Below, piece by piece: positions 1 to 39,275 of a stretch of 39,275 nucleotides of DNA. How positions within the stretch are numbered: the stretch's first letter is position 1; every line of letters starts with the position of its first letter. The stretch lies in the IMG/VR virus record IMGVR_UViG_3300029566_000030, one strand, 5' to 3'. Made by a program: the position numbers and the translations under genes. Under the pieces are notes generated by a model that did not search any database, was not told the DNA's origin, and saw only the letters and a list, made by a program, of their open reading frames with translations. Source of the DNA: a virus.

Positions 1-99
1 TGAGCGGCATATTCGTTGAACCATTGCTCGGCAAAGGCTTCGAATTTGATATGCCCGGCGCAGACGCCGCCGCGGCACTCCTCCTCAAAGAGAACCATT
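1..99. repeat. Terminal direct repeat copy 1 (identical to 39177-39275); overlap of a circular contig
   Basis: Bases 1-99 (tgagcggcatattcg...agagaaccatt) recur exactly at 39177-39275. The identity stops exactly at both window edges. Confidence 0.95.
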
Positions 100-248
100 T
101 GCCGCTGCAGCTCTTTCTCAATCTGCCGCTCTGACATGCCGGGCGTCGGCTTCCATGTCATGGACGGGCGAACCTGCTTGCCAGAGACGGTGAGGCCGCT
201 GGATGCTCTGATTAGGTATGCGTTGCCTCGTTTGGTATATGTAGCCAT
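1..248 (-). CDS. int: Tyrosine integrase, N-terminal arm-binding part; the same gene as 38240-39275 joined across the circular junction
   Basis: Minus-strand ATG at 248 follows AAAGGAG at 7 nt. It translates to MATYTKRGNAYLIRASSGLTVSGKQVRPSMTWKPTPGMSERQIEKELQRQ and runs in frame (150 nt) into MVLFEEECRGG, the start of the ORF at the window end. Confidence 0.85.
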   Translation of the reverse strand, partial: MATYTKRGNAYLIRASSGLTVSGKQVRPSMTWKPTPGMSERQIEKELQRQMVLFEEECRGGVCAGHIKFEAFAEQWFNEYAA

Positions 249-266
249 AAAATAACTCCTTTCATC

Positions 267-295
267 TTGTCAACCGCGCCCTCTCGTGGTAAGAT
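267..295 (+). promoter_or_regulatory. Candidate sigma-A type promoter (TTGTCA-17 nt-TAAGAT) in the cI-int spacer, pointing antisense to both genes
   Basis: TTGTCA at 267-272, a 17-nt spacer, TAAGAT at 290-295. A 7-bp inverted repeat GCGCCCT/AGGGCGC spans it. Confidence 0.35.
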
Positions 296-301
296 GAAAG
301 G

Positions 302-421
302 GCGCGGAGGGATGGATAGACTCCTTTCTTCTTTCATTTCTTCTTTCGTGGTTGTTAGGGGATATGTTTGCGCACTGCCGTCCTCGGTGTTGGTAGCACC
401 GAGGACGGCGTTTTTTATTTT
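302..421 (+). ncRNA. Candidate ~115-nt antisense sRNA (putative promoter to strong terminator), CU-rich body
   Basis: No credible ORF or RBS. The body contains ctcctttcttctttcatttcttctttc (anti-SD-like). It is bounded by the promoter candidate and the 376-421 terminator. Confidence 0.3.
376..421 (+). terminator. Strong plus-strand intrinsic terminator abutting the repressor stop codon
   Basis: A 13-14 bp stem (377-389 pairs with 397-410) with a 7-nt loop, followed by TTTTTTATTTT. On the minus strand there is no U tract after the hairpin, so cI-to-int readthrough remains possible. Confidence 0.8.
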
Positions 422-1457
422 ATCCCGGATAGCTGCCGAGAACACGGCCCAGGGTATAAAGGGTATCGCCTTCGGAGACGATGATATCTTTGTAAGCTTG
501 GTTGAGCGAGTGCAGACGTACTGTGCCGTTCTCTCGATCTACAATAAGCTGCTTGATATAGGAGTTTCCGTTCAGGGCGAATATGCCGATCTCCCCGTCA
601 TTGAGGACCGGCGTAGACTGGACGAATGCCGTGCTTCCGTTTTTGAACTTCGGCATCATCGAGTCGCCAGAGATCGGAACGCCATAGTTTGTTCCGGATG
701 GGATTATGCCGGAAGGATATTGCTCCATGTGCGTAACAGGCGTATCACTCAAGTAGTTACCGAGGCCTGCAGCGGCAGCTTCTTCAAAAACTGTAAGCTC
801 GTCGAAATTGTCCTCCTTGCGGTGGTTGATCTTCGCCTTCGGAAAGGGGAGAACGGTTTGCTTAACGGGGGCGGGCTTCGTGTCAGATTTAAGGGGGTCG
901 ATTTGAGAGTTACTGCACGGGAGTTCATCTAAATCTTCCACATAAGGATCCAGCGCGGTATCCACAATGTTGCGGATCGGCTGTCCGGCCTTCAGGTAAG
1001 CGTGCAGGAGGAGCATGGTCTTTTCGGCCTGGCTGCCGTCGAACTGGTCAACGGTGCCGATGATATCAGTCAGAGAGAGGGCGACGTTTCGCTCCAAAGC
1101 TTTGTAATATAGCAAGGCGATTCTCTTACTGTCCTCGCAGGCATAGATATTATGGATGCTGTGCTCTGTGCCGAAGAGCCGACGGAGCTCATCTATTGCG
1201 GCGGGGCGACCGGTTTTATTATCATCGGCGATGGCATCTAAGAGGGCCAACGTATCATCGCTATACCCCATCAAATAAGCGGGTGTCACATCAAATATTC
1301 TGGCGAACTCTGCAATTTTCGAGCGGGGCAAATCAACTTTACCGGATTCTATTTTTGCAATAGATGATCTGTCACCATACCCTGCCAGATCGGCTAAGTG
1401 CTGCTGAGACCACCCTCGGGAAGTGCGAAGCGCTTTGATGTTTTCGTGTAATTCCAT
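420..1457 (-). CDS. CI-like prophage repressor: N-terminal XRE HTH, long central helical domain, C-terminal S24/LexA-type autopeptidase
   Basis: MELHENIKALRTSRGWSQQHLADLAGYGDRSSIAKIESGK (HTH). C-terminal GVPISGDSMMPKF...SYIKQL (Ser/Lys dyad). ATG at 1457 is preceded by GAGGAGGGGA. The track ORF start at 1490 lacks an RBS. Confidence 0.9.
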   Translation of the reverse strand: MELHENIKALRTSRGWSQQHLADLAGYGDRSSIAKIESGKVDLPRSKIAEFARIFDVTPAYLMGYSDDTLALLDAIADDNKTGRPAAIDELRRLFGTEHSIHNIYACEDSKRIALLYYKALERNVALSLTDIIGTVDQFDGSQAEKTMLLLHAYLKAGQPIRNIVDTALDPYVEDLDELPCSNSQIDPLKSDTKPAPVKQTVLPFPKAKINHRKEDNFDELTVFEEAAAAGLGNYLSDTPVTHMEQYPSGIIPSGTNYGVPISGDSMMPKFKNGSTAFVQSTPVLNDGEIGIFALNGNSYIKQLIVDRENGTVRLHSLNQAYKDIIVSEGDTLYTLGRVLGSYPG

Positions 1458-1480
1458 TGAAGTCCCCTCCTCAATGAGGA

Positions 1481-1509
1481 AATATATCATGAGCGTGAAT
1501 TTGTGTCAA
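1481..1509 (-). promoter_or_regulatory. Leftward repressor promoter (TTGACA-17-TATATT)
   Basis: The minus strand reads TTGACA (1509..1504), 17 nt, TATATT (1486..1481). It lies directly upstream of the repressor SD. Confidence 0.75.
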
Positions 1510-1552
1510 CATTTTTTTAGATTTCTATAAAAATATGTTGACAATGGTTCAC
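1495..1552. promoter_or_regulatory. 58-bp quasi-palindrome with two mirrored operator-like sites overlapping both -35 boxes
   Basis: GTGAATTTGTGTCAAC (1495-1510) mirrors GTGAACCATTGTCAAC (reverse complement of 1537-1552) around an A/T-rich centre. Confidence 0.6.
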
Positions 1553-1566
1553 ACCGGAGGTAATAT
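1538..1566 (+). promoter_or_regulatory. Rightward early promoter (TTGACA-17-TAATAT)
   Basis: TTGACA at 1538-1543, a 17-nt spacer, TAATAT at 1561-1566. It lies upstream of the cro-like gene. Confidence 0.8.
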
Positions 1567-1572
1567 ATGCAT

Positions 1573-1587
1573 GTGAATTACATTCAC
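1573..1587. promoter_or_regulatory. Perfect palindromic operator GTGAAT-TAC-ATTCAC at the PR start site
   Basis: A 15-bp palindrome lies 7 nt downstream of the PR -10 box. Confidence 0.65.
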
Positions 1588-1614
1588 CACCAAGGCGAAA
1601 GGAGATGATGCGAT

Positions 1615-1821
1615 TTGAATACTGCGGAGCTGAGAGCGGCCATAGCACGGGCCGGAAAGACATATCGCGGCCTTGCCAAGTCCCTTGGTATATCTGAGCA
1701 GGCATTTTACAACAAATTGAATGGCGAAAGTGATTTCAAGGCCAGCGAGATTAAGGTCCTCAGAGGAGAGCTCAATCTGACATCCGAAGAAATCAACTAT
1801 ATTTTTTTCAATGATGCGTGA
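1615..1821 (+). CDS. Cro-like small HTH regulator
   Basis: TTG start 11 nt after AAGGAG. KTYRGLAKSLGISEQAFYNKLNG is an HTH. The position is divergent from the repressor. Confidence 0.8.
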   Translation: MNTAELRAAIARAGKTYRGLAKSLGISEQAFYNKLNGESDFKASEIKVLRGELNLTSEEINYIFFNDA

Positions 1822-1832
1822 ATTTAATTCAC
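1818..1832. promoter_or_regulatory. Second perfect palindromic operator GTGAAT-TTA-ATTCAC at the 3' end of the cro-like gene
   Basis: It has the same half-sites as 1573-1587 and overlaps the cro-like stop codon. Confidence 0.55.
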
Positions 1833-1862
1833 TAAATGCGCTTGGCGGAAAGGAGGGACAGC

Positions 1863-2078
1863 ATGAACGTAAAGAAACAGTATAGCCCGACACTAAGCCT
1901 ATCATTAAAAGGCTGCGCGTTGATCGCCGCAGTAGAAACCGGCCTTCTGCCTGAAACTGAACAGGACGGTCAACCCTGCTACGACACGAAAAAATTCGAT
2001 AAGTTTTGGGCTATGTACACGGAGTTAGCAAAAAAGAGACAGGAGAATATCAGCAAGAAGCGCCACCGCCGCGCCTAA
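1863..2078 (+). CDS. Hypothetical early protein (71 aa, K/R-rich tail)
   Basis: ATG at 1863 follows AAAGGAGGGA. The 3' 54 nt overlap the convergent minus-strand gene. Confidence 0.55.
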   Translation: MNVKKQYSPTLSLSLKGCALIAAVETGLLPETEQDGQPCYDTKKFDKFWAMYTELAKKRQENISKKRHRRA

Positions 2079-2339
2079 AAGCACCAGAAAGACCTGGAAC
2101 GCTTTGCCGTAACGCTCATGTCTGTACTCCGAAAGTGCCTGGCGACCGAGTTCGGTAATTTGATACGCGGAATCGTAAAACTGCACGATACCGGGGCAAC
2201 TTTGTACATCCATTCGAGAGGCTTCAATATATCCACATTTCAGGAGATATTCTTCGATCTCGGACAGCCCTTCATCTCCTATCGGTATTTCGGAGTCTTC
2301 GTATCTTTTTAATTCTTTGTATTGTTCACGAGTAAGCAT
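2025..2339 (-). CDS. Membrane-anchored small protein (soluble N-terminal domain plus C-terminal TM helix), opposite strand within the early operon
   Basis: Strong SD GGGAGGTG before the ATG at 2339. C-terminal VFLVLLGAAVALLADILLSLFC. Candidate promoter TTGCCC-17-TAGACT lies upstream on the minus strand. Confidence 0.7.
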   Translation of the reverse strand: MLTREQYKELKRYEDSEIPIGDEGLSEIEEYLLKCGYIEASRMDVQSCPGIVQFYDSAYQITELGRQALSEYRHERYGKAFQVFLVLLGAAVALLADILLSLFC

Positions 2340-2423
2340 AGCTTCGCACCTCCCTTTACCGCCAGTCTACCACGGCGTAGCGAGGAGGGCAATATCCCCT
2401 AACAACCACGAAAGGAGATCACT

Positions 2424-2663
2424 ATGACACCTACCGAAAAACTGCTCGCTGAGCAGGAGAAAATCGTCGCTGAGCGCGGCTACTACATACGCCCCGTTCG
2501 TATGGCGAATCTGATGAAAGCGGCTTCGAGGATCTTCGATATCCTCACAAAAGCCGATACCGCAATCAGCTATGAAGAATGCCGCATTGTACTGGAGATC
2601 GTGGCGCGAGCCATCGATGCCGCGGCGCCGGATGTAAAGGAGCCGCAGCCATGGCAAGAATGA
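2424..2663 (+). CDS. Hypothetical early protein (79 aa)
   Basis: GAAAGGAGA SD before the ATG. Protein-like composition. Confidence 0.7.
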   Translation: MTPTEKLLAEQEKIVAERGYYIRPVRMANLMKAASRIFDILTKADTAISYEECRIVLEIVARAIDAAAPDVKEPQPWQE

Positions 2664-2845
2664 GAACAGCTGAAGGCGTGATGGCCATTATCCGTGAGCA
2701 GGATCCGAAAACACAGGTCACCGTGCACGCGATTCGGCGCCTGATTGCAAGTGGAAAAGTCCCAGTGACGTGCTGCGGACGGAAATACTTGGTCGATGCT
2801 GATGCAATGATCGAGTTTATAGCGCGAGGAGGTGAGCCAGCGTGA
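2651..2845 (+). CDS. Excisionase-family / MerR-like HTH DNA-binding protein (64 aa)
   Basis: ATG at 2651 follows AAGGAG. VTVHAIRRLIASGKVPVTCCGRKYLVDADAMIEFI resembles Xis-type winged helices. Confidence 0.7.
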   Translation: MARMRTAEGVMAIIREQDPKTQVTVHAIRRLIASGKVPVTCCGRKYLVDADAMIEFIARGGEPA

Positions 2846-3360
2846 ACCGAGGCACCCGCGATACCATCTGCGCCACTATTGGCCTGCTGATTGTAATTGC
2901 TTTGCTGACTACTGTAGCCGCGCTGGACTCTCCTGGTGAAATGGACGAGCCGGATGCGTTATCGTCAGCGGCGCCGGAGCCGCGCGTAGAGATGCCGGAA
3001 GACAGCCTGCCAGCTGAGGAGTATGCGTACTGCAGCGACGTGTGCCTCGGACTGTTTGAGCTTACGGCCTACTGCCCATGCTCAGCCTGTTGCGGCAAGA
3101 ATGACGGTATTACCGCCACCGGCACTGTGGCCACTGAGGGACGTACCGTTGCAGTCGATCCGACCGTTATTCCCTACGGCACAACCATCGAAGTGATCTA
3201 TGCCGATGGCAGCTCTGCGCGCTATGTCGCCGAGGACTGCGGCGGCGCAATCAAAGCCCAGCGCCTGGACGTGTTCTTCGCGGATCATCAGACCGCGCGC
3301 GAATACGGCGTCCGGACGGCCTATGTCTTTCTTGTCCAGGAAGGAGGCGGCAATGAATAA
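2842..3360 (+). CDS. 3D-domain (RlpA-like double-psi beta-barrel) cell-wall protein with N-terminal membrane anchor
   Basis: TM segment ICATIGLLIVIALLTTVAAL. FELTAYCPCSACCGKNDGITATGT...GRTVAVDP...IPYGT...DCGGAIK..RLDVFF is a typical 3D domain. GTG start overlaps the previous stop. Confidence 0.85.
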   Translation: MNRGTRDTICATIGLLIVIALLTTVAALDSPGEMDEPDALSSAAPEPRVEMPEDSLPAEEYAYCSDVCLGLFELTAYCPCSACCGKNDGITATGTVATEGRTVAVDPTVIPYGTTIEVIYADGSSARYVAEDCGGAIKAQRLDVFFADHQTAREYGVRTAYVFLVQEGGGNE

Positions 3361-3622
3361 GGATTGCTCAAAAGTTTCGATTGAGCGTGGATCGGATGGC
3401 AGATTCACGGTGCTGCTGACTGGTAGCAAAGACGATATAAGGATGCTTTGGACCATGCTCAGCGTGAGTGTTTCCAAAGCGACCAAGACCCCGCTTCCTG
3501 TGCTGTGCGCAGTCTGTTCTACCGCAGGCCCAGCTATTGAAAATATGATGGGACGAAATGGCACGACCGTCGACATGAGCGTCCTTGGCAGATTCGCAAA
3601 GGGAAGGGGAGACGCCCCATGA
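3353..3622 (+). CDS. Hypothetical early protein (89 aa)
   Basis: ATG at 3353 follows GGAAGGAGG. ATGAATAA overlaps the upstream stop. Confidence 0.6.
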   Translation: MNKDCSKVSIERGSDGRFTVLLTGSKDDIRMLWTMLSVSVSKATKTPLPVLCAVCSTAGPAIENMMGRNGTTVDMSVLGRFAKGRGDAP

Positions 3623-3834
3623 TCCGCTGCGCATACTGCGACAGCGTTACGCTGGCGCTTGATCTCAATGGCGTCGATGCCCACGTCTGTCCCCTCTGCG
3701 GCGCTGTATTTGCCCGCCGGTACGGAAATACCTATTCCTTCATTGCTGATCTGAAAGGTGCTCAGGGCGTCAAGGAGCTTCTGCACTCTGTGCGACCGCA
3801 CGATCCACTGTATCGGTCAATCATCACAGCGTAG
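3619..3834 (+). CDS. Small zinc-ribbon protein (71 aa)
   Basis: CAYCDS...CPLCG motif pair. ATGA start/stop coupling with the upstream gene. Confidence 0.6.
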   Translation: MIRCAYCDSVTLALDLNGVDAHVCPLCGAVFARRYGNTYSFIADLKGAQGVKELLHSVRPHDPLYRSIITA

Positions 3835-4219
3835 GCCTTGAGAGCTTGGCCCAGATGGTCGAGTTGTCGGGCATGGACTGGCTCTATCATCTGGGCTAAG
3901 CGCCCGAGGGATAGTACCCTCCTTTCTAACAAAAAGCGGCCCCGTAAGCAGCCGCTCGCCGTCTGAGAGATGGTGCCCCAGTGCAATTCTGGCAGGGAGA
4001 CAAGCGGCAGCGCTCATGGTCGATGCATTTCTGGAAAGAAAAGGGGCGGTTCGATTCCGCCCTGCCGCATAGAGGGAGACGTTCCTGCCCTCTGCCGGGC
4101 GTGTACCCGGCACGTCCACTCTTTCACTGCCGAGTGCCGCAGCGCCGACTAACCCTCCCTGCTGCGGTGTCCGGCAGAGGGCAGAAACTCTCTATCCTGA
4201 AGGAAAGGAGGAAACGAAT
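3835..4219 (+). other. 386-nt GC-rich, hairpin-dense noncoding island between the early and recombination operons
   Basis: No credible ORF. Stems include 3849-3857/3888-3896, 3906-3910/3917-3921, 3935-3940/3951-3956, 4094-4099/4106-4111 and 4127-4143/4161-4177. A 14-bp long-range pairing joins 4085-4098 and 4171-4184. Confidence 0.6.
4004..4069 (+). ncRNA. tRNA-like minihelix: 7-bp acceptor stem and canonical T-arm, but no D-arm and a GGAA tetraloop in place of an anticodon loop
   Basis: GCGGCAG (4004-4010) pairs with CTGCCGC (4062-4068). T-arm is GGCGG-TTCGATT-CCGCC (4045-4061). TTTCT-GGAA-AGAAA forms a hairpin. Discriminator is A, with no encoded CCA. Confidence 0.5.
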
Positions 4220-4576
4220 TTGGAAGATCTCAGCAAGCGGTCAATTATTGACATGGCACGCGGTGCCATTAAGGAACGCGTGGACTACGAGATGACCAGA
4301 GTTGTCGAGAATATTCTTGATCCCAACACCTCGGCAACCGCAGCGCGCAAAATCACCATTACACTCAACCTCAAGCCAGACGATACGCGCCAGAACATTG
4401 CTGTAAGTTGTGTGGCCAAGTCCACTTTGGCTGCAACCAACCCCGTCACTACAGCTCTCTATGTCGCCGATGAGGAATCCATCGTTGAGATGGTTCCGCA
4501 GATCCCTGGGCAGTTGGCGGTTGACGCCAGCGAGCAGGAAGCTCCGCCCATGCTCAAGCTCATTCAAACCGCTTAA
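4220..4576 (+). CDS. Conserved-looking phage protein (118 aa), function unknown
   Basis: TTG start 8 nt after AAGGAGG. First gene of the recombination operon. Confidence 0.7.
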   Translation: MEDLSKRSIIDMARGAIKERVDYEMTRVVENILDPNTSATAARKITITLNLKPDDTRQNIAVSCVAKSTLAATNPVTTALYVADEESIVEMVPQIPGQLAVDASEQEAPPMLKLIQTA

Positions 4577-4600
4577 TTTTAGGAAAGGAAGTACATTCCC

Positions 4601-5341
4601 ATGCTCAAAGAAGCCATTCAGTATGTGCTCGAGAATATGCGCCCGGAGGCCCAGAACCTCGGCAATCGCGCATATATCATCACCCAGAAGGGCGCGCAGG
4701 AGGTCATCGAGACTCCCATCGCGCCGGATACCGTTCCCCTGCATAGTCTCGACTCCATCGTGAAGATGATCCGTACCGAGGCTATCCATCTGGCGGATGT
4801 CAATACCCCTGCACTTTTCGTCAATATCCCTTCGCCCACCAATGTGGTCTGCTTCTCTCAGCCGGACTATGAGCAGCGCTGCCACCGCACGGTCTATTAC
4901 TCTGCGGACGCAACTGATGTTCCCGGCTGGGATGCGAAAGTCACGCTCGGCTTTGAAGAGGCCCAGATTGCGCTGCGTACCCGCTTCCAGGAGACCCCAG
5001 ACTCGCTCTATGCGATGAAGCTCGTCAACGACATTTCTCTCGGTGCCAAGGTCATCTACAACGACAACGGTGTTGCCACTACCGTGACCACCCAAAAGGG
5101 CGTCGCACTCCAGACCAATGAGCAGATCCGGCCCATTGTCAAGCTCCGCCCTTATCGCACGTTCCAAGAGGTCGAACAGCCTGAAAGCACGTTCCTCATC
5201 CGCATCAGCGACCGCGGCATTTCGTTCATCGAGGCCGATGGCGGTATGTGGCGCCTGACGGCCCGCAACACCATCAAGGCATTCCTGGAGGAGAATCTTG
5301 CTGCCGAGATCGAGAGCGGCAAGCTCGTTGTCGCCCTGTGA
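4601..5341 (+). CDS. Hypothetical phage protein (246 aa) of the recombination module
   Basis: AGGAAAGGAAG SD. Long ORF with coding-like composition. No family recognised with certainty. Confidence 0.8.
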   Translation: MLKEAIQYVLENMRPEAQNLGNRAYIITQKGAQEVIETPIAPDTVPLHSLDSIVKMIRTEAIHLADVNTPALFVNIPSPTNVVCFSQPDYEQRCHRTVYYSADATDVPGWDAKVTLGFEEAQIALRTRFQETPDSLYAMKLVNDISLGAKVIYNDNGVATTVTTQKGVALQTNEQIRPIVKLRPYRTFQEVEQPESTFLIRISDRGISFIEADGGMWRLTARNTIKAFLEENLAAEIESGKLVVAL

Positions 5342-5343
5342 GC

Positions 5344-5410
5344 AAAAAAATCCCCTGCAGGTCTCACACACCTGCAGGGGAACGATTGGCACCATACCAA
5401 TCCTTAGTTG
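5344..5410 (-). ncRNA. Candidate ~66-nt antisense sRNA (oop-like) with a 5' hairpin and an intrinsic terminator
   Basis: Minus strand: 5' hairpin GATTGG-tatggtg-CCAATC, then an 11-bp stem CCCCTGCAGGT/ACCTGCAGGGG (5352-5380) followed by A then TTTTTTT. Confidence 0.5.
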
Positions 5411-5416
5411 CGCCCT

Positions 5417-5445
5417 ATTGTAAGGGCAGAAAGCGAGTTTGTCAA
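5417..5445 (-). promoter_or_regulatory. Near-consensus minus-strand promoter TTGACA-17-TACAAT overlapping the ATPase start codon
   Basis: Reverse complement of 5401-5447 reads caTTGACAaactcgctttctgccctTACAATagggcgca. Confidence 0.6.
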
Positions 5446-6893
5446 TGAAAACGACCAAAATTGTAATCAAAAATCTGTTCGGGATCAAGGAGACCGAGCT
5501 CGACGGCCGCTCTGTGGAGATCTCCGGCCCGAAAGGAAGCGGCAAAACTTCCGTCCTTGATTCTATCCGCTACGCCCTCACCAACCGCTCAGATCGTGAT
5601 TATATCGTGCATCGGGGCGCCGATGAGGGCGAAATCCTCATTGAGACCGATACCGGCCTCTCCATCGACCGTAAGGCCTTGCCCGCCAAGTCTGCCGGCA
5701 CGGTCAAGGTGCGCGACGGATCTCTCCTTCAGACGCGTCCGGCAGAGTTCCTCTCGCAGATCTTCACGCCGCTGCAGCTTAATCCTGTCGAGTTCACCCA
5801 GCTCTCCCGGCAGGAAAAGAACCGCGTCATTCTCAATCTCATCGAATTTGCGTGGGACACCAACTGGATCCGTGAGCAATTCGGCGAAATCCCGCAGGGT
5901 GTGGACTATTCCAAGCATATTCTCGAGGTTCTGCACGATATCCAGGCGGAAAACGGTGTCTATTTCCAGTCACGCCAGAACATCAACCGCGACATCCGCA
6001 ACAAGCAGGCATTCGTTTCCGACATCGCAAAGGACATTCCTTCCGGCTACGATTTCGACCATTGGAATACATATCCCATCGGTGAGAAGTATCGTGAGCT
6101 GGAGAGCCTGAAGGAGCAGAACAATGTGATCGAGCGGGCCAGAGCCTTCCGGAACAGCCACGAGGCGAAGCTCCGCGGGCTGGAGGGTCAGCGCGACCTT
6201 GACATCGCGGCTATCGACCGTAAGACCTCCGAGGACCGCACCCGCCTCACCACGGATATCGAGCGCCTGAAGGCGGAGATCCGCTTGTATGAGGAACGGC
6301 TTGCCGGGCTGGATGAGCGCAGAGAGGAAAGCGTGCGCGTGGTCACCTCCGGCTTTAACGAAAAGAAAGCTAAGCTGGAGCGCGATGCAGGAATCGCAGA
6401 CCAGTATATCGGCCGCGAGCTTGCTGATACGACCGCGCTTTCCAAGGAGATCGACACAGCCGAGGCTATGCGTAAGCACCTCAATGAGTACCAGCGCATG
6501 GTTTCCATGCAGGAAGAGATCGGGAAGCTTACCGAGGAATCCGAGGAGCTGACACGCAAGATCGAGCTCGCGCGGGAGCTGCCGGCGACGATCCTGCAGA
6601 CTGCGACGATTCCCGTTGATGGCCTGACCGTTGAAGACGGTGTGCCGCTGATCCACGGCCTGCCCATTTCCAATCTGTCCGACGGCGAGCTACTGGAGCT
6701 GTGCGTGGATATCACGGTGAGCAAGCCGGGACAGCTTCAGATCATTCTCATCGATGGCGCCGAGCGCCTTGATAAGGAGAGCCGCGAAAAGCTGTACGCC
6801 AAGTGTAAAGCCAAGGGCCTGCAGCTGATCGCAACGCGCGTGACCGATTCCAATGTAATGGAGGTAACCAACTTAGATGATGACGAAAGATAA
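5445..6893 (+). CDS. SMC/RecF/SbcC-like ABC-type ATPase with coiled-coil insert
   Basis: Walker A GPKGSGKT, long coiled-coil, signature LSDGE, Walker B LQIILIDGAE. Confidence 0.9.
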   Translation: MKTTKIVIKNLFGIKETELDGRSVEISGPKGSGKTSVLDSIRYALTNRSDRDYIVHRGADEGEILIETDTGLSIDRKALPAKSAGTVKVRDGSLLQTRPAEFLSQIFTPLQLNPVEFTQLSRQEKNRVILNLIEFAWDTNWIREQFGEIPQGVDYSKHILEVLHDIQAENGVYFQSRQNINRDIRNKQAFVSDIAKDIPSGYDFDHWNTYPIGEKYRELESLKEQNNVIERARAFRNSHEAKLRGLEGQRDLDIAAIDRKTSEDRTRLTTDIERLKAEIRLYEERLAGLDERREESVRVVTSGFNEKKAKLERDAGIADQYIGRELADTTALSKEIDTAEAMRKHLNEYQRMVSMQEEIGKLTEESEELTRKIELARELPATILQTATIPVDGLTVEDGVPLIHGLPISNLSDGELLELCVDITVSKPGQLQIILIDGAERLDKESREKLYAKCKAKGLQLIATRVTDSNVMEVTNLDDDER

Positions 6894-7503
6894 GCTCCGC
6901 CAGCTTAGTGGCGACGAACGCCTCGGGCAGATGCGAGAATCCGAGTATCTGGGCGCCGAAGACATTGACGATGGGACCGAGCCGATACTGACCATTGCCG
7001 GCCTGTGGTATGGCTCCGTCACGCTCCAGCGCGGCAAGGAAAATAAGGATGTGCTCTCCTTCAAGGAAGAACGCGTACCTGGCATTCTTCAGGTGCGGCC
7101 GCTGATCGTCAACTCAACCAACCGCAAGACACTGCGTAAGCTGTTCGGCGACGCCAAGGCTTCAACGCTGGTCGGTAAGCAGATCCAGCTCTTCGTGGAC
7201 CACAACGTCCGCGATCCTCAGGATGGCGGCATGACCGACGGCATCCGTATCCGGCCGTATAAGCCCCGCCCCCCGAAGCAGGAGCCCGTACCGCCCTGTG
7301 CGGACTGTGAGGGCGAGATCACGCCAGCAATGGGAAGAGACGCCCGCTGGCTAGCGGCATACACGACGAAGCACTACGGCGTTCCGCTCTGTGCGGAATG
7401 CGCGCAGAAGCGCAAGGATGCTGCGACCGCAGCCGCGGCGTCGCAGGAAGAGCAGCCGACCCCGTCTGAAGAGACTGTGGCTGAGACCGAGGAGGTGCTG
7501 TAA
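6877..7503 (+). CDS. Hypothetical recombination-module protein with C-terminal zinc ribbon
   Basis: CADCEGE...CAECAQ motif. Overlaps the ATPase stop. Confidence 0.75.
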   Translation: MMTKDKLRQLSGDERLGQMRESEYLGAEDIDDGTEPILTIAGLWYGSVTLQRGKENKDVLSFKEERVPGILQVRPLIVNSTNRKTLRKLFGDAKASTLVGKQIQLFVDHNVRDPQDGGMTDGIRIRPYKPRPPKQEPVPPCADCEGEITPAMGRDARWLAAYTTKHYGVPLCAECAQKRKDAATAAAASQEEQPTPSEETVAETEEVL

Positions 7504-8345
7504 TGGACCTTCCGGTAGTTACACCGGAGAATTATTATTCTCCGGAAATGAACATGGCCTATATGGGCTCTACGCAATTCAAGGCCTTTGAGAAATGCGA
7601 AGCGGCTGCATTGGCAGAGCTCCGCGGCGAATATACGCCGCCGACGTCACAGGCTTTTCTGGTCGGCGGATATATCGACGCTTGGTTTTCCGGCGAGCTG
7701 CCGCTCTACCAGGCACAGCATCCGGAGATCTTCAAGCGTGACGGTACGCTCAAAGCGGAGTACGTCAAAGCCACTGAGATCGTCGCCCGCCTTCAAGCGG
7801 ACGAGCTCTATTCCATGCTCATGTCGGGAAAGAAGCAGGTCATCCGCACCGGTGTTATCGCCGATGTTCCTTTCAAAGTTAAGATCGACAGCCTGCTTGA
7901 CGCCAATACCTGCAATGTGATCGCCAACCGCTGGCCGCACACGGCAGCCGCGCTGGGCTTTTGCGATGGGGCCATCGTAGATCAGAAAATCATGCGGGAC
8001 ACAGCAGAGGTGTGGTCCGAGGAAGACCATTGCAGGCTTCCGTTCGTCGAGGCTTACGGCTACGACCTTCAGGGCGCAATCTATCAGGCCATCGAGGGAC
8101 ACTTCCTGCCGTTTATCCTCGCCGTCGGTACGAAGGAGGATGCTCCGGATCTGGCGGCCCTCTATATCAACGACGATGACCTTGCAGCCAAGCTCGCTGA
8201 GGTCGAGGACCGCGCGCCGCGGTATCAGGCTATCAAGGATGGAAAGGTCGAGCCGCGCCGTTGCGAGCATTGCGCCTATTGTCGGGCGACCAAATGCCTC
8301 ACGGCCATTTTGGACTACAGGGAGATGAATTACCTTGCTGAATAA
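7503..8345 (+). CDS. PD-(D/E)XK (RecB/Cas4-like) exonuclease with C-terminal Cys cluster
   Basis: KIDSLLD...IVDQK motif, LQGAIYQ motif, and C-terminal CEHCAYCRATKC. Confidence 0.85.
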   Translation: MDLPVVTPENYYSPEMNMAYMGSTQFKAFEKCEAAALAELRGEYTPPTSQAFLVGGYIDAWFSGELPLYQAQHPEIFKRDGTLKAEYVKATEIVARLQADELYSMLMSGKKQVIRTGVIADVPFKVKIDSLLDANTCNVIANRWPHTAAALGFCDGAIVDQKIMRDTAEVWSEEDHCRLPFVEAYGYDLQGAIYQAIEGHFLPFILAVGTKEDAPDLAALYINDDDLAAKLAEVEDRAPRYQAIKDGKVEPRRCEHCAYCRATKCLTAILDYREMNYLAE

Positions 8346-8760
8346 AATCTTCATCATGGGACGTCTGACCCGTGATCCAGAGCTGCGCCATACGCAGAGT
8401 GGAACGGCCGTCGCGTCGTTTTCCCTCGCTGTGGATCGAGACTTCAAGGAGCAGGACGGCAGCAGAGTGACAGACTTCATTGACTGTGTTGCATGGCGAT
8501 CCAGCGCGGAATTTGTGGATAAATACTTCTCCAAAGGCCGCATGGCTGTGGTTGAAGGCCGACTCCAGATCCGTGACTGGACGGACAAGGACGGCAACAA
8601 GCGCCGCAGCGCCGAGGTCATCGTGAACAGCATTTATTTCGGAGACAGCAAAAAGGACGGAGATTCTTCCTTCGGAAACTACCGTGCAGCTGGCGCTCCG
8701 GTCGATGTGAGCGCGTCCGACTTTACGGACGTCGAAGACGATGGCGAGTTACCGTTCTGA
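8335..8760 (+). CDS. ssb: Single-stranded DNA-binding protein
   Basis: MLNKIFIMGRLTRDPELRHTQSGTAVASFSLAV OB-fold N-terminus. Acidic C-terminal tip DDGELPF. Confidence 0.95.
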   Translation: MLNKIFIMGRLTRDPELRHTQSGTAVASFSLAVDRDFKEQDGSRVTDFIDCVAWRSSAEFVDKYFSKGRMAVVEGRLQIRDWTDKDGNKRRSAEVIVNSIYFGDSKKDGDSSFGNYRAAGAPVDVSASDFTDVEDDGELPF

Positions 8761-9283
8761 TCTTGCCGCAGAAATCAAAGAGCGACTTACCGCACGGCAG
8801 GTCATTGAGGCTTACGGATTCCATCCTAACCGAGCAGGTTACATCCAGTGTCCATTTCATGCTGGTGACAGACACGGAAGCCTGAAGATCTATGACGGTG
8901 ATAAGACGGGCTGGCATTGCTTCGGCTGTGGGGCCGGTTCCACCGTCATAGACTTCGTGATGAAGCTCTTCAATATCAATTTCCGGCAGGCATGCTTGCG
9001 CCTTGATGCCGATTTTTCCCTTGGATTGACAGGCAAAAGGCCCAGTGCGGCGGAGATATCCGCTGTACTGGCTGCCCGCCGGCAGGAAGCAGAGAGAAAA
9101 GCAGCGGCGGATCGTGAATACCGCAGGAAAGCTGCAGAGCATTGTTATTGGTGGCAAGTCAAGAAACTGTTTGAGCCGGACAATGCAGACGCGGATGTCG
9201 GTTACATTCACCCGTTGTATGCAGAAGCAATAAAACGACTACCAAGCCTTGAATACTGGCTTGATGAACATTTGGGGGATTGA
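8741..9283 (+). CDS. CHC2 (DnaG-type) zinc-finger protein without a recognisable TOPRIM domain
   Basis: CPFHAGDRHGSLKIY...WHCFGCGAGSTVIDFV is the primase zinc-finger signature. The protein is only 180 aa. Confidence 0.85.
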   Translation: MASYRSDLAAEIKERLTARQVIEAYGFHPNRAGYIQCPFHAGDRHGSLKIYDGDKTGWHCFGCGAGSTVIDFVMKLFNINFRQACLRLDADFSLGLTGKRPSAAEISAVLAARRQEAERKAAADREYRRKAAEHCYWWQVKKLFEPDNADADVGYIHPLYAEAIKRLPSLEYWLDEHLGD

Positions 9284-9286
9284 GTT

Positions 9287-11140
9287 TTGGGAAACGATAC
9301 GCAAAAACCAGCCAGATGGAGTTACACAGCGGAGGACTTTCTGGAATCTACTGCGCCATACGAAGAGCTGGAAAAATGCAATGGCGATCCATTCCTCCAG
9401 CAGCGTATGATCGAGGCAATGAGTAAATACGCCGCAAGCATCGGCTTCCGCGGCCTGAAGCTCATGTATAAGCGCTACCAGCAGAGCATCCGAACATCAC
9501 AAGGAGCCTATATCGGCGAAAATCCAACAAATTTTGAGAATCAGCCTATTGAACTTGATGCTGGGAAGTGGGAGGCGGATGACAGCGGTGTGCGGAGATC
9601 AGACGGGTTTGGAGATGCTGTTGCCTGCCCGCACCCGATTCTTCCTGTCGAACGGCTGGTAAACATTGATACCGGTGAAGAAAAGCTGAGGCTTGCGTTC
9701 CGGAAGGGAGCCATCTGGCGGAAGATTATCGTGAGCAAGGTTATACTCGCCAATGCGAATAAAGTGACTGAACTGGCCGGCTGTGGCGTGGCAGTCACGA
9801 GTCAGAATGCCCGTGCCTTTGTAGAGTACATATCGGACATCGAGAACCTCAACTATGATGTGATCCCAGAACGGAAAAGCATCGGACGCTTCGGATACAT
9901 TCCGGATGAAGGCTTTTCCCCCTTCGTGGACGGTCTGATCTTCGATGGCGACGCCAGCTTTGCCGCGATGTTCCAGACGGTGCGCAGTCACGGCTCTGAA
10001 GCAAAGTGGCTGGATATTGCCGCAGAAGTGAGGGCGATGTCCACGACGGCAAAAATCATTCTTGCAGCATCTTTCTCCAGCGTGCTTCTTGAGCCGCTCG
10101 GCTGTCTGCCGTTCTTCGTACACCTCTGGGGCGTTGACTCAGGCACCGGCAAGACTGTTGCTTTGATGGTAGCCGCAAGCGTTTGGGGCGATCCCGCTAT
10201 CGGTAACTACGTCAAGACCTTTGATGGAACGGTCGTCGGCATGGAAAAGACGGCGGCATTTCTCAATGAGCTGCCGCTGTGTCTCGACGAGCTGCAGCTT
10301 GCCAAGGACAACAAGGGCCGCACGAATTTCGACGTCTATAAGCTCGCGCAGGGTGTTGGACGAACCCGCGGCAACCGTGCCGGCGGCGTCGATCTGACGC
10401 CAACCTGGCACAACTGTATTCTCACAACGGGAGAAAGCCCACTGACCGGACAAGCCTCCGGCGCCGGTGCGGTCAACCGTGTTATTGACATCGAATGCAA
10501 AGCGTCTCAGGCCGTTATAAAGGACGGTATGCATGTCTCCGGTATGGTCAAGCGCAACTATGGCTATGCCGGCAAACGGTTCGTGGAGGAGCTCTATAAG
10601 CCAGGCGTGATCGATCAGATCGCACCGCGGTATCAAGAGCTGTTCCGGGATCTGAGCGATCGAGACACGACTGAGAAACAGGCTATGGCGGCCGCAGCGA
10701 TCGTCCTCGCGGACGAATTGGCGTGCCAGTGGATCTTCGCCGGCGCGCAGAAGCCGATCACCGTGGAAGAGATCTCCGAGTTTCTCGCGTCCAAGGCGGC
10801 AGTGTCAGCCGGTGACCGCGCTTATAAATACCTCTGCGGATGGGTAGCGCAGAACAGCAATCACATGGTCGGCCGCTCGGAAACAATCGACGTTTACGGA
10901 AGTATCGAGGACGGAAAGGCATATATCATCCGGCCAATCTTTGAACGTGCTCTCTCTGATGCAGGATATTCGACCGCTGCCACGCTGTCTCACTTGAAGG
11001 AAGCTGGACTGATCGAAACGCGCGGCCGTGCTATGACCAAATGCAAACGCATCAACGGCGTACAGACGGAGTGCATCTGTCTGACGCTACCTCTTCTTTC
11101 CGAAGATGAAGAGGAGAGCGGCGAGGAACTGCCGCTGTAA
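9287..11140 (+). CDS. SF3-type P-loop replicative helicase / primase-associated protein (DUF927/VirE-like)
   Basis: Walker A GVDSGTGKT, Walker B LCLDELQ. 617 aa. Located directly after the CHC2 protein. Confidence 0.8.
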   Translation: MGNDTQKPARWSYTAEDFLESTAPYEELEKCNGDPFLQQRMIEAMSKYAASIGFRGLKLMYKRYQQSIRTSQGAYIGENPTNFENQPIELDAGKWEADDSGVRRSDGFGDAVACPHPILPVERLVNIDTGEEKLRLAFRKGAIWRKIIVSKVILANANKVTELAGCGVAVTSQNARAFVEYISDIENLNYDVIPERKSIGRFGYIPDEGFSPFVDGLIFDGDASFAAMFQTVRSHGSEAKWLDIAAEVRAMSTTAKIILAASFSSVLLEPLGCLPFFVHLWGVDSGTGKTVALMVAASVWGDPAIGNYVKTFDGTVVGMEKTAAFLNELPLCLDELQLAKDNKGRTNFDVYKLAQGVGRTRGNRAGGVDLTPTWHNCILTTGESPLTGQASGAGAVNRVIDIECKASQAVIKDGMHVSGMVKRNYGYAGKRFVEELYKPGVIDQIAPRYQELFRDLSDRDTTEKQAMAAAAIVLADELACQWIFAGAQKPITVEEISEFLASKAAVSAGDRAYKYLCGWVAQNSNHMVGRSETIDVYGSIEDGKAYIIRPIFERALSDAGYSTAATLSHLKEAGLIETRGRAMTKCKRINGVQTECICLTLPLLSEDEEESGEELPL

Positions 11141-11425
11141 ATGCGGAAAAGTGCGGAGCTGCGCGGTACATCTGTTACGCGCCCGCAAGCCCTTGTGTCG
11201 CAAGGCTTTGACGGCATTTTTCAGAGGGGCGCGGAACTGAGGAACACGATATACACCCCTATAGGAAAAGTTTGTGCGAGTGTGGGAATTAACGGAAATT
11301 TAACGTACATGCAAAAGGCGAGGAAATTTTCACATTTTATGTTCCGCAGTTCCGCACATACCCGCAAACCCTTATGCCGCAAGGCTTTGACGTGCGGAAC
11401 AAGTTTTCCGCGATGCTCCGCAGTT
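11141..11425. repeat. Iteron cluster plus A/T-rich core: putative replication origin
   Basis: At least 8 copies of nTGCGGARC in both orientations (for example 11151-11159, 11229-11237, 11341-11357, 11392-11400, 11415-11423). Two 32-bp direct repeats (11182-11213 and 11361-11392) share 29/32 identity. An A/T-rich stretch lies at about 11255-11340. Confidence 0.55.
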
Positions 11426-11445
11426 ACGCACAAAAGGAGCAAAAA

Positions 11446-12969
11446 ATGAAATTACGAGACTATCAAATCGACTGCATCGACACGATCGAAGCGCAGCCGC
11501 CGGGCGCGTACCTTGCTCAGATGGCGACAGGGCTCGGCAAGACGGTAACCTTTGCAAACCTCCCGCGGCACGGGAAGCGTATGCTGATTCTCTCTCACCG
11601 TGAGGAGCTGGTAGAGCAGCCGCGCAAATACTTCGATTGTTCCTTCGGCGTCGAGCGTGCAGCACTCCGAAGCTACGATGAGGAGGTCGTCAGCGCGTCG
11701 GTTCAGTCCCTTGTGCGCCGTCTGCACCGCTTCCAGCCAGATGAATTTGGCTTAATTATCTGCGACGAGGCACACCACGCCGCAGCAAATACTTACCGGA
11801 AGATCTTCGACCACTTCACACCGGACAAGCTCATCGGCTTTACTGCGACGCCGAACCGCGGCGATAAGGTTCGTCTGGATACAGTGTTCTCCAAGATCAT
11901 CTTCCAGAGAGATCTTCGCTGGGGCATTGAGCACGGATATCTCTGCGACATCTTCTGCCGGCGTGTCAACATCGGCTATGACCTGAGCCAAGTCCACACA
12001 CAGCGGGGGGACTATGCGCCTGGTGAGCTGGATGAAGCAATGGAAGGCACGGCTGACGCAATCGCGCAGGCATACCGAGAGCTGGCCACCGGCGCAACAC
12101 TGATCTTCGCTGTCAGTGTCCACCATGCCGAAGAGATTGCAAAGCGGATTCCTGGCGCTGTAGTAGTCACTGGCGAGACCAAAGATCGTGCTGCCATCAT
12201 CAAGGCGTTTACCGCTGGTGAGATTCCTTGCATCGTAAACTGCATGGTTTTCACAGAGGGAACCGATATTCCCCGCGTGGAGACGGTTATCATCGCCCGT
12301 CCTACACAGTCTGAGTCGCTCTATGCGCAGATGGTCGGGCGCGGGCTGCGGCTATATCCAGGAAAAGAAAAGCTCAATCTGATCGACTGTGTTGGCATTA
12401 CGGGCCGCTCATCGCTTTGCACAGCGCCTTCGCTGCTCGGGCTGGATATGTCTAACGTACCGGTACGCAAAGCCAACGAAGTTGTGGGCGACATTTTTGA
12501 CCTGCCGGCAAAGATTGAAGCTGCCAGCGATGCGCCGGAGAGCTGGATTCGCAATATCGAGATCGTTGATCTCTGGGCGAAAGGACAGAAATACAACACC
12601 CATGACATTAACTTCTTCAAAATGCCGGATGGTTCACTTGTGTGTTCGCTGAAAGATAAACAGAAAATCACCATTCCCTGCCCAGACGCTCTCGGCATGG
12701 TCTGCATGCCGGATGGCACCCGCTGCAAAATGCAGGAAGCTCTCGATCTCGCGTATTGCCAGCTGATTCGAGATCATCTGGACTGTCGACATTTGTGGGA
12801 TCTTCAAATCGTCAAAAAGTGGGGGCGCATGCCAGCAACCGAACGTCAGTTGGCACTTATCCGCAAGCGATGCCAGGGCTACGACCCAGCGGGGCTGAGC
12901 AAAGGCGATGCCAGTCAAATCATTAACCGTCTATTCAACGAGCCAAAGAAAAGGGGGATGCGCTTATGA
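11446..12969 (+). CDS. SF2 DEAH-box helicase (res-subunit-like)
   Basis: MKLRDYQ...MATGLGKT (motif I), ICDEAHH (motif II), FTATP (motif III). ATG at 11446 follows AAAAGGAG. The track start at 11374 lies in the iteron region. Confidence 0.9.
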   Translation: MKLRDYQIDCIDTIEAQPPGAYLAQMATGLGKTVTFANLPRHGKRMLILSHREELVEQPRKYFDCSFGVERAALRSYDEEVVSASVQSLVRRLHRFQPDEFGLIICDEAHHAAANTYRKIFDHFTPDKLIGFTATPNRGDKVRLDTVFSKIIFQRDLRWGIEHGYLCDIFCRRVNIGYDLSQVHTQRGDYAPGELDEAMEGTADAIAQAYRELATGATLIFAVSVHHAEEIAKRIPGAVVVTGETKDRAAIIKAFTAGEIPCIVNCMVFTEGTDIPRVETVIIARPTQSESLYAQMVGRGLRLYPGKEKLNLIDCVGITGRSSLCTAPSLLGLDMSNVPVRKANEVVGDIFDLPAKIEAASDAPESWIRNIEIVDLWAKGQKYNTHDINFFKMPDGSLVCSLKDKQKITIPCPDALGMVCMPDGTRCKMQEALDLAYCQLIRDHLDCRHLWDLQIVKKWGRMPATERQLALIRKRCQGYDPAGLSKGDASQIINRLFNEPKKRGMRL

Positions 12970-13115
12970 AGCTGTATGTAACAAAAGCAGAGGACCGAGA
13001 TCTGATGGTCATGATTCTTGCCAGAAATGGTTATACCGTCCGCCAGGGCAAGGAGAAAAAACCTGAAACCAAGCAGACGGTCGCTTTTGTGGAGATAATT
13101 GAGAATGGCAAGTGA
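12966..13115 (+). CDS. Small hypothetical protein (49 aa), below the ORF-track cutoff
   Basis: ATGA coupling to the helicase stop. Translates to MKLYVTKAEDRDLMVMILARNGYTVRQGKEKKPETKQTVAFVEIIENGK. It fills an otherwise empty gap. Confidence 0.45.
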   Translation: MKLYVTKAEDRDLMVMILARNGYTVRQGKEKKPETKQTVAFVEIIENGK

Positions 13116-13479
13116 ATCCAGCCATCAGCAGGCGGTGATTAAATGGTCGCAGCAGCCGTCTGTGCGTGAGCGGTATCCAGAGTTGGCTCTGCTGCACCAC
13201 ATCAAGAACGAGACGAAAGAGGGCGCTGCGCAGGTCGCTGTGGATAAGGCGATGGGCGTCAAAAAGGGTGTGCCGGATCTGCACCTGCCTGTCGCCCGCG
13301 GCGGCTATCACAGCCTCTACATCGAGATGAAGAATGAAACCGGCCGCGCAAACGATGCGCAGAACTGGTGGCTCGAACGCCTGAAGCTGGAGGGTAATTA
13401 TACCGTGGTCTGCCACGGTTGGCAGTCTGCGGTGAACATCCTCACATGGTATCTCGGACTGGGTGAATACCATGCCTGA
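13105..13479 (+). CDS. VRR-NUC domain nuclease
   Basis: GVKKGVPDLHLP...LYIEMK motif (PD-(D/E)XK type), which commonly follows phage SF2 helicases. Confidence 0.85.
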   Translation: MASESSHQQAVIKWSQQPSVRERYPELALLHHIKNETKEGAAQVAVDKAMGVKKGVPDLHLPVARGGYHSLYIEMKNETGRANDAQNWWLERLKLEGNYTVVCHGWQSAVNILTWYLGLGEYHA

Positions 13480-13843
13480 GTTTGCCCTGCCTTATGAGCA
13501 GGCTGCCATGCATAACGAAGAAATGCCGGCGGGCTTGAGTATCTATGACCAGGCAGCCTATCAGGCCCTCCGGCACCTATACCGCTCGTACCGCATGAAA
13601 ATCATCGACCGCGCTCAGGCTGCTCATGAAAAGAAGATGATCGTCAAAGCTCGCAACGAGGCTGTCGCTGTTGCTGCATTTGAGCAGAGATGCGCATTTA
13701 ACCGCGCCGAGACGATTCGACTCACTGAAGCAGCTAAAGCCGCCTGCAGAAAAGATCCCTCTGTTGAAAATGTTATCCGGCTGGTCAATGTACTTGACGG
13801 CCTTGAAAGGAGACCTCCCAATGAAGGAAGCGGATATCAATAA
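13463..13843 (+). CDS. Hypothetical protein (126 aa; start may be ATG 13472)
   Basis: ORF with protein-like helical composition. Overlaps the upstream stop. Confidence 0.65.
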   Translation: MNTMPEFALPYEQAAMHNEEMPAGLSIYDQAAYQALRHLYRSYRMKIIDRAQAAHEKKMIVKARNEAVAVAAFEQRCAFNRAETIRLTEAAKAACRKDPSVENVIRLVNVLDGLERRPPNEGSGYQ

Positions 13844-14060
13844 AACCGCGATCATCTCCGGACTTAAAGCGTACCGTGAACGCAACGGCGCCAGAGCCTA
13901 TCGTATCGTGGCTCACTATGTCGGCTCAAAACGCATCTCTGATGACGTGCTTCGTGCCATTGTCAGCAACGCCTACCGTATTTCCGATGAAGCGTGGATG
14001 CGCATTGATGCGACGCTTGATGACCTTGAAAAGAAGGAGGCAATGAAGCATGAAAAATAA
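13821..14060 (+). CDS. Hypothetical protein (79 aa)
   Basis: ATG at 13821 follows AAAGGAGA. In frame with track ORF 13671..14060. Confidence 0.65.
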   Translation: MKEADINKTAIISGLKAYRERNGARAYRIVAHYVGSKRISDDVLRAIVSNAYRISDEAWMRIDATLDDLEKKEAMKHEK

Positions 14061-14280
14061 GCTGGTTGATTTGAATAATCATCTCTTTGCGGAACTGGAA
14101 CGCCTGAGCGACGAAGATCTGCAAGGTGACGCGCTGACGGCAGAAATCGACCGTGCGAAAGCTATTACGGGCGTTGCGTCTCAAATCATTGCGAACGGCA
14201 CGCTTGTCCTGAAGGCAAGGGTCATCGCCGATAATAGCTTGTCCGCAGATTTCACCGTGCCTGCGATGCTGGAGGATTGA
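14050..14280 (+). CDS. Hypothetical protein (76 aa)
   Basis: Compact ORF coupled to its neighbours. Confidence 0.65.
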   Translation: MKNKLVDLNNHLFAELERLSDEDLQGDALTAEIDRAKAITGVASQIIANGTLVLKARVIADNSLSADFTVPAMLED

Positions 14281-14283
14281 TCC

Positions 14284-15117
14284 ATGCCGAAACGCATCTA
14301 TCCGCTGGAGCTGCACACTTTCATCACCGAGCACGCTGCTGGCACGACAAACAAGAAGCTCGCAGATCTTATCAACGCACGGTTCGGTGATGGCTATATG
14401 ACCGAGTCGCAAGTCAAGGCATACCGGAAGAACCATCATCTTCCAAGTGGTTTGCCGAAGGGCCGAGCGACATACTTTTCCAGAATATTTCCTGAACCGG
14501 TGGTTCGGTACATCATGGACAACTATGTTGGCACTGGTCCTACTGAAATGGCAGGTAAACTGAATGCAGCATTTGAAACGAACTATACCGTCGCTCAAAT
14601 CAACGGGTATTACAGCAATCATCATCTCAACTGCGGCATTACCGGCCGTTTTGAAAAAGGACACGTCCCCGCCAACAAAGGTAAGCATCCGCCGACGGTC
14701 GGCCGTATGGCAGAAACCCAATTTAGGAAAGGCAATTTGCCACACAATACTAAGCCTATCGGTTATGAGCGAATCAGTAAAGATGGCTATGTTGAGGTAA
14801 AGGTCAAGATGCGGCCGAGCAGCCCATATTGCAACGATAACTTCATTCCGAAGCACCGTCTGCTCTGGGAGGCTGAGAATGGCCCCGTTCCAAAGGGCCA
14901 CAAACTGATTTTTGCGGATGGAGATAAGACTAATATCTCGTTGGATAACCTGTTGCTCATCACTGATGCTCAGATGGCACGGCTGAACAAGAGTGGATTT
15001 GTAAAGGTAGATAAGGATCTGACCGTTGCAAGCCTACTTGTCTGTGATGTGATCAGCAAGACAGCACGACGGAAAGAAGAAATGACGAGAGGAAAAAAGC
15101 ATGAAAAAAACTGTTGA
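14284..15117 (+). CDS. HNH_3-type (homing-endonuclease-like) protein with two tandem N-terminal HTH-like modules
   Basis: C-terminal HRLLWEAENGPVPKGHKLIFADGDKTNISLDNLLL. N-terminal repeats: ELHTFITEHAAGTTNKKLADLINARF...YRKNHHLPSG and VVRYIMDNYVGTGPTEMAGKLNAAF...YYSNHHLNCG. Confidence 0.8.
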   Translation: MPKRIYPLELHTFITEHAAGTTNKKLADLINARFGDGYMTESQVKAYRKNHHLPSGLPKGRATYFSRIFPEPVVRYIMDNYVGTGPTEMAGKLNAAFETNYTVAQINGYYSNHHLNCGITGRFEKGHVPANKGKHPPTVGRMAETQFRKGNLPHNTKPIGYERISKDGYVEVKVKMRPSSPYCNDNFIPKHRLLWEAENGPVPKGHKLIFADGDKTNISLDNLLLITDAQMARLNKSGFVKVDKDLTVASLLVCDVISKTARRKEEMTRGKKHEKNC

Positions 15118-15673
15118 AGTAACCTATTGTGATCGCTGCAGCACGGCGATTGATCCGGACGAGCTTAAGGTTTGTGCGGGATTCGATCTCTGTCAGCCCT
15201 GTGCAGCCGAGCTTCAGATTCGTATTAAGGCGTTCGTGGAGGAACTGAAGACACCGGAACGACCGGGAACTGAAGACACAGTTGAGCCGGCTGAGAATCC
15301 TCCAGCAGAGCCGATACCAGTATCAGAGCCTCCGATTCAACACGAGACCGTGCCAGAGAAGTATGGCGGCTTTCTGCATCTTAAATGTTCTGGGTGCGGC
15401 GCCACTAAGACCTTTTGTGCGAAGAAGCCTATGAGTGTGTACCACTGCTATGACTGCGGCACGGACACAGATCTTACAAACAACCTGACTCCAGTATATG
15501 CAAACTGTGAGTGTGGAAAAAGAGCGCGGTATATGACGAACGTGACCGAATGGGGCTTCGACCTTGCTTGTGTGGTCTGTGGCGCACCAGTAGCCGTCGA
15601 ATATCGGCCGGGCATCAACCAGTACCAGACCTGCGGAAAGTCGTTTGTGAAGTCGCGTAAGCGGAAGAAGTGA
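15101..15673 (+). CDS. Multi-zinc-ribbon protein (190 aa)
   Basis: Several CxxC pairs: CDRCS, CQPCA, CSGCG, CYDCG, CECG, CVVCG. Confidence 0.7.
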   Translation: MKKTVEVTYCDRCSTAIDPDELKVCAGFDLCQPCAAELQIRIKAFVEELKTPERPGTEDTVEPAENPPAEPIPVSEPPIQHETVPEKYGGFLHLKCSGCGATKTFCAKKPMSVYHCYDCGTDTDLTNNLTPVYANCECGKRARYMTNVTEWGFDLACVVCGAPVAVEYRPGINQYQTCGKSFVKSRKRKK

Positions 15674-15680
15674 GGTTTAT

Positions 15681-16814
15681 ATGAACATCCTTGAGAGAAT
15701 GGCTGTAAATGGCGCTGAAGAGCGCATTGCGAGCTTCCGGGCCATGCAGCAACGCGACTATGAGTTTAAGATTGCACACGCAGAGGAGACAGCATATAAG
15801 TTCTTGGAGCATCCGCAGATCGATGGCATGGCCTATGTGGCGGTCGGTGGCCTCGACAGCATTACACTGCTTTGCTTCCTTCGCTCGATTGGTATTAACC
15901 TTCCTGCGGTCTCTGTGTCCGTGTTGGAGGATAAGAGTATCCAACGTGTGCATATGGAGCTGGGTGTGACAGCACTTAAACCGCTGCGTTCCAAAGTCAA
16001 TGTGATCAAGGAACTCGGTTGGCCTGTCTTGTCAAAGGAAATCGCTGGGAAAATCAGTCTGCTCCAGCATCCGTCTGAGAAGAACGCCACTGTTCGCCAC
16101 GCTATTATCACGGGCGAAACCGGTGCGTATGGAGGATACCGGAAGAATACGCGCATGAAGCTCTCCCAGAAGTGGCTCGAGAGATTCGGCGGTGCTGATG
16201 CGGAGGGGGCAGCTCTCGGCTATGCTGCGGCACCTTTCCTCGTATCAGACAAGTGCTGCTATTACCTGAAGGAAAAGCCGTGCAATGATTATGCCAAAGA
16301 GAGCGGCCGCTTTCCGATGATGGGGCTCATGGCTTCCGAAGGAGGGCGTAGGCAGAAGGCTCTTATGCTCAACGGCTGCAACTACATCTCACCTGGCACG
16401 AAACGTAGCGCGCCGTTTGCAATCTTCAATCGGCAAGATTTGCTCCGCCTCAACCGCATTTTGGACGCGCCGGTACCGGAAGTGTACGGCGAGATTGTTG
16501 GTGAAGATGTCGATGGAGTGCATTATACGGCCGCATATATCCGCGAGATTGCGGCCACGGAGCCGGACCGCCTTGACAGCATCACGCTCCGGACGACGCT
16601 TGCACAGCGTACCGGATGTTCCATGTGCGGCTTCGGTATCACCTTGGAGAAGAGACCGCACCGCTTTGACCTACTGAGAGAACAAAATCCACAGGAATGG
16701 GAATTCTGGATGAAGCATGTGCTCCAGGACGAAAACGGTGAGTGGTACGGCTGGGGGCGTGTGCTGGACTATATCGGTGTCGGGTGGGAAGACATTCCTA
16801 CATCAAGAAAGTGA
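15681..16814 (+). CDS. PAPS-reductase-family (PP-loop ATPase, DndC/IbrA-like) protein
   Basis: PP-loop-like VAVGGLDS. CCYYLKEKP...GLMASEGGRRQ core. C-terminal RTGCSMCGFG. Confidence 0.75.
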   Translation: MNILERMAVNGAEERIASFRAMQQRDYEFKIAHAEETAYKFLEHPQIDGMAYVAVGGLDSITLLCFLRSIGINLPAVSVSVLEDKSIQRVHMELGVTALKPLRSKVNVIKELGWPVLSKEIAGKISLLQHPSEKNATVRHAIITGETGAYGGYRKNTRMKLSQKWLERFGGADAEGAALGYAAAPFLVSDKCCYYLKEKPCNDYAKESGRFPMMGLMASEGGRRQKALMLNGCNYISPGTKRSAPFAIFNRQDLLRLNRILDAPVPEVYGEIVGEDVDGVHYTAAYIREIAATEPDRLDSITLRTTLAQRTGCSMCGFGITLEKRPHRFDLLREQNPQEWEFWMKHVLQDENGEWYGWGRVLDYIGVGWEDIPTSRK

Positions 16815-16824
16815 GGGCAACACG

Positions 16825-17031
16825 ATGAACCGTCAACAGCGCCGCTTTATGAAACGACAGAAGGTGCCGCATTAAAGCTATGCAGACGTACTGGAACGGC
16901 AGCGTGAGGCTCACGAGGCGGTCAAGAAGGCCGCCCGTGACGCCACCGTGATTGATCGACACCCAACAGATGTGAGCCCAAAACAGCCTAATTTCGGCCA
17001 TGTAATGCGTTACATGACCTGTTGGGTGTAA
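16825..17031 (+). pseudogene. Small ORF interrupted by an in-frame TAA (16873-16875): pseudogene or readthrough candidate
   Basis: MNRQQRRFMKRQKVPH*SYADVLERQREAHEAVKKAARDATVIDRHPTDVSPKQPNFGHVMRYMTCWV* all lies in one frame. Confidence 0.35.
16960..17028 (+). other. Nested stem-loop (10-bp outer stem, 7-bp inner hairpin)
   Basis: CACCCAACAG (16960-16969) pairs with CTGTTGGGTG (17019-17028). Inner hairpin is CATGTAA-tgcg-TTACATG (16999-17016). Confidence 0.5.
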
Positions 17032-17115
17032 AGCCGGTATTGGCAAAGCTTTGCGGAACGTAAAACCGGTATTTTTTATGCATGGTCTGACTACTATGCC
17101 AACCCAGCAGATGGG

Positions 17116-17161
17116 CGTCAAAATTTGAGTGCACCGGCAACGGCGCACGAGAATTTTGACG
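17116..17161 (+). other. Long hairpin CGTCAAAATT...AATTTTGACG
   Basis: A 10-bp stem (17116-17125 with 17152-17161) plus an inner GTGC/GCAC pairing. Confidence 0.5.
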
Positions 17162-17389
17162 TCCCACAGGAAGAGAGAAAAGTAACTTTTTCGAGTGTTT
17201 GAACATGTCCGATTTTAGAGTTTTTTTGAGATGCAAAAAGGGGATACTCGTTGACAACTCTCAAACCGTTGGGAACGCTACGTTTTTTCTGCTTGCGCGT
17301 GCAAGTTTTTTACCCAAGCTATAGACACCTACGGTAAAATGGCGTTCCGTAATTCAGTAATTATAAAACTTTTGAGGAGAGGAAAAGAA

Positions 17390-17644
17390 ATGGTGCTTGA
17401 AGCTATGCAGTACTCGGCGGCAGTATTGTGGGTCATTGCCGCACTACTATGGATCCGCAATCAGGTCCGTATAAAAAGGGCTATCACAGAACTGAATCGT
17501 GAGGTCTCAAAGCTAAAGGAGTCTGACAATGACCAGCCAGGAAAAGTGCTTTCCGCGGAAGCTACAGTCAATGAGGGAGCGGCGTCATCTCTCACGGCAG
17601 AGGCTGGCAGATCTGTGCGGTATAAGTCAGAGCACGATTGCTAA
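17390..17644 (+). CDS. Possible small membrane protein (84 aa) overlapping the XRE gene by 116 nt
   Basis: GAGGAGAGG SD 7 nt before the ATG. TM segment YSAAVLWVIAALLWI followed by a coiled segment. The distal part may be out-of-frame noise of the XRE gene. Confidence 0.3.
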   Translation: MVLEAMQYSAAVLWVIAALLWIRNQVRIKRAITELNREVSKLKESDNDQPGKVLSAEATVNEGAASSLTAEAGRSVRYKSEHDC

Positions 17645-17741
17645 GTATGAAAGGGGCGAAAGATTCCCTACGATAGACGTGCTCATCATGCTGGCAGACC
17701 TTTTTGACACCTCTATTGACGAACTTGTCGGGCGAAAATAA
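17529..17741 (+). CDS. XRE-family HTH regulator (70 aa) just upstream of the late operon
   Basis: AAAGGAG SD. LQSMRERRHLSRQRLADLCGISQSTIAKYERGERFPTIDVLIMLADLFDTSIDELVG. Confidence 0.8.
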   Translation: MTSQEKCFPRKLQSMRERRHLSRQRLADLCGISQSTIAKYERGERFPTIDVLIMLADLFDTSIDELVGRK

Positions 17742-17832
17742 TTTTTTAGGGGTGGGACTCTCTGTACATTATTGACCCCAAAACCCATGTTATGCTGGTA
17801 TCAGGAAGATCACAATTCCTTTTCCGGCAACA

Positions 17833-17883
17833 AGCGGTCGAACGGATCTTCTGATGAAGATGACTGTTCGACCGCTCTTTTTT
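17833..17883 (+). terminator. Strong two-tier intrinsic terminator 16 nt upstream of the HNH/terminase operon
   Basis: AGCGGTCGAAC (17833-17843) pairs with GTTCGACCGCT (17866-17876). Inner hairpin is ATCTTC-tgat-GAAGAT. T6 follows at 17878-17883. Confidence 0.8.
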
Positions 17884-17899
17884 ACAGGGGGGGCTCATT

Positions 17900-18304
17900 T
17901 TGCTGAAATCATGCGTTTACTGCGGCAAGGCGCATCCTATTGGGGTTGAGTGTTCCGAGAAACCGAGATATGACCGGCCGCGCGTTAGCCAGGCCGACAA
18001 ATTTAGACGGAGCTATGCGTGGAAGACAAAGCAGGCTGCGATACTGCAGCGTGATTTTCACTTGTGCCGAATCTGTAACGATGGTAAATACGGCCGCTAT
18101 GACGGAAGGCTTTACTCGGCTGTTCGTGTGAAGCTGTCGGTGCATCACATTGAGCCATTGGCTGAGTGCTTTGAGCGTAGGCTGGACGATGAGAATCTCG
18201 TCACTGCATGTCCTTGGCACCACAAAATGGCTGACGACGGTGAGATACCACGCGACTACCTTCATGAGCTTGCTGCAACACCCCCCCGGTGGGATGCGAC
18301 TTGA
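17900..18304 (+). CDS. HNH endonuclease (terminase-associated type)
   Basis: CVYCGK...CRICN...SVHHIEPL...ACPWHHKM. Located immediately upstream of terS, as in HK97-like cos phages. Confidence 0.9.
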   Translation: MLKSCVYCGKAHPIGVECSEKPRYDRPRVSQADKFRRSYAWKTKQAAILQRDFHLCRICNDGKYGRYDGRLYSAVRVKLSVHHIEPLAECFERRLDDENLVTACPWHHKMADDGEIPRDYLHELAATPPRWDAT

Positions 18305-18387
18305 CGAGACGGCCTTCTTGTCGACCGAACAGCAGTCATCAAAACACACTATTTTCCTGCAACGAAATTCTGAGAAAGGAGCCAGCA

Positions 18388-18852
18388 ATGCCGAAAGCGA
18401 AGAGTGCAGCCGTGAAAAGCGGCCACCAGACCAAAGCTGAGAAGGCTGCCCGCCTTGATGCGGAGGAGCAGCTGCGCGGCGACGCCGTGGATACGCTGGA
18501 GCCTCCTGAATATCTCAACGACCGGCAGCGGCAGATCTTCCGCGAAGTCTTCGCCCTGCTGAAGCCGACGAAGATCCTCAACGCCGGCGACGTCTATATG
18601 CTCACGAACCTCGCCATCAGCATCGAGCGCAAGGAGTGCATGGACGACATGATCAACGGCAAGCCGGAGCTGATGGCGAGCGCCAATTTCATGGCCAGCC
18701 GTGAGCGCTACGAAAAGAGCTATCTGCGCTGCTGCGCGGAGCTGTGCCTTTCTCCCGCGGCACGGGCCAAGATGGGTCTGATGGCGGCGCAGGGAAAAGC
18801 CGACGCCGATGATCCGCTCGCAACTGCCATGAACGGGGGCGCCGATAAGTGA
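18388..18852 (+). CDS. terS: Terminase small subunit (P27-like)
   Basis: ATG at 18388 follows GAAAGGAG. YLNDRQRQIFREVF...LTNLAISIER...CAELCLSPAARAKM. Position before terL. Confidence 0.85.
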   Translation: MPKAKSAAVKSGHQTKAEKAARLDAEEQLRGDAVDTLEPPEYLNDRQRQIFREVFALLKPTKILNAGDVYMLTNLAISIERKECMDDMINGKPELMASANFMASRERYEKSYLRCCAELCLSPAARAKMGLMAAQGKADADDPLATAMNGGADK

Positions 18853-20579
18853 TCAAAGCACACCCGGCCTACCGGTATGCGCAGAAGGTGCTCAAAGGCG
18901 AGGTGAAGGCCCCAAAATATGTGATCTTGCAATGCGCCGAGTTTATCCAGGTCGCCAACGGCAAGAGTCGGAAGTACATCATCGACGAAGATAAGCTCGA
19001 TCAGATTATGCGCCTGCTGAGGCTGTTGGTGATGCCGAAGGGCCTGAAAGCCTATCAGACGGTGGCGGAGGCGCTCGCCGGCTTCCAATGGCTGTTCATC
19101 GTGGCGGTGCTCTGTACCGTGTACCGCAGCAACCGCGCAAAGCGCCGGTATCAGACGGCCATCCTGGAAATCTGCCGAAAGAACGGCAAGACCTTCCTTG
19201 TGGCGGTGCTGTTTATCCTTCTGCTTCTCACAGAGCCGAAGTTTTCCAAGTTCTATTCCGTTGCGCCGGATGGTTCGCTTTCCCGTGAGGTAAAAACAGC
19301 CATCGAAGAGATCATCCGCAGCTCGCCGGCGCTGATGGGGAAGCTGAAGGGCAAAGACAAGTTCAAGATTCTGCGCGATTCTATCGTCTGCAACGTGCAG
19401 GAAAATACATATTTTCCGCTTAATTACTCGACGAGCCGCCTTGACGGTAAGCTTCCGAGCGTGTTCCTTGCCGACGAGGTTGGCGCGCTGCCGAATGCAT
19501 ACGCGCTGGAGGCTATGCGCTCTGGTCAGCTGACAATCCTCAACAAGCTCGGCTGCGTGATCTCCACGAAGTATCCGAAGACCAAGAATCCCTTTGAGGA
19601 TGAGATCGGCTATGCCAAAAAGATCCTCGACAGCATCATTGACGACGAGACGGTCTTCGCGCTGCTCTATGAGCCGGACGATCCGACGAACTGGATGAGC
19701 GACGATCTGATCCTGATGCACGGAAATCCTCTTGCTCTGGAAGTACCGGAGATCATGGAGGACCTGAAGCAGAAGCGCCAAGCTGCCATCGAGGTCGAGG
19801 CTCGGCGCGAAAACTTCCTCTGCAAGCACTGCAATATCATCTACCAGGGCATCGGTACGGAGACGTATATCCCTGTGGCGGATGTGCAGGCCTGCAAGGT
19901 CGAGCACATCGACTGGACCGGCCGCGAAGTCTATCTCGGCGTCGACCTGTCCATGACGAACGACAACACCTCCGTTGCGATGGCAGCCTATGACGGGGAA
20001 AGTGAAAAAATCCTCGCTGATGTCGTCGCATTCGTTCCGGAAGGACGTATCGAGGAGAAGAGCCGCGCCGAAAAGATCGACTACCGGCAGTTTATCCGCG
20101 CTATGAAGTGCATTGCCTGCGGCGACCGGACGATCGACTACGCCGTGGTTGAGGATTTCGTCTTTAACATCGAGGCGAAATACGGCGTCACGGTCATGGG
20201 GCTCGGTTTCGACCGTATGAATTGCCTCTCTTCTGCCCAGAAATGGGAAAACGGCCGTGAAGCGAACGAATTTCACCCGGCGAGCGCCGGTTATACGGTG
20301 TGCGAGGTGAAGCAGCACTCCAGCGTGCTGCATCCGGCGACGAAATGGCTCTCGGAGATGATCACAGACGGCAAATTTGCCTATGAGCCCAACGATCTGC
20401 TGGAGATCAACTTTGAAAATGCCCGCTGCACCTTCGATACCAACCTCAACCGGTATGTGAACAAAAAGCGCTCGGCGGGAAAGGTGGACATGGTGGTGGC
20501 GCTAATCAACGCCGTCCACATGCTGCAGCAGAATACGCTCTTCGGAGAGGCTCTTGAGTGGGGCGCGATCGTGATTTGA
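18849..20579 (+). CDS. terL: Terminase large subunit
   Basis: 576 aa. ICRKNGKT Walker-A-like motif and a C-terminal nuclease-type region. Synteny terS-terL-portal. Confidence 0.95.
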   Translation: MIKAHPAYRYAQKVLKGEVKAPKYVILQCAEFIQVANGKSRKYIIDEDKLDQIMRLLRLLVMPKGLKAYQTVAEALAGFQWLFIVAVLCTVYRSNRAKRRYQTAILEICRKNGKTFLVAVLFILLLLTEPKFSKFYSVAPDGSLSREVKTAIEEIIRSSPALMGKLKGKDKFKILRDSIVCNVQENTYFPLNYSTSRLDGKLPSVFLADEVGALPNAYALEAMRSGQLTILNKLGCVISTKYPKTKNPFEDEIGYAKKILDSIIDDETVFALLYEPDDPTNWMSDDLILMHGNPLALEVPEIMEDLKQKRQAAIEVEARRENFLCKHCNIIYQGIGTETYIPVADVQACKVEHIDWTGREVYLGVDLSMTNDNTSVAMAAYDGESEKILADVVAFVPEGRIEEKSRAEKIDYRQFIRAMKCIACGDRTIDYAVVEDFVFNIEAKYGVTVMGLGFDRMNCLSSAQKWENGREANEFHPASAGYTVCEVKQHSSVLHPATKWLSEMITDGKFAYEPNDLLEINFENARCTFDTNLNRYVNKKRSAGKVDMVVALINAVHMLQQNTLFGEALEWGAIVI

Positions 20580-20598
20580 TGAAGTACGAGGTGACAAA

Positions 20599-21834
20599 AT
20601 GAGGCTTTTCGGCCGAACAATCGAGATCCGCAGCGATCAGGCATTCGATGATAAGAATCTGGACATCTCGCTGCGGGCCGCTCTGGGCGGCAGCGCCGTG
20701 ACGGTAGCGAGCATTTTGAATATTCCGGCGGTCAGCGGCAGCGTCAATTTTGTCGCGGGGACGATCGCTTCGCTGCCGATCCGGCTTTACCGCACGGAAG
20801 GCGGGAAATCGACGGAAGTGACCGACGATTACCGCCTGAGACTGCTCAATCAGGAGACGGGAGATCTTCTTGACGCCTTTTCCTGGAAATGCACGCTGAT
20901 TCGCGACTATCTGCTCGCGGGGAATGGCTACACCTACGTCGCGTGGGGCAAAAATCGGATCGAGGGGCTGTTCTATGTCGATCCGAACCAGGTAGGCATC
21001 GAGGTCGGCACCGATCCGATCTTCAAGTCGGCACATTTCCTGATCGGCGGCGGGCAGTACCGTGCGTATGAGATCCTCCGGCTGCTGCGCAACACGAAGG
21101 ACGGCGCGACCGGTACCGGTCTCGTCACAGAAAATCCGATGCAGCTGGAGCTGATGCTCAATGCACTGAAGTATGAGAACCGCATGGTGCGCACCGGCGC
21201 GAAGAAAGGCTTTCTGAAGGCCACTTCGGGAAAAAAGCTGACGCAGAGCGCGGTCGATGAGCTTCGGAAGGGCTGGAGGATGCTCTACAGCAGCGACAGC
21301 GACGAGACCGTCGCCGTGCTCAACGACGGCATTGAGTTTCAGGATGCCGGCCAGACGGCGGTGGACAGCCAGCTCAATGAGAACAAAAACACCAACGCTC
21401 GTGAGATCTATCACCTCTTCGGCATCGCGCCGTCTATCTTTGAGGGCGGCGCGTCGGCTGAAGATCTGAAGAACACCGTGCGCTTCGCGATCAAGCCAGT
21501 CGTGATAGCGCTGCAGACGGCGCTCAACCGTTTCTGCTTGCTGGAGAACGAGAAGGGCACGCTTGCCTTTGAGATCGATATGGACGCCCTCGATGGAACG
21601 GATATGCTTGCGCGCTATCAGGCCTACGAGATCGCCGTCCGAAACGGCTGGCTGCAGCTCGACGAGGTGCGCTATGACGAAGGCCGCAATCCGCTGGGGC
21701 TCAAATTTATCCGCCTTGGCTTGGATACCGTGATCTACGATCCCGATACCAAGATGATCTATACACCGAACACCAAGGAATGGGCCAGTATCGAGAAAGG
21801 AGGGAAGCAATTTGCAGGTAGAAATCAGAGCTGA
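20599..21834 (+). CDS. Portal protein (HK97 family)
   Basis: 411 aa. Position and size fit, with the typical ...YQAYEIAVRNGWL..DEVR region. Confidence 0.95.
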   Translation: MRLFGRTIEIRSDQAFDDKNLDISLRAALGGSAVTVASILNIPAVSGSVNFVAGTIASLPIRLYRTEGGKSTEVTDDYRLRLLNQETGDLLDAFSWKCTLIRDYLLAGNGYTYVAWGKNRIEGLFYVDPNQVGIEVGTDPIFKSAHFLIGGGQYRAYEILRLLRNTKDGATGTGLVTENPMQLELMLNALKYENRMVRTGAKKGFLKATSGKKLTQSAVDELRKGWRMLYSSDSDETVAVLNDGIEFQDAGQTAVDSQLNENKNTNAREIYHLFGIAPSIFEGGASAEDLKNTVRFAIKPVVIALQTALNRFCLLENEKGTLAFEIDMDALDGTDMLARYQAYEIAVRNGWLQLDEVRYDEGRNPLGLKFIRLGLDTVIYDPDTKMIYTPNTKEWASIEKGGKQFAGRNQS

Positions 21835-22471
21835 CAAAGCAGGAAAAAAGAGCGTGTGCGTAAGCGGCTATGTCAATGTCGTCGAGCGCGAATCGCGCGT
21901 ACTGCATGACCGCAGCGGCCCGTATATCGAAAAGATCGCGGCGGGCGCTTTTGCCAAAGCCATTGCGGCCGGAGGCCCGATCGAACTGCGGTTCAATCAC
22001 AGGACGATCCTCGGCTCCACAGAGGACAAGTCCGTTGAGCTGCGCGAGGACAACATTGGTCTGCGCGCGGTCGCGCCGTCGGTCACAGATCCGGCAGTTG
22101 TTGCGGCGGCCGAGAAGCAGGAGCTGCGCGGCTGGTCCTTTGGCTTCGTCAAGAAGCAGGATAGCTGGAGCACGGATGACAGCGGTATGCGCCACCGCAC
22201 GCTCCATGAGCTCGAATTGCGAGAGGTCTCCATTCTCGATAAGACACCCGCGTACATTGCCACGAGCATCGAAACGCGCGGTGAGGATGAGATCCTCGTG
22301 GAGTACCGCGTCGACGTAATGGTCGGCGATGAGGGCGTCGATTACGCCAGACAGACCGAGCGCAAGGTTGAAGAAGAGACCCACACCATCACCGGAAGTG
22401 ACGAATCCATGATGTTCGTCGCCTCTAAAACCGTAGAAATCTACAAGATGAAAAGGAGAATGAGAGAATGA
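21812..22471 (+). CDS. Prohead maturation protease (HK97/S78-like)
   Basis: VSGYVNVVERESRVL...GAFAKAI...RFNHR motifs. Lies between portal and capsid. Confidence 0.9.
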   Translation: MQVEIRADKAGKKSVCVSGYVNVVERESRVLHDRSGPYIEKIAAGAFAKAIAAGGPIELRFNHRTILGSTEDKSVELREDNIGLRAVAPSVTDPAVVAAAEKQELRGWSFGFVKKQDSWSTDDSGMRHRTLHELELREVSILDKTPAYIATSIETRGEDEILVEYRVDVMVGDEGVDYARQTERKVEEETHTITGSDESMMFVASKTVEIYKMKRRMRE

Positions 22472-23631
22472 TCCCTATCAACGTCAAGAAGTATAAAGAG
22501 CGCCAGACGGAGCTGATCACCAAGCTGGAGGGCATGGTGCAGACCTGCCAGACCGAGACCCGCTCGTTCAACGAGGCCGAGCAGGGTGAGTATGCTGCCA
22601 TCATGCAGGAGCTGCGTTCCATCGAGGATACCATCGGGGCCGCCGGCGTCGTGGAAGCTTCTCAGAAGAAGGTCGACAAGCCTGCCGGCGGCACGGAGCA
22701 GCGTTCTCAGGAGGAAGTGGAGACCCGCGCATTTGAGTGCTATATCCGCGGCATTGCGCCCGATGTGGAGACCCGTGCGGCGGTCAACATGACCACCGGC
22801 GACAACGGCGCCGTGATCCCCACGAGCATCGCCAATAAGATCATCGAGAAGGTCATCGAGATCTCCCCGCTGTTTTCCATGGCGACCCGTTACAATGTCG
22901 GCGGCACGCTCAACATCCCCAAGTATGACGAAAGCACGCAGAAGATCACGATGGCCTATGCTACCGAGTTTTCTGCGCTGACGAGCACCGCCGGCAAGAC
23001 CACCAGCATCTCCTTGTCCGGCTTCCTCGCCGGTGCGCTGTCCAAGGTGTCCATCTCCCTCGTCAACAACTCCAAGTTCGACATTGTTTCCTTTGTTATC
23101 CGCAAGATGGCAGAGGCCGCTGCGGACTGGATCGAGAACGAGCTGATCAACGGCACTGCGAGCAAGATCGAGGGCCTTTCCTCGGCATCTGCGGCTGTCA
23201 CGACCGCCGCGTCTACCGCGATCACCTCCGACGAGCTGATCGACCTGCAGGACAGCGTTCCCGATAAGCTGCAGGATGGCTGCATTTGGCTGATGACGCG
23301 CAAGACCCGCAGCGCGATCCGCAAGCTCAAGGACGGCGATGGCAATTACCTTCTGCAGAAGGACTTTACCTCTAAGTGGGGCTATACGCTGCTCGGTAAG
23401 CCCGTCTACACCTCCAAGAATATGCCGGAGATCGCTGCCGGCAAGAAGCCGGTTTTCTATCTCGACCCGAAGGGCCTCGCCGTCAAGGTCACGGAGAACC
23501 CCTCTGTGCAGGTCCTGCGTGAGAAGTTCGCAGACGAGCACGCGATCGGCGTGATCTGCTGGCTCGAGATGGATGCCAAGATCGAGAACGACCAGATGGT
23601 CGCGGCGCTGGCAATGAAGGCCGGCGGCTGA
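22468..23631 (+). CDS. Major capsid protein (HK97 fold) with N-terminal delta/scaffold coiled-coil
   Basis: 387 aa. N-terminal coiled-coil, then ...GAVIPTSIANKIIEKV... Synteny. Confidence 0.95.
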   Translation: MIPINVKKYKERQTELITKLEGMVQTCQTETRSFNEAEQGEYAAIMQELRSIEDTIGAAGVVEASQKKVDKPAGGTEQRSQEEVETRAFECYIRGIAPDVETRAAVNMTTGDNGAVIPTSIANKIIEKVIEISPLFSMATRYNVGGTLNIPKYDESTQKITMAYATEFSALTSTAGKTTSISLSGFLAGALSKVSISLVNNSKFDIVSFVIRKMAEAAADWIENELINGTASKIEGLSSASAAVTTAASTAITSDELIDLQDSVPDKLQDGCIWLMTRKTRSAIRKLKDGDGNYLLQKDFTSKWGYTLLGKPVYTSKNMPEIAAGKKPVFYLDPKGLAVKVTENPSVQVLREKFADEHAIGVICWLEMDAKIENDQMVAALAMKAGG

Positions 23632-23648
23632 GAAAGGAGCAGGTGTTC

Positions 23649-23945
23649 ATGAAGTATAAAGCAACGGTCAGCTTTGCCGGCGAGATCACCATGGGCCGCG
23701 GCGAGGTGCGCGATGTCAGCGATGACATCGCCGCCCCTCTTGTCGCAGACGGATACCTTGAGCCGGAGAAGGAAGCCGGCGGTCAGGCTGATCCGCCCGA
23801 CAGACAGGAGGAGCTTGAGAGCCTGACCAAGGATGTGCTGAGCCAGAAGGCGGAGGAGCTGGGCGTTGATGTAAAGTCCAACTGGAACAAGGCGGACATC
23901 ATCAATGCGATCCTTGAAGCCGAGAGCGCTGGTTCGGATACTTAA
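23649..23945 (+). CDS. Small head-associated protein with C-terminal SAP/Rho-N-like helix pair
   Basis: AAAGGAGCAGG SD. LTKDVLSQKAEELGVDVKSNWNKADIINAIL. Confidence 0.65.
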   Translation: MKYKATVSFAGEITMGRGEVRDVSDDIAAPLVADGYLEPEKEAGGQADPPDRQEELESLTKDVLSQKAEELGVDVKSNWNKADIINAILEAESAGSDT

Positions 23946-23955
23946 GGAGGGCGCG

Positions 23956-24312
23956 ATGCTGTGCATTCCTAATGTCACGGCGGAAGAGACCGCTGTATTT
24001 GCAAGACTGTGTCTGGATAAGGATGAATATGTAGACTTGCCGGCGAGTGACCGCGACCTGTGCCGGTCGGCGCTGTCCGCGGCCATCGGCTTTGTAAAGC
24101 GTTATACGGGCATCAAGCTTGATGAGACCGCGGCGCAGAAGCAGGGCACCGGTTATGAAGTGGCCGCCGAGCTGGGGTATGCCATAAAGACGGTTGCAGC
24201 TGAGATGATCGACAACCGCCAAGTCACGATGCAGTACACCGGCCGCAATCCGACCGTCATGCAGATCCTCGATATGCACAGCGTGAATCTGCTCCCGAGC
24301 GTGGAGGAATAG
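23956..24312 (+). CDS. Head-tail connector (gp6-like)
   Basis: ATG at 23956 follows AAGGAGG. Size and position match gp6-like connectors. Confidence 0.75.
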   Translation: MLCIPNVTAEETAVFARLCLDKDEYVDLPASDRDLCRSALSAAIGFVKRYTGIKLDETAAQKQGTGYEVAAELGYAIKTVAAEMIDNRQVTMQYTGRNPTVMQILDMHSVNLLPSVEE

Positions 24313-24313
24313 A

Positions 24314-24940
24314 ATGCGGTACGGAACGAACACCAATCTCTCGTCGCTCCTCGACCAGAAGGTGGATATTCTCCAGCTTATGCACGATGAGGACAGCGCC
24401 GCCTATGCCTGGACGATCCGCAGGACCTGCCCGGCGTATGTGGAGACAGATATCCACGACAATCTGTTTTCGGCGGCCGGTACGAGAGCGCGCGGTGCAA
24501 AGCTCACCATTCGCACGGACAGCAGGCTCACGCTGCATGAAGCTATGCGCTGGAACGGCAAATTCCTGTTCTTGACGTCGATCGAGCTTTCCGAGCAGCG
24601 TGACCGGCAGGAACTTCAAGCCGCGGTGTGTGAGAGCGTGACACTGACAGCGCGGCCGCAGGACCGGACGGGACGCGACACCTATAATCGTCCGGTCGCC
24701 GTGAGCGTTCCGAGCTTCACATTCCCCGGCATCCTGACGGAGAAATACTTCCGCAATGAAGCGGACGACGTCTACCGCGCGGAGGTGCAGCAGCGCGTGC
24801 TGGTGACTCCGAAGGTCATTGTGCTGCGTGCCGGAGATCTGGTGCAGAAGGGGAACGAAACGCCATACACCGTGCGTCAGGTGCTCGACCTTGACCCATA
24901 CAAGAACGAGTACGTGATCGAGCGCAGCTGGGAGGCATAA
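24314..24940 (+). CDS. Head-closure / head-tail adaptor protein (about twice the usual size)
   Basis: Synteny (XkdH position). 208 aa against the usual ~110 aa. Confidence 0.65.
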   Translation: MRYGTNTNLSSLLDQKVDILQLMHDEDSAAYAWTIRRTCPAYVETDIHDNLFSAAGTRARGAKLTIRTDSRLTLHEAMRWNGKFLFLTSIELSEQRDRQELQAAVCESVTLTARPQDRTGRDTYNRPVAVSVPSFTFPGILTEKYFRNEADDVYRAEVQQRVLVTPKVIVLRAGDLVQKGNETPYTVRQVLDLDPYKNEYVIERSWEA

Positions 24941-25389
24941 TGCAGAGCGTTGAGATCAGCGGGCTGAAAGAGATCCAGAAAAAGCTGGAGGGCTATCCGG
25001 AGGCCATGAAGAAGGCACGCAGCGAGTTCTTCGAGGAGGCCGGACGAGAGATGCTCTCCACGGTGCGCCGCCGCATCGGCGGTCAGGGCTATGTGGCGAA
25101 TGTGCAGGATCGGCACGTCGGTTCCGGCAGAGGCTATGCAGCCGTCCGCGCCAAGGCAAAAACCGAACTAAGAGGTTATGCTGCCGGATATGTAACCAAC
25201 GCACTGGAAGGCGGACACGTGCAAACGCCAGGTCGGTATGTTCCGGCAATGGGCAAGAAACTCAAAGCTAATCGTGTAAAAGGAAAGTATATGTACCGCA
25301 AGACAGCCGCTGAGCTGCCGCAGATCGCCGAAAGAGGCGCGCAAGAAATCGAGAAGAAGGCCATGGCCTACCTGGAGGGGAACGGATGA
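24940..25389 (+). CDS. HK97 gp10-like neck/tail-completion protein
   Basis: MQSVEISGLKEIQKKLEGYPEAMKKA... is a typical gp10-family N-terminus. Synteny. Confidence 0.8.
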   Translation: MQSVEISGLKEIQKKLEGYPEAMKKARSEFFEEAGREMLSTVRRRIGGQGYVANVQDRHVGSGRGYAAVRAKAKTELRGYAAGYVTNALEGGHVQTPGRYVPAMGKKLKANRVKGKYMYRKTAAELPQIAERGAQEIEKKAMAYLEGNG

Positions 25390-25856
25390 ACAGCACGGAG
25401 ATTCTGGACGCCGTCAACGCGCGTCTGCTGGAAAAGTGGCCTGAGCGCACCGTCTACATCAACGTCTGCCCGGAGGACTATGATCGCCCTTCCTTCTGGC
25501 TCGAGGTCACGCGCGACGACCGCACGCCGGTCACGCGGCGCATGACGAAGCGGAATGTACAGATCCGGCTTACACTGCACGATGAGGCCGACGAGCACTA
25601 TGACATCAGCTGGGCAAGGCTCAACAACGATGTATCGGCGTGCCTGAAGCTTATGATGCAGGTCCTGCGTGTGGGAACGCGCAGGCTGCTGCCGCAGCTG
25701 CAGAGCATGCCGCGGGACGTTGACAGAGCCGCTATTCTGCTGAATTTTGAATTTATGGAAAGCAATGAAGAGGCCGCACCGGAGATCCCGGCGGCGGACT
25801 CTTACCAGATCTCCGTGCAGGTAAACGGCGGAGAAATTTATCAAAGGAGCGAATGA
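25386..25856 (+). CDS. Tail-completion/terminator-position protein (XkdJ position)
   Basis: Synteny only. Confidence 0.65.
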   Translation: MNSTEILDAVNARLLEKWPERTVYINVCPEDYDRPSFWLEVTRDDRTPVTRRMTKRNVQIRLTLHDEADEHYDISWARLNNDVSACLKLMMQVLRVGTRRLLPQLQSMPRDVDRAAILLNFEFMESNEEAAPEIPAADSYQISVQVNGGEIYQRSE

Positions 25857-26959
25857 GTATGGGACTGCCTGAACTCACTTTTACCCTGAAAAAAGCCGCG
25901 GAGACGGTATCCACCCGCATTTCCCGCGGCGCAGTCGCGCTGATCCTGCGCGATGCCAAAGCGAACGGCGTACACGTCGTTTGCCAGGAGAGCGATATCC
26001 CGACGACGCTCGGCGCGGACAATATCGCATACATCAAGCGTACACTGATGGGCTACATCAACCGCCCGAGCGCTGTGTACGTCTCCGTTGTGCCGGCGGC
26101 CGGAACGATTGCGGCAGGCTTCGGTGCACTGGCGGCCTACACCTATGACTACATCGCGGGCCCGCCCGACATCTCTGCTGAAGACGCCACGGCGCTTGCC
26201 GCGCTCGTCAAGGAGCGCCGCAAGCTGCGCTATATCGGCAAGGCGGTACTGCCCAACACTGCGGCGGATTATGAGGGCGTCATCAACTTTGTGTCTGCCG
26301 GTATCGCCGCCGGCGGCAAGACGGCTTTCTCTGCCGCGGCTTACTGCTCGCGCATTGCGGGTATGCTGGCCGGTACCCCCGCGCAGTGCAGCGCGACCTA
26401 TGCGCAGCTGAGCGAGGTGACCGGCGTGACGGCGACCGAGAACCCCGACGCAGCGGTCGACGCCGGCAAGCTCTTCATCATCGACGACGGCCGCGTGCGC
26501 AAGCTGAGCCGCGCCGTGACCAGCAAGGTCACGATCGGCGACACGGAACCCGAGGCGCTCAAGAAGATCAAGATGACCGCGGCCATCGACCTGATCCGCT
26601 ACTATGCCGTCTCGAGCGTCGAGGACGACTATTTCGGCAAGTGCGCCAACACCTACGATGACAAATGTGTCCTGCTGCTGGCGATGCAGGACTACCTCAA
26701 GAGTCTGGAGGACTCCAAGGTGCTGGAGAGCGGCTCGTCCGGCGCGGTGCTCGACGCCGACGCGACGCGCAAGTATCTCATCACCGCCGCCGGCGACGAT
26801 GCCACCGAGGCGGAGCGCATCAAGAAGCTCAGCGACAATGAGGTCATCAAGGAGAACACCGGCAGCAAGGTGTTTTTGAAGCTCTACGGTAACATCATGG
26901 ACGCCATGGAAGACTTCGCCATTGTTTTCGAGGTCTCCCCAAGCGTCATTGCAGCCTGA
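25853..26959 (+). CDS. Contractile tail sheath protein (XkdK-like)
   Basis: GLPELTFTLKKAAETVSTRISRGAVALILRD N-terminus. 368 aa, followed by tube and chaperone genes. Confidence 0.85.
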   Translation: MSMGLPELTFTLKKAAETVSTRISRGAVALILRDAKANGVHVVCQESDIPTTLGADNIAYIKRTLMGYINRPSAVYVSVVPAAGTIAAGFGALAAYTYDYIAGPPDISAEDATALAALVKERRKLRYIGKAVLPNTAADYEGVINFVSAGIAAGGKTAFSAAAYCSRIAGMLAGTPAQCSATYAQLSEVTGVTATENPDAAVDAGKLFIIDDGRVRKLSRAVTSKVTIGDTEPEALKKIKMTAAIDLIRYYAVSSVEDDYFGKCANTYDDKCVLLLAMQDYLKSLEDSKVLESGSSGAVLDADATRKYLITAAGDDATEAERIKKLSDNEVIKENTGSKVFLKLYGNIMDAMEDFAIVFEVSPSVIAA

Positions 26960-26974
26960 TAGGAGGAAACACAC

Positions 26975-27403
26975 ATGAGTGAAGCTATTGACGCCGCGCT
27001 GGTACGCAGCGGCACATGGGGCAGCCTGTGGATCGACGGCGAACAGGTCGCCGAGTGCTACGGCTGCCAGGCTAAGATCAGCAAGACCAAGGAGAGCGTT
27101 CCTCGCTGCCGCGCCATGATGGAGGACAGCAAGCTCGTATCCACCAAGGGTACCGGCTCCATCCGCATCTACAACGTGACTTCCCGCCTCATTGAGCTGG
27201 AGGGCGAGGCGCTCAAGACCGGCAAGGACCTGCGCCACACGATCATCAGCAATCTGGACGACCCCGATAACCCGAACAACCAGCGCATCGCGCTCATGGG
27301 CGTCAGCTTTGACGACCTGACGCTCGCGGACTGGGAGGCCGCCAAGCTCGGGCAGATCGAGTCCCCGTTCACGTTCAACGACTATCAGATGCTGGACACC
27401 TAA
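26975..27403 (+). CDS. Tail tube protein (XkdM-like)
   Basis: 142 aa. GTWGSLWIDGEQVAECYGCQAKISKTKE...GTGSIRIY pattern. Synteny. Confidence 0.85.
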   Translation: MSEAIDAALVRSGTWGSLWIDGEQVAECYGCQAKISKTKESVPRCRAMMEDSKLVSTKGTGSIRIYNVTSRLIELEGEALKTGKDLRHTIISNLDDPDNPNNQRIALMGVSFDDLTLADWEAAKLGQIESPFTFNDYQMLDT

Positions 27404-27409
27404 AAATAT

Positions 27410-27445
27410 TGCGCAGCACCGTCGGGAGACCGGCGGCGCTGCGCA
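27410..27445 (+). other. Very stable hairpin with GAGA tetraloop after the tube gene, without a U tract
   Basis: TGCGCAGC/GCTGCGCA (8 bp) plus a 7-bp inner stem and GAGA loop. Confidence 0.6.
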
Positions 27446-27466
27446 TAGTCAAATTCGGAGGGAATT

Positions 27467-27880
27467 ATGGAAAATACCATTGTTAATCAGAACGTCGCAG
27501 AGCAGCCGTCTGTGCTGGATCTGTTGCTGGGCGAAAAGGTCATCAATGTGGCGAAGAACCTGCCGACGGCCAAGTTTGAGGTCCCGCGCCTGAGCGAGGC
27601 AGCCGGCGCGCCGGTCATCTTCACGCTCCAGGCTCTGCCCTACGGGCGTGTGCAGGACATAAGCCGTCTCGATCAGGACGCCGAGCTTCAGATCCTGCTG
27701 GCAGGCTGCATCGACCCCGACCTGAAGAGCACGCCGCTGCAGCACAAATTTGGCGGGATCACGCCGGCGGAGACGCTCAAGGCGATGCTGCTGCCCGGCG
27801 AAATCGCCGATCTGAGCCGCGAGGTTGAACGTCTGAGCGGCTATCGCCGCGCGACCATCGAAAAGGTAAAAAACGCCTGA
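27467..27880 (+). CDS. Tail assembly chaperone (XkdN-like), zero-frame product
   Basis: 137 aa between the tube and tape-measure genes. It ends just after the slippery heptamer. Confidence 0.8.
   Translation: MENTIVNQNVAEQPSVLDLLLGEKVINVAKNLPTAKFEVPRLSEAAGAPVIFTLQALPYGRVQDISRLDQDAELQILLAGCIDPDLKSTPLQHKFGGITPAETLKAMLLPGEIADLSREVERLSGYRRATIEKVKNA
27868..27874 (+). promoter_or_regulatory. -1 programmed frameshift slippery heptamer A_AAA_AAC
   Basis: The zero frame reads gtA AAA AAC gcc tga. The -1 frame stays open for 66 more codons. Confidence 0.7.
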
Positions 27881-28074
27881 CGGAGGGCAGCGATCCGGAG
27901 CTGGGGCTTGCCTACTACCTTTTTCACGTGCACGGCATCCTGCCGGGCGACTACTACAACCGCCCGCAGGGAGAAAAGGACCTCATCTGGGCGCTGTCCT
28001 CCTATGAGGCTGCTGCACGCAGCCGCCCCACGCCGCGCGGCAAAGCCATCAAGGTCACGCGGGGTAAAAAATAA
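27874..28074 (+). CDS. -1 frame extension of the tail assembly chaperone (G/GT-like fusion)
   Basis: The -1 frame has no start codon. It translates to RLTEGSDPELGLAYYLFHVHGILPGDYYNRPQGEKDLIWALSSYEAAARSRPTPRGKAIKVTRGKK*. Confidence 0.7.
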   Translation, partial: RLTEGSDPELGLAYYLFHVHGILPGDYYNRPQGEKDLIWALSSYEAAARSRPTPRGKAIKVTRGKK

Positions 28075-28094
28075 AGCCGCCCATTCGGGCGGCT
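28065..28094 (-). terminator. Minus-strand intrinsic terminator of the antisense micro-ORF cassette
   Basis: Minus strand: AGCCGCCC-gaat-GGGCGGCT followed by TTATTTTTTA. On the plus strand no U tract follows. Confidence 0.8.
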
Positions 28095-28100
28095 GAAACT

Positions 28101-28172
28101 CTAAATGAAAAATGGAAGCAATACCGCAATCAGAAGTGAGACTGCTATTGTGATGATAGATGTCTTCGTCAT
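28101..28172 (-). CDS. 23-aa hydrophobic micro-protein MTKTSIITIAVSLLIAVLLPFFI
   Basis: Minus-strand ATG at 28172 follows AAGGAG at 10 nt. TAG stop at 28103..28101. Single predicted TM helix. Flanked by its own promoter and terminator. Confidence 0.55.
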   Translation of the reverse strand: MTKTSIITIAVSLLIAVLLPFFI

Positions 28173-28194
28173 AGGTATCACGCTCCTTGCTTTC

Positions 28195-28222
28195 ATTATA
28201 TGCATTTTCGCGACAAAGTCAA
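28195..28222 (-). promoter_or_regulatory. Near-consensus minus-strand promoter TTGACT-16-TATAAT
   Basis: Reverse complement reads caTTGACTttgtcgcgaaaatgcaTATAATgaaagcAAGGAG. Confidence 0.7.
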
Positions 28223-28241
28223 TGATAAGGCGGTGAAAGAA

Positions 28242-30215
28242 TTGCCAGAAACCTCAATCGTAATCAAGACGCAAGACAAGTCTTCTGAGGGGATGAAGAC
28301 GATTGCGAAGAACGCCGCCGATCTCGGCAGTAAGCTCCGTGAACTTCAGGACAAAGCGCATTCTCTCAGTAAAGAGAAAGCTACGCTCAATGCGAACTTC
28401 GATAAAGCAAAAAAAGAGCTGACCGAAGCAAAGAAAAAATTCAATGAGACGCAGGATGCCATGGATGGCCTCAAGATGGAGGCCGCACAGGCGAACTTCG
28501 ATAATTTATCCTATCAGTTCCGTTCCGTCAGCAAAGAAGCCGAAAAGGCCCGCAAGGAGATCGAAAACCTTGACACGAAGGCCAACAAGTCGATGAACAG
28601 CTCGGGCGGCATAGGCGGCGGCTTCAAGTCAATCACAAACGCACTCGTCACTATGCAGGCAGCGCAGATGATTGGCGGCGCAGTACAAGGATCTCTAAAC
28701 ACAAAAATCGGCAGTGCTTTGGGAAGCGATTCCGGTACCCTTGCATCCAGCATGATCTCCTCTGTGCTCTCCGGCGCAATAACCGGGTCAGCATTTGGGC
28801 CGCTCGGCGTGCTGGCAGGTGCCACAGTAGGCGGCATTACCGGAGCAATATCGGGAAGTGCACAACGATATGAATCGCAGGATTCCTCCTTCAAGTCTTA
28901 CGTGCAGGACGCTGTGCAGGAGCAGCTGGACGCGCAGAGCGAGTCGCTGACGAGCGGCAGCTCGATCGCCGCGGGGCGCGAGACCGACAAAATTTCCTTC
29001 GCGACGCTGTTCGGCAGCAAAGAGACCGCGGACAGCTATCTATCCAACCTTGTCGGCATGGCCAACTCGACGCCGTTTCTCTATGACGACCTGACGAGCA
29101 TGAGCAAGACGCTCGCGACCTACGGCTACGATGCGGACAGCATCCTGCCGGTGTTGCAGACCATCGGCGACGCCGGCGCGGCGCTCGGCCAGTCTACGAG
29201 TGATATGACTGCCGTGGCTACCGCCATCGGCCGCATGAAGAGCAGCAACAAGACGACACTCGAATACCTCAACATCCTCAATGACCGCGGTATCGGCGCG
29301 GTCGGGATGCTCTCTGACGCCTACGGCGTGGATCAGGGCACGATGTACAGCATGATCTCCAAGGGTGAAGTTGCCGGACAGGACGCTGCCAGGATCATTC
29401 TGGACGCACTCTCGGACAGCTTTGCCGGGGCGATGGAAGCGCAGTCCAAGACCTTCAGCGGCATCACATCTACCATCGAGGGATTGCAGCAGGAGCTCGA
29501 TAACGCCATGGGCGAGGGCTACAACCAGACGCGCATGCAGGGGCTTGAAGCGCAGAAGGAGTGGCTCGACGGCGACAGCGGTCAGGAAATGCAGGAGGCC
29601 TACACCGCGATCGGCGCCTGGAAGGCCTCGCTGGAAAATGCCAAAGAACAGTACATTCGCGATGCCATGAACGACGCCATGGGCAGCGAAGAGTACAAAA
29701 CCGCCGAAGCCGAAGGCGATGCCGCCGAGATGGGCCGAATCCTGATGAAGGCGAAAATCGACGGTATGAACGAGTATAACGCCAACGAAGGCAAGGACGA
29801 AGAGCTCGCGCAGGAGCTGAGCCTCATTGAATCCGTGCGCAACGATACGGCGCTCAACAATTCTTATTGGGATGCCGGTTATACGCTCGGGCAGGAGTTT
29901 TCCAAGGGCCGCGCCGCGGCGACAACGGATTCTGCCTGGGCGGATGCGGTGAACAATTTCAACTCCGGTTATACGAAACACCGTTCCGGCCACCAGCGCG
30001 CCATGGGCATCGACTACGTCCCTTATGATAACTTTCCTGCCCTGCTGCATGAGGGCGAAAAGGTTCTGACAGCCGGCGAAGCCAGGCAGGAGAAAAACGG
30101 CGTCAGCGGCATCCAAATCGTCATGAACGGCACTGTCATCCGCGAGGAGGCAGACGTTCAGCGCATAGCGCAAGAAATGCTCAACAAGCTGGAAGAAGCC
30201 AACATGAGGGGGTAA
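28242..30215 (+). CDS. Tail tape measure protein (start TTG 28242 preferred; in-frame ATG 28200 is the alternative)
   Basis: About 660 aa, coiled-coil N-terminus, Gly/Ser/Ala-rich TM-like segment. TTG 28242 follows AAGGCGGTGA. ATG 28200 has no SD and sits on the antisense -10 box. Confidence 0.9.
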   Translation: MPETSIVIKTQDKSSEGMKTIAKNAADLGSKLRELQDKAHSLSKEKATLNANFDKAKKELTEAKKKFNETQDAMDGLKMEAAQANFDNLSYQFRSVSKEAEKARKEIENLDTKANKSMNSSGGIGGGFKSITNALVTMQAAQMIGGAVQGSLNTKIGSALGSDSGTLASSMISSVLSGAITGSAFGPLGVLAGATVGGITGAISGSAQRYESQDSSFKSYVQDAVQEQLDAQSESLTSGSSIAAGRETDKISFATLFGSKETADSYLSNLVGMANSTPFLYDDLTSMSKTLATYGYDADSILPVLQTIGDAGAALGQSTSDMTAVATAIGRMKSSNKTTLEYLNILNDRGIGAVGMLSDAYGVDQGTMYSMISKGEVAGQDAARIILDALSDSFAGAMEAQSKTFSGITSTIEGLQQELDNAMGEGYNQTRMQGLEAQKEWLDGDSGQEMQEAYTAIGAWKASLENAKEQYIRDAMNDAMGSEEYKTAEAEGDAAEMGRILMKAKIDGMNEYNANEGKDEELAQELSLIESVRNDTALNNSYWDAGYTLGQEFSKGRAAATTDSAWADAVNNFNSGYTKHRSGHQRAMGIDYVPYDNFPALLHEGEKVLTAGEARQEKNGVSGIQIVMNGTVIREEADVQRIAQEMLNKLEEANMRG

Positions 30216-30219
30216 AGCC

Positions 30220-30876
30220 ATGCAATTCTGTTTTATTGCGAACGGCGACGTGCTGACGCTGCCGATCACGCCCGCCTCTTACGAGTGGACGACGGGAAAG
30301 AACATGGAGACCATCAATATTTCCGAGTTGGGTGATGTTTATCTCCCGGGTGGTCGCAGCCGGCACAGCGGTTCGATTGATTGCCTGCTCCCCTTTCGGG
30401 ATTACCCTTTTATCATTGCAGGGGCAATCCTCGACCCCGGTTATTATCTGGAGCCGCTGCGCTACTGGGCGGCTGAAAAGATCCCCGTGCGATACATTGT
30501 GACAGAAAGCGATATCAATGCGCTTGTGTATATCGAGAGCGTGACGGCAAAGGAGCAGGACGGCACGGGTGATGTTTATTGTACGATCTCTCTGCGCGAG
30601 TATGTAGATCTGGAGGCACAGGAGGTCGCAACGCTCAACACGACGCGCTATACCGGCAACAGCGGCCGCAAGAGCGACGCCGCGAAGGACATCGCCTATC
30701 ACCGCGTCGTCTCCGGAGACACGCTCAGCATGCTCTGCCGGCGCACCTACGGCGACGGCACGGCGAGCTACTACAACGCCCTTGCCAAATATAACGGCAT
30801 CAGCAATCCGCACCTGATCTACGTCGGGCAGACAATCAAGCTGCCGCCGAAGGATATTCTTCTGGGAGGCGGCTGA
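30220..30876 (+). CDS. LysM-domain tail protein (XkdP-like)
   Basis: C-terminal YHRVVSGDTLSMLCRRTYGDG...YNGISNPHLIYVGQTIKLP is a LysM motif. Confidence 0.85.
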   Translation: MQFCFIANGDVLTLPITPASYEWTTGKNMETINISELGDVYLPGGRSRHSGSIDCLLPFRDYPFIIAGAILDPGYYLEPLRYWAAEKIPVRYIVTESDINALVYIESVTAKEQDGTGDVYCTISLREYVDLEAQEVATLNTTRYTGNSGRKSDAAKDIAYHRVVSGDTLSMLCRRTYGDGTASYYNALAKYNGISNPHLIYVGQTIKLPPKDILLGGG

Positions 30877-31856
30877 TGGAGATATATTTGACACATGACC
30901 AGTCGACCCGCCGCATCACGGATATCCTGCTCAACTGGTCCTGGAGCGGCGATAAGTCGACGCTGGTGCGCCAGCTCGTCGCCGAGATCGTTTTTGATGA
31001 GTCGACCGGCCTGCCCGTCCCTCAGATGGGCGACGCCGTGATGATGACGGACGACTCCGGCAATCCGATTTTTGACGGAGTCGTGCTTCGCAGAAGCGTC
31101 GGCAGCGAAGAGACGAGCATGAGCTTCACGTGCTTCGACCGCGGAATCTACTGCCGGCGCAACGACGGCACCTACAAATTCCGCGACGCGACGCCGGAAA
31201 GTATCACCCGCCAGGTCTGCGCCGACTATGAGATCCCCATTGTGTCGCTGCCGTCGACCGGCGTGAAGATCAGCCGCAAATTTGCGGGCGTCGCACTGGA
31301 TAAGATTTTTGAAACGGTCTGGACGTTGGCCACACAGCAGACTGAGAGGAAATATGCCATCACCTACACGCCGAAAGGCCTTCTGGTGGCCGTCCGAGAC
31401 GTCAGCGAGCGCAGTATCGTACTCAAAGCCGAGTCCAACCTGATGGACGCCAGGACGGTGGAAGACGCGACAAACATGGTCAACAGCGTGGCCATCTACG
31501 ACGCCGACGGCAGCTTCCAGCGCCGCGTGGGTACCGATGACGCGCAGAAGCTCTTTGGCATGATGGAGCGCCATTTGACCGAGAACGCCTCCTCTGACGT
31601 CGACATCGACAAAGAGGCGAAAAAGCTCCTGGACGACGGCGTCATGACGCAGACGGTCACCGTCGATGTCCTTGGGGATCTCTCGCTGATTACCGGCCAG
31701 ACGGTCATTGTGCGGGAGAACAAGACAGGCCTTCAGGGGGTCTTCTGGATCGACGCCGATGTTCATACCTGGAAGCGCGGCAATTACTACTGCAAGCTGA
31801 CACTCAACTGCCGGAACGTCGTTTCCGGCGCCATTGCCGGAGGTGATTTGACATGA
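30876..31856 (+). CDS. Baseplate hub / late-control-D-like protein (XkdQ position)
   Basis: 326 aa. Synteny after the LysM protein. Confidence 0.75.
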   Translation: MEIYLTHDQSTRRITDILLNWSWSGDKSTLVRQLVAEIVFDESTGLPVPQMGDAVMMTDDSGNPIFDGVVLRRSVGSEETSMSFTCFDRGIYCRRNDGTYKFRDATPESITRQVCADYEIPIVSLPSTGVKISRKFAGVALDKIFETVWTLATQQTERKYAITYTPKGLLVAVRDVSERSIVLKAESNLMDARTVEDATNMVNSVAIYDADGSFQRRVGTDDAQKLFGMMERHLTENASSDVDIDKEAKKLLDDGVMTQTVTVDVLGDLSLITGQTVIVRENKTGLQGVFWIDADVHTWKRGNYYCKLTLNCRNVVSGAIAGGDLT

Positions 31857-32266
31857 GCCAAGAAAGTGCCCGCGACCCCTACGTTGGAATCAACCAACAT
31901 ATTTCACGGCGCGCCAGCAATGAGCAGCACCCGACCTACACGATCGGCAGGATATTATCGCTCGACCCGATCAAGATCCGCGCGGACGGCATCGACCTTG
32001 AAAAAGAAGATCTGCGCGTGGCAGAGTCCATGCATCCCAATTTTGTTGCCAATCCCGACGAGCGCACGGAGATGGGAATCAAAACGCGGCTGCCCGAAAC
32101 AATTGTGCAGGTGCTACAAAGCGCCATCGGGCCGTTTACATTCGTCCGGCCGGAAGAATTTGTGTTTGGGTGGGTCACGCTGGATTTGGATGACGAGGTG
32201 CTGCTGATGCGGTCAAACGACGGACAGACCTATTATCTCATAGACAGGATGGTGACACTGGAATGA
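31853..32266 (+). CDS. Baseplate spike/plug-position protein (XkdR-like)
   Basis: Synteny and size (137 aa). Confidence 0.7.
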   Translation: MSQESARDPYVGINQHISRRASNEQHPTYTIGRILSLDPIKIRADGIDLEKEDLRVAESMHPNFVANPDERTEMGIKTRLPETIVQVLQSAIGPFTFVRPEEFVFGWVTLDLDDEVLLMRSNDGQTYYLIDRMVTLE

Positions 32267-32694
32267 ACATTTTTCCTCTGATCAGCTCGCCGGTGTCCGA
32301 TTTGGGTACCGAGCTTCCGCTGGCGCGAGAGGTGCGCTGGGATTTTACTAAGGACGAGCCCGTCTGGCACGGCGGGAACCCCGCGAAGGTGACCGGCGCG
32401 GAGGCTGTGCTGGTGTGGGCCTGGAACACGATCAATACGTCGCGCTATCTGCATGACGTGTTTACCCATAATTACGGACAGGATCTGCAATCCCTGATCG
32501 GCGAGGCCTATGGCGATGACATCAGGCAGTCAGAGGCTATCCGCTGTATCCGAGAAGCGCTGGAGATCAGCCCTTATATCAAAACTGTCCATCAGATCAG
32601 CGTGCAGTTCGAGGGTTCGGTGCTGCACCTGTCTTTCAAGGCAAAAACCATTTACGGGGAGGTAACGCTCAATGACGGAAAAATCGCCCTTTGA
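32263..32694 (+). CDS. Baseplate wedge gp25/W-like protein (XkdS position)
   Basis: Synteny and size (143 aa). Confidence 0.7.
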   Translation: MNIFPLISSPVSDLGTELPLAREVRWDFTKDEPVWHGGNPAKVTGAEAVLVWAWNTINTSRYLHDVFTHNYGQDLQSLIGEAYGDDIRQSEAIRCIREALEISPYIKTVHQISVQFEGSVLHLSFKAKTIYGEVTLNDGKIAL

Positions 32695-33751
32695 GAGCAT
32701 GACGCCGGAAAGCATCAAGTCCGAGATGCTCGGGCGCGTGATCAATGCCGGCGTCGATGTGGATGCCCGTGAGGGCAGCTATGCTAATGTGCTTTTGAGC
32801 GAGGCTGCCTACGTCATGTGGAAATACGGCCAGACACTGAATGGTTTTATCGACATTCTGTTTCCGAGCGCCAACAGTGGGCGTTACCTCGACCTGCATG
32901 CAGCGCAGATCGGTATGACCCGTCAGCCCGGCGCAAAGGCAGAGGTGACAGTGACATTCTCGGGCGTGGACGGCACGAAGATCCCATCAGGGACCGTTGT
33001 GTGCACGCCGAGCGCGTTGCGCTTTCTGACAACAGAAGAGGTCACCATCGCTGCCGGGCTTGCCAGCGTTCGCTGCATTGCTGAGGATATCGGCGCGGAC
33101 TATAACGTGCCGGAGGCGACCGTCACGCAGATGGCGGTCAATATCCACGGCGTGCATGGCGTCACCAACGCGGCCGCCGGCATCGGTGGCGCGGATGAAG
33201 AGAGCGACGCAGATCTGTGGGCACGCTATCACGAGCGCCGCACAGAGCCGATCACATCCGGCAACGCCAACCACTACGTGATGTGGGCAAAGGAGGTCAC
33301 GGGTGTCTCCTATGCCCGCTGCATCCCGCTGTGGAACGGCAATGGCACCGTCAAGGTCATCATTGCCGGCGCGGACAAAAAGCCGCTGGACGACACGATC
33401 GTGACCGCATGCGCGGAACACATTGAGGCAGAGCGCCCAATCGGCGCGACGGTAACGGTGGTCTCGGTCACGGAGGTTGAGATTCCGATCGTTGCCAAGA
33501 TCAAACTCGTCAATGGTCATAGTCTCGACGAGGTCAAAGCGGATCTTTCCGCAGCGGTCAGCGCACTGCTGGCAGCTCTGCCATTCGCTGAAGAGCAGAG
33601 CGTGCCTTACAGCCGTTTTCTCGCAAGCCTTCTGCAGTGCGCAGGCGTAGCGGATTACAGCACATTCACTGTCAATGGAGCAAAGACGGCGCTGCGCATC
33701 AACTCTGGCACGATTCCCGTGCTCGGCACTGTTGATGTAACGACCTATTAA
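32672..33751 (+). CDS. Baseplate J-like protein (XkdT-like)
   Basis: 359 aa. N-terminus FESMTPESIKSEMLGRVINAGVDVDAREGSYANVLLSEAA is typical of the Baseplate_J family. Confidence 0.9.
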   Translation: MTEKSPFESMTPESIKSEMLGRVINAGVDVDAREGSYANVLLSEAAYVMWKYGQTLNGFIDILFPSANSGRYLDLHAAQIGMTRQPGAKAEVTVTFSGVDGTKIPSGTVVCTPSALRFLTTEEVTIAAGLASVRCIAEDIGADYNVPEATVTQMAVNIHGVHGVTNAAAGIGGADEESDADLWARYHERRTEPITSGNANHYVMWAKEVTGVSYARCIPLWNGNGTVKVIIAGADKKPLDDTIVTACAEHIEAERPIGATVTVVSVTEVEIPIVAKIKLVNGHSLDEVKADLSAAVSALLAALPFAEEQSVPYSRFLASLLQCAGVADYSTFTVNGAKTALRINSGTIPVLGTVDVTTY

Positions 33752-33762
33752 GGCGGTGGAGC

Positions 33763-34323
33763 ATGGAGAATCGCGAGAAAGTACCTGTTCGGTATCGTAA
33801 AAATGCACAGACAGCCGCGCTGCTTGACACGCTCGGGCTTTCCGCTCAGCAGATGGCAGATCTCGTGGAAGACGTCAAAAAGCAGTTTTTTATCGAGACG
33901 GCCACATGGAGCCTGCCGCTCTGGGAGTATCAGGTCAGTATCACGCCGCCCGCGAACGCGACGGAAACCTCGCGCCGCAATGCGATCAAGGCCCACCTGC
34001 TTGCTGGCGGCAACACCAACGCTGACACGGTCCGCGACATGGCCACAGCGATGACGGGCTACGCTGCACGCGTCATCATGAACGACGACTATAGCTTCAC
34101 GTTGGAATTCCTTGGCGAGACGGATGACCTTGTTGAGTTAGATCTGAGCAGCCTGACCGATTCCGTCAATCTTATCAGTCCGGCGCATCTGCGCTTTATC
34201 ATTGCCGGCCTGACGTGGGAACGGTTTGAGGCAGTCAACATGACGTGGGCAAAGCTCGAGAATATGAACATGACATGGGAACGGTTGGAAGAGTCCGTGC
34301 CCATCGTCGGGATGAAACAGTAA
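33763..34323 (+). CDS. Baseplate/tail protein I-like (XkdU position)
   Basis: 186 aa, ...TWSLPLWEYQ... motif. Synteny after the J-like gene. Confidence 0.8.
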   Translation: MENREKVPVRYRKNAQTAALLDTLGLSAQQMADLVEDVKKQFFIETATWSLPLWEYQVSITPPANATETSRRNAIKAHLLAGGNTNADTVRDMATAMTGYAARVIMNDDYSFTLEFLGETDDLVELDLSSLTDSVNLISPAHLRFIIAGLTWERFEAVNMTWAKLENMNMTWERLEESVPIVGMKQ

Positions 34324-34334
34324 AGGAGTGCAAT

Positions 34335-34823
34335 ATGAGAAGTCAGGGACAGTTTGGTGCCAATTACAGTGTGAATGGGCACCGCACGAGCGGCGAGCGC
34401 CGCGTCGACTTTAATAAGGGGTATAGTTTCCTCTTCGAACGCTGCTTTGAAGAAAATACCTTGGAGGAAATTGAGAAAATCGACTGGTCTCATGTCACTG
34501 TGAAGACACTGGATGCGAACTATCCTCCCTGCAGTCTTCCTGAAGGATATTCCTTCGTTGTCAAAGATATTCAGTACATCAAGTGCTACGACAGCTTTGA
34601 GGTGACGATCGAGGTCGACAAACAGTACTGGGGCGATGTGACGCCCTATCAGGCGCAGATTGCCGAGCTGACGGCGTCATCCGAGGCCAAGGACAGTGAG
34701 CTTTCCGAGAAAAACGCCCTGATTGCGGAAAAGGCGCAGCAGATCGCGCAGAAAGACAGCAAAATTGCGGAAATGGCAGACGCCGAGCAGGCGGCGAAGA
34801 TCCTGCTCGGCGAGGCCGACTAA
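34335..34823 (+). CDS. Short fibre-position protein with C-terminal coiled-coil (162 aa)
   Basis: ATG at 34335 follows AAAGGAG. C-terminal AQIAELTASSEAKDSELSEKNALIAEKAQQIAQKDSKIAEM. Confidence 0.6.
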   Translation: MRSQGQFGANYSVNGHRTSGERRVDFNKGYSFLFERCFEENTLEEIEKIDWSHVTVKTLDANYPPCSLPEGYSFVVKDIQYIKCYDSFEVTIEVDKQYWGDVTPYQAQIAELTASSEAKDSELSEKNALIAEKAQQIAQKDSKIAEMADAEQAAKILLGEAD

Positions 34824-34838
34824 CGGGGATGTGATAGG

Positions 34839-35987
34839 ATGACCGCCTACGAGCAGGCCGATCAGGAGCGCAAGCAGCTATGGGATAGAAAAGAGCTCGT
34901 CAAATCGCAGTTAAAGGACATCGTCGATCCGGAAGAGCTCGCCAAGCAGAAAAAACGCTATGGCATTCTTGAGGCAATGTATGAAGAAGCCCTGCTGCGT
35001 ATGGAGGCTGCCCGACCGCCGAAGGACAAGCGGCGGAAGGCCCCCAAGCAGCGCAGGATCGCTCTTTATATGGAAGGCGTCCTTGAATCCGAAAACGTTT
35101 GCCGCGGCGAAGCTAAAGACGGTGCTGTTGCCGATATTTTCGGGAATACGGTGCGTTGGACGGACCTTGACATTGATCCGGATGACGAAGGCAAAAAAGC
35201 CCGCCTGATGCGATGCCTCAAGCGCGGAAAAGCCGCCTGCTCGCCTCGGCAGCAGGAAATGCTTGATTTGTTTTTGCAGGGGAAATCGATTCGGGAAATT
35301 GCAGAAGCAACGGGGGTGGATAAGACCACAGTGTCGAGAACTCTAAAGCGCGCAAAGAAAACGATCAACGAAATCGAAGGAGCCATGCGCAACGAAGAGC
35401 GCGCAGAAGCTCGGGGCGTTATTGATTTTTCTTCAAGAGAAGTGGCCGAGGACATTCTTTCTTCCCTGACCGAAACGCAAGCCGTTTACTTATATCTTTA
35501 CTACGGGGAATGGTTAAGCCTGCGGGATATCGGCGAATTGCTCGATAAGAGCCACGTTTCCGTATGCAATGGAATCCACCGCGCAGTAAAAAGAATCCGC
35601 GAAAAATATAACGATAATGAGGACTTGATGCTCTGCGGTGTTGAAGACCTTGAACCCATGCTATATGAGATATATCAACAGCCGGATATCGAACACCTCG
35701 TGCCTCAGCGGGCAAAAGATGCTGCAAAGCACGCCTATGCGAAACGGAGGTTCCCAGAAAACATGGAAAAGAGGAACTTGCGCCATAGGGAAATATGGAA
35801 CGAACCGATATGGGCACAACGAAGAATTCGTAAAGTCAATGACAGCAGACTGCTCCGCGCTCTGCAAGACGCGGCAGCACAGCGCGCCACATCGGTGTTA
35901 AATCTGTTGTCAAAGCTGATCACTTATGCACGAAAGAAGATTTTGAAAGGAGTCGATTCCTATTATGAGTGGAAAAAGCTACACTGA
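34839..35987 (+). CDS. Protein with two sigma-70 region-4 / LuxR-like HTH modules (382 aa), lower-GC insert
   Basis: SPRQQEMLDLFLQGKSIREIAEATGVDKTTVSRTLKRAKKTI and LTETQAVYLYLYYGEWLSLRDIGELLDKSHVSVCNGIHRAVKRIREK. No region-2-like segment recognised. Confidence 0.75.
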   Translation: MTAYEQADQERKQLWDRKELVKSQLKDIVDPEELAKQKKRYGILEAMYEEALLRMEAARPPKDKRRKAPKQRRIALYMEGVLESENVCRGEAKDGAVADIFGNTVRWTDLDIDPDDEGKKARLMRCLKRGKAACSPRQQEMLDLFLQGKSIREIAEATGVDKTTVSRTLKRAKKTINEIEGAMRNEERAEARGVIDFSSREVAEDILSSLTETQAVYLYLYYGEWLSLRDIGELLDKSHVSVCNGIHRAVKRIREKYNDNEDLMLCGVEDLEPMLYEIYQQPDIEHLVPQRAKDAAKHAYAKRRFPENMEKRNLRHREIWNEPIWAQRRIRKVNDSRLLRALQDAAAQRATSVLNLLSKLITYARKKILKGVDSYYEWKKLH

Positions 35988-36441
35988 GCGCGCACGCGCG
36001 CTGAGGCCCTATATCGAGCAGGCCAGCGAAAGCCTGCCGGACAGCGACGCAGCAAAGGCCGTTGAGATGTTCCCGCGCTGGGCGGATCACATCGGCGAGA
36101 CCGTCAAGCCCGGCGACCGCCGCAGCGATACGGACGAAAGCGGCGTACTGCACGTCTACCGCGTCAACAAAGGTCAGGGCCACACCACGCAAGAGAACTG
36201 GCCACCGCACTCCACCCCTGCCATGTGGACGATCATCAACGTCGACCACGCGGGCACGCAGGATGACCCGATTCCGGCCGCTCGTGGTATGGAGTACACC
36301 TATGGTCTTTATTACAAAGACCCCGAAGACACTAAGCTATACCTGTGCGAGCGCACCGGCGAGGCCGCCGGCGGGAAGATCGTCTTGCAGTATCTGCCAC
36401 ACGAGTTGGTAGGGAACTATTTCACGGCGGTGAGCGCATGA
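35965..36441 (+). CDS. Fibre-locus protein with a CBM5/12-like carbohydrate-binding motif (158 aa)
   Basis: FPRWADHIGETVKPGDRR...VYRVNKGQGHTTQENWPPHSTPAMW resembles the aromatic-rich chitin/carbohydrate-binding pattern. Confidence 0.6.
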   Translation: MSGKSYTERARALRPYIEQASESLPDSDAAKAVEMFPRWADHIGETVKPGDRRSDTDESGVLHVYRVNKGQGHTTQENWPPHSTPAMWTIINVDHAGTQDDPIPAARGMEYTYGLYYKDPEDTKLYLCERTGEAAGGKIVLQYLPHELVGNYFTAVSA

Positions 36442-36776
36442 CGGCGGCGTTGATTTCCGCCGCAGCGGCGGTGGTGGTGGCGCTCATCGAGGCCATCGCC
36501 GCCCGCGACCGTCGGCGCGACAAGAAGGAGCGTGAGAAAGCCGCCGAGCAGCAGAAGATGCAGGAGCAGCTGATGCTCAAGCTCATCGAGGGCAGCTGGG
36601 CGGCTATCGCGCTGGGCGAGGCAACGGCGAAGGCGATGCAGCGTATTCCGGACGCGCACTGTAACGGGGACATGCACGCCGCACTGGACTACGCCGCCGA
36701 AGTGAAGCACAAGCAAAAAGAATTTTTGGCCGAGTGCGGGATCCACTCGATCCTCGACAGCGGGGCGGCAGCATGA
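36438..36776 (+). CDS. Membrane-anchored lysis-cassette protein (112 aa)
   Basis: ATGA coupling. N-terminal TM AALISAAAAVVVALIEAIAA followed by a charged helix. Confidence 0.6.
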   Translation: MTAALISAAAAVVVALIEAIAARDRRRDKKEREKAAEQQKMQEQLMLKLIEGSWAAIALGEATAKAMQRIPDAHCNGDMHAALDYAAEVKHKQKEFLAECGIHSILDSGAAA

Positions 36777-36997
36777 AAGCACTGAAAGCCCGCTGGGACA
36801 AGATGAAAAAGCGGGACAAGTACATATCCATCGCCATTTTCAGCCTGACGTGGTACACCGTCGCCTCGCTTACCATGACGGTGCTCGGTGTTCCGCCGCC
36901 CGACGTGCTGACGGAACGCTGGTTCAAGGCATGGACGACAGAGCTTGTCGTGGTGGCAGGCATTAAGATTTTCAGAAAGGATGATACAACACTATGA
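36773..36997 (+). CDS. Holin-like small membrane protein (74 aa, 2 TM)
   Basis: ATGA coupling. YISIAIFSLTWYTVASLTMTVLG and ELVVVAGIKIF segments. Confidence 0.6.
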   Translation: MKALKARWDKMKKRDKYISIAIFSLTWYTVASLTMTVLGVPPPDVLTERWFKAWTTELVVVAGIKIFRKDDTTL

Positions 36998-37203
36998 ATA
37001 ACGATTTGCTGAAAAAGAGACTGGCGAACCTGTGCAGCGTGAAGAGCATTGTGACAATCGCCGCAACCGGCGCGGTGATCTACGGCTTTGTCGTTGGCAA
37101 GATCACGGGCGAGCAGCTTATGCTGATCTACAGTTCGATCATCGCGTTCTACTTCGGTACGCAGTCGCAGAAGAATCAGGACGCCATTGACAAGGGGGCG
37201 TAA
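36994..37203 (+). CDS. Holin (69 aa, 2 TM) immediately before the lysin
   Basis: IVTIAATGAVIYGFVVG and LMLIYSSIIAFYFG TM segments with a charged C-terminus. Confidence 0.7.
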   Translation: MNNDLLKKRLANLCSVKSIVTIAATGAVIYGFVVGKITGEQLMLIYSSIIAFYFGTQSQKNQDAIDKGA

Positions 37204-37207
37204 GGCA

Positions 37208-37852
37208 ATGGACATTCGAAAATATCCCGCGAACGCGGGGAACGTCGGCGGCGCTCGCTCGGCGGCGGACATCCGCTATATCGTCATCCACTACACCGGA
37301 AATGACGGTGACACGGCGATGAACAATGCGAAATACTACGCGACGAACGTGGTAAAAACCAGCGCGCACTACTTCATCGACGCAAATGAGGTCGTGCAGA
37401 GCGTGGACGACCTGCGCATCGCGTGGGCGGTGGGCGGAAAGAAGTACCCGAGCTGCGCGCAGACGGGCGGCGGGACGCTGCACGGCCGCTGCCTGAACGC
37501 AAACAGCATCAGCATTGAGATGTGTGACGCGAAGAGGGACGGCGCATACGCGCCGGACGCGCGCACCGTGGAGCGTGCGCTTGCGCTGACGCGCGAGCTG
37601 ATGAAGAAGTACAACATCCCGGCAAGCAACGTGATCCGTCACTTCGACGTGACAGGCAAGCTGTGCCCCGCGTACTGGTCCGGCAAGGAGAACGCGGGCA
37701 AGTGGGAAAAGGAATTCCACGGCAAGCTGACGGCGCCCGATTACCGCGCGCAGCTGCAAAAGCGCGCGGGGCTGACGGACGGCACGATGGATTACCTCTC
37801 GGCGTATCAGTACGGCGATGACTTGATCCGCAAGCTTGCGACGATGCGCTGA
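37208..37852 (+). CDS. Endolysin: N-acetylmuramoyl-L-alanine amidase (Amidase_2/PGRP type)
   Basis: IRYIVIHYTGN...SAHYFID...SISIEMC...VIRHFDVTGKLCP. Confidence 0.9.
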   Translation: MDIRKYPANAGNVGGARSAADIRYIVIHYTGNDGDTAMNNAKYYATNVVKTSAHYFIDANEVVQSVDDLRIAWAVGGKKYPSCAQTGGGTLHGRCLNANSISIEMCDAKRDGAYAPDARTVERALALTRELMKKYNIPASNVIRHFDVTGKLCPAYWSGKENAGKWEKEFHGKLTAPDYRAQLQKRAGLTDGTMDYLSAYQYGDDLIRKLATMR

Positions 37853-37932
37853 CTGTCTAAGCACAAAACACCCAGACAGCAAAAGCTGACTTGTTACTAC
37901 CTAAATCTGCACTCCTATAATGGGGACAGTAT

Positions 37933-38005
37933 AAAGCGCCCGAATCGCTACCAATTTGTGCCTCGCTTCTGAGACAGAAAAAGGTAGTAATTTCGGGCGC
38001 TTTTT
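37933..38005 (+). terminator. Terminator after the lysin gene (12-bp outer stem plus 5-bp inner stem, T run)
   Basis: AAAGCGCCCGAA (37933-37944) pairs with TTCGGGCGCTTT (37992-38003). CTACC pairs with GGTAG. TTTTT follows at 38001-38005. Confidence 0.7.
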
Positions 38006-38023
38006 GTTCCACGTTTGTTCCAC
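37999..38023 (+). repeat. attP arm repeat A: GCTTTTTGTTCCACGTTTGTTCCAC (contains 2x TTTGTTCCAC)
   Basis: Perfect 25-bp direct repeat of 38216-38240. Confidence 0.7.
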
Positions 38024-38138
38024 GAAATGACAGAAAAAAACAAAAATCGTCAAATGACATGAAATACAAAATGAAGAAAATTAAGAAATATCAAGCAACA
38101 CGGAGACTGCGAAAAGAAAGCGAATATAAAGAACCTCT

Positions 38139-38161
38139 TTCGAGTCCTGTACCGCGCACCA
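38139..38161 (+). other. attP core candidate: 3' end of a tRNA gene (T-loop, T-stem 3' strand, acceptor 3' strand, discriminator, CCA)
   Basis: TTCGAGT-CCTGT-ACCGCGC-A-CCA. No matching 5' tRNA half lies upstream. It lies between the two arm repeats, next to int. Confidence 0.7.
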
Positions 38162-38164
38162 GAG

Positions 38165-38201
38165 AAAAACCTTGAAGCTTCAATGGCTTCAAGGTTTTTT
38201 T
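38165..38201. terminator. Bidirectional intrinsic terminator (A5-stem-loop-T7) between the attP core and int
   Basis: CCTTGAAGC (38170-38178) pairs with GCTTCAAGG (38186-38194). Flanked by AAAAA and TTTTTTT. Confidence 0.8.
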
Positions 38202-38215
38202 GTTGCCTTGAAAGG

Positions 38216-38240
38216 GCTTTTTGTTCCACGTTTGTTCCAC
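38216..38240 (+). repeat. attP arm repeat B: GCTTTTTGTTCCACGTTTGTTCCAC, overlapping the int stop codon
   Basis: Perfect 25-bp direct repeat of 37999-38023. Confidence 0.7.
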
Positions 38241-39275
38241 TATGCCTTTTTCTTTCCAAAATTGACCGGGAGCGATGCCGCGAGACCGGCACTTGCTTCC
38301 GCTTGTGCAGTCTCGAAGGCGTGGGAGTAGATGTTCAATGTGGTCGACGTCTGAGAGTGGCCAAGTGCGGCAGAGACAGTGCGCACGTCGGTGTGATTGG
38401 CGATGAGCAGCGAGGCATTGAGATGCCGAAACTGATGGATGCCGTACCACGGCAGGCCGTGACGTTCGCAAAGCTCTTTTCCCCAGTCATAGAAATCCCC
38501 AGGACGCGCCGGCGATCCGTCGAGCTTGGTAAAAAGCCGACCGCTCTCATGCCACTGATCGCCCAGCTCCAGCCGTTTCATTGCCTGCTCTGTACGTAGA
38601 GCCTTTACCATGTCGAAGATCCATGCGGGGAGCTTCAGGGAACGATGAGAGCGTGCTGTCTTTGGCGGGCCTGTGAATATCCCGTGTGCTGGATCATAGA
38701 GGGAGACGCGCTCGACTGTGACGACGTTGGTGGTGAAGTTGAAATCTCGGAATTCGAAGCCGAGCAGCTCTTCGCGGCGGTACCCGCCGAAGATCGCCAG
38801 CACAAAGAAAACCACATAGCGTAGCGGTTCACCGTCAAGTGCATCGAGGAATGCTTGTGTTTCCTCAATGGTGAAGATGTTTTTCTCCCGCTCTTGACGC
38901 TCCGGTAGTACGACACGCGGGCAAGGATTTTCTTTGACCACGCCCATTCGTAAAGCATAAGCGAAGACGCTGGAGATGAACGAGAGATAATTTCGGATAG
39001 ATTTTGGATGAAGGCCCTTAGTAGAGTCCTTTTCATTCGCCCCAGGCTCGGACAAACCGGAAATGAACTTCTGGATCTGACGCGCAGAGAGCTTGTCCAT
39101 ATAGAGATGCCCCAGCGCATGGTATACGCGCTTTGTAAGGGCACGGTAATTGCTGATCGTGCGCTTGCCGAGCTTTTGAGCGGCATATTCGTTGAACCAT
39201 TGCTCGGCAAAGGCTTCGAATTTGATATGCCCGGCGCAGACGCCGCCGCGGCACTCCTCCTCAAAGAGAACCATT
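38240..39275 (-). CDS. int: Tyrosine integrase, catalytic part (5' end continues at 248..1 across the circular junction)
   Basis: HQFRHLNASLL (HxxR) and LGHSQTSTTLNIYSH (catalytic Tyr). SAM-like core-binding region FAEQWFNEYA... The track Met at 39274 is an internal Met of the full 394-aa protein. Confidence 0.9.
   Translation of the reverse strand, partial: MVLFEEECRGGVCAGHIKFEAFAEQWFNEYAAQKLGKRTISNYRALTKRVYHALGHLYMDKLSARQIQKFISGLSEPGANEKDSTKGLHPKSIRNYLSFISSVFAYALRMGVVKENPCPRVVLPERQEREKNIFTIEETQAFLDALDGEPLRYVVFFVLAIFGGYRREELLGFEFRDFNFTTNVVTVERVSLYDPAHGIFTGPPKTARSHRSLKLPAWIFDMVKALRTEQAMKRLELGDQWHESGRLFTKLDGSPARPGDFYDWGKELCERHGLPWYGIHQFRHLNASLLIANHTDVRTVSAALGHSQTSTTLNIYSHAFETAQAEASAGLAASLPVNFGKKKA
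39177..39275. repeat. Terminal direct repeat copy 2 (identical to 1-99)
   Basis: Exact 99-nt identity to the window start. Confidence 0.95.

What the first reader, a model, noticed from the sequence alone, without database searches (positions are those of the whole stretch)
3835..4219. 386-nt hairpin-dense noncoding island with mutually exclusive pairings upstream of the recombination operon
A GC-rich stretch with no credible ORF separates the early genes from the recombination module. The three track ORFs here are Arg/Cys-rich and look like noise. The region carries at least seven stems.

It includes a 14-bp perfect long-range pairing, CTGCCCTCTGCCGG 4085-4098 with CCGGCAGAGGGCAG 4171-4184. 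That pairing competes with two local hairpins, 4094-4111 and 4127-4177, for the same nucleotides. This is the logic of an attenuator or riboswitch-like switch, or of nut/put-type antitermination RNA. None of the hairpins has a U tract. The structure ends about 20 nt before the SD of the next gene.

It could also be an ornate phage ncRNA. Several large structured RNAs of unknown function are known to sit next to tRNA-like elements in Firmicutes prophages.
Basis: partly seen in the sequence, partly recalled or inferred. Interest (0 to 1): 0.7.

Follow-up and report, generated by a model that had tools for sequence, protein, structure and literature searches.

The report
Phage intercistronic RNA processing cassette
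The noncoding island is real, and is best read as a patchwork of three structured RNA pieces inside a phage operon transcript (a long hairpin, a tRNA look-alike that cannot decode, and a conserved ~105-nt branched RNA motif absent from Rfam) that most likely cut, protect and tune the messenger RNA between two gene modules.

Summary
Window 3835-4219 is noncoding and far more structured than chance (z = -7.4). The 14-bp long-range pairing is real and extends to about 19-21 bp. The island is composite.

(1) 4081-4188 is a ~105-nt motif, a long P1 helix enclosing two hairpins. It recurs in at least 25 distinct sequences from Oscillospiraceae-associated phages. It is always sense-strand and intercistronic, and lies upstream of recombination, portal or tail genes. 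P1 is supported by covariation and strand-specific G-U pairs. There is no Rfam match.

(2) 3835-4082 is an optional, lineage-specific insert. It holds a very stable long hairpin, a 16S-tail-like anti-SD stretch complementary to the next gene's ribosome-binding site, and a 65-nt tRNA-like element (4004-4068). That element has a perfect acceptor stem and T-arm, but a GGAA-capped stem replaces the anticodon loop.

Sister phages carry a hammerhead ribozyme at the same junction.

Best reading (inferred, about 0.45): an mRNA punctuation cassette, cut by RNase P and RNase Z at the tRNA mimic, with stable helices acting as nuclease sites or barriers and tuning downstream translation.

A riboswitch or terminator-type attenuator is unlikely.

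The parts
3836..3909 (+). H1: a long irregular hairpin of about 24-29 bp (16-bp core 3844-3859 / 3886-3901). It starts 2 nt after the stop codon of the 71-aa gene and is part of the optional insert.
   Evidence: I1: 28-nt arms.: -46.4 kcal/mol, z = -6.38; substitutions at 3864, 3868 and 3897 keep pairing through G-U or G-C on the + strand.
3904..3931 (+). Anti-TIR segment. The core CCUCCUUUCU (3918-3927) resembles the 3' tail of Firmicutes 16S rRNA (from memory). It is complementary to the SD and start region of the next gene (4198-4223).
   Evidence: I7: 9 nt, 100%; 10-bp helix 3918-3927 / 4202-4211, plus 3904-3908 / 4219-4223; duplex -22.4 kcal/mol, and 36 of 2000 dinucleotide shuffles reach a 9-nt perfect complement.
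3935..3997 (+). H2 (3935-3940 / 3951-3956), H3 (3957-3964 / 3968-3975) and H4 (3977-3984 / 3992-3997): small hairpins that are weakly supported on their own. The H2 stem GCGGC/GCCGC duplicates the acceptor stem of the tRNA-like element, so the two can swap partners.
   Evidence: z = -1.57 only; the global MFE pairs 3936-3940 with 4064-4068 and 3951-3956 with 4003-4008; on the minus strand H2 reads as a terminator-like hairpin followed by a T run.
4004..4069 (+). tRNA-like element. Acceptor stem 4004-4010 / 4062-4068 (7 bp, perfect). Degenerate D-like arm 4011-4027 with GG in its loop. Stem 4028-4032 / 4037-4041 capped by the GNRA tetraloop GGAA (4033-4036), where the anticodon arm would be. 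Variable region 4042-4044. T stem 4045-4049 / 4057-4061. T loop UUCGAUU 4050-4056. Discriminator A4069, followed by UAG with no CCA.
   Evidence: tRNA-Sec model 23.5 bits, E = 0.04, below the gathering score of 47. ARAGORN finds nothing; coordinates; the same acceptor stem occurs in real phage tRNAs, mostly tRNA-Gly; variation in relatives is confined to the variable region, apart from one T-stem mismatch.
4081..4188 (+). Conserved ~105-nt intercistronic RNA motif (covariance-model hit 4082-4187). P1 is 4081-4101 / 4168-4188. P2 is 4105-4115 / 4126-4135, with the pyrimidine-rich loop CCACUCUUUC at 4116-4125. P3 is 4136-4144 / 4160-4168.
   Evidence: z = -6.21; 25 distinct sequences; P1 96.6% paired; 5 pairs with double changes; 0 of 500 shuffles reach the covariation score; 79.9 bits on the + strand against 34.3 on the minus strand.
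4094..4177 (+). Alternative (tandem) pairings: a:b hairpin 4094-4099 / 4106-4111 (or 4097-4104 / 4110-4117), and c:d plus P3 hairpin 4127-4143 / 4161-4177. They compete with the inner part of P1 and with P2.
   Evidence: I4; the tandem fold is feasible in all 26 sequences, 0.4-10.2 kcal/mol above the nested fold, and 9.3 in the window.
4189..4222 (+). Leader of the next gene. The pyrimidine stretch CUCUCUAUCCU (4189-4199) can pair locally with the SD. SD GAAAGGAGG is at 4203-4211 and the start codon TTG is at 4220-4222 (gene 4220-4576, phrog_997).
   Evidence: mean P(unpaired) of the SD is 0.17 in the window and 0.17-0.34 in most relatives; phrog_997, E = 1.3e-30; the TTG aligns with ATG in homologues.

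Best explanation
The island is a cis-acting mRNA punctuation cassette in the early rightward operon of a temperate Oscillospiraceae phage. It was assembled from separable modules.

**Shown**
- The 3' third (4081-4188) belongs to a family of sense-strand, intercistronic structured RNA elements. The family is built on a 16-21 bp GC-rich helix P1 with two apical hairpins, and it occurs between genes of early and late phage operons.
- The 5' two-thirds (3835-4082) is an optional, lineage-specific insert. It contains a very stable long hairpin, an anti-SD stretch and a tRNA-shaped element that retains exactly the acceptor and T-arm half of a tRNA.

**Inferred mechanism**
1. The polycistronic transcript from the promoter near 1540-1570 is cut by host RNase P at 4003/4004. 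It is probably also cut by RNase Z after A4069, because there is no CCA and a U follows the discriminator.
2. This uncouples the early-gene mRNA, now ending in hairpins H1-H4, from the recombination-module mRNA, now starting about 12 nt before P1.
3. P1 then acts as a nuclease determinant: a 5' barrier against RNase J-type exonuclease and/or an RNase III site.
4. Cutting also separates the anti-SD segment (3904-3931) from the ribosome-binding site it can mask (4198-4223), so processing would license translation of the first recombination-module gene.

In sister phages a hammerhead ribozyme at the same junction would supply the cut instead.
For: **Structure is real and acts on the + strand RNA**
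- z = -7.4 for the island; H1 z = -6.4; motif z = -6.2.
- P1 covariation: 19 pairs, 96.6% paired, UA/AU/GC exchange at one pair, 0 of 500 shuffles, slid controls 35-54% paired.
- Further compensatory change inside the P1 core in L176: CUGCC/GGCAG to CCACC/GGUGG.
- One-sided changes are almost all G-U on the + strand.
- The covariance model scores about 80 bits on the + strand against about 35 on the minus strand.

**Generic intercistronic role**
- The motif starts 5-20 nt after an upstream stop codon and ends 15-40 nt before the next SD.
- It lies upstream of phrog_997 homologues in 34 of 80 protein-anchored loci.
- It also lies upstream of a portal gene (L116, L131, L148), of tail-module genes before a tail sheath gene (L139), and of another exonuclease module (L024, L093).
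- It is always in the sense orientation.

**Modularity**
- L006-L010 have the motif without the 248-nt insert.
- L024 and L238 join the insert to a different motif variant and a different gene.

**Processing theme at this junction**
- L012, L014, L015 and L215/L217 carry a type I hammerhead core upstream of the same gene. All 17 stem pairs are kept, both stem substitutions are compensatory, and the core is invariant.
- Perreault et al. 2011 showed that prophage hammerheads flank genes. They interpreted this as processing of long phage transcripts, including one just upstream of the first gene of a halovirus early replication operon (PMC3088659).

**tRNA-like element**
- Perfect 7-bp acceptor stem, 5-bp T stem and canonical UUCGAUU loop.
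- RNase P is known to cleave non-tRNA substrates including phage C4 RNA precursors and polycistronic mRNAs (PMC11143913).

**Anti-SD:SD**
- 9 nt perfect (10 bp with G-U), -22.4 kcal/mol, reached by 1.8% of shuffles.
Against: - No cleavage, RNA end or half-life data exist. Every enzymatic step is inference.
- The tRNA-like element is confined to one closely related gut-phage lineage, so covariation cannot be tested. It could be a decaying tRNA gene.
- The global MFE actually disrupts its acceptor stem in favour of pairing with H2.
- Rfam does not call the hammerhead candidates. They carry an extra U after CUGAUGA whose effect on activity is unknown.
- If P1 were itself a processing site, the additional ribozyme or tRNA mimic would seem redundant.
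- Many relatives of the downstream gene have no structured element at all, so the element is dispensable for the gene.
- The strong sequence conservation of the P1 core (CUGCCGGGCG...CGUCCGGCAG) exceeds what a mere barrier helix needs. Part of that conservation comes from my search patterns.
Confidence: 0.45

Rival explanations
1. Conformational switch controlling translation. The motif toggles between a nested fold (a:d plus b:c) and a tandem fold (a:b plus c:d). The toggle could be driven by the ribosome terminating just upstream or by co-transcriptional kinetics. It would expose or mask the pyrimidine tract and SD, coupling downstream translation to upstream translation.
For: - Segments a and c are near-duplicates, as are b and d. 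They are identical 11-mers in the L183 type.
- Both topologies are feasible in all 26 sequences, within 0.4-10 kcal/mol.
- P1 begins 5-20 nt after the upstream stop codon.
- The SD is mostly paired in ensemble predictions.
- Pyrimidine loops are anti-SD-like.
Against: - The nested fold is favoured in every case, by 9.3 kcal/mol in the window.
- P1 is very stable.
- In the window and in L012-L015, 130-250 nt separate the stop codon from P1, which removes ribosome coupling.
- Deletion variants L180/L181 and L176 lack a:b, b:c and the tract, yet persist.
- CCGG is self-complementary, so some alternative pairing comes for free.
Confidence: 0.15
2. Neutral or selfish relics: a decayed phage tRNA gene plus palindromic hairpins that persist without adaptive function. 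Any RNase P cut would be incidental.
For: - The insert is lineage-restricted and optional.
- The D arm looks like a degraded GCUCA..GG..A arm, and the acceptor stem matches phage tRNA-Gly genes.
- Many relatives lack any element.
Against: - The motif shows covariation, strand-specific G-U pairs and constant sense orientation across unrelated gene contexts.
- The anticodon arm is replaced by a perfect 5-bp stem with a GNRA loop rather than random decay.
- The acceptor and T arm are intact in nearly all copies.
Confidence: 0.1
3. Trans-acting RNA product(s). The insert encodes a stable small RNA, such as H1-H4 released by RNase P, or the excised tRNA mimic itself. The tRNA mimic could act as a decoy or cofactor for a host or defence enzyme that recognises the tRNA acceptor and T arm.
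For: - H1 is exceptionally stable.
- The tRNA mimic keeps precisely the half recognised by RNase P, RNase Z and the CCA-adding enzyme (established knowledge, from memory).
- The insert behaves as a portable unit.
Against: - No promoter or + strand terminator of its own.
- No homologues in other contexts.
- No Rfam family.
- Nothing links it to a defence or counter-defence gene.
Confidence: 0.08
4. DNA-level element: a miniature inverted-repeat element, a module-boundary recombination sequence, or a single-strand initiation or origin structure near the replication genes.
For: - About 100 bp with 16-19 bp terminal inverted repeats, and two tandem copies in L132.
- A mosaic breakpoint lies exactly in segment a in L024.
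- L180/L181 carry a deletion between repeats a and c.
- The motif is found at different junctions in different phages.
Against: - It is always in the sense orientation relative to flanking genes.
- One-sided changes are G-U only on the + strand, which would be A-C mismatches in the other strand.
- No target-site duplication is visible.
- There is one copy in the 39-kb window.
- Location in late structural operons argues against an origin.
Confidence: 0.08
5. Processive antitermination site of the nut or put type. The hairpins plus the single-stranded CUCUUU tract (boxA-like, from memory) would modify RNA polymerase before it enters the recombination and replication module.
For: - In the window it sits between the cro-side early genes and the replication and recombination module, the position of lambda nutR or HK022 putR.
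- The tract CUCUUU(G/C)A recurs in most variants.
Against: - No convincing + strand intrinsic terminator lies downstream.
- The motif also lies between late structural genes.
- Variants lack the tract.
- It lies 2.5 kb from the promoter.
- No N-like partner was identified.
Confidence: 0.07

Closest known systems
Host RNase III processing sites in phage polycistronic mRNAs (T7 R0.3-R18.5, SP82 early mRNA, lambda N leader). Recalled from memory, not tested here.
   Same: Conserved, sense-strand, intercistronic stem-loops of about two helical turns. They are scattered through early and late operons and lie close to the next gene's ribosome-binding site.
   Different: No cleavage data. P1 is capped by a branched, sequence-conserved apical domain with duplicated CCGG segments. 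The host clade is Oscillospiraceae, whose RNase III specificity is unknown.
Hammerhead ribozymes flanking genes in prophages (Perreault et al. 2011, PMC3088659)
   Same: They occupy the same kind of intergenic position. Sister phages (L012, L014, L015, L215, L217) have a hammerhead core at exactly this junction, and the proposed role is processing long phage transcripts.
   Different: The window itself has no hammerhead. The sister-locus candidates have an extra U after CUGAUGA and are not called by Rfam.
tRNA-like processing signals: tRNA punctuation of organellar transcripts, MALAT1 mascRNA and MHV68 tRNA-miRNA chimeras (from memory), and RNase P cleavage of phage P1/P7 C4 RNA precursor and of polycistronic mRNAs (PMC11143913)
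   Same: A tRNA-shaped module embedded in a longer transcript. It keeps the acceptor and T-arm half needed by RNase P and RNase Z but has no decoding function.
   Different: It sits inside a bacteriophage mRNA between two gene modules. The anticodon loop is replaced by a GNRA-capped stem. Cleavage is untested and the element is known from only one lineage.
Transcribed palindromic repeats that alter mRNA fate (Neisseria Correia elements, REP/BIME). Recalled from memory.
   Same: About 100-nt inverted-repeat units found between genes. They are co-transcribed and form long hairpins that act as RNase III targets or exonuclease barriers.
   Different: Constant sense orientation, RNA-type covariation, no target duplications, a single copy per genome sampled, and carriage by phages.
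Riboswitches and attenuators; HK022 put and lambda nut
   Same: Structured leader upstream of a gene module, with alternative pairings and a boxA-like or anti-SD-like pyrimidine tract.
   Different: No terminator. P1 is too long and stable. The inner core is dispensable in natural variants. The motif also occurs in late structural operons.

Membership tests
Canonical tRNA gene | 7-bp acceptor stem and T arm with a UUCRANY-type loop | tested here: met
   4004-4010 / 4062-4068 pair perfectly. GGCGG-UUCGAUU-CCGCC lies at 4045-4061.
Canonical tRNA gene | 7-nt anticodon loop on a 5-bp stem, and a regular D arm | tested here: not met
   The stem UUUCU/AGAAA is capped by the 4-nt loop GGAA. The D-like arm is irregular and the element is 65 nt in total.
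Canonical tRNA gene | Recognised by ARAGORN or at the Rfam gathering score | tested here: not met
   ARAGORN finds 0 genes. Rfam at gathering finds nothing. The best clan hit is tRNA-Sec at 23.5 bits against a cut-off of 47.
RNase P / RNase Z substrate (tRNA-like minihelix) | Coaxial acceptor and T-arm helix; for RNase Z, no CCA after the discriminator | tested here: met
   Sequence features are present: A4069 is followed by UAG. This shows resemblance only.
RNase P / RNase Z substrate (tRNA-like minihelix) | Actual cleavage at the 5' and 3' ends | not testable with these tools
   Needs an in vitro assay or RNA end mapping.
Hammerhead ribozyme (in the window) | CUGANGA...GAAA...UH core with three stems | tested here: not met
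   No Rfam hit and no match to an explicit motif scan of the window.
Hammerhead ribozyme (sister loci L012, L014, L015, L215, L217) | Conserved core plus stems I-III kept by covariation | tested here: met
   17 of 17 pairs are kept in 4 sequences, there are 2 compensatory changes, and the core is invariant. An extra U follows A9.
Hammerhead ribozyme (sister loci L012, L014, L015, L215, L217) | Rfam gathering score, and self-cleavage | tested here: not met
   Rfam gives no call at gathering. Only a partial Hammerhead_II hit of 11.3 bits appears. Self-cleavage is not testable here.
Phage RNase III processing site | About 20 bp or more of near-continuous dsRNA in an intercistronic position of a phage operon | tested here: met
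   P1 has 19-21 bp and H1 about 24-29 bp. Intercistronic position is shown.
Phage RNase III processing site | Cleavage by host RNase III | not testable with these tools
   No enzyme or transcriptome data.
Riboswitch / transcription attenuator | Expression platform: an intrinsic terminator, or an SD-sequestering helix mutually exclusive with the aptamer | tested here: not met
   No + strand terminator in 3400-4700. SD masking is weak, local and outside the motif.
Riboswitch / transcription attenuator | A conserved ligand-binding core indispensable in all members | tested here: not met
   L180/L181 and L176 lack the inner core.
nut / put antitermination RNA | Lies between a promoter and terminators that it overrides | tested here: not met
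   No convincing downstream + strand terminator. The motif is also found between terminase-side and portal genes and in a tail module.
nut / put antitermination RNA | boxA-type single-stranded tract next to a hairpin | tested here: inconclusive
   A CUCUUU(G/C)A tract is present in most variants and absent in some. It is equally anti-SD-like.
Known large or ornate ncRNAs (GOLLD, ROOL, HEARO, YrlA and others) | Match to the Rfam covariance model | tested here: not met
   No hits at gathering in the window or in 11 related loci. None at E <= 10 in 3600-4400.
MITE / Correia-like repeat | Terminal inverted repeats, with either orientation, target-site duplication and multiple genomic copies | tested here: not met
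   Inverted repeats are present. But orientation is always sense, no duplication is seen and there is one copy in the window.

The most novel reading that the evidence does not exclude
The ~105-nt motif is P1 plus four duplicated CCGG-centred segments, with an almost invariant core CUGCCGGGCG...CGUCCGGCAG. It could be a new class of functional phage RNA rather than a passive hairpin. It might be a self-cleaving ribozyme doing the same job as the hammerheads that sit next to it or replace it at the same junctions. Alternatively it might be a deliberately bistable element that recruits a host factor to punctuate polycistronic transcripts in both early and late operons.
Probability: 0.1. Interest if true: 0.8.

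Novelty: new variant of a known kind. Interest (0 to 1): 0.5.

Why it matters
Three things would follow if the reading is right.
- Gut Oscillospiraceae phages would segment their operon transcripts with interchangeable RNA devices at the same junctions: a tRNA mimic, a hammerhead, or a conserved branched helix. That would be a compact natural toolbox for uncoupling mRNA decay and translation between modules.
- It would give a concrete, testable function to prophage hammerheads, which has been open since 2011.
- It would add a covariation-supported RNA motif family that is absent from Rfam 15.

The tRNA-shaped cutter with a GNRA cap is also a ready-made part for engineering operon processing in Firmicutes.

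Tried and rejected
- **Rfam.** Searched at gathering score on the window and 11 loci, and at E <= 10 on 3600-4400, L014 and L015. Only trivial miRNA-hairpin hits and sub-threshold tRNA-Sec and Hammerhead_II hits appeared.
- **ARAGORN.** Run on the window and on more than 100 loci. No tRNA or tmRNA at the junction.
- **attP fragment of a tRNA gene.** Rejected for the tRNA-like element because both acceptor strands are present and it lies about 2.5 kb inside the early operon, with no integrase gene identified among the ORFs annotated around it.
- **Bacterial Y RNA (YrlA).** Rejected: no Rfam hit, and the topology differs (judged from memory).
- **Invalid computation.** My first tandem-fold computation left segments a and d unpaired because of how the constraint was applied. 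It was replaced.
- **MAFFT and RNAalifold.** They could not align the motif interior, so only P1 has a formal covariation test. P2 and P3 rest on per-sequence folds.
- **Wider search for the tRNA-like element.** Two viral scans and the single metagenome scan found only the same lineage.
- **Identity of the downstream phrog_997 protein.** No Pfam, NCBIfam or PDB match. The AlphaFold model had pLDDT 57, so no fold search was run. Autoregulation by this protein could not be assessed, and is made unlikely by the motif's other gene contexts.
- **2023 IMG/VR csRNA catalogue (PMC10690425).** Could not be checked for this motif because no supplements are held.
- **Leaders next to hammerheads.** The leader after the hammerhead in L215, and the spacer between hammerhead and P1 in L014, are not significantly structured.
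Full report
**Context**

The window begins with a CI-like repressor (420-1490, minus strand; HTH plus S24 peptidase). Divergent sigma-70-like promoters lie at about 1481-1566. Small rightward early genes follow, then a 3D-domain protein (2842-3360), a 140-aa ORF and a 71-aa ORF ending at 3834.

After the island come:
- phrog_997 (4220-4576; PHROGs label 'replication terminator', not otherwise confirmed)
- phrog_1029
- an SbcC/AAA-like ATPase
- a PDDEXK (DUF3799) exonuclease
- SSB

Homologues of the phrog_997 protein and of the motif come from Flavonifractor plautii, Dysosmobacter, Oscillibacter and other Oscillospiraceae. This is therefore the early region of a temperate gut Oscillospiraceae phage.

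**Checking the observation**

The region 3835-4219 folds far better than shuffles on the + strand: -185.6 against -148.0 +/- 5.1 kcal/mol, z = -7.39. The minus strand gives z = -5.28.

The 14-bp pairing 4085-4098 / 4171-4184 is exact and extends to 4081-4101 / 4168-4188. No + strand hairpin has a U tract and there is no promoter-like site.

The ORFs in the island are not genes. Relatives delete 248 nt of it, and close relatives differ by 1-nt indels.

**The island is a mosaic**

BLAST of the island against loci fetched through the downstream protein shows three situations:
- L001-L005 carry the whole island at 97-99% identity.
- L006-L010 carry only the last ~135 nt (76% identity), placed directly after the stop codon of the same 71-aa gene.
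- L024 shares the first 268 nt at 99% and then switches, inside the conserved sequence CTGCCGGGCGT, to another variant of the 3' module followed by a different gene.

So 3835-4082 is an optional insert and 4081-4188 is a separate, portable module.

**The 3' module is a conserved RNA motif**

DNA-pattern scans of viral and genome collections, followed by a complementarity filter, gave 25 distinct sequences in about a dozen types.

On alignment A2, P1 has 19 pairs and 96.6% of cells are paired. Five pairs show changes on both sides; one pair exchanges UA (13), AU (7) and GC (5). The covariation score is 0.201 against 0.124 for shuffles, reached by 0 of 500 shuffles. Sliding the partner strand drops pairing to 35-54%.

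One-sided changes are nearly all G-U on the + strand. A covariance model scores about 80 bits on the + strand and about 35 on the minus strand.

In a sample anchored only on the downstream protein, 34 of 80 loci have the motif immediately upstream. That sample includes L176, whose P1 core itself covaries (CUGCC/GGCAG to CCACC/GGUGG).

The apical hairpin P3 has at least seven different GC-rich stems. P2 (b:c) has specific support in the two tandem copies of L132, for example GCGUCCGAACC/GGUUUGGGCGC. Only P1 has a formal test, because MAFFT could not align the interior.

No Rfam family matches.

**Where the motif sits**

It always starts 5-20 nt after an upstream stop codon and ends 15-40 nt before the next SD, in the sense orientation.

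The downstream gene is usually a phrog_997 homologue. In other phages it is:
- a portal gene followed by a head protease (L116, L131, L148)
- a tail-module block ending in a tail sheath gene (L139)
- a different exonuclease module (L024, L093)
- a small zinc-finger-like ORF (L132)

This rules out a gene-specific leader or autoregulatory operator. It also argues against an origin, or a nut site specific to the early operon.

**The mutually exclusive pairings**

Inside P1 lie four CCGG-centred segments:
- a = CUGCCGGGCG
- b = CGYCCGG or CCCGGC
- c = GCCGGRCG-like
- d = GCGUCCGGCAG

Segments a and c are near-duplicates, as are b and d. In the L183 type a and c are identical 11-mers. L180/L181 are natural deletions between a and c that leave one long hairpin.

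Consequently every one of 26 sequences can adopt either of two folds:
- a nested fold (a:d, b:c with a pyrimidine-rich loop, and P3)
- a tandem fold (an a:b hairpin, a single-stranded pyrimidine tract, and a c:d plus P3 hairpin)

The tandem fold is 0.4-10.2 kcal/mol less stable, and 9.3 kcal/mol less stable in the window (one search is invalid).

But CCGG is self-complementary, the nested fold always wins thermodynamically, and the deletion variants show the inner elements are dispensable.

**The optional insert**

H1 (3836-3909) is a ~24-29 bp hairpin with z = -6.4. H2-H4 are not significant on their own (z = -1.6).

Positions 3918-3927 (CCUCCUUUCU) resemble the Firmicutes 16S 3' tail (from memory). 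They form a 10-bp helix with the SD at 4202-4211. Adjacent pairs reach the start codon. The duplex energy is -22.4 kcal/mol, and a 9-nt perfect match is reached by 36 of 2000 shuffles.

Between these two partners lies the tRNA-like element 4004-4069. It has a perfect 7-bp acceptor stem, a 5-bp T stem with loop UUCGAUU, a degraded D-like arm, a 5-bp stem capped by GGAA instead of an anticodon loop, and discriminator A followed by UAG.

Genuine phage tRNAs, mostly tRNA-Gly, share its acceptor stem, so it probably derives from a tRNA. ARAGORN and Rfam reject it as a tRNA.

It occurs only in this gut-phage lineage and always in the same arrangement. Variation is confined to the variable region, plus one T-stem mismatch. 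Its structure therefore cannot be tested by covariation.

Among close copies of the insert, 5 of 7 substitutions in predicted stems keep pairing through G-U or G-C.

**Hammerheads at the same junction**

L012, L014 and L015 (upstream of the motif) and L215/L217 (no motif) carry this sequence upstream of the same gene:

CCCAC-CUGAUGA-U-GGCCAG...CUGGCC-GAAA-CGCCC...GGGCG-UC|GUGGG

All 17 stem pairs are kept in four sequences. The two stem substitutions are compensatory (stem I AU to GC, stem II CG to AU). The core is invariant.

Rfam does not call them, perhaps because of the extra U and the type I layout.

Perreault et al. 2011 report prophage hammerheads flanking genes or gene blocks. They propose processing of long phage transcripts, with one case just upstream of the first gene of an early replication operon (PMC3088659).

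**Mechanism (inference)**

A helix-rich, sense-strand element recurs at operon junctions. A self-cleaving ribozyme or a tRNA-shaped module sits next to it in different phages. Together these point to RNA processing and differential stability rather than ligand sensing.

In the window:
1. RNase P, and probably RNase Z, would excise the tRNA mimic.
2. The upstream mRNA would end in H1-H4, protecting its 3' end.
3. The downstream mRNA would begin about 12 nt before P1, which gives 5' protection or acts as an RNase III site.
4. The anti-SD segment would be severed from the ribosome-binding site.

RNase P cleavage of non-tRNA substrates, including phage and polycistronic RNAs, is documented (PMC11143913). 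The minimal acceptor and T-arm requirement, and the RNase Z preference for CCA-less precursors with a U after the discriminator, are from memory. None of these steps is shown here.

**Comparison and novelty**

The closest known systems are:
- phage RNase III sites (T7, SP82, lambda N leader)
- prophage hammerheads
- tRNA punctuation and mascRNA-type processing
- transcribed palindromic repeats

The motif is not a member of any Rfam family. It may or may not be among the anonymous IMG/VR csRNAs of PMC10690425.

I rate it a new variant of a known kind, of moderate interest. The most novel surviving reading is a new ribozyme or factor-recruiting bistable RNA, to which I give about 10%.

Noticed in passing
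window 5341-5445 (minus strand): The gap between the phrog_1029 gene and the ATPase gene holds a strong minus-strand promoter-like site (TTGACA-17-TACAAT, 11 of 12). It is followed by a 12-bp-stem intrinsic terminator with a T7 run. This is a candidate ~60-70 nt antisense small RNA.
   Followed up: no
L012 632-690, L014 2743-2800, L015 2746-2805, L215/L217 1295-1355: Type I hammerhead candidates upstream of phrog_997 homologues. They have a conserved extra U between A9 and stem II and are not recognised by Rfam.
   Followed up: partly
L132 minus strand, about 599-704 and 725-835: Two tandem copies of the motif separated by about 20 nt. The second is divergent (CCGCC instead of CUGCC, GCGCCCGGCAG instead of GCGUCCGGCAG) and has an 11-bp P2.
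   Followed up: partly
L180/L181 1407-1470; L183 1371-1469: A natural 35-nt deletion between two identical 11-nt direct repeats (CUGCCGGGCGG) inside the motif. It converts the branched element into one long hairpin.
   Followed up: yes
window 3934-3957 and 4044-4062 (minus strand): Read on the minus strand, H2 and the T arm look like intrinsic terminators (hairpin plus T run). They could stop antisense transcription entering the early region. No minus-strand promoter was found nearby.
   Followed up: no
window 3936-3956 with 4003-4010 / 4062-4068: The H2 stem (GCGGC/GCCGC) duplicates the acceptor stem of the tRNA-like element. The global MFE pairs H2 strands with acceptor strands instead of forming either hairpin, which is a second partner-swap possibility in the island.
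   Followed up: no
L240 minus strand 1121-1175; L243 7447-7501: An unrelated 55-nt mini tRNA-like sequence with the same acceptor stem and a T arm, but with too few nucleotides for both D and anticodon arms. It comes from a metagenome contig.
   Followed up: no
L068 minus strand, about 6874: A canonical-looking hammerhead (CUGACGAG...GAAAC...GUC) in an unrelated viral contig that was fetched by chance.
   Followed up: no
window 3619-3834: The 71-aa ORF just upstream has two CxxC pairs (zinc-ribbon-like) and no family match. It is linked to the motif in several but not all lineages.
   Followed up: no

Follow-up and report, generated by a model that had tools for sequence, protein, structure and literature searches.

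What is a tRNA-like structure with no anticodon loop doing in the genome of a temperate phage? The question is raised by a 66-nt element at positions 4004-4069 (plus strand) of the window, i.e., the whole 39,275-nt stretch of IMG/VR record IMGVR_UViG_3300029566_000030 that was analyzed. A 71-aa Zn-ribbon ORF and the gene at 4220-4576 flank the 385-nt gap that holds the element, which is best filed among tRNA-derived non-decoding elements, or pseudo-tRNAs. The answer favored here, which is given about an even chance of being correct, is that this pseudo-tRNA acts as a t-element and would be excised by RNase P and RNase Z.

Structure of the tRNA-like element

The element begins with the 5' strand of an acceptor stem (GCGGCAG, 4004-4010, plus strand) that forms seven Watson-Crick pairs with CTGCCGC at 4062-4068. 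Pair 3-70 of this stem is G3-C70, so the alanine identity pair is absent. The T-arm (GGCGG-TTCGATT-CCGCC, 4045-4061, plus strand) consists of stem strands at 4045-4049 and 4057-4061 and the loop TTCGATT at 4050-4056, and it abuts the acceptor 3' strand with no spacer. As in a canonical tRNA, the acceptor stem and the T-arm together form a 12-bp coaxial helix, and all 12 pairs are Watson-Crick. The segment GGTTCGATTCC at 4048-4058 is an exact match to the T-arm motif GGTTCRANYCC. The element ends with the discriminator A4069, and TAG, not an encoded CCA, follows. An earlier note on this DNA had described a perfect 7-bp acceptor stem, a canonical T-arm, a discriminator A, a length of 66 nt, and no CCA, and a reading of the sequence confirms all of these features.

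Folded alone, the element adopts a four-arm cloverleaf as its MFE structure (-28.3 kcal/mol, z = -1.95). The arm in the anticodon position (4028-4041, plus strand) has a 5-bp UUUCU/AGAAA stem and the GNRA tetraloop GGAA (4033-4036), in agreement with the GGAA-capped hairpin that the same note had placed there (TTTCT-GGAA-AGAAA). In other words, the stable fold carries a 4-nt loop where the 7-nt anticodon loop of a canonical tRNA is expected. The note had also held that the D-arm is absent, and this part of the description did not stand. A D-like hairpin (GCUC-AUGGUC-GA(U)GC, 4012-4026, plus strand) with one bulge and a GG in its loop AUGGUC forms in the MFE cloverleaf, where it begins at 4010/4012 and ends at 4026. 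The D-arm of the predicted fold is degenerate, not missing outright. A single linker nucleotide, C4011, separates it from the acceptor stem, and position 8 is a C, not U8. The C at position 8, the lone linker nucleotide, and the bulged D-stem may weaken the L-shape.

Base pairing was also predicted in the 385-nt intergenic context. The T-stem had a pair probability of 0.99 and the GNRA hairpin 0.70-0.98, while the five outer acceptor pairs had 0.63 and the D-like arm 0.17-0.54. The fold of the whole intergenic region (3835-4219) had a z of -7.4.

Could the element decode in some other register? Alternative 7-nt loops (CUGGAAA and UUCUGGA) keep three of the five stem pairs, as judged from the ARAGORN -mt output and a reading of the sequence. 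A quadruplet or odd-loop decoder was considered and rejected, because an 8-nt loop (CUGGAAAG) or a 6-nt loop needs a mismatched stem, the GNRA hairpin is thermodynamically favored, and ARAGORN made no such call. The element is not a working tRNA gene and cannot decode.

Detection by tRNA finders and the level expected by chance

ARAGORN called no tRNA over the window at default settings and no tmRNA. Its relaxed modes gave a mixed outcome. Nothing was returned at -ps or -ps90, a poor 83-nt class-II model that used an alternative upstream strand was returned at -ps80, and the metazoan-mitochondrial mode reported 4004-4069 as a D-replacement 'mtRNA' with a mismatched anticodon stem. No Rfam family matched the element at the gathering score. 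The best sub-threshold match was tRNA-Sec (23.5 bits vs. a gathering score of 47, E = 0.035), and its alignment covered only the acceptor, the hairpin (as the variable arm), and the T-arm. By the thresholds of tRNA finders and covariance models, the element falls short of a canonical tRNA. Together with the lack of a 7-nt anticodon loop, these results bear out the earlier view that it is tRNA-like yet non-decoding.

How often would such a structure appear by chance? A strict minihelix motif was defined as seven Watson-Crick acceptor pairs, an abutting T-stem of five Watson-Crick pairs, and a TTCRA loop. The sole match in the window was 4004-4068 on the plus strand. The motif was found in one of 3000 random windows generated from a first-order Markov model and matched in composition, or in 146 of 3000 when G-U pairs were permitted. 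The rarity of the strict motif indicates that the resemblance to tRNA is not accidental.

Genome setting

The genome of a temperate phage makes up the window, in circularly permuted form and with a terminal overlap of 99 nt. The integrase gene spans the window ends and is placed at 38240 in window numbering. The attP core (~38150-38175) is the 3' end of a host tRNA-Val(GAC) and is unrelated in sequence to the tRNA-like element, as had been stated before. A CI-like repressor is encoded at 420-1490 on the minus strand, and the early genes run rightward. The Zn-ribbon ORF (3619-3834, plus strand) is the 5' neighbor of a non-coding insertion that contains the element. On the 3' side of the 385-nt gap lies the first gene of the replication module, phrog_997 (4220-4576, plus strand), followed in order by phrog_1029, an AAA ATPase, a DUF3799 exonuclease, an SSB, and a primase. 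All credible gene calls from 4220 to the integrase gene at 38240 are on the plus strand.

The lineage-specific insertion, or island, is ~245 nt long (3835 to ~4078-4083, plus strand). It begins directly after the stop codon of the Zn-ribbon ORF and ends at a structured leader. A long imperfect hairpin occupies its 5' end (3836-3909, plus strand) in the fold of 3835-4219, and a match of this hairpin to an miRNA model is spurious. Also inside the island is a hairpin at 3934-3957 on the minus strand (GAGCGGC...GCCGCTT, then TTTGTT) that resembles an intrinsic terminator. Read on the minus strand, the T-arm hairpin (4062-4044), followed by CTTTTCTTTC, resembles one as well. These were the two terminator-like sites found on that strand, vs. 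0.7 +/- 0.8 expected in shuffles. Between 3500 and 4500, no sigma-70-like promoter, no plus-strand terminator-like site, and no minus-strand promoter-like site was predicted. The lack of a promoter or plus-strand terminator of its own suggests that the element is probably transcribed within the rightward early RNA.

Several other properties of the locus were considered. Coding was rejected because the ORFs at 3970-4152 and 3981-4295 (plus strand) and at 3817-4119 (minus strand) span a natural 1-nt indel by 4045 and are frameshifted in many copies. A direct repeat, GGGAGAC (3995-4001 and 4073-4079), was rejected as a target-site duplication because it is not conserved among copies. Pairing of the acceptor 3' strand with the 3' arm of the leader could reach ~8-9 bp at most by eye. 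Elsewhere in the genome, words complementary to the element reached a length of at most 11 nt (chance expectation, 0.5). A Pfam scan of 20 ORFs (the early region to 8.3 kb and 11.1-18.3 kb) turned up no tRNA-related enzyme.

Distribution among phages

Copies of the element, ~30 in all, were collected from 6 IMG/VR contigs, 13 metagenome contigs, and 10 long ENA contigs, and they are 96-99% identical across the island. The ENA contigs were retrieved by means of the exact 71-aa neighbor protein. All of them come from human-gut samples, and all are prophages that adjoin a DUF1846 gene, with tRNA-Val as the integration site; the prophage flanks encode DUF1846, PfkB, and sigma-54 proteins. The exact neighbor protein is listed in 3799 blocks of an assembly index, indicating that the prophage is very common. 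The element belongs to a prophage carried in very many human-gut assemblies.

Is the element conserved in close relatives? The answer depends on how close they are. Every member of the element's own clade keeps the island at 96-99% identity, and the lack of conservation in close relatives that the earlier note took as a sign against its reading is not seen there. It is seen in the closest sister lineage (L009-L012 and L078), in which the whole ~245-nt insertion is missing and ~6 nt (AAAGAC) lie between the stop codon and the leader. The sister lineage is 80% identical to the window upstream and 90% identical downstream. More distant relatives also keep the leader and lack the insertion, a pattern explained most parsimoniously by a gain within one lineage. 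Judged from its absence in the sister lineage and in all more distant leader-bearing relatives, the insertion, and the element with it, is dispensable. Searches with IMG/VR patterns found parts of the insertion only in the same contigs and in no other context.

Recombination and sequence variation

The island is embedded in more variable DNA. Divergence in its flanks averages 8-17% and reaches 28-59%, and copies occur with at least three upstream alleles and with two unrelated replication modules. Contigs L004 and L102 combine the upstream allele of the L009 type with a window-type island and downstream region. Contigs L001, L098, L106, L114, L117, and L118 combine a window-type upstream region and island with a PolA-type replication module. 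This island of identity can be put down to ordinary mosaic recombination, the breakpoints of which lie near 3811 and 4102. Autonomous mobility of the island was rejected, because the contigs with other upstream alleles or with the other replication module are simple recombinants with these same breakpoints.

Is the tRNA-like fold maintained by selection? There are 5 variable columns in the 66 nt of the element vs. 16 in the 169 nt of the rest of the island. The density of variation in the element is that of the neighboring non-coding DNA, and no extra constraint is seen. Four of the five variants in the element are singletons, whereas 11 of the 16 variants in the rest of the island are shared. 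This excess of singletons is a weak, non-significant hint of purifying selection.

The acceptor strands (4004-4010 and 4062-4068) are invariant across the ~30 copies. Natural variants of the T-arm comprise an extra A or G beside 4045, G4059A, and C4061T, and the L118 copy carries G4025A, which produces a C.A mismatch in the D-like stem. Three of the four stem substitutions (at 4025, at 4059, and at 4045 under one reading) create an A.C mismatch, and one (at 4061) creates a G.U pair. The T-stem allele with the extra A (GGGAGCGG) is present in 10 of 28 aligned copies, and its predicted T-arm probability is 0.09. Real tRNAs often fold contrary to thermodynamic predictions. There is no positive sign in these data that the tRNA-like fold is maintained, and the alleles are too shallow for covariation.

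Search for an ancestor and for homologues

A clear derivation from a host tRNA, as the earlier note had considered, was not found. An exact 21-nt query covering the T-arm and acceptor (GGTTCGATTCCGCCCTGCCGC) returned only two non-tRNA chance matches from 185,579 species genomes. A gapped acceptor and T-loop pattern returned true phage tRNAs (Gly-UCC and Ile) from IMG/VR, none of which is an evident parent. The acceptor GCGGCAG/CTGCCGC with this T-loop occurs in these real phage tRNAs, and Gly-UCC accounts for five of the eight real or putative phage tRNAs that were fetched with the same acceptor strands and T-loop. The 3' end of one phage tRNA (L091) is identical to that of the element except for one compensated pair.

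Diverged homologues were sought in several ways. IMG/VR patterns together with a D-loop/T-loop scan of metagenomes found near-identical copies only, and such exact-match scans could miss diverged ones. A T-loop regular expression combined with ARAGORN on 84 loci likewise found near-identical copies only. The alleles were also used to build a covariance model, and a run of this model on 90 sources ended the same way, with no match in 76 related loci.

Comparison with known systems

Among known systems, t-elements are non-canonical cloverleaves that were found via the motif GGTTCRANYCC and that are cleaved by RNase P and RNase Z, forming mRNA ends (PMC1920247). The phage element resembles the t-elements of plant mitochondria (Forner et al. 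2007, PMC1920247) in that it is a non-decoding, non-canonical cloverleaf with an acceptor stem and a T-arm of this motif (GGTTCGATTCC at 4048-4058), located between coding regions of what would be a longer transcript. Plus-strand genes lie on both sides of it, and neither a promoter-like site nor a plus-strand terminator-like site was predicted in 3500-4500, consistent with read-through transcription. Unlike t-elements, it belongs to a bacteriophage and not to an organelle, and it is a single lineage-specific copy and not one of a dispersed family.

The element also resembles the tRNA pseudogenes of phages. It shows tRNA ancestry in its acceptor, its T-arm, and part of its D-arm, it occupies intergenic DNA at a boundary between gene modules, and it scores below threshold in tRNA finders. 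Typical tRNA pseudogenes have scattered stem mismatches or are truncated. In contrast, the main allele of this element has no stem mismatches, its anticodon loop is cleanly swapped for a GNRA loop, and no parent tRNA has been identified.

The phage is temperate and has a tRNA gene as its integration site, and a tRNA-like piece in such a genome recalls the tRNA fragments at att sites (attP, attL, and attR; PMC9897764). Such fragments reproduce the 3' part of the target tRNA exactly and extend no further. Unlike them, the element has both acceptor strands, lies ~5 kb around the circular genome from the integrase gene and attP, and is unrelated in sequence to the attP core. It is therefore not an attP or attB fragment, which would be a 3' part only, identical to the host tRNA and next to the integrase gene.

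Two further groups of RNAs invite comparison. The C4 RNAs of P1 and P7, the CI RNA of P4, and the 'species 1/2' RNAs of T4 are small structured RNAs that are cut from phage transcripts by tRNA-processing enzymes and do not decode. They lack a canonical T-loop, and the T4 RNAs lie inside a tRNA gene cluster. The element shares with them its tRNA-like ends, its phage location, and its inability to decode. It differs from the C4 family, and falls outside the C4/CI type, as Rfam gave no C4 match in 3700-4400 at E <= 10 and it has no complementarity to a target beyond chance. Like the tRNA-like domain of tmRNA, the element has an acceptor and T-arm without an anticodon and a short helix in the place of the anticodon arm, and its 5' segment AUGGUCGAUG loosely recalls the tmRNA motif GGAUUCGAC. 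Unlike tmRNA, it has G3-C70 and not G3-U70, no mRNA-like domain, no pseudoknots, a length of only 66 nt, and just 37 nt between the acceptor 5' strand and the T-arm motif. A tmRNA-like domain, a YrlA/Y-RNA-like RNA, and a C4/CI-like RNA were all rejected, as they found no Rfam support and their defining features fail.

Possible roles of the element

How might a pseudo-tRNA act at this position? In the mechanism proposed here, a tRNA-derived cloverleaf that had lost decoding would have entered one lineage of a temperate human-gut phage within the ~245-nt non-coding insertion, which separates the last early-block gene from the structured leader that precedes the replication operon. The cloverleaf would then probably be transcribed as part of the rightward early RNA, in keeping with the plus-strand orientation of both flanking genes. 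Host enzymes that process tRNA ends would be expected to take the element as a pre-tRNA, with RNase P cutting at 4003/4004 and RNase Z after 4069. CCA could then be added, giving an RNA with the 3' end ...CTGCCGCA+CCA. Such cuts would part the early mRNA from the replication mRNA at a point 14 nt before the leader and set free a stable RNA of ~66-69 nt. Plant-mitochondrial t-elements work in this way, and a tRNA lying within an operon would act alike.

RNase P, RNase Z, and the CCA-adding enzyme need no more than an acceptor/T minihelix of this kind to accept a substrate. Handling of the element as a pre-tRNA is expected because its 12-bp acceptor/T helix is intact, its T-loop is canonical, and its discriminator is CCA-less. 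Further support comes from the observation that every stem of the window allele is fully paired and only the decoding loop has been replaced, by a stable GNRA tetraloop. Decay at random would not by itself be expected to leave intact stems around a replaced decoding loop. The retention of the island across different upstream alleles and two unrelated replication modules, and the occurrence of the same acceptor and T-loop in real phage tRNAs, also count in its favor. On the other side stand the absence of the insertion from the sister lineage and from more distant relatives, the failure of the searches to find diverged homologues, variation as dense as in the rest of the island, the mismatches in stems, the common allele with a predicted weak T-arm, and the features that may weaken the L-shape. 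The t-element reading itself is neutral between usefulness to the phage and mere tolerance of processing.

A stronger version, which is offered only tentatively and seems rather unlikely, holds that the element is a domesticated tRNA serving as punctuation. Excision by RNase P and RNase Z would then uncouple the early genes from the replication operon and leave a monophosphorylated 5' end 14 nt before the leader, and it may also yield a stable, CCA-tailed tRNA mimic that has a separate function. tRNA punctuation is well documented in organelles and for true tRNAs in bacterial operons, and a literature search returned no report of punctuation by a non-decoding tRNA-like element in a phage. Processing of the element, if it takes place, would make this a clear case in a phage of a polycistronic mRNA punctuated by a tRNA-like structure, and if the punctuation reading is true, a bacterial virus has a counterpart of organellar tRNA punctuation and t-elements.

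Nearly as likely as t-element action is that the element is an inert relic, i.e., a tRNA gene or a piece of a tRNA region that was acquired by illegitimate recombination, was crippled by small indels, and leaves the expression of phage genes unaffected. The near-identity of the copies would then reflect only the youth of the clade. Its confinement to one narrow clade with sister phages that lack it, a density of variation equal to that of adjoining non-coding DNA, uncompensated stem mismatches, a common allele predicted to destabilize the T-arm, and the failure of tRNA finders to detect it all fit this reading. However, the main allele has four fully paired stems and a GNRA tetraloop in the exact place of the anticodon loop, which would take several separate changes from a tRNA, none of them breaking a stem. 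The preponderance of singletons among element variants (4 of 5), set against shared variants in the island (11 of 16), also speaks against a relic, though not significantly. Moreover, RNase P and RNase Z should still cut even a relic if it is transcribed and its minihelix is intact. The decayed-tRNA and processing-signal roles that the earlier note had listed are both viable and are not mutually exclusive. A relic would serve as a useful reminder that phage intergenic DNA can retain perfect acceptor/T minihelices that are not tRNA genes.

It is improbable that the element acts in trans as a tRNA mimic, in other words that a 66-69-nt RNA is excised, tailed with CCA, and used as a decoy or cofactor for a tRNA-binding factor of host or phage (for example, a defense nuclease, a modification enzyme, an aminoacyl-transferase, or the CCA-adding enzyme). 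In its favor, the element keeps an intact minihelix and T-loop, and the prophage is very common (the 71-aa neighbor in 3799 blocks). The acceptor pairs G1-C72, C2-G71, and G3-C70 resemble those of tRNA-Gly, and five of the eight fetched phage tRNAs are Gly-UCC; however, bacterial tRNA-Gly has U73 as its discriminator where the element has A, and AlaRS would find no G3-U70. Lacking an anticodon loop, the element offers no bait for an anticodon nuclease and no rescue of translation. The 20 Pfam-scanned ORFs contain no tRNA-related enzyme, the genome shows no complementarity beyond chance, sister phages do without the element, and a frequent allele is predicted to weaken the T-arm. The decoy or mimic role put forward earlier has no support.

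A function on the minus strand is a shade less probable still. According to this explanation, the T-arm complement (4062-4044) with CTTTTCTTTC and the hairpin at 3957-3934 with TTTGTT are tandem terminators against antisense RNA from the replication and leader region, and the likeness to tRNA reflects ancestry. Both sites were called terminator-like (2 vs. 0.7 +/- 0.8 in shuffles), and the island-less sister L009 has a T-run (GTCTTTTTAT, minus strand) directly after the leader hairpin, so a stop signal at this place may be a conserved need. Against this explanation, no minus-strand promoter-like site was predicted in 3500-4500, and from 4220 to the integrase at 38240 the plus strand carries all credible genes. 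It also leaves the 7-bp acceptor stem, the plus-strand T-loop, and the D-like GG loop unexplained.

That an ordinary GC-rich hairpin cluster merely looks like a tRNA is hardly credible: the region is rich in CTGCCG/CGGCAG words (78 in the window vs. 35.6 expected, 5 of them within 4005-4177) and the z of the isolated fold is only -1.95, but the strict motif arose in just 1 of 3000 random windows, and chance would also have to supply the exact GGTTCGATTCC T-loop, the 7+5 stacking without a spacer, the discriminator, and the GG-containing D-like loop.

The adjacent leader RNA

Separate from the tRNA-like element, a conserved structured leader lies at 4084-4188 (plus strand). Its start is 14 nt downstream of the discriminator A4069, and ~20 nt lie between its end and the RBS that serves the gene at 4220-4576. 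The leader consists of an outer stem of 15-18 bp (CCTGCCCTCTGCCGG / CCGGCAGAGGGCAG) that encloses two hairpins, and it matches no Rfam family. The outer stem recurs before the replication module in many divergent relatives and also before a different module, and the leader, more than the element, is probably the general regulatory feature of this phage group. In the stem, one pair has changed in a compensatory way (U-A to A-U), and several G-U pairs can form on the plus strand only.

Structured leader and module exchange

A conserved structured leader (4084-4188, plus strand) was found between the island, which carries the tRNA-like element, and the first replication gene. The leader consists of an outer stem of 15-18 bp, formed by CCTGCCCTCTGCCGG and CCGGCAGAGGGCAG, that encloses two variable hairpins, and its 3' end lies about 20-30 nt upstream of the RBS. 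The same leader was present upstream of the first replication gene in related loci L009-L035, L078, L001, and L114-L123, and it preceded two unrelated replication modules. One compensatory pair occurs in the outer stem, with U-A replaced by A-U in 6 of 14 sequences. Several G-U pairs in this stem fit only plus-strand RNA or plus-strand ssDNA. A comparison with Rfam gave no match for the leader, a candidate cis-regulatory RNA of a kind not yet described or, alternatively, a candidate origin or priming hairpin.

The leader also appears to mark a point of exchange between modules. In six related contigs (L001, L098, L106, L114, L117, and L118), the early region and island of the window type were fused to an alternative replication module that encodes DUF2800/PDDEXK, an Enc34-like ssDNA-binding protein, and a family-A DNA polymerase. 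The breakpoint of this joint mapped near window position 4102, within the leader, and the 5' arm of the leader appears to be the recombination joint between the modules.

Hairpins in the island

A long imperfect hairpin of ~30 bp was predicted on the plus strand at 3836-3909, directly 3' of the stop codon of the ORF at 3619-3834. It belongs to the same lineage-specific insertion as the tRNA-like element. The fold of the entire 3835-4219 region had a z-score of -7.4.

Two intrinsic-terminator-like hairpins were predicted on the minus strand of the island, at 3934-3957 and 4044-4062, compared with 0.7 expected. All credible gene calls from 4220 up to the integrase (38240) are on the plus strand. 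In L009, a sister phage that lacks the island, a minus-strand T-run immediately follows the leader hairpin. These features may indicate an antisense transcript that starts in the leader or replication region.

Genome ends, attachment site, and repeated words

The window ends share a 99-nt repeat (1-99 and 39177-39275), indicating that the assembly is circular and represents a phage genome of ~39.2 kb cut open within the integrase gene, whose minus-strand ORF (38240-39274) crosses the ends and runs on into 1-255. The attP core (~38150-38175) is identical to the 3' end of the host tRNA-Val(GAC), TTCGAGTCCTGTACCGCGCACCA (L004, 14165-14238), and in prophage contigs the phage is flanked by tRNA-Val(GAC) on one side and a DUF1846 gene on the other. 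The host tRNA-Val gene encodes CCA, whereas the tRNA-like element does not.

The 11-nt word TGGAAAGAAAA occurs both in the tRNA-like element (4031-4042, plus strand) and at 38240-38260 on the minus strand, adjoining the integrase stop codon and the attP arm. With ~0.5 matches of this kind expected at random, the sharing is probably a coincidence. Across the whole window, 78 copies of the hexamer CTGCCG/CGGCAG are present (35.6 +/- 5.8 expected from dinucleotide shuffles). The excess may reflect codon usage or iteron-like repeats, or the hexamer may be a recognition site. Five copies cluster within 4005-4177, in the acceptor and leader stems and at one inner site.

Follow-up and report, generated by a model that had tools for sequence, protein, structure and literature searches.

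A 103-nt spacer between two rightward genes of a temperate phage or prophage raises the question of whether it encodes an RNA of its own, and what such an RNA would do. A preliminary description of the locus had proposed that its minus strand carries a self-contained promoter-hairpin-terminator unit, antisense to an intercistronic spacer of the early operon, and this layout is borne out by the analysis reported here. The window (the whole stretch of DNA analysed, 39,275 nucleotides) represents a temperate Oscillospiraceae phage, and the relatives that carry the element are human-gut viral contigs and Oscillospiraceae prophages. Gene regulation is almost undescribed in the phages of these abundant and mostly uncultured human-gut Clostridia.

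The early recombination operon in which the unit had been placed is also recognizable. A CI-like repressor gene and divergent switch promoters (~1480-1570) are followed by rightward genes in the order phrog_997, phrog_1029, SMC/RecF/Rad50-like ATPase, phrog_21613, PDDEXK exonuclease, primase zinc-ribbon protein, and DUF927 primase/helicase. The unit lies between the second and third of these genes (Table 1), and a phrog_1029 family gene is also upstream in all of the groups of relatives that bear the element.

Table 1. Positions of the predicted minus-strand unit and of the genes and signals around it.
Feature	Position	Strand	Remarks
-35 hexamer TTGACA	5445-5440	-	first base is the complement of the A in the ATPase ATG
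Promoter spacer, 17 nt	5439-5423	-	holds the complement of the ATPase Shine-Dalgarno sequence and GCCCT (5427-5423), an inverted-repeat arm
-10 hexamer TACAAT	5422-5417	-	sequence reading and consensus scan
Predicted transcription start	5409-5411	-	6-8 nt past the -10; from promoter geometry only
Hairpin 1, 8 bp with one U.G, loop UGG	5402-5384	-	RNAfold; covariation
Terminator hairpin, 12-bp GC-rich stem, loop GUGUGAG	5381-5351	-	inverted-repeat finder, scan and fold
U7 tract, predicted sRNA 3' end	5350-5344	-	3 nt from the upstream stop codon
Inverted repeat GCCCT-N6-AGGGC	5412-5427		brackets the -10; unique in the window
Upstream gene, phrog_1029, function unknown	4601-5341	+	stop TGA at 5339-5341; PHROG match
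ATPase gene, SMC/RecF/Rad50-like AAA (AAA_23, SMC_N), phrog_1499	5445-6893	+	directly downstream on the sense strand
ATPase Shine-Dalgarno AGAAAGCGAG	5428-5437	+	beneath the antisense promoter spacer
CI-like repressor gene, HTH plus S24	420-1490	-	faces the Cro-like gene
Cro-like gene	1615-1821		
Divergent near-consensus switch promoters	1509-1481 and 1538-1566		consensus scan

Reading of both strands between 5200 and 5560 reproduces to the base the minus-strand TTGACA-17 nt-TACAAT reported at 5445..5417, and the 5' hairpin GATTGG/CCAATC, the GC-rich terminator stem and the U7 tract described with it are all present. The core of hairpin 1 pairs GATTGG (5402-5397) with CCAATC (5389-5384) on the minus strand, and RNAfold extends it to 8 bp; the arms of the terminator stem are (T)CCCCTGCAGGT at 5381-5370 and ACCTGCAGGGG(A) at 5362-5351, so that the stem has 12 bp if the outer T/A pair is counted, 11 of them being CCCCTGCAGGT/ACCTGCAGGGG. 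The -35 hexamer had been said to overlap the ATPase start codon, and it does, but by a single shared base (the ATG is at 5445-5447). Because the T-run comes within 3 nt of the upstream stop codon and the promoter reaches the ATPase ATG, the unit fills the spacer (5342-5444) completely.

A consensus scan of positions 1-20000 puts the promoter in first place, with 11 of 12 consensus matches, a score that one other site shares, and ranks the terminator second; an inverted-repeat finder recovers both hairpins. Simple arithmetic suggests that about 0.5 promoters with 11/12 matches would be expected by chance in the window, and about 6e-4 in the ~90 nt that precede any one terminator on its own strand. 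The predicted 68-nt RNA (5411-5344) folds into exactly two hairpins with an energy of -34.4 kcal/mol (z = -5.45), and none of 200 shuffled sequences is equally stable. The unit is not a chance match.

Several other readings of the site were considered and set aside. The statement that no Shine-Dalgarno-led reading frame ends before the terminator is correct, in that the frame led by AAGGA-N5-ATG at 5395 reaches the T-run without meeting a stop; this ATG is moreover missing in other groups, and we reject coding from it. A 434-aa minus-strand ORF that crosses the site (4241-5545) has no Pfam or PHROG match, unlike the plus-strand genes, and we regard it as spurious. A type I toxin-antitoxin arrangement is rejected in that there is no toxin ORF opposite, the plus-strand spacer (5342-5444) having neither an ATG nor a GTG; neither a plus-strand promoter nor a plus-strand terminator was found in the spacer by scan or by eye, and ARAGORN finds no tRNA or tmRNA. 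A longer antisense RNA that would cover the ribosome binding site could be imagined to start from TTGATC-17-TACAAT at 5488-5460, but groups B and C, described below, have not retained its hexamers.

We compared the region in 150 loci encoding relatives of the ATPase, together with MT839530. The element is present in 109 of the ~150 loci, with 23 promoter sequence variants. About nine groups, unrelated to one another in hairpin sequence, can be distinguished among them: A (the window), A3 (L001), B (L012), B2 (L010), C (L059 and others), F (L085), G (L143-145), H (L148 and L109-119), and I (L129-131). Relatives at 69-99% identity carry the element upstream of the ATPase start, and those at 50-65% identity (Roseburia-type, L022/L048/L147 and L063) do not, having instead either coding sequence or a strong GGAGG right before the gene. 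No cultured phage with an ATPase of more than about 31% identity was found. More distant ATPase relatives in Paenibacillus phage Lilo and Streptococcus Javan phages were considered as possible carriers, and have no comparable unit; in Lilo, for example, the gap is AT-rich and 69 nt long, and contains a weak promoter-like match but no hairpin.

Within the spacer of the element-bearing loci, conservation is highest in the promoter hexamers. All 23 variants have TTGACA, TTGACT or TTGCAT as the -35, with an invariant TTG, positioned at the complement of the start codon, and all conform to TAnn[A/G]T at the -10 (TACAAT, TAAAAT, TATCAT, TATTAT, TATGAT, TATAGT or TATAAT). In the -10, T1, A2 and T6 never vary and A5 hardly does, in contrast to the freely varying positions 3 and 4; this is the positional pattern expected of a genuine -10 in sigma-70/SigA promoters. 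The hexamers are 17 nt apart in all groups, with the single exception of L001 (18 nt). We note that the -35 is not simply imposed by the ATPase gene, as the relatives without the element (L063, L022 and the Roseburia-type) have other spacers between the Shine-Dalgarno sequence and the ATG.

The dimensions of the unit are similarly constrained. The intergenic spacer is 99-110 nt in the eight groups other than C, the predicted RNA is 60-73 nt across the groups (setting aside the group C variant L141), and both RNA length and the two-hairpin architecture are constant in eight groups. On the minus strand, eight of the nine groups (A, A3, B, B2, F, G, H and I) have a T-tract after the stem, the tract being weak in C; on the plus strand, no group has one there.

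To what extent the RNA structure has been maintained can be seen in an alignment of 17 sequences from groups A, A3, B, B2, F and I, in which the RNAalifold consensus is the same two hairpins. On this structure 94.1% of cells are paired, against 82.8% in shuffled alignments; eight pairs are changed on both sides, and the covariation score is 0.375 against 0.173, a level reached in none of 500 shuffles. When the partners are slid by 1-3 columns as a control, only 30-51% of cells are paired. The terminator-stem sequences are wholly different between groups, yet the pairing is retained. A covariance model built from this alignment gives one match per locus, always at the same site and on the same strand, and it recovers groups G and H, which were outside the seed, at 47-50 bits; it finds no second copy elsewhere in the window. 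The covariation for which the preliminary description had called is thus found, both stems having been rebuilt by compensatory changes across related loci. There are no Rfam matches to the element at gathering threshold, nor anything relevant at E <= 10, with the best sub-threshold scores on 5344-5394 being 17-20 bits against thresholds of 39-46. We regard the element as a solid new RNA family of poorly studied gut phages; it is a candidate for RNA family databases, where it could improve gut-virome annotation.

The variations also bear on which strand is the relevant one. Thirteen cells in hairpin 1 are G.U pairs on the minus strand and none are on the plus strand, where the same cells are A.C mismatches, and these wobbles are at three different positions in different lineages (the L004-type; B, B2 and L131; the window and I). 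The terminator stem, unlike hairpin 1, gives mixed evidence: groups B, F and H have an A.C on the minus strand (a G.U on the plus), and groups C, C2 and L056 have a U.G on the minus strand. The minus-strand fold is the more stable in 8 of 10 parsed representatives. The sense spacer folds into three hairpins (z = -4.56). The promoter, the orientation of the T-tract and the wobble pattern of hairpin 1 together identify the minus strand as that whose RNA, on this comparative evidence, is under selection. The A.C mismatches in groups B, F and H raise the possibility that the large hairpin is also selected in the sense mRNA, and it probably forms and matters in both transcripts.

Three marks of an independent bacterial sRNA gene coincide at this site: near-consensus hexamers at a 17-nt spacing, a GC-rich hairpin with a U-tract, and a secondary structure that covaries on the strand predicted to be transcribed. 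On the minus strand we very probably have a genuine and conserved gene for an antisense sRNA, with a product of ~63-68 nt. We consider it highly likely that the minus strand contains a genuine transcription unit, and likely, with somewhat less assurance, that the RNA product itself is selected. Its occurrence in more than 100 prophage and viral contigs, with covariation support, makes it a testable regulatory element at the entry to a recombination/replication module.

The preliminary description had compared the layout with those of lambda oop and P22 sar. The kind of element was correctly recognized, this being a predicted cis-antisense sRNA of a temperate phage, but the defining geometry of both of these systems fails here and there is no homology at the level of Rfam. 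OOP resembles the predicted RNA in being short (77 nt in the case of OOP), in having a promoter and an intrinsic terminator to itself, and in running counter to the rightward early operon immediately before the replication genes; pairing and RNase III cleavage in cis, by which OOP works (PMC7067206, PMC5415839), are proposed here as well. However, OOP extends over the 3' coding end of cII. The sRNA here overlaps no coding sequence, its U-tract ending at 5344 and the upstream stop codon lying at 5339-5341; there is also no sequence or structure similarity, and the host is a Gram-positive anaerobe. The likeness to sar is that of a small antisense RNA within an intercistronic region of an operon, here the spacer 5342-5444 between two plus-strand genes. 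Its size and its two-hairpin form, reportedly described by Liao et al. in 1987 and by Schaefer and McClure in 1997, are further points of likeness. The sar RNA is encoded in the arc-ant intercistronic region of immI, with an interplay of convergent promoters (PMC2629481). But sar covers the ant ribosome binding site and blocks translation, and the ATPase ribosome binding site is outside the predicted transcript; because the Shine-Dalgarno sequence (5428-5437) and the ATG (5445) are both upstream of the predicted start at 5409-5411, the sRNA cannot mask them.

The functionally nearest analogues are not in phages. Escherichia coli GadY is a cis-encoded sRNA between the co-transcribed gadX and gadW genes, and its pairing induces cleavage in the spacer and alters the stability of the products (PMC5415839). 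With its purely intercistronic target it is the closest mechanistic analogue, although it is chromosomal, enterobacterial and Hfq-associated, stabilizes the mRNA of the upstream gene, and is not homologous. Streptomyces scr4677 is likewise an antisense sRNA in the intergenic region of an operon, close to the downstream start, and it influences how abundant the downstream transcripts are (PMC3896431); it differs in being at a chromosomal actinobacterial locus, in acting independently of RNase III, and in having a promoter that is regulated by a neighbouring anti-sigma factor. The history of cis-antisense sRNAs in temperate phages goes back to oop and sar, so the element does not represent a new category.

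What would an antisense RNA of this type do? The features conserved among the groups are promoter strength, RNA length and RNA structure, and not any single-stranded sequence; no single-stranded segment conserved between groups was found, and complementarity elsewhere in the window is not above chance (three 10-mers on the sense strand, against 2.2 expected). Conservation of structure with neither a single-stranded seed nor other targets is the signature of a cis-antisense RNA, in which the target co-varies automatically. The one target open to it is the spacer between the two cistrons in the polycistronic early mRNA. As the sRNA covers neither coding sequence nor a ribosome binding site, the classical routes of antisense repression are closed to it. 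We also note that this target spacer seems to exist only to encode the sRNA, an observation that sits awkwardly with the reading that we favor.

The reading we favor, to which we would give an even chance, is that of an unregulated cis-antisense sRNA that pairs with the spacer and whose promoter fires head-on into early transcription. A near-consensus housekeeping-sigma promoter would start an RNA consisting of a short 5' leader, hairpin 1, an intrinsic terminator and a U7 end. No match to the candidate repressor operators of the lysogeny switch (GTGAA-N5-TTCAC) was found on this promoter, from which we infer that it may fire constitutively, in the lysogen included. The sRNA would match, as a perfect complement, the spacer in the polycistronic mRNA of the rightward early operon, and since the two fold into complementary hairpins, loop-loop pairing could lead to a duplex of ~65 bp. 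Such a duplex might be cut by a double-strand RNase (RNase III), and the cleavage would uncouple or destabilize the ATPase-recombination-replication part of the message; the RNase III step is not a given, in view of the RNase III-independent effect of scr4677 (PMC3896431). At the same time, firing of a promoter placed over the ATPase ribosome binding site and ATG would collide with oncoming polymerases and damp leaky read-through under repression of the early promoter; strong early transcription would in turn occlude the antisense promoter. In lysogens, the sRNA would remove early transcripts that escape repression. Whether the sRNA acts in cis on the operon as proposed is a question on which we are evenly balanced at best. 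If the element does control prophage induction or replication, it would offer a handle on lysogeny in Oscillospiraceae.

An RNA expressed in the lysogen could alternatively act in trans or bind a protein, with superinfecting relatives, host mRNAs or a host protein (for which it would be a decoy) as possible partners. A constitutive-looking promoter with no CI-type operator makes lysogen expression plausible, the GATTGG/CCAATC stem of hairpin 1 is kept in at least five groups with unrelated terminator stems, and the sequence types differ between otherwise similar phages as specificity determinants would; there is also a precedent for antisense-based exclusion, STnc6030 in BTP1 (PMC7067206). We nonetheless think this unlikely, in the face of the missing seed and of complementarity in the window at chance level, and because the transcribed part is 49-81% identical, only modestly below the flanking genes, which gives no sign of diversifying selection.

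The inverted repeat that brackets the -10 introduces a further complication. It covaries between groups and is present in all nine, with arms GCCCT/AGGGC in A, TCTCC/GGAGA in B2, CCCC/GGGG in B, F and I, CCCA/TGGG in H, GCCCC/GGGGC around TGTTAAAAT in G, and CCTGC/GCAGG in C; these are listed by group rather than as counts of columns in the MAFFT alignment, as F, G and H have a register that is one base off. The repeat is absent from the relatives without the antisense promoter. Lying upstream of the predicted start, it is not part of the sRNA; the sense mRNA contains it, and its end there is 15-18 nt from the ATG, where the ATPase Shine-Dalgarno sequence has its 5' edge. The signals overlap unusually densely, with a promoter on a ribosome binding site and start codon, a terminator abutting a stop codon, and a -10 inside a covarying palindrome. 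A role as an operator for the phage repressor is not supported, as the palindrome is unique in the window and the GTGAA-N5-TTCAC palindromes of the switch are unrelated to it. It is possible that it is a translational operator, an operator to which some unknown dimer binds, part of a promoter that is sensitive to supercoiling, or a 5' stabilizer hairpin of a processed ATPase mRNA. The antisense sRNA model does not account for this covarying repeat.

The last of these possibilities can be extended to a reading in which the effect of the antisense RNA has the opposite sign. A 5'-terminal stem-loop is a classic protection against 5'-end-dependent mRNA decay in the Bacillota, and the repeat hairpin in the sense mRNA begins just 1-3 nt past the end of the sRNA:mRNA duplex. 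The 16-bp repeat could then be dual-coded, serving as antisense promoter in the DNA and as a hairpin in the sense mRNA, with sRNA-guided cleavage freeing an ATPase-operon mRNA that has a stem-loop at its 5' terminus, such that the antisense RNA would activate or stabilize rather than repress; the recombination and replication genes would in that event be stabilized by an antisense RNA. The basis for this is geometric only, in that the repeat covaries, accompanies only the antisense promoter, and forms part of the sense RNA but not of the sRNA, and we hold it to be improbable to about the same degree as action in trans.

A little less probable again is that promoter interference is the entire function, with bound or firing polymerase blocking or colliding with early transcription and the RNA simply a by-product. 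The promoter footprint does lie over the ATPase ribosome binding site and ATG, the hexamers are better conserved than the rest of the spacer, the RNA has no coding or ribosome-binding-site target, and the terminator would at once limit antisense read-through into the upstream genes. A by-product, however, has no need of compensatory changes in hairpin 1 or of its 13 minus-specific G.U pairs, nor of a constant length and a two-hairpin architecture in eight groups. As hairpin 1 is maintained by wobbles specific to the minus strand, which interference alone would not require, it seems that the RNA itself matters and not only its transcription.

It also seems improbable, and distinctly more so, that the element functions on the sense strand only, with hairpins that process or stabilize the early mRNA and a minus-strand promoter that is non-functional. 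Intercistronic RNase III sites and 5' stabilizers have been described in the early mRNAs of Bacillus phage SP82, and there are several features that such a role would explain, including the three hairpins of the sense spacer with their favorable z-score, the terminator stem of groups B, F and H that is fully paired on the plus strand only, and the -10 inverted repeat that only the sense RNA contains. It would leave unexplained the invariant TTG...TAnnAT at a 17-nt spacing in 23 variants, the plus-strand A-tract 5' of the stem (the minus-strand U-tract 3' of it), and the 13:0 asymmetry of the hairpin-1 wobbles with their A.C mismatches on the plus strand. A replication-associated transcript that primes or activates a nearby origin, a role once proposed for oop and reported for an origin transcript of lactococcal phage c2, would fit a strong promoter with a short non-coding product at the head of a recombination/replication module, but it is the least probable of the alternatives, as the spacer has neither iterons nor an AT-rich unwinding region, an efficient terminator would release the RNA, and an origin is better sought at 3835-4215, in a repeat-rich stretch of 380 nt without coding sequence.

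The group C loci, of which there are about 15, depart from the pattern in several respects, and these departures, like the minus-strand A.C in the terminator stems of B, F and H, do not fit readily with the cis-antisense reading. They have a perfect TATAAT -10 but a TTGCAT -35 (3/6 matches), giving a promoter with 9/12 matches that falls below the scan thresholds; their spacer is 204 nt long and has no hairpin 1, and the 13-bp stem is followed only by TTTGG or CTGCTTTTG. The group C RNA may consequently be longer or less efficiently terminated. The loop of the group C hairpin is found in both orientations, CGCTAC and GTAGCG, indicating that the palindrome has undergone inversion.

The large hairpin that forms the terminator of the predicted antisense sRNA varies among the related loci in ways that bear on both strands. 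In the terminator stems of groups B, F and H, three of the sequence groups of loci that carry the antisense unit (L012, L085 and L148 are examples), one minus-strand pair is an A.C mismatch that becomes G.U when the plus strand is read; the mismatch lies in the same column in groups B and F, and elsewhere in the stem in group H. The pattern is a hint that selection acts on the large hairpin in the sense mRNA, the plus-strand early transcript, as well. Among the group C loci, the hairpin loop reads CGCTAC in some and GTAGCG in others that are otherwise nearly identical to them, and we conclude that the loop of this palindrome has undergone inversion.

Assembly artefacts in two of the loci coincide exactly with the terminator palindrome. 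In L007 (positions 1-60) long C/G homopolymer runs stand in its place, while in L143 (about 1-50) the sequence breaks inside the hairpin loop and then passes into the Nextera adapter CTGTCTCTTATACACATCT; short-read assemblies seem to be broken here by strong hairpins.

A distant relative of the ATPase (31% identity) is encoded by Paenibacillus phage Lilo (L151). The minus strand of the gap upstream of this gene contains TTGATT-16-TATGAT and a T-run, with no hairpin, and this arrangement is probably due to chance in AT-rich DNA.

The lysogeny switch of the window is located at 1440-1630. Its components are the CI-like repressor, the Cro-like ORF opposite it and the divergent promoter pair listed in the table, and this region contains recurring palindromes of the GTGAA-N5-TTCAC type, which are probably operators. 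Within the rightward early region there is a minus-strand ORF, perhaps a moron and perhaps spurious, whose 104-residue product has no match in a PHROG comparison.

Features of the window and of related loci
Feature	Sequence	Coordinates	Strand	Remark
CI-like HTH plus S24 repressor	window	420-1490	minus	opposed to Cro-like HTH ORF
Near-consensus promoter	window	1509-1481		one of divergent pair
Near-consensus promoter	window	1538-1566		one of divergent pair
Cro-like HTH ORF	window	1615-1821	plus	
104-aa ORF	window	2025-2339	minus	hydrophobic C-terminus
A-run-plus-hairpin unit	window	3957-3934		reads as terminator on minus strand
tRNA-like T-arm GGGGCGGTTCGATTCCGCCCT	window	about 4044-4064		within 3835-4215
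A-run-plus-hairpin unit	window	4062-4044		reads as terminator on minus strand
Long inverted repeat	window	4077-4191		within 3835-4215
A.C-bearing terminator stem	L012	2905-2935		
A.C-bearing terminator stem	L085	1403-1437		
A.C-bearing terminator stem	L148			
Loop-orientation comparison	L059/L060 vs L062/L066	about 2915-2935		
AT-rich gap, 69 nt	L151	1432-1500		upstream of ATPase

We note also a stretch of approximately 380 nt (3835-4215) that has no convincing ORF and is flanked by a small plus-strand ORF and the phrog_997 gene. The Rfam tRNA-Sec model, whose threshold is 47 bits, scores 23.5 on it, and ARAGORN gives no match; the stretch is a candidate for an origin or a structured RNA.

GC skew is positive throughout the window except in the two 1-kb bins of 4001-6000 (-0.08 and -0.11), and the cumulative skew therefore has a local minimum near position 6000; the origin of the module, replication or gene content could account for this dip.
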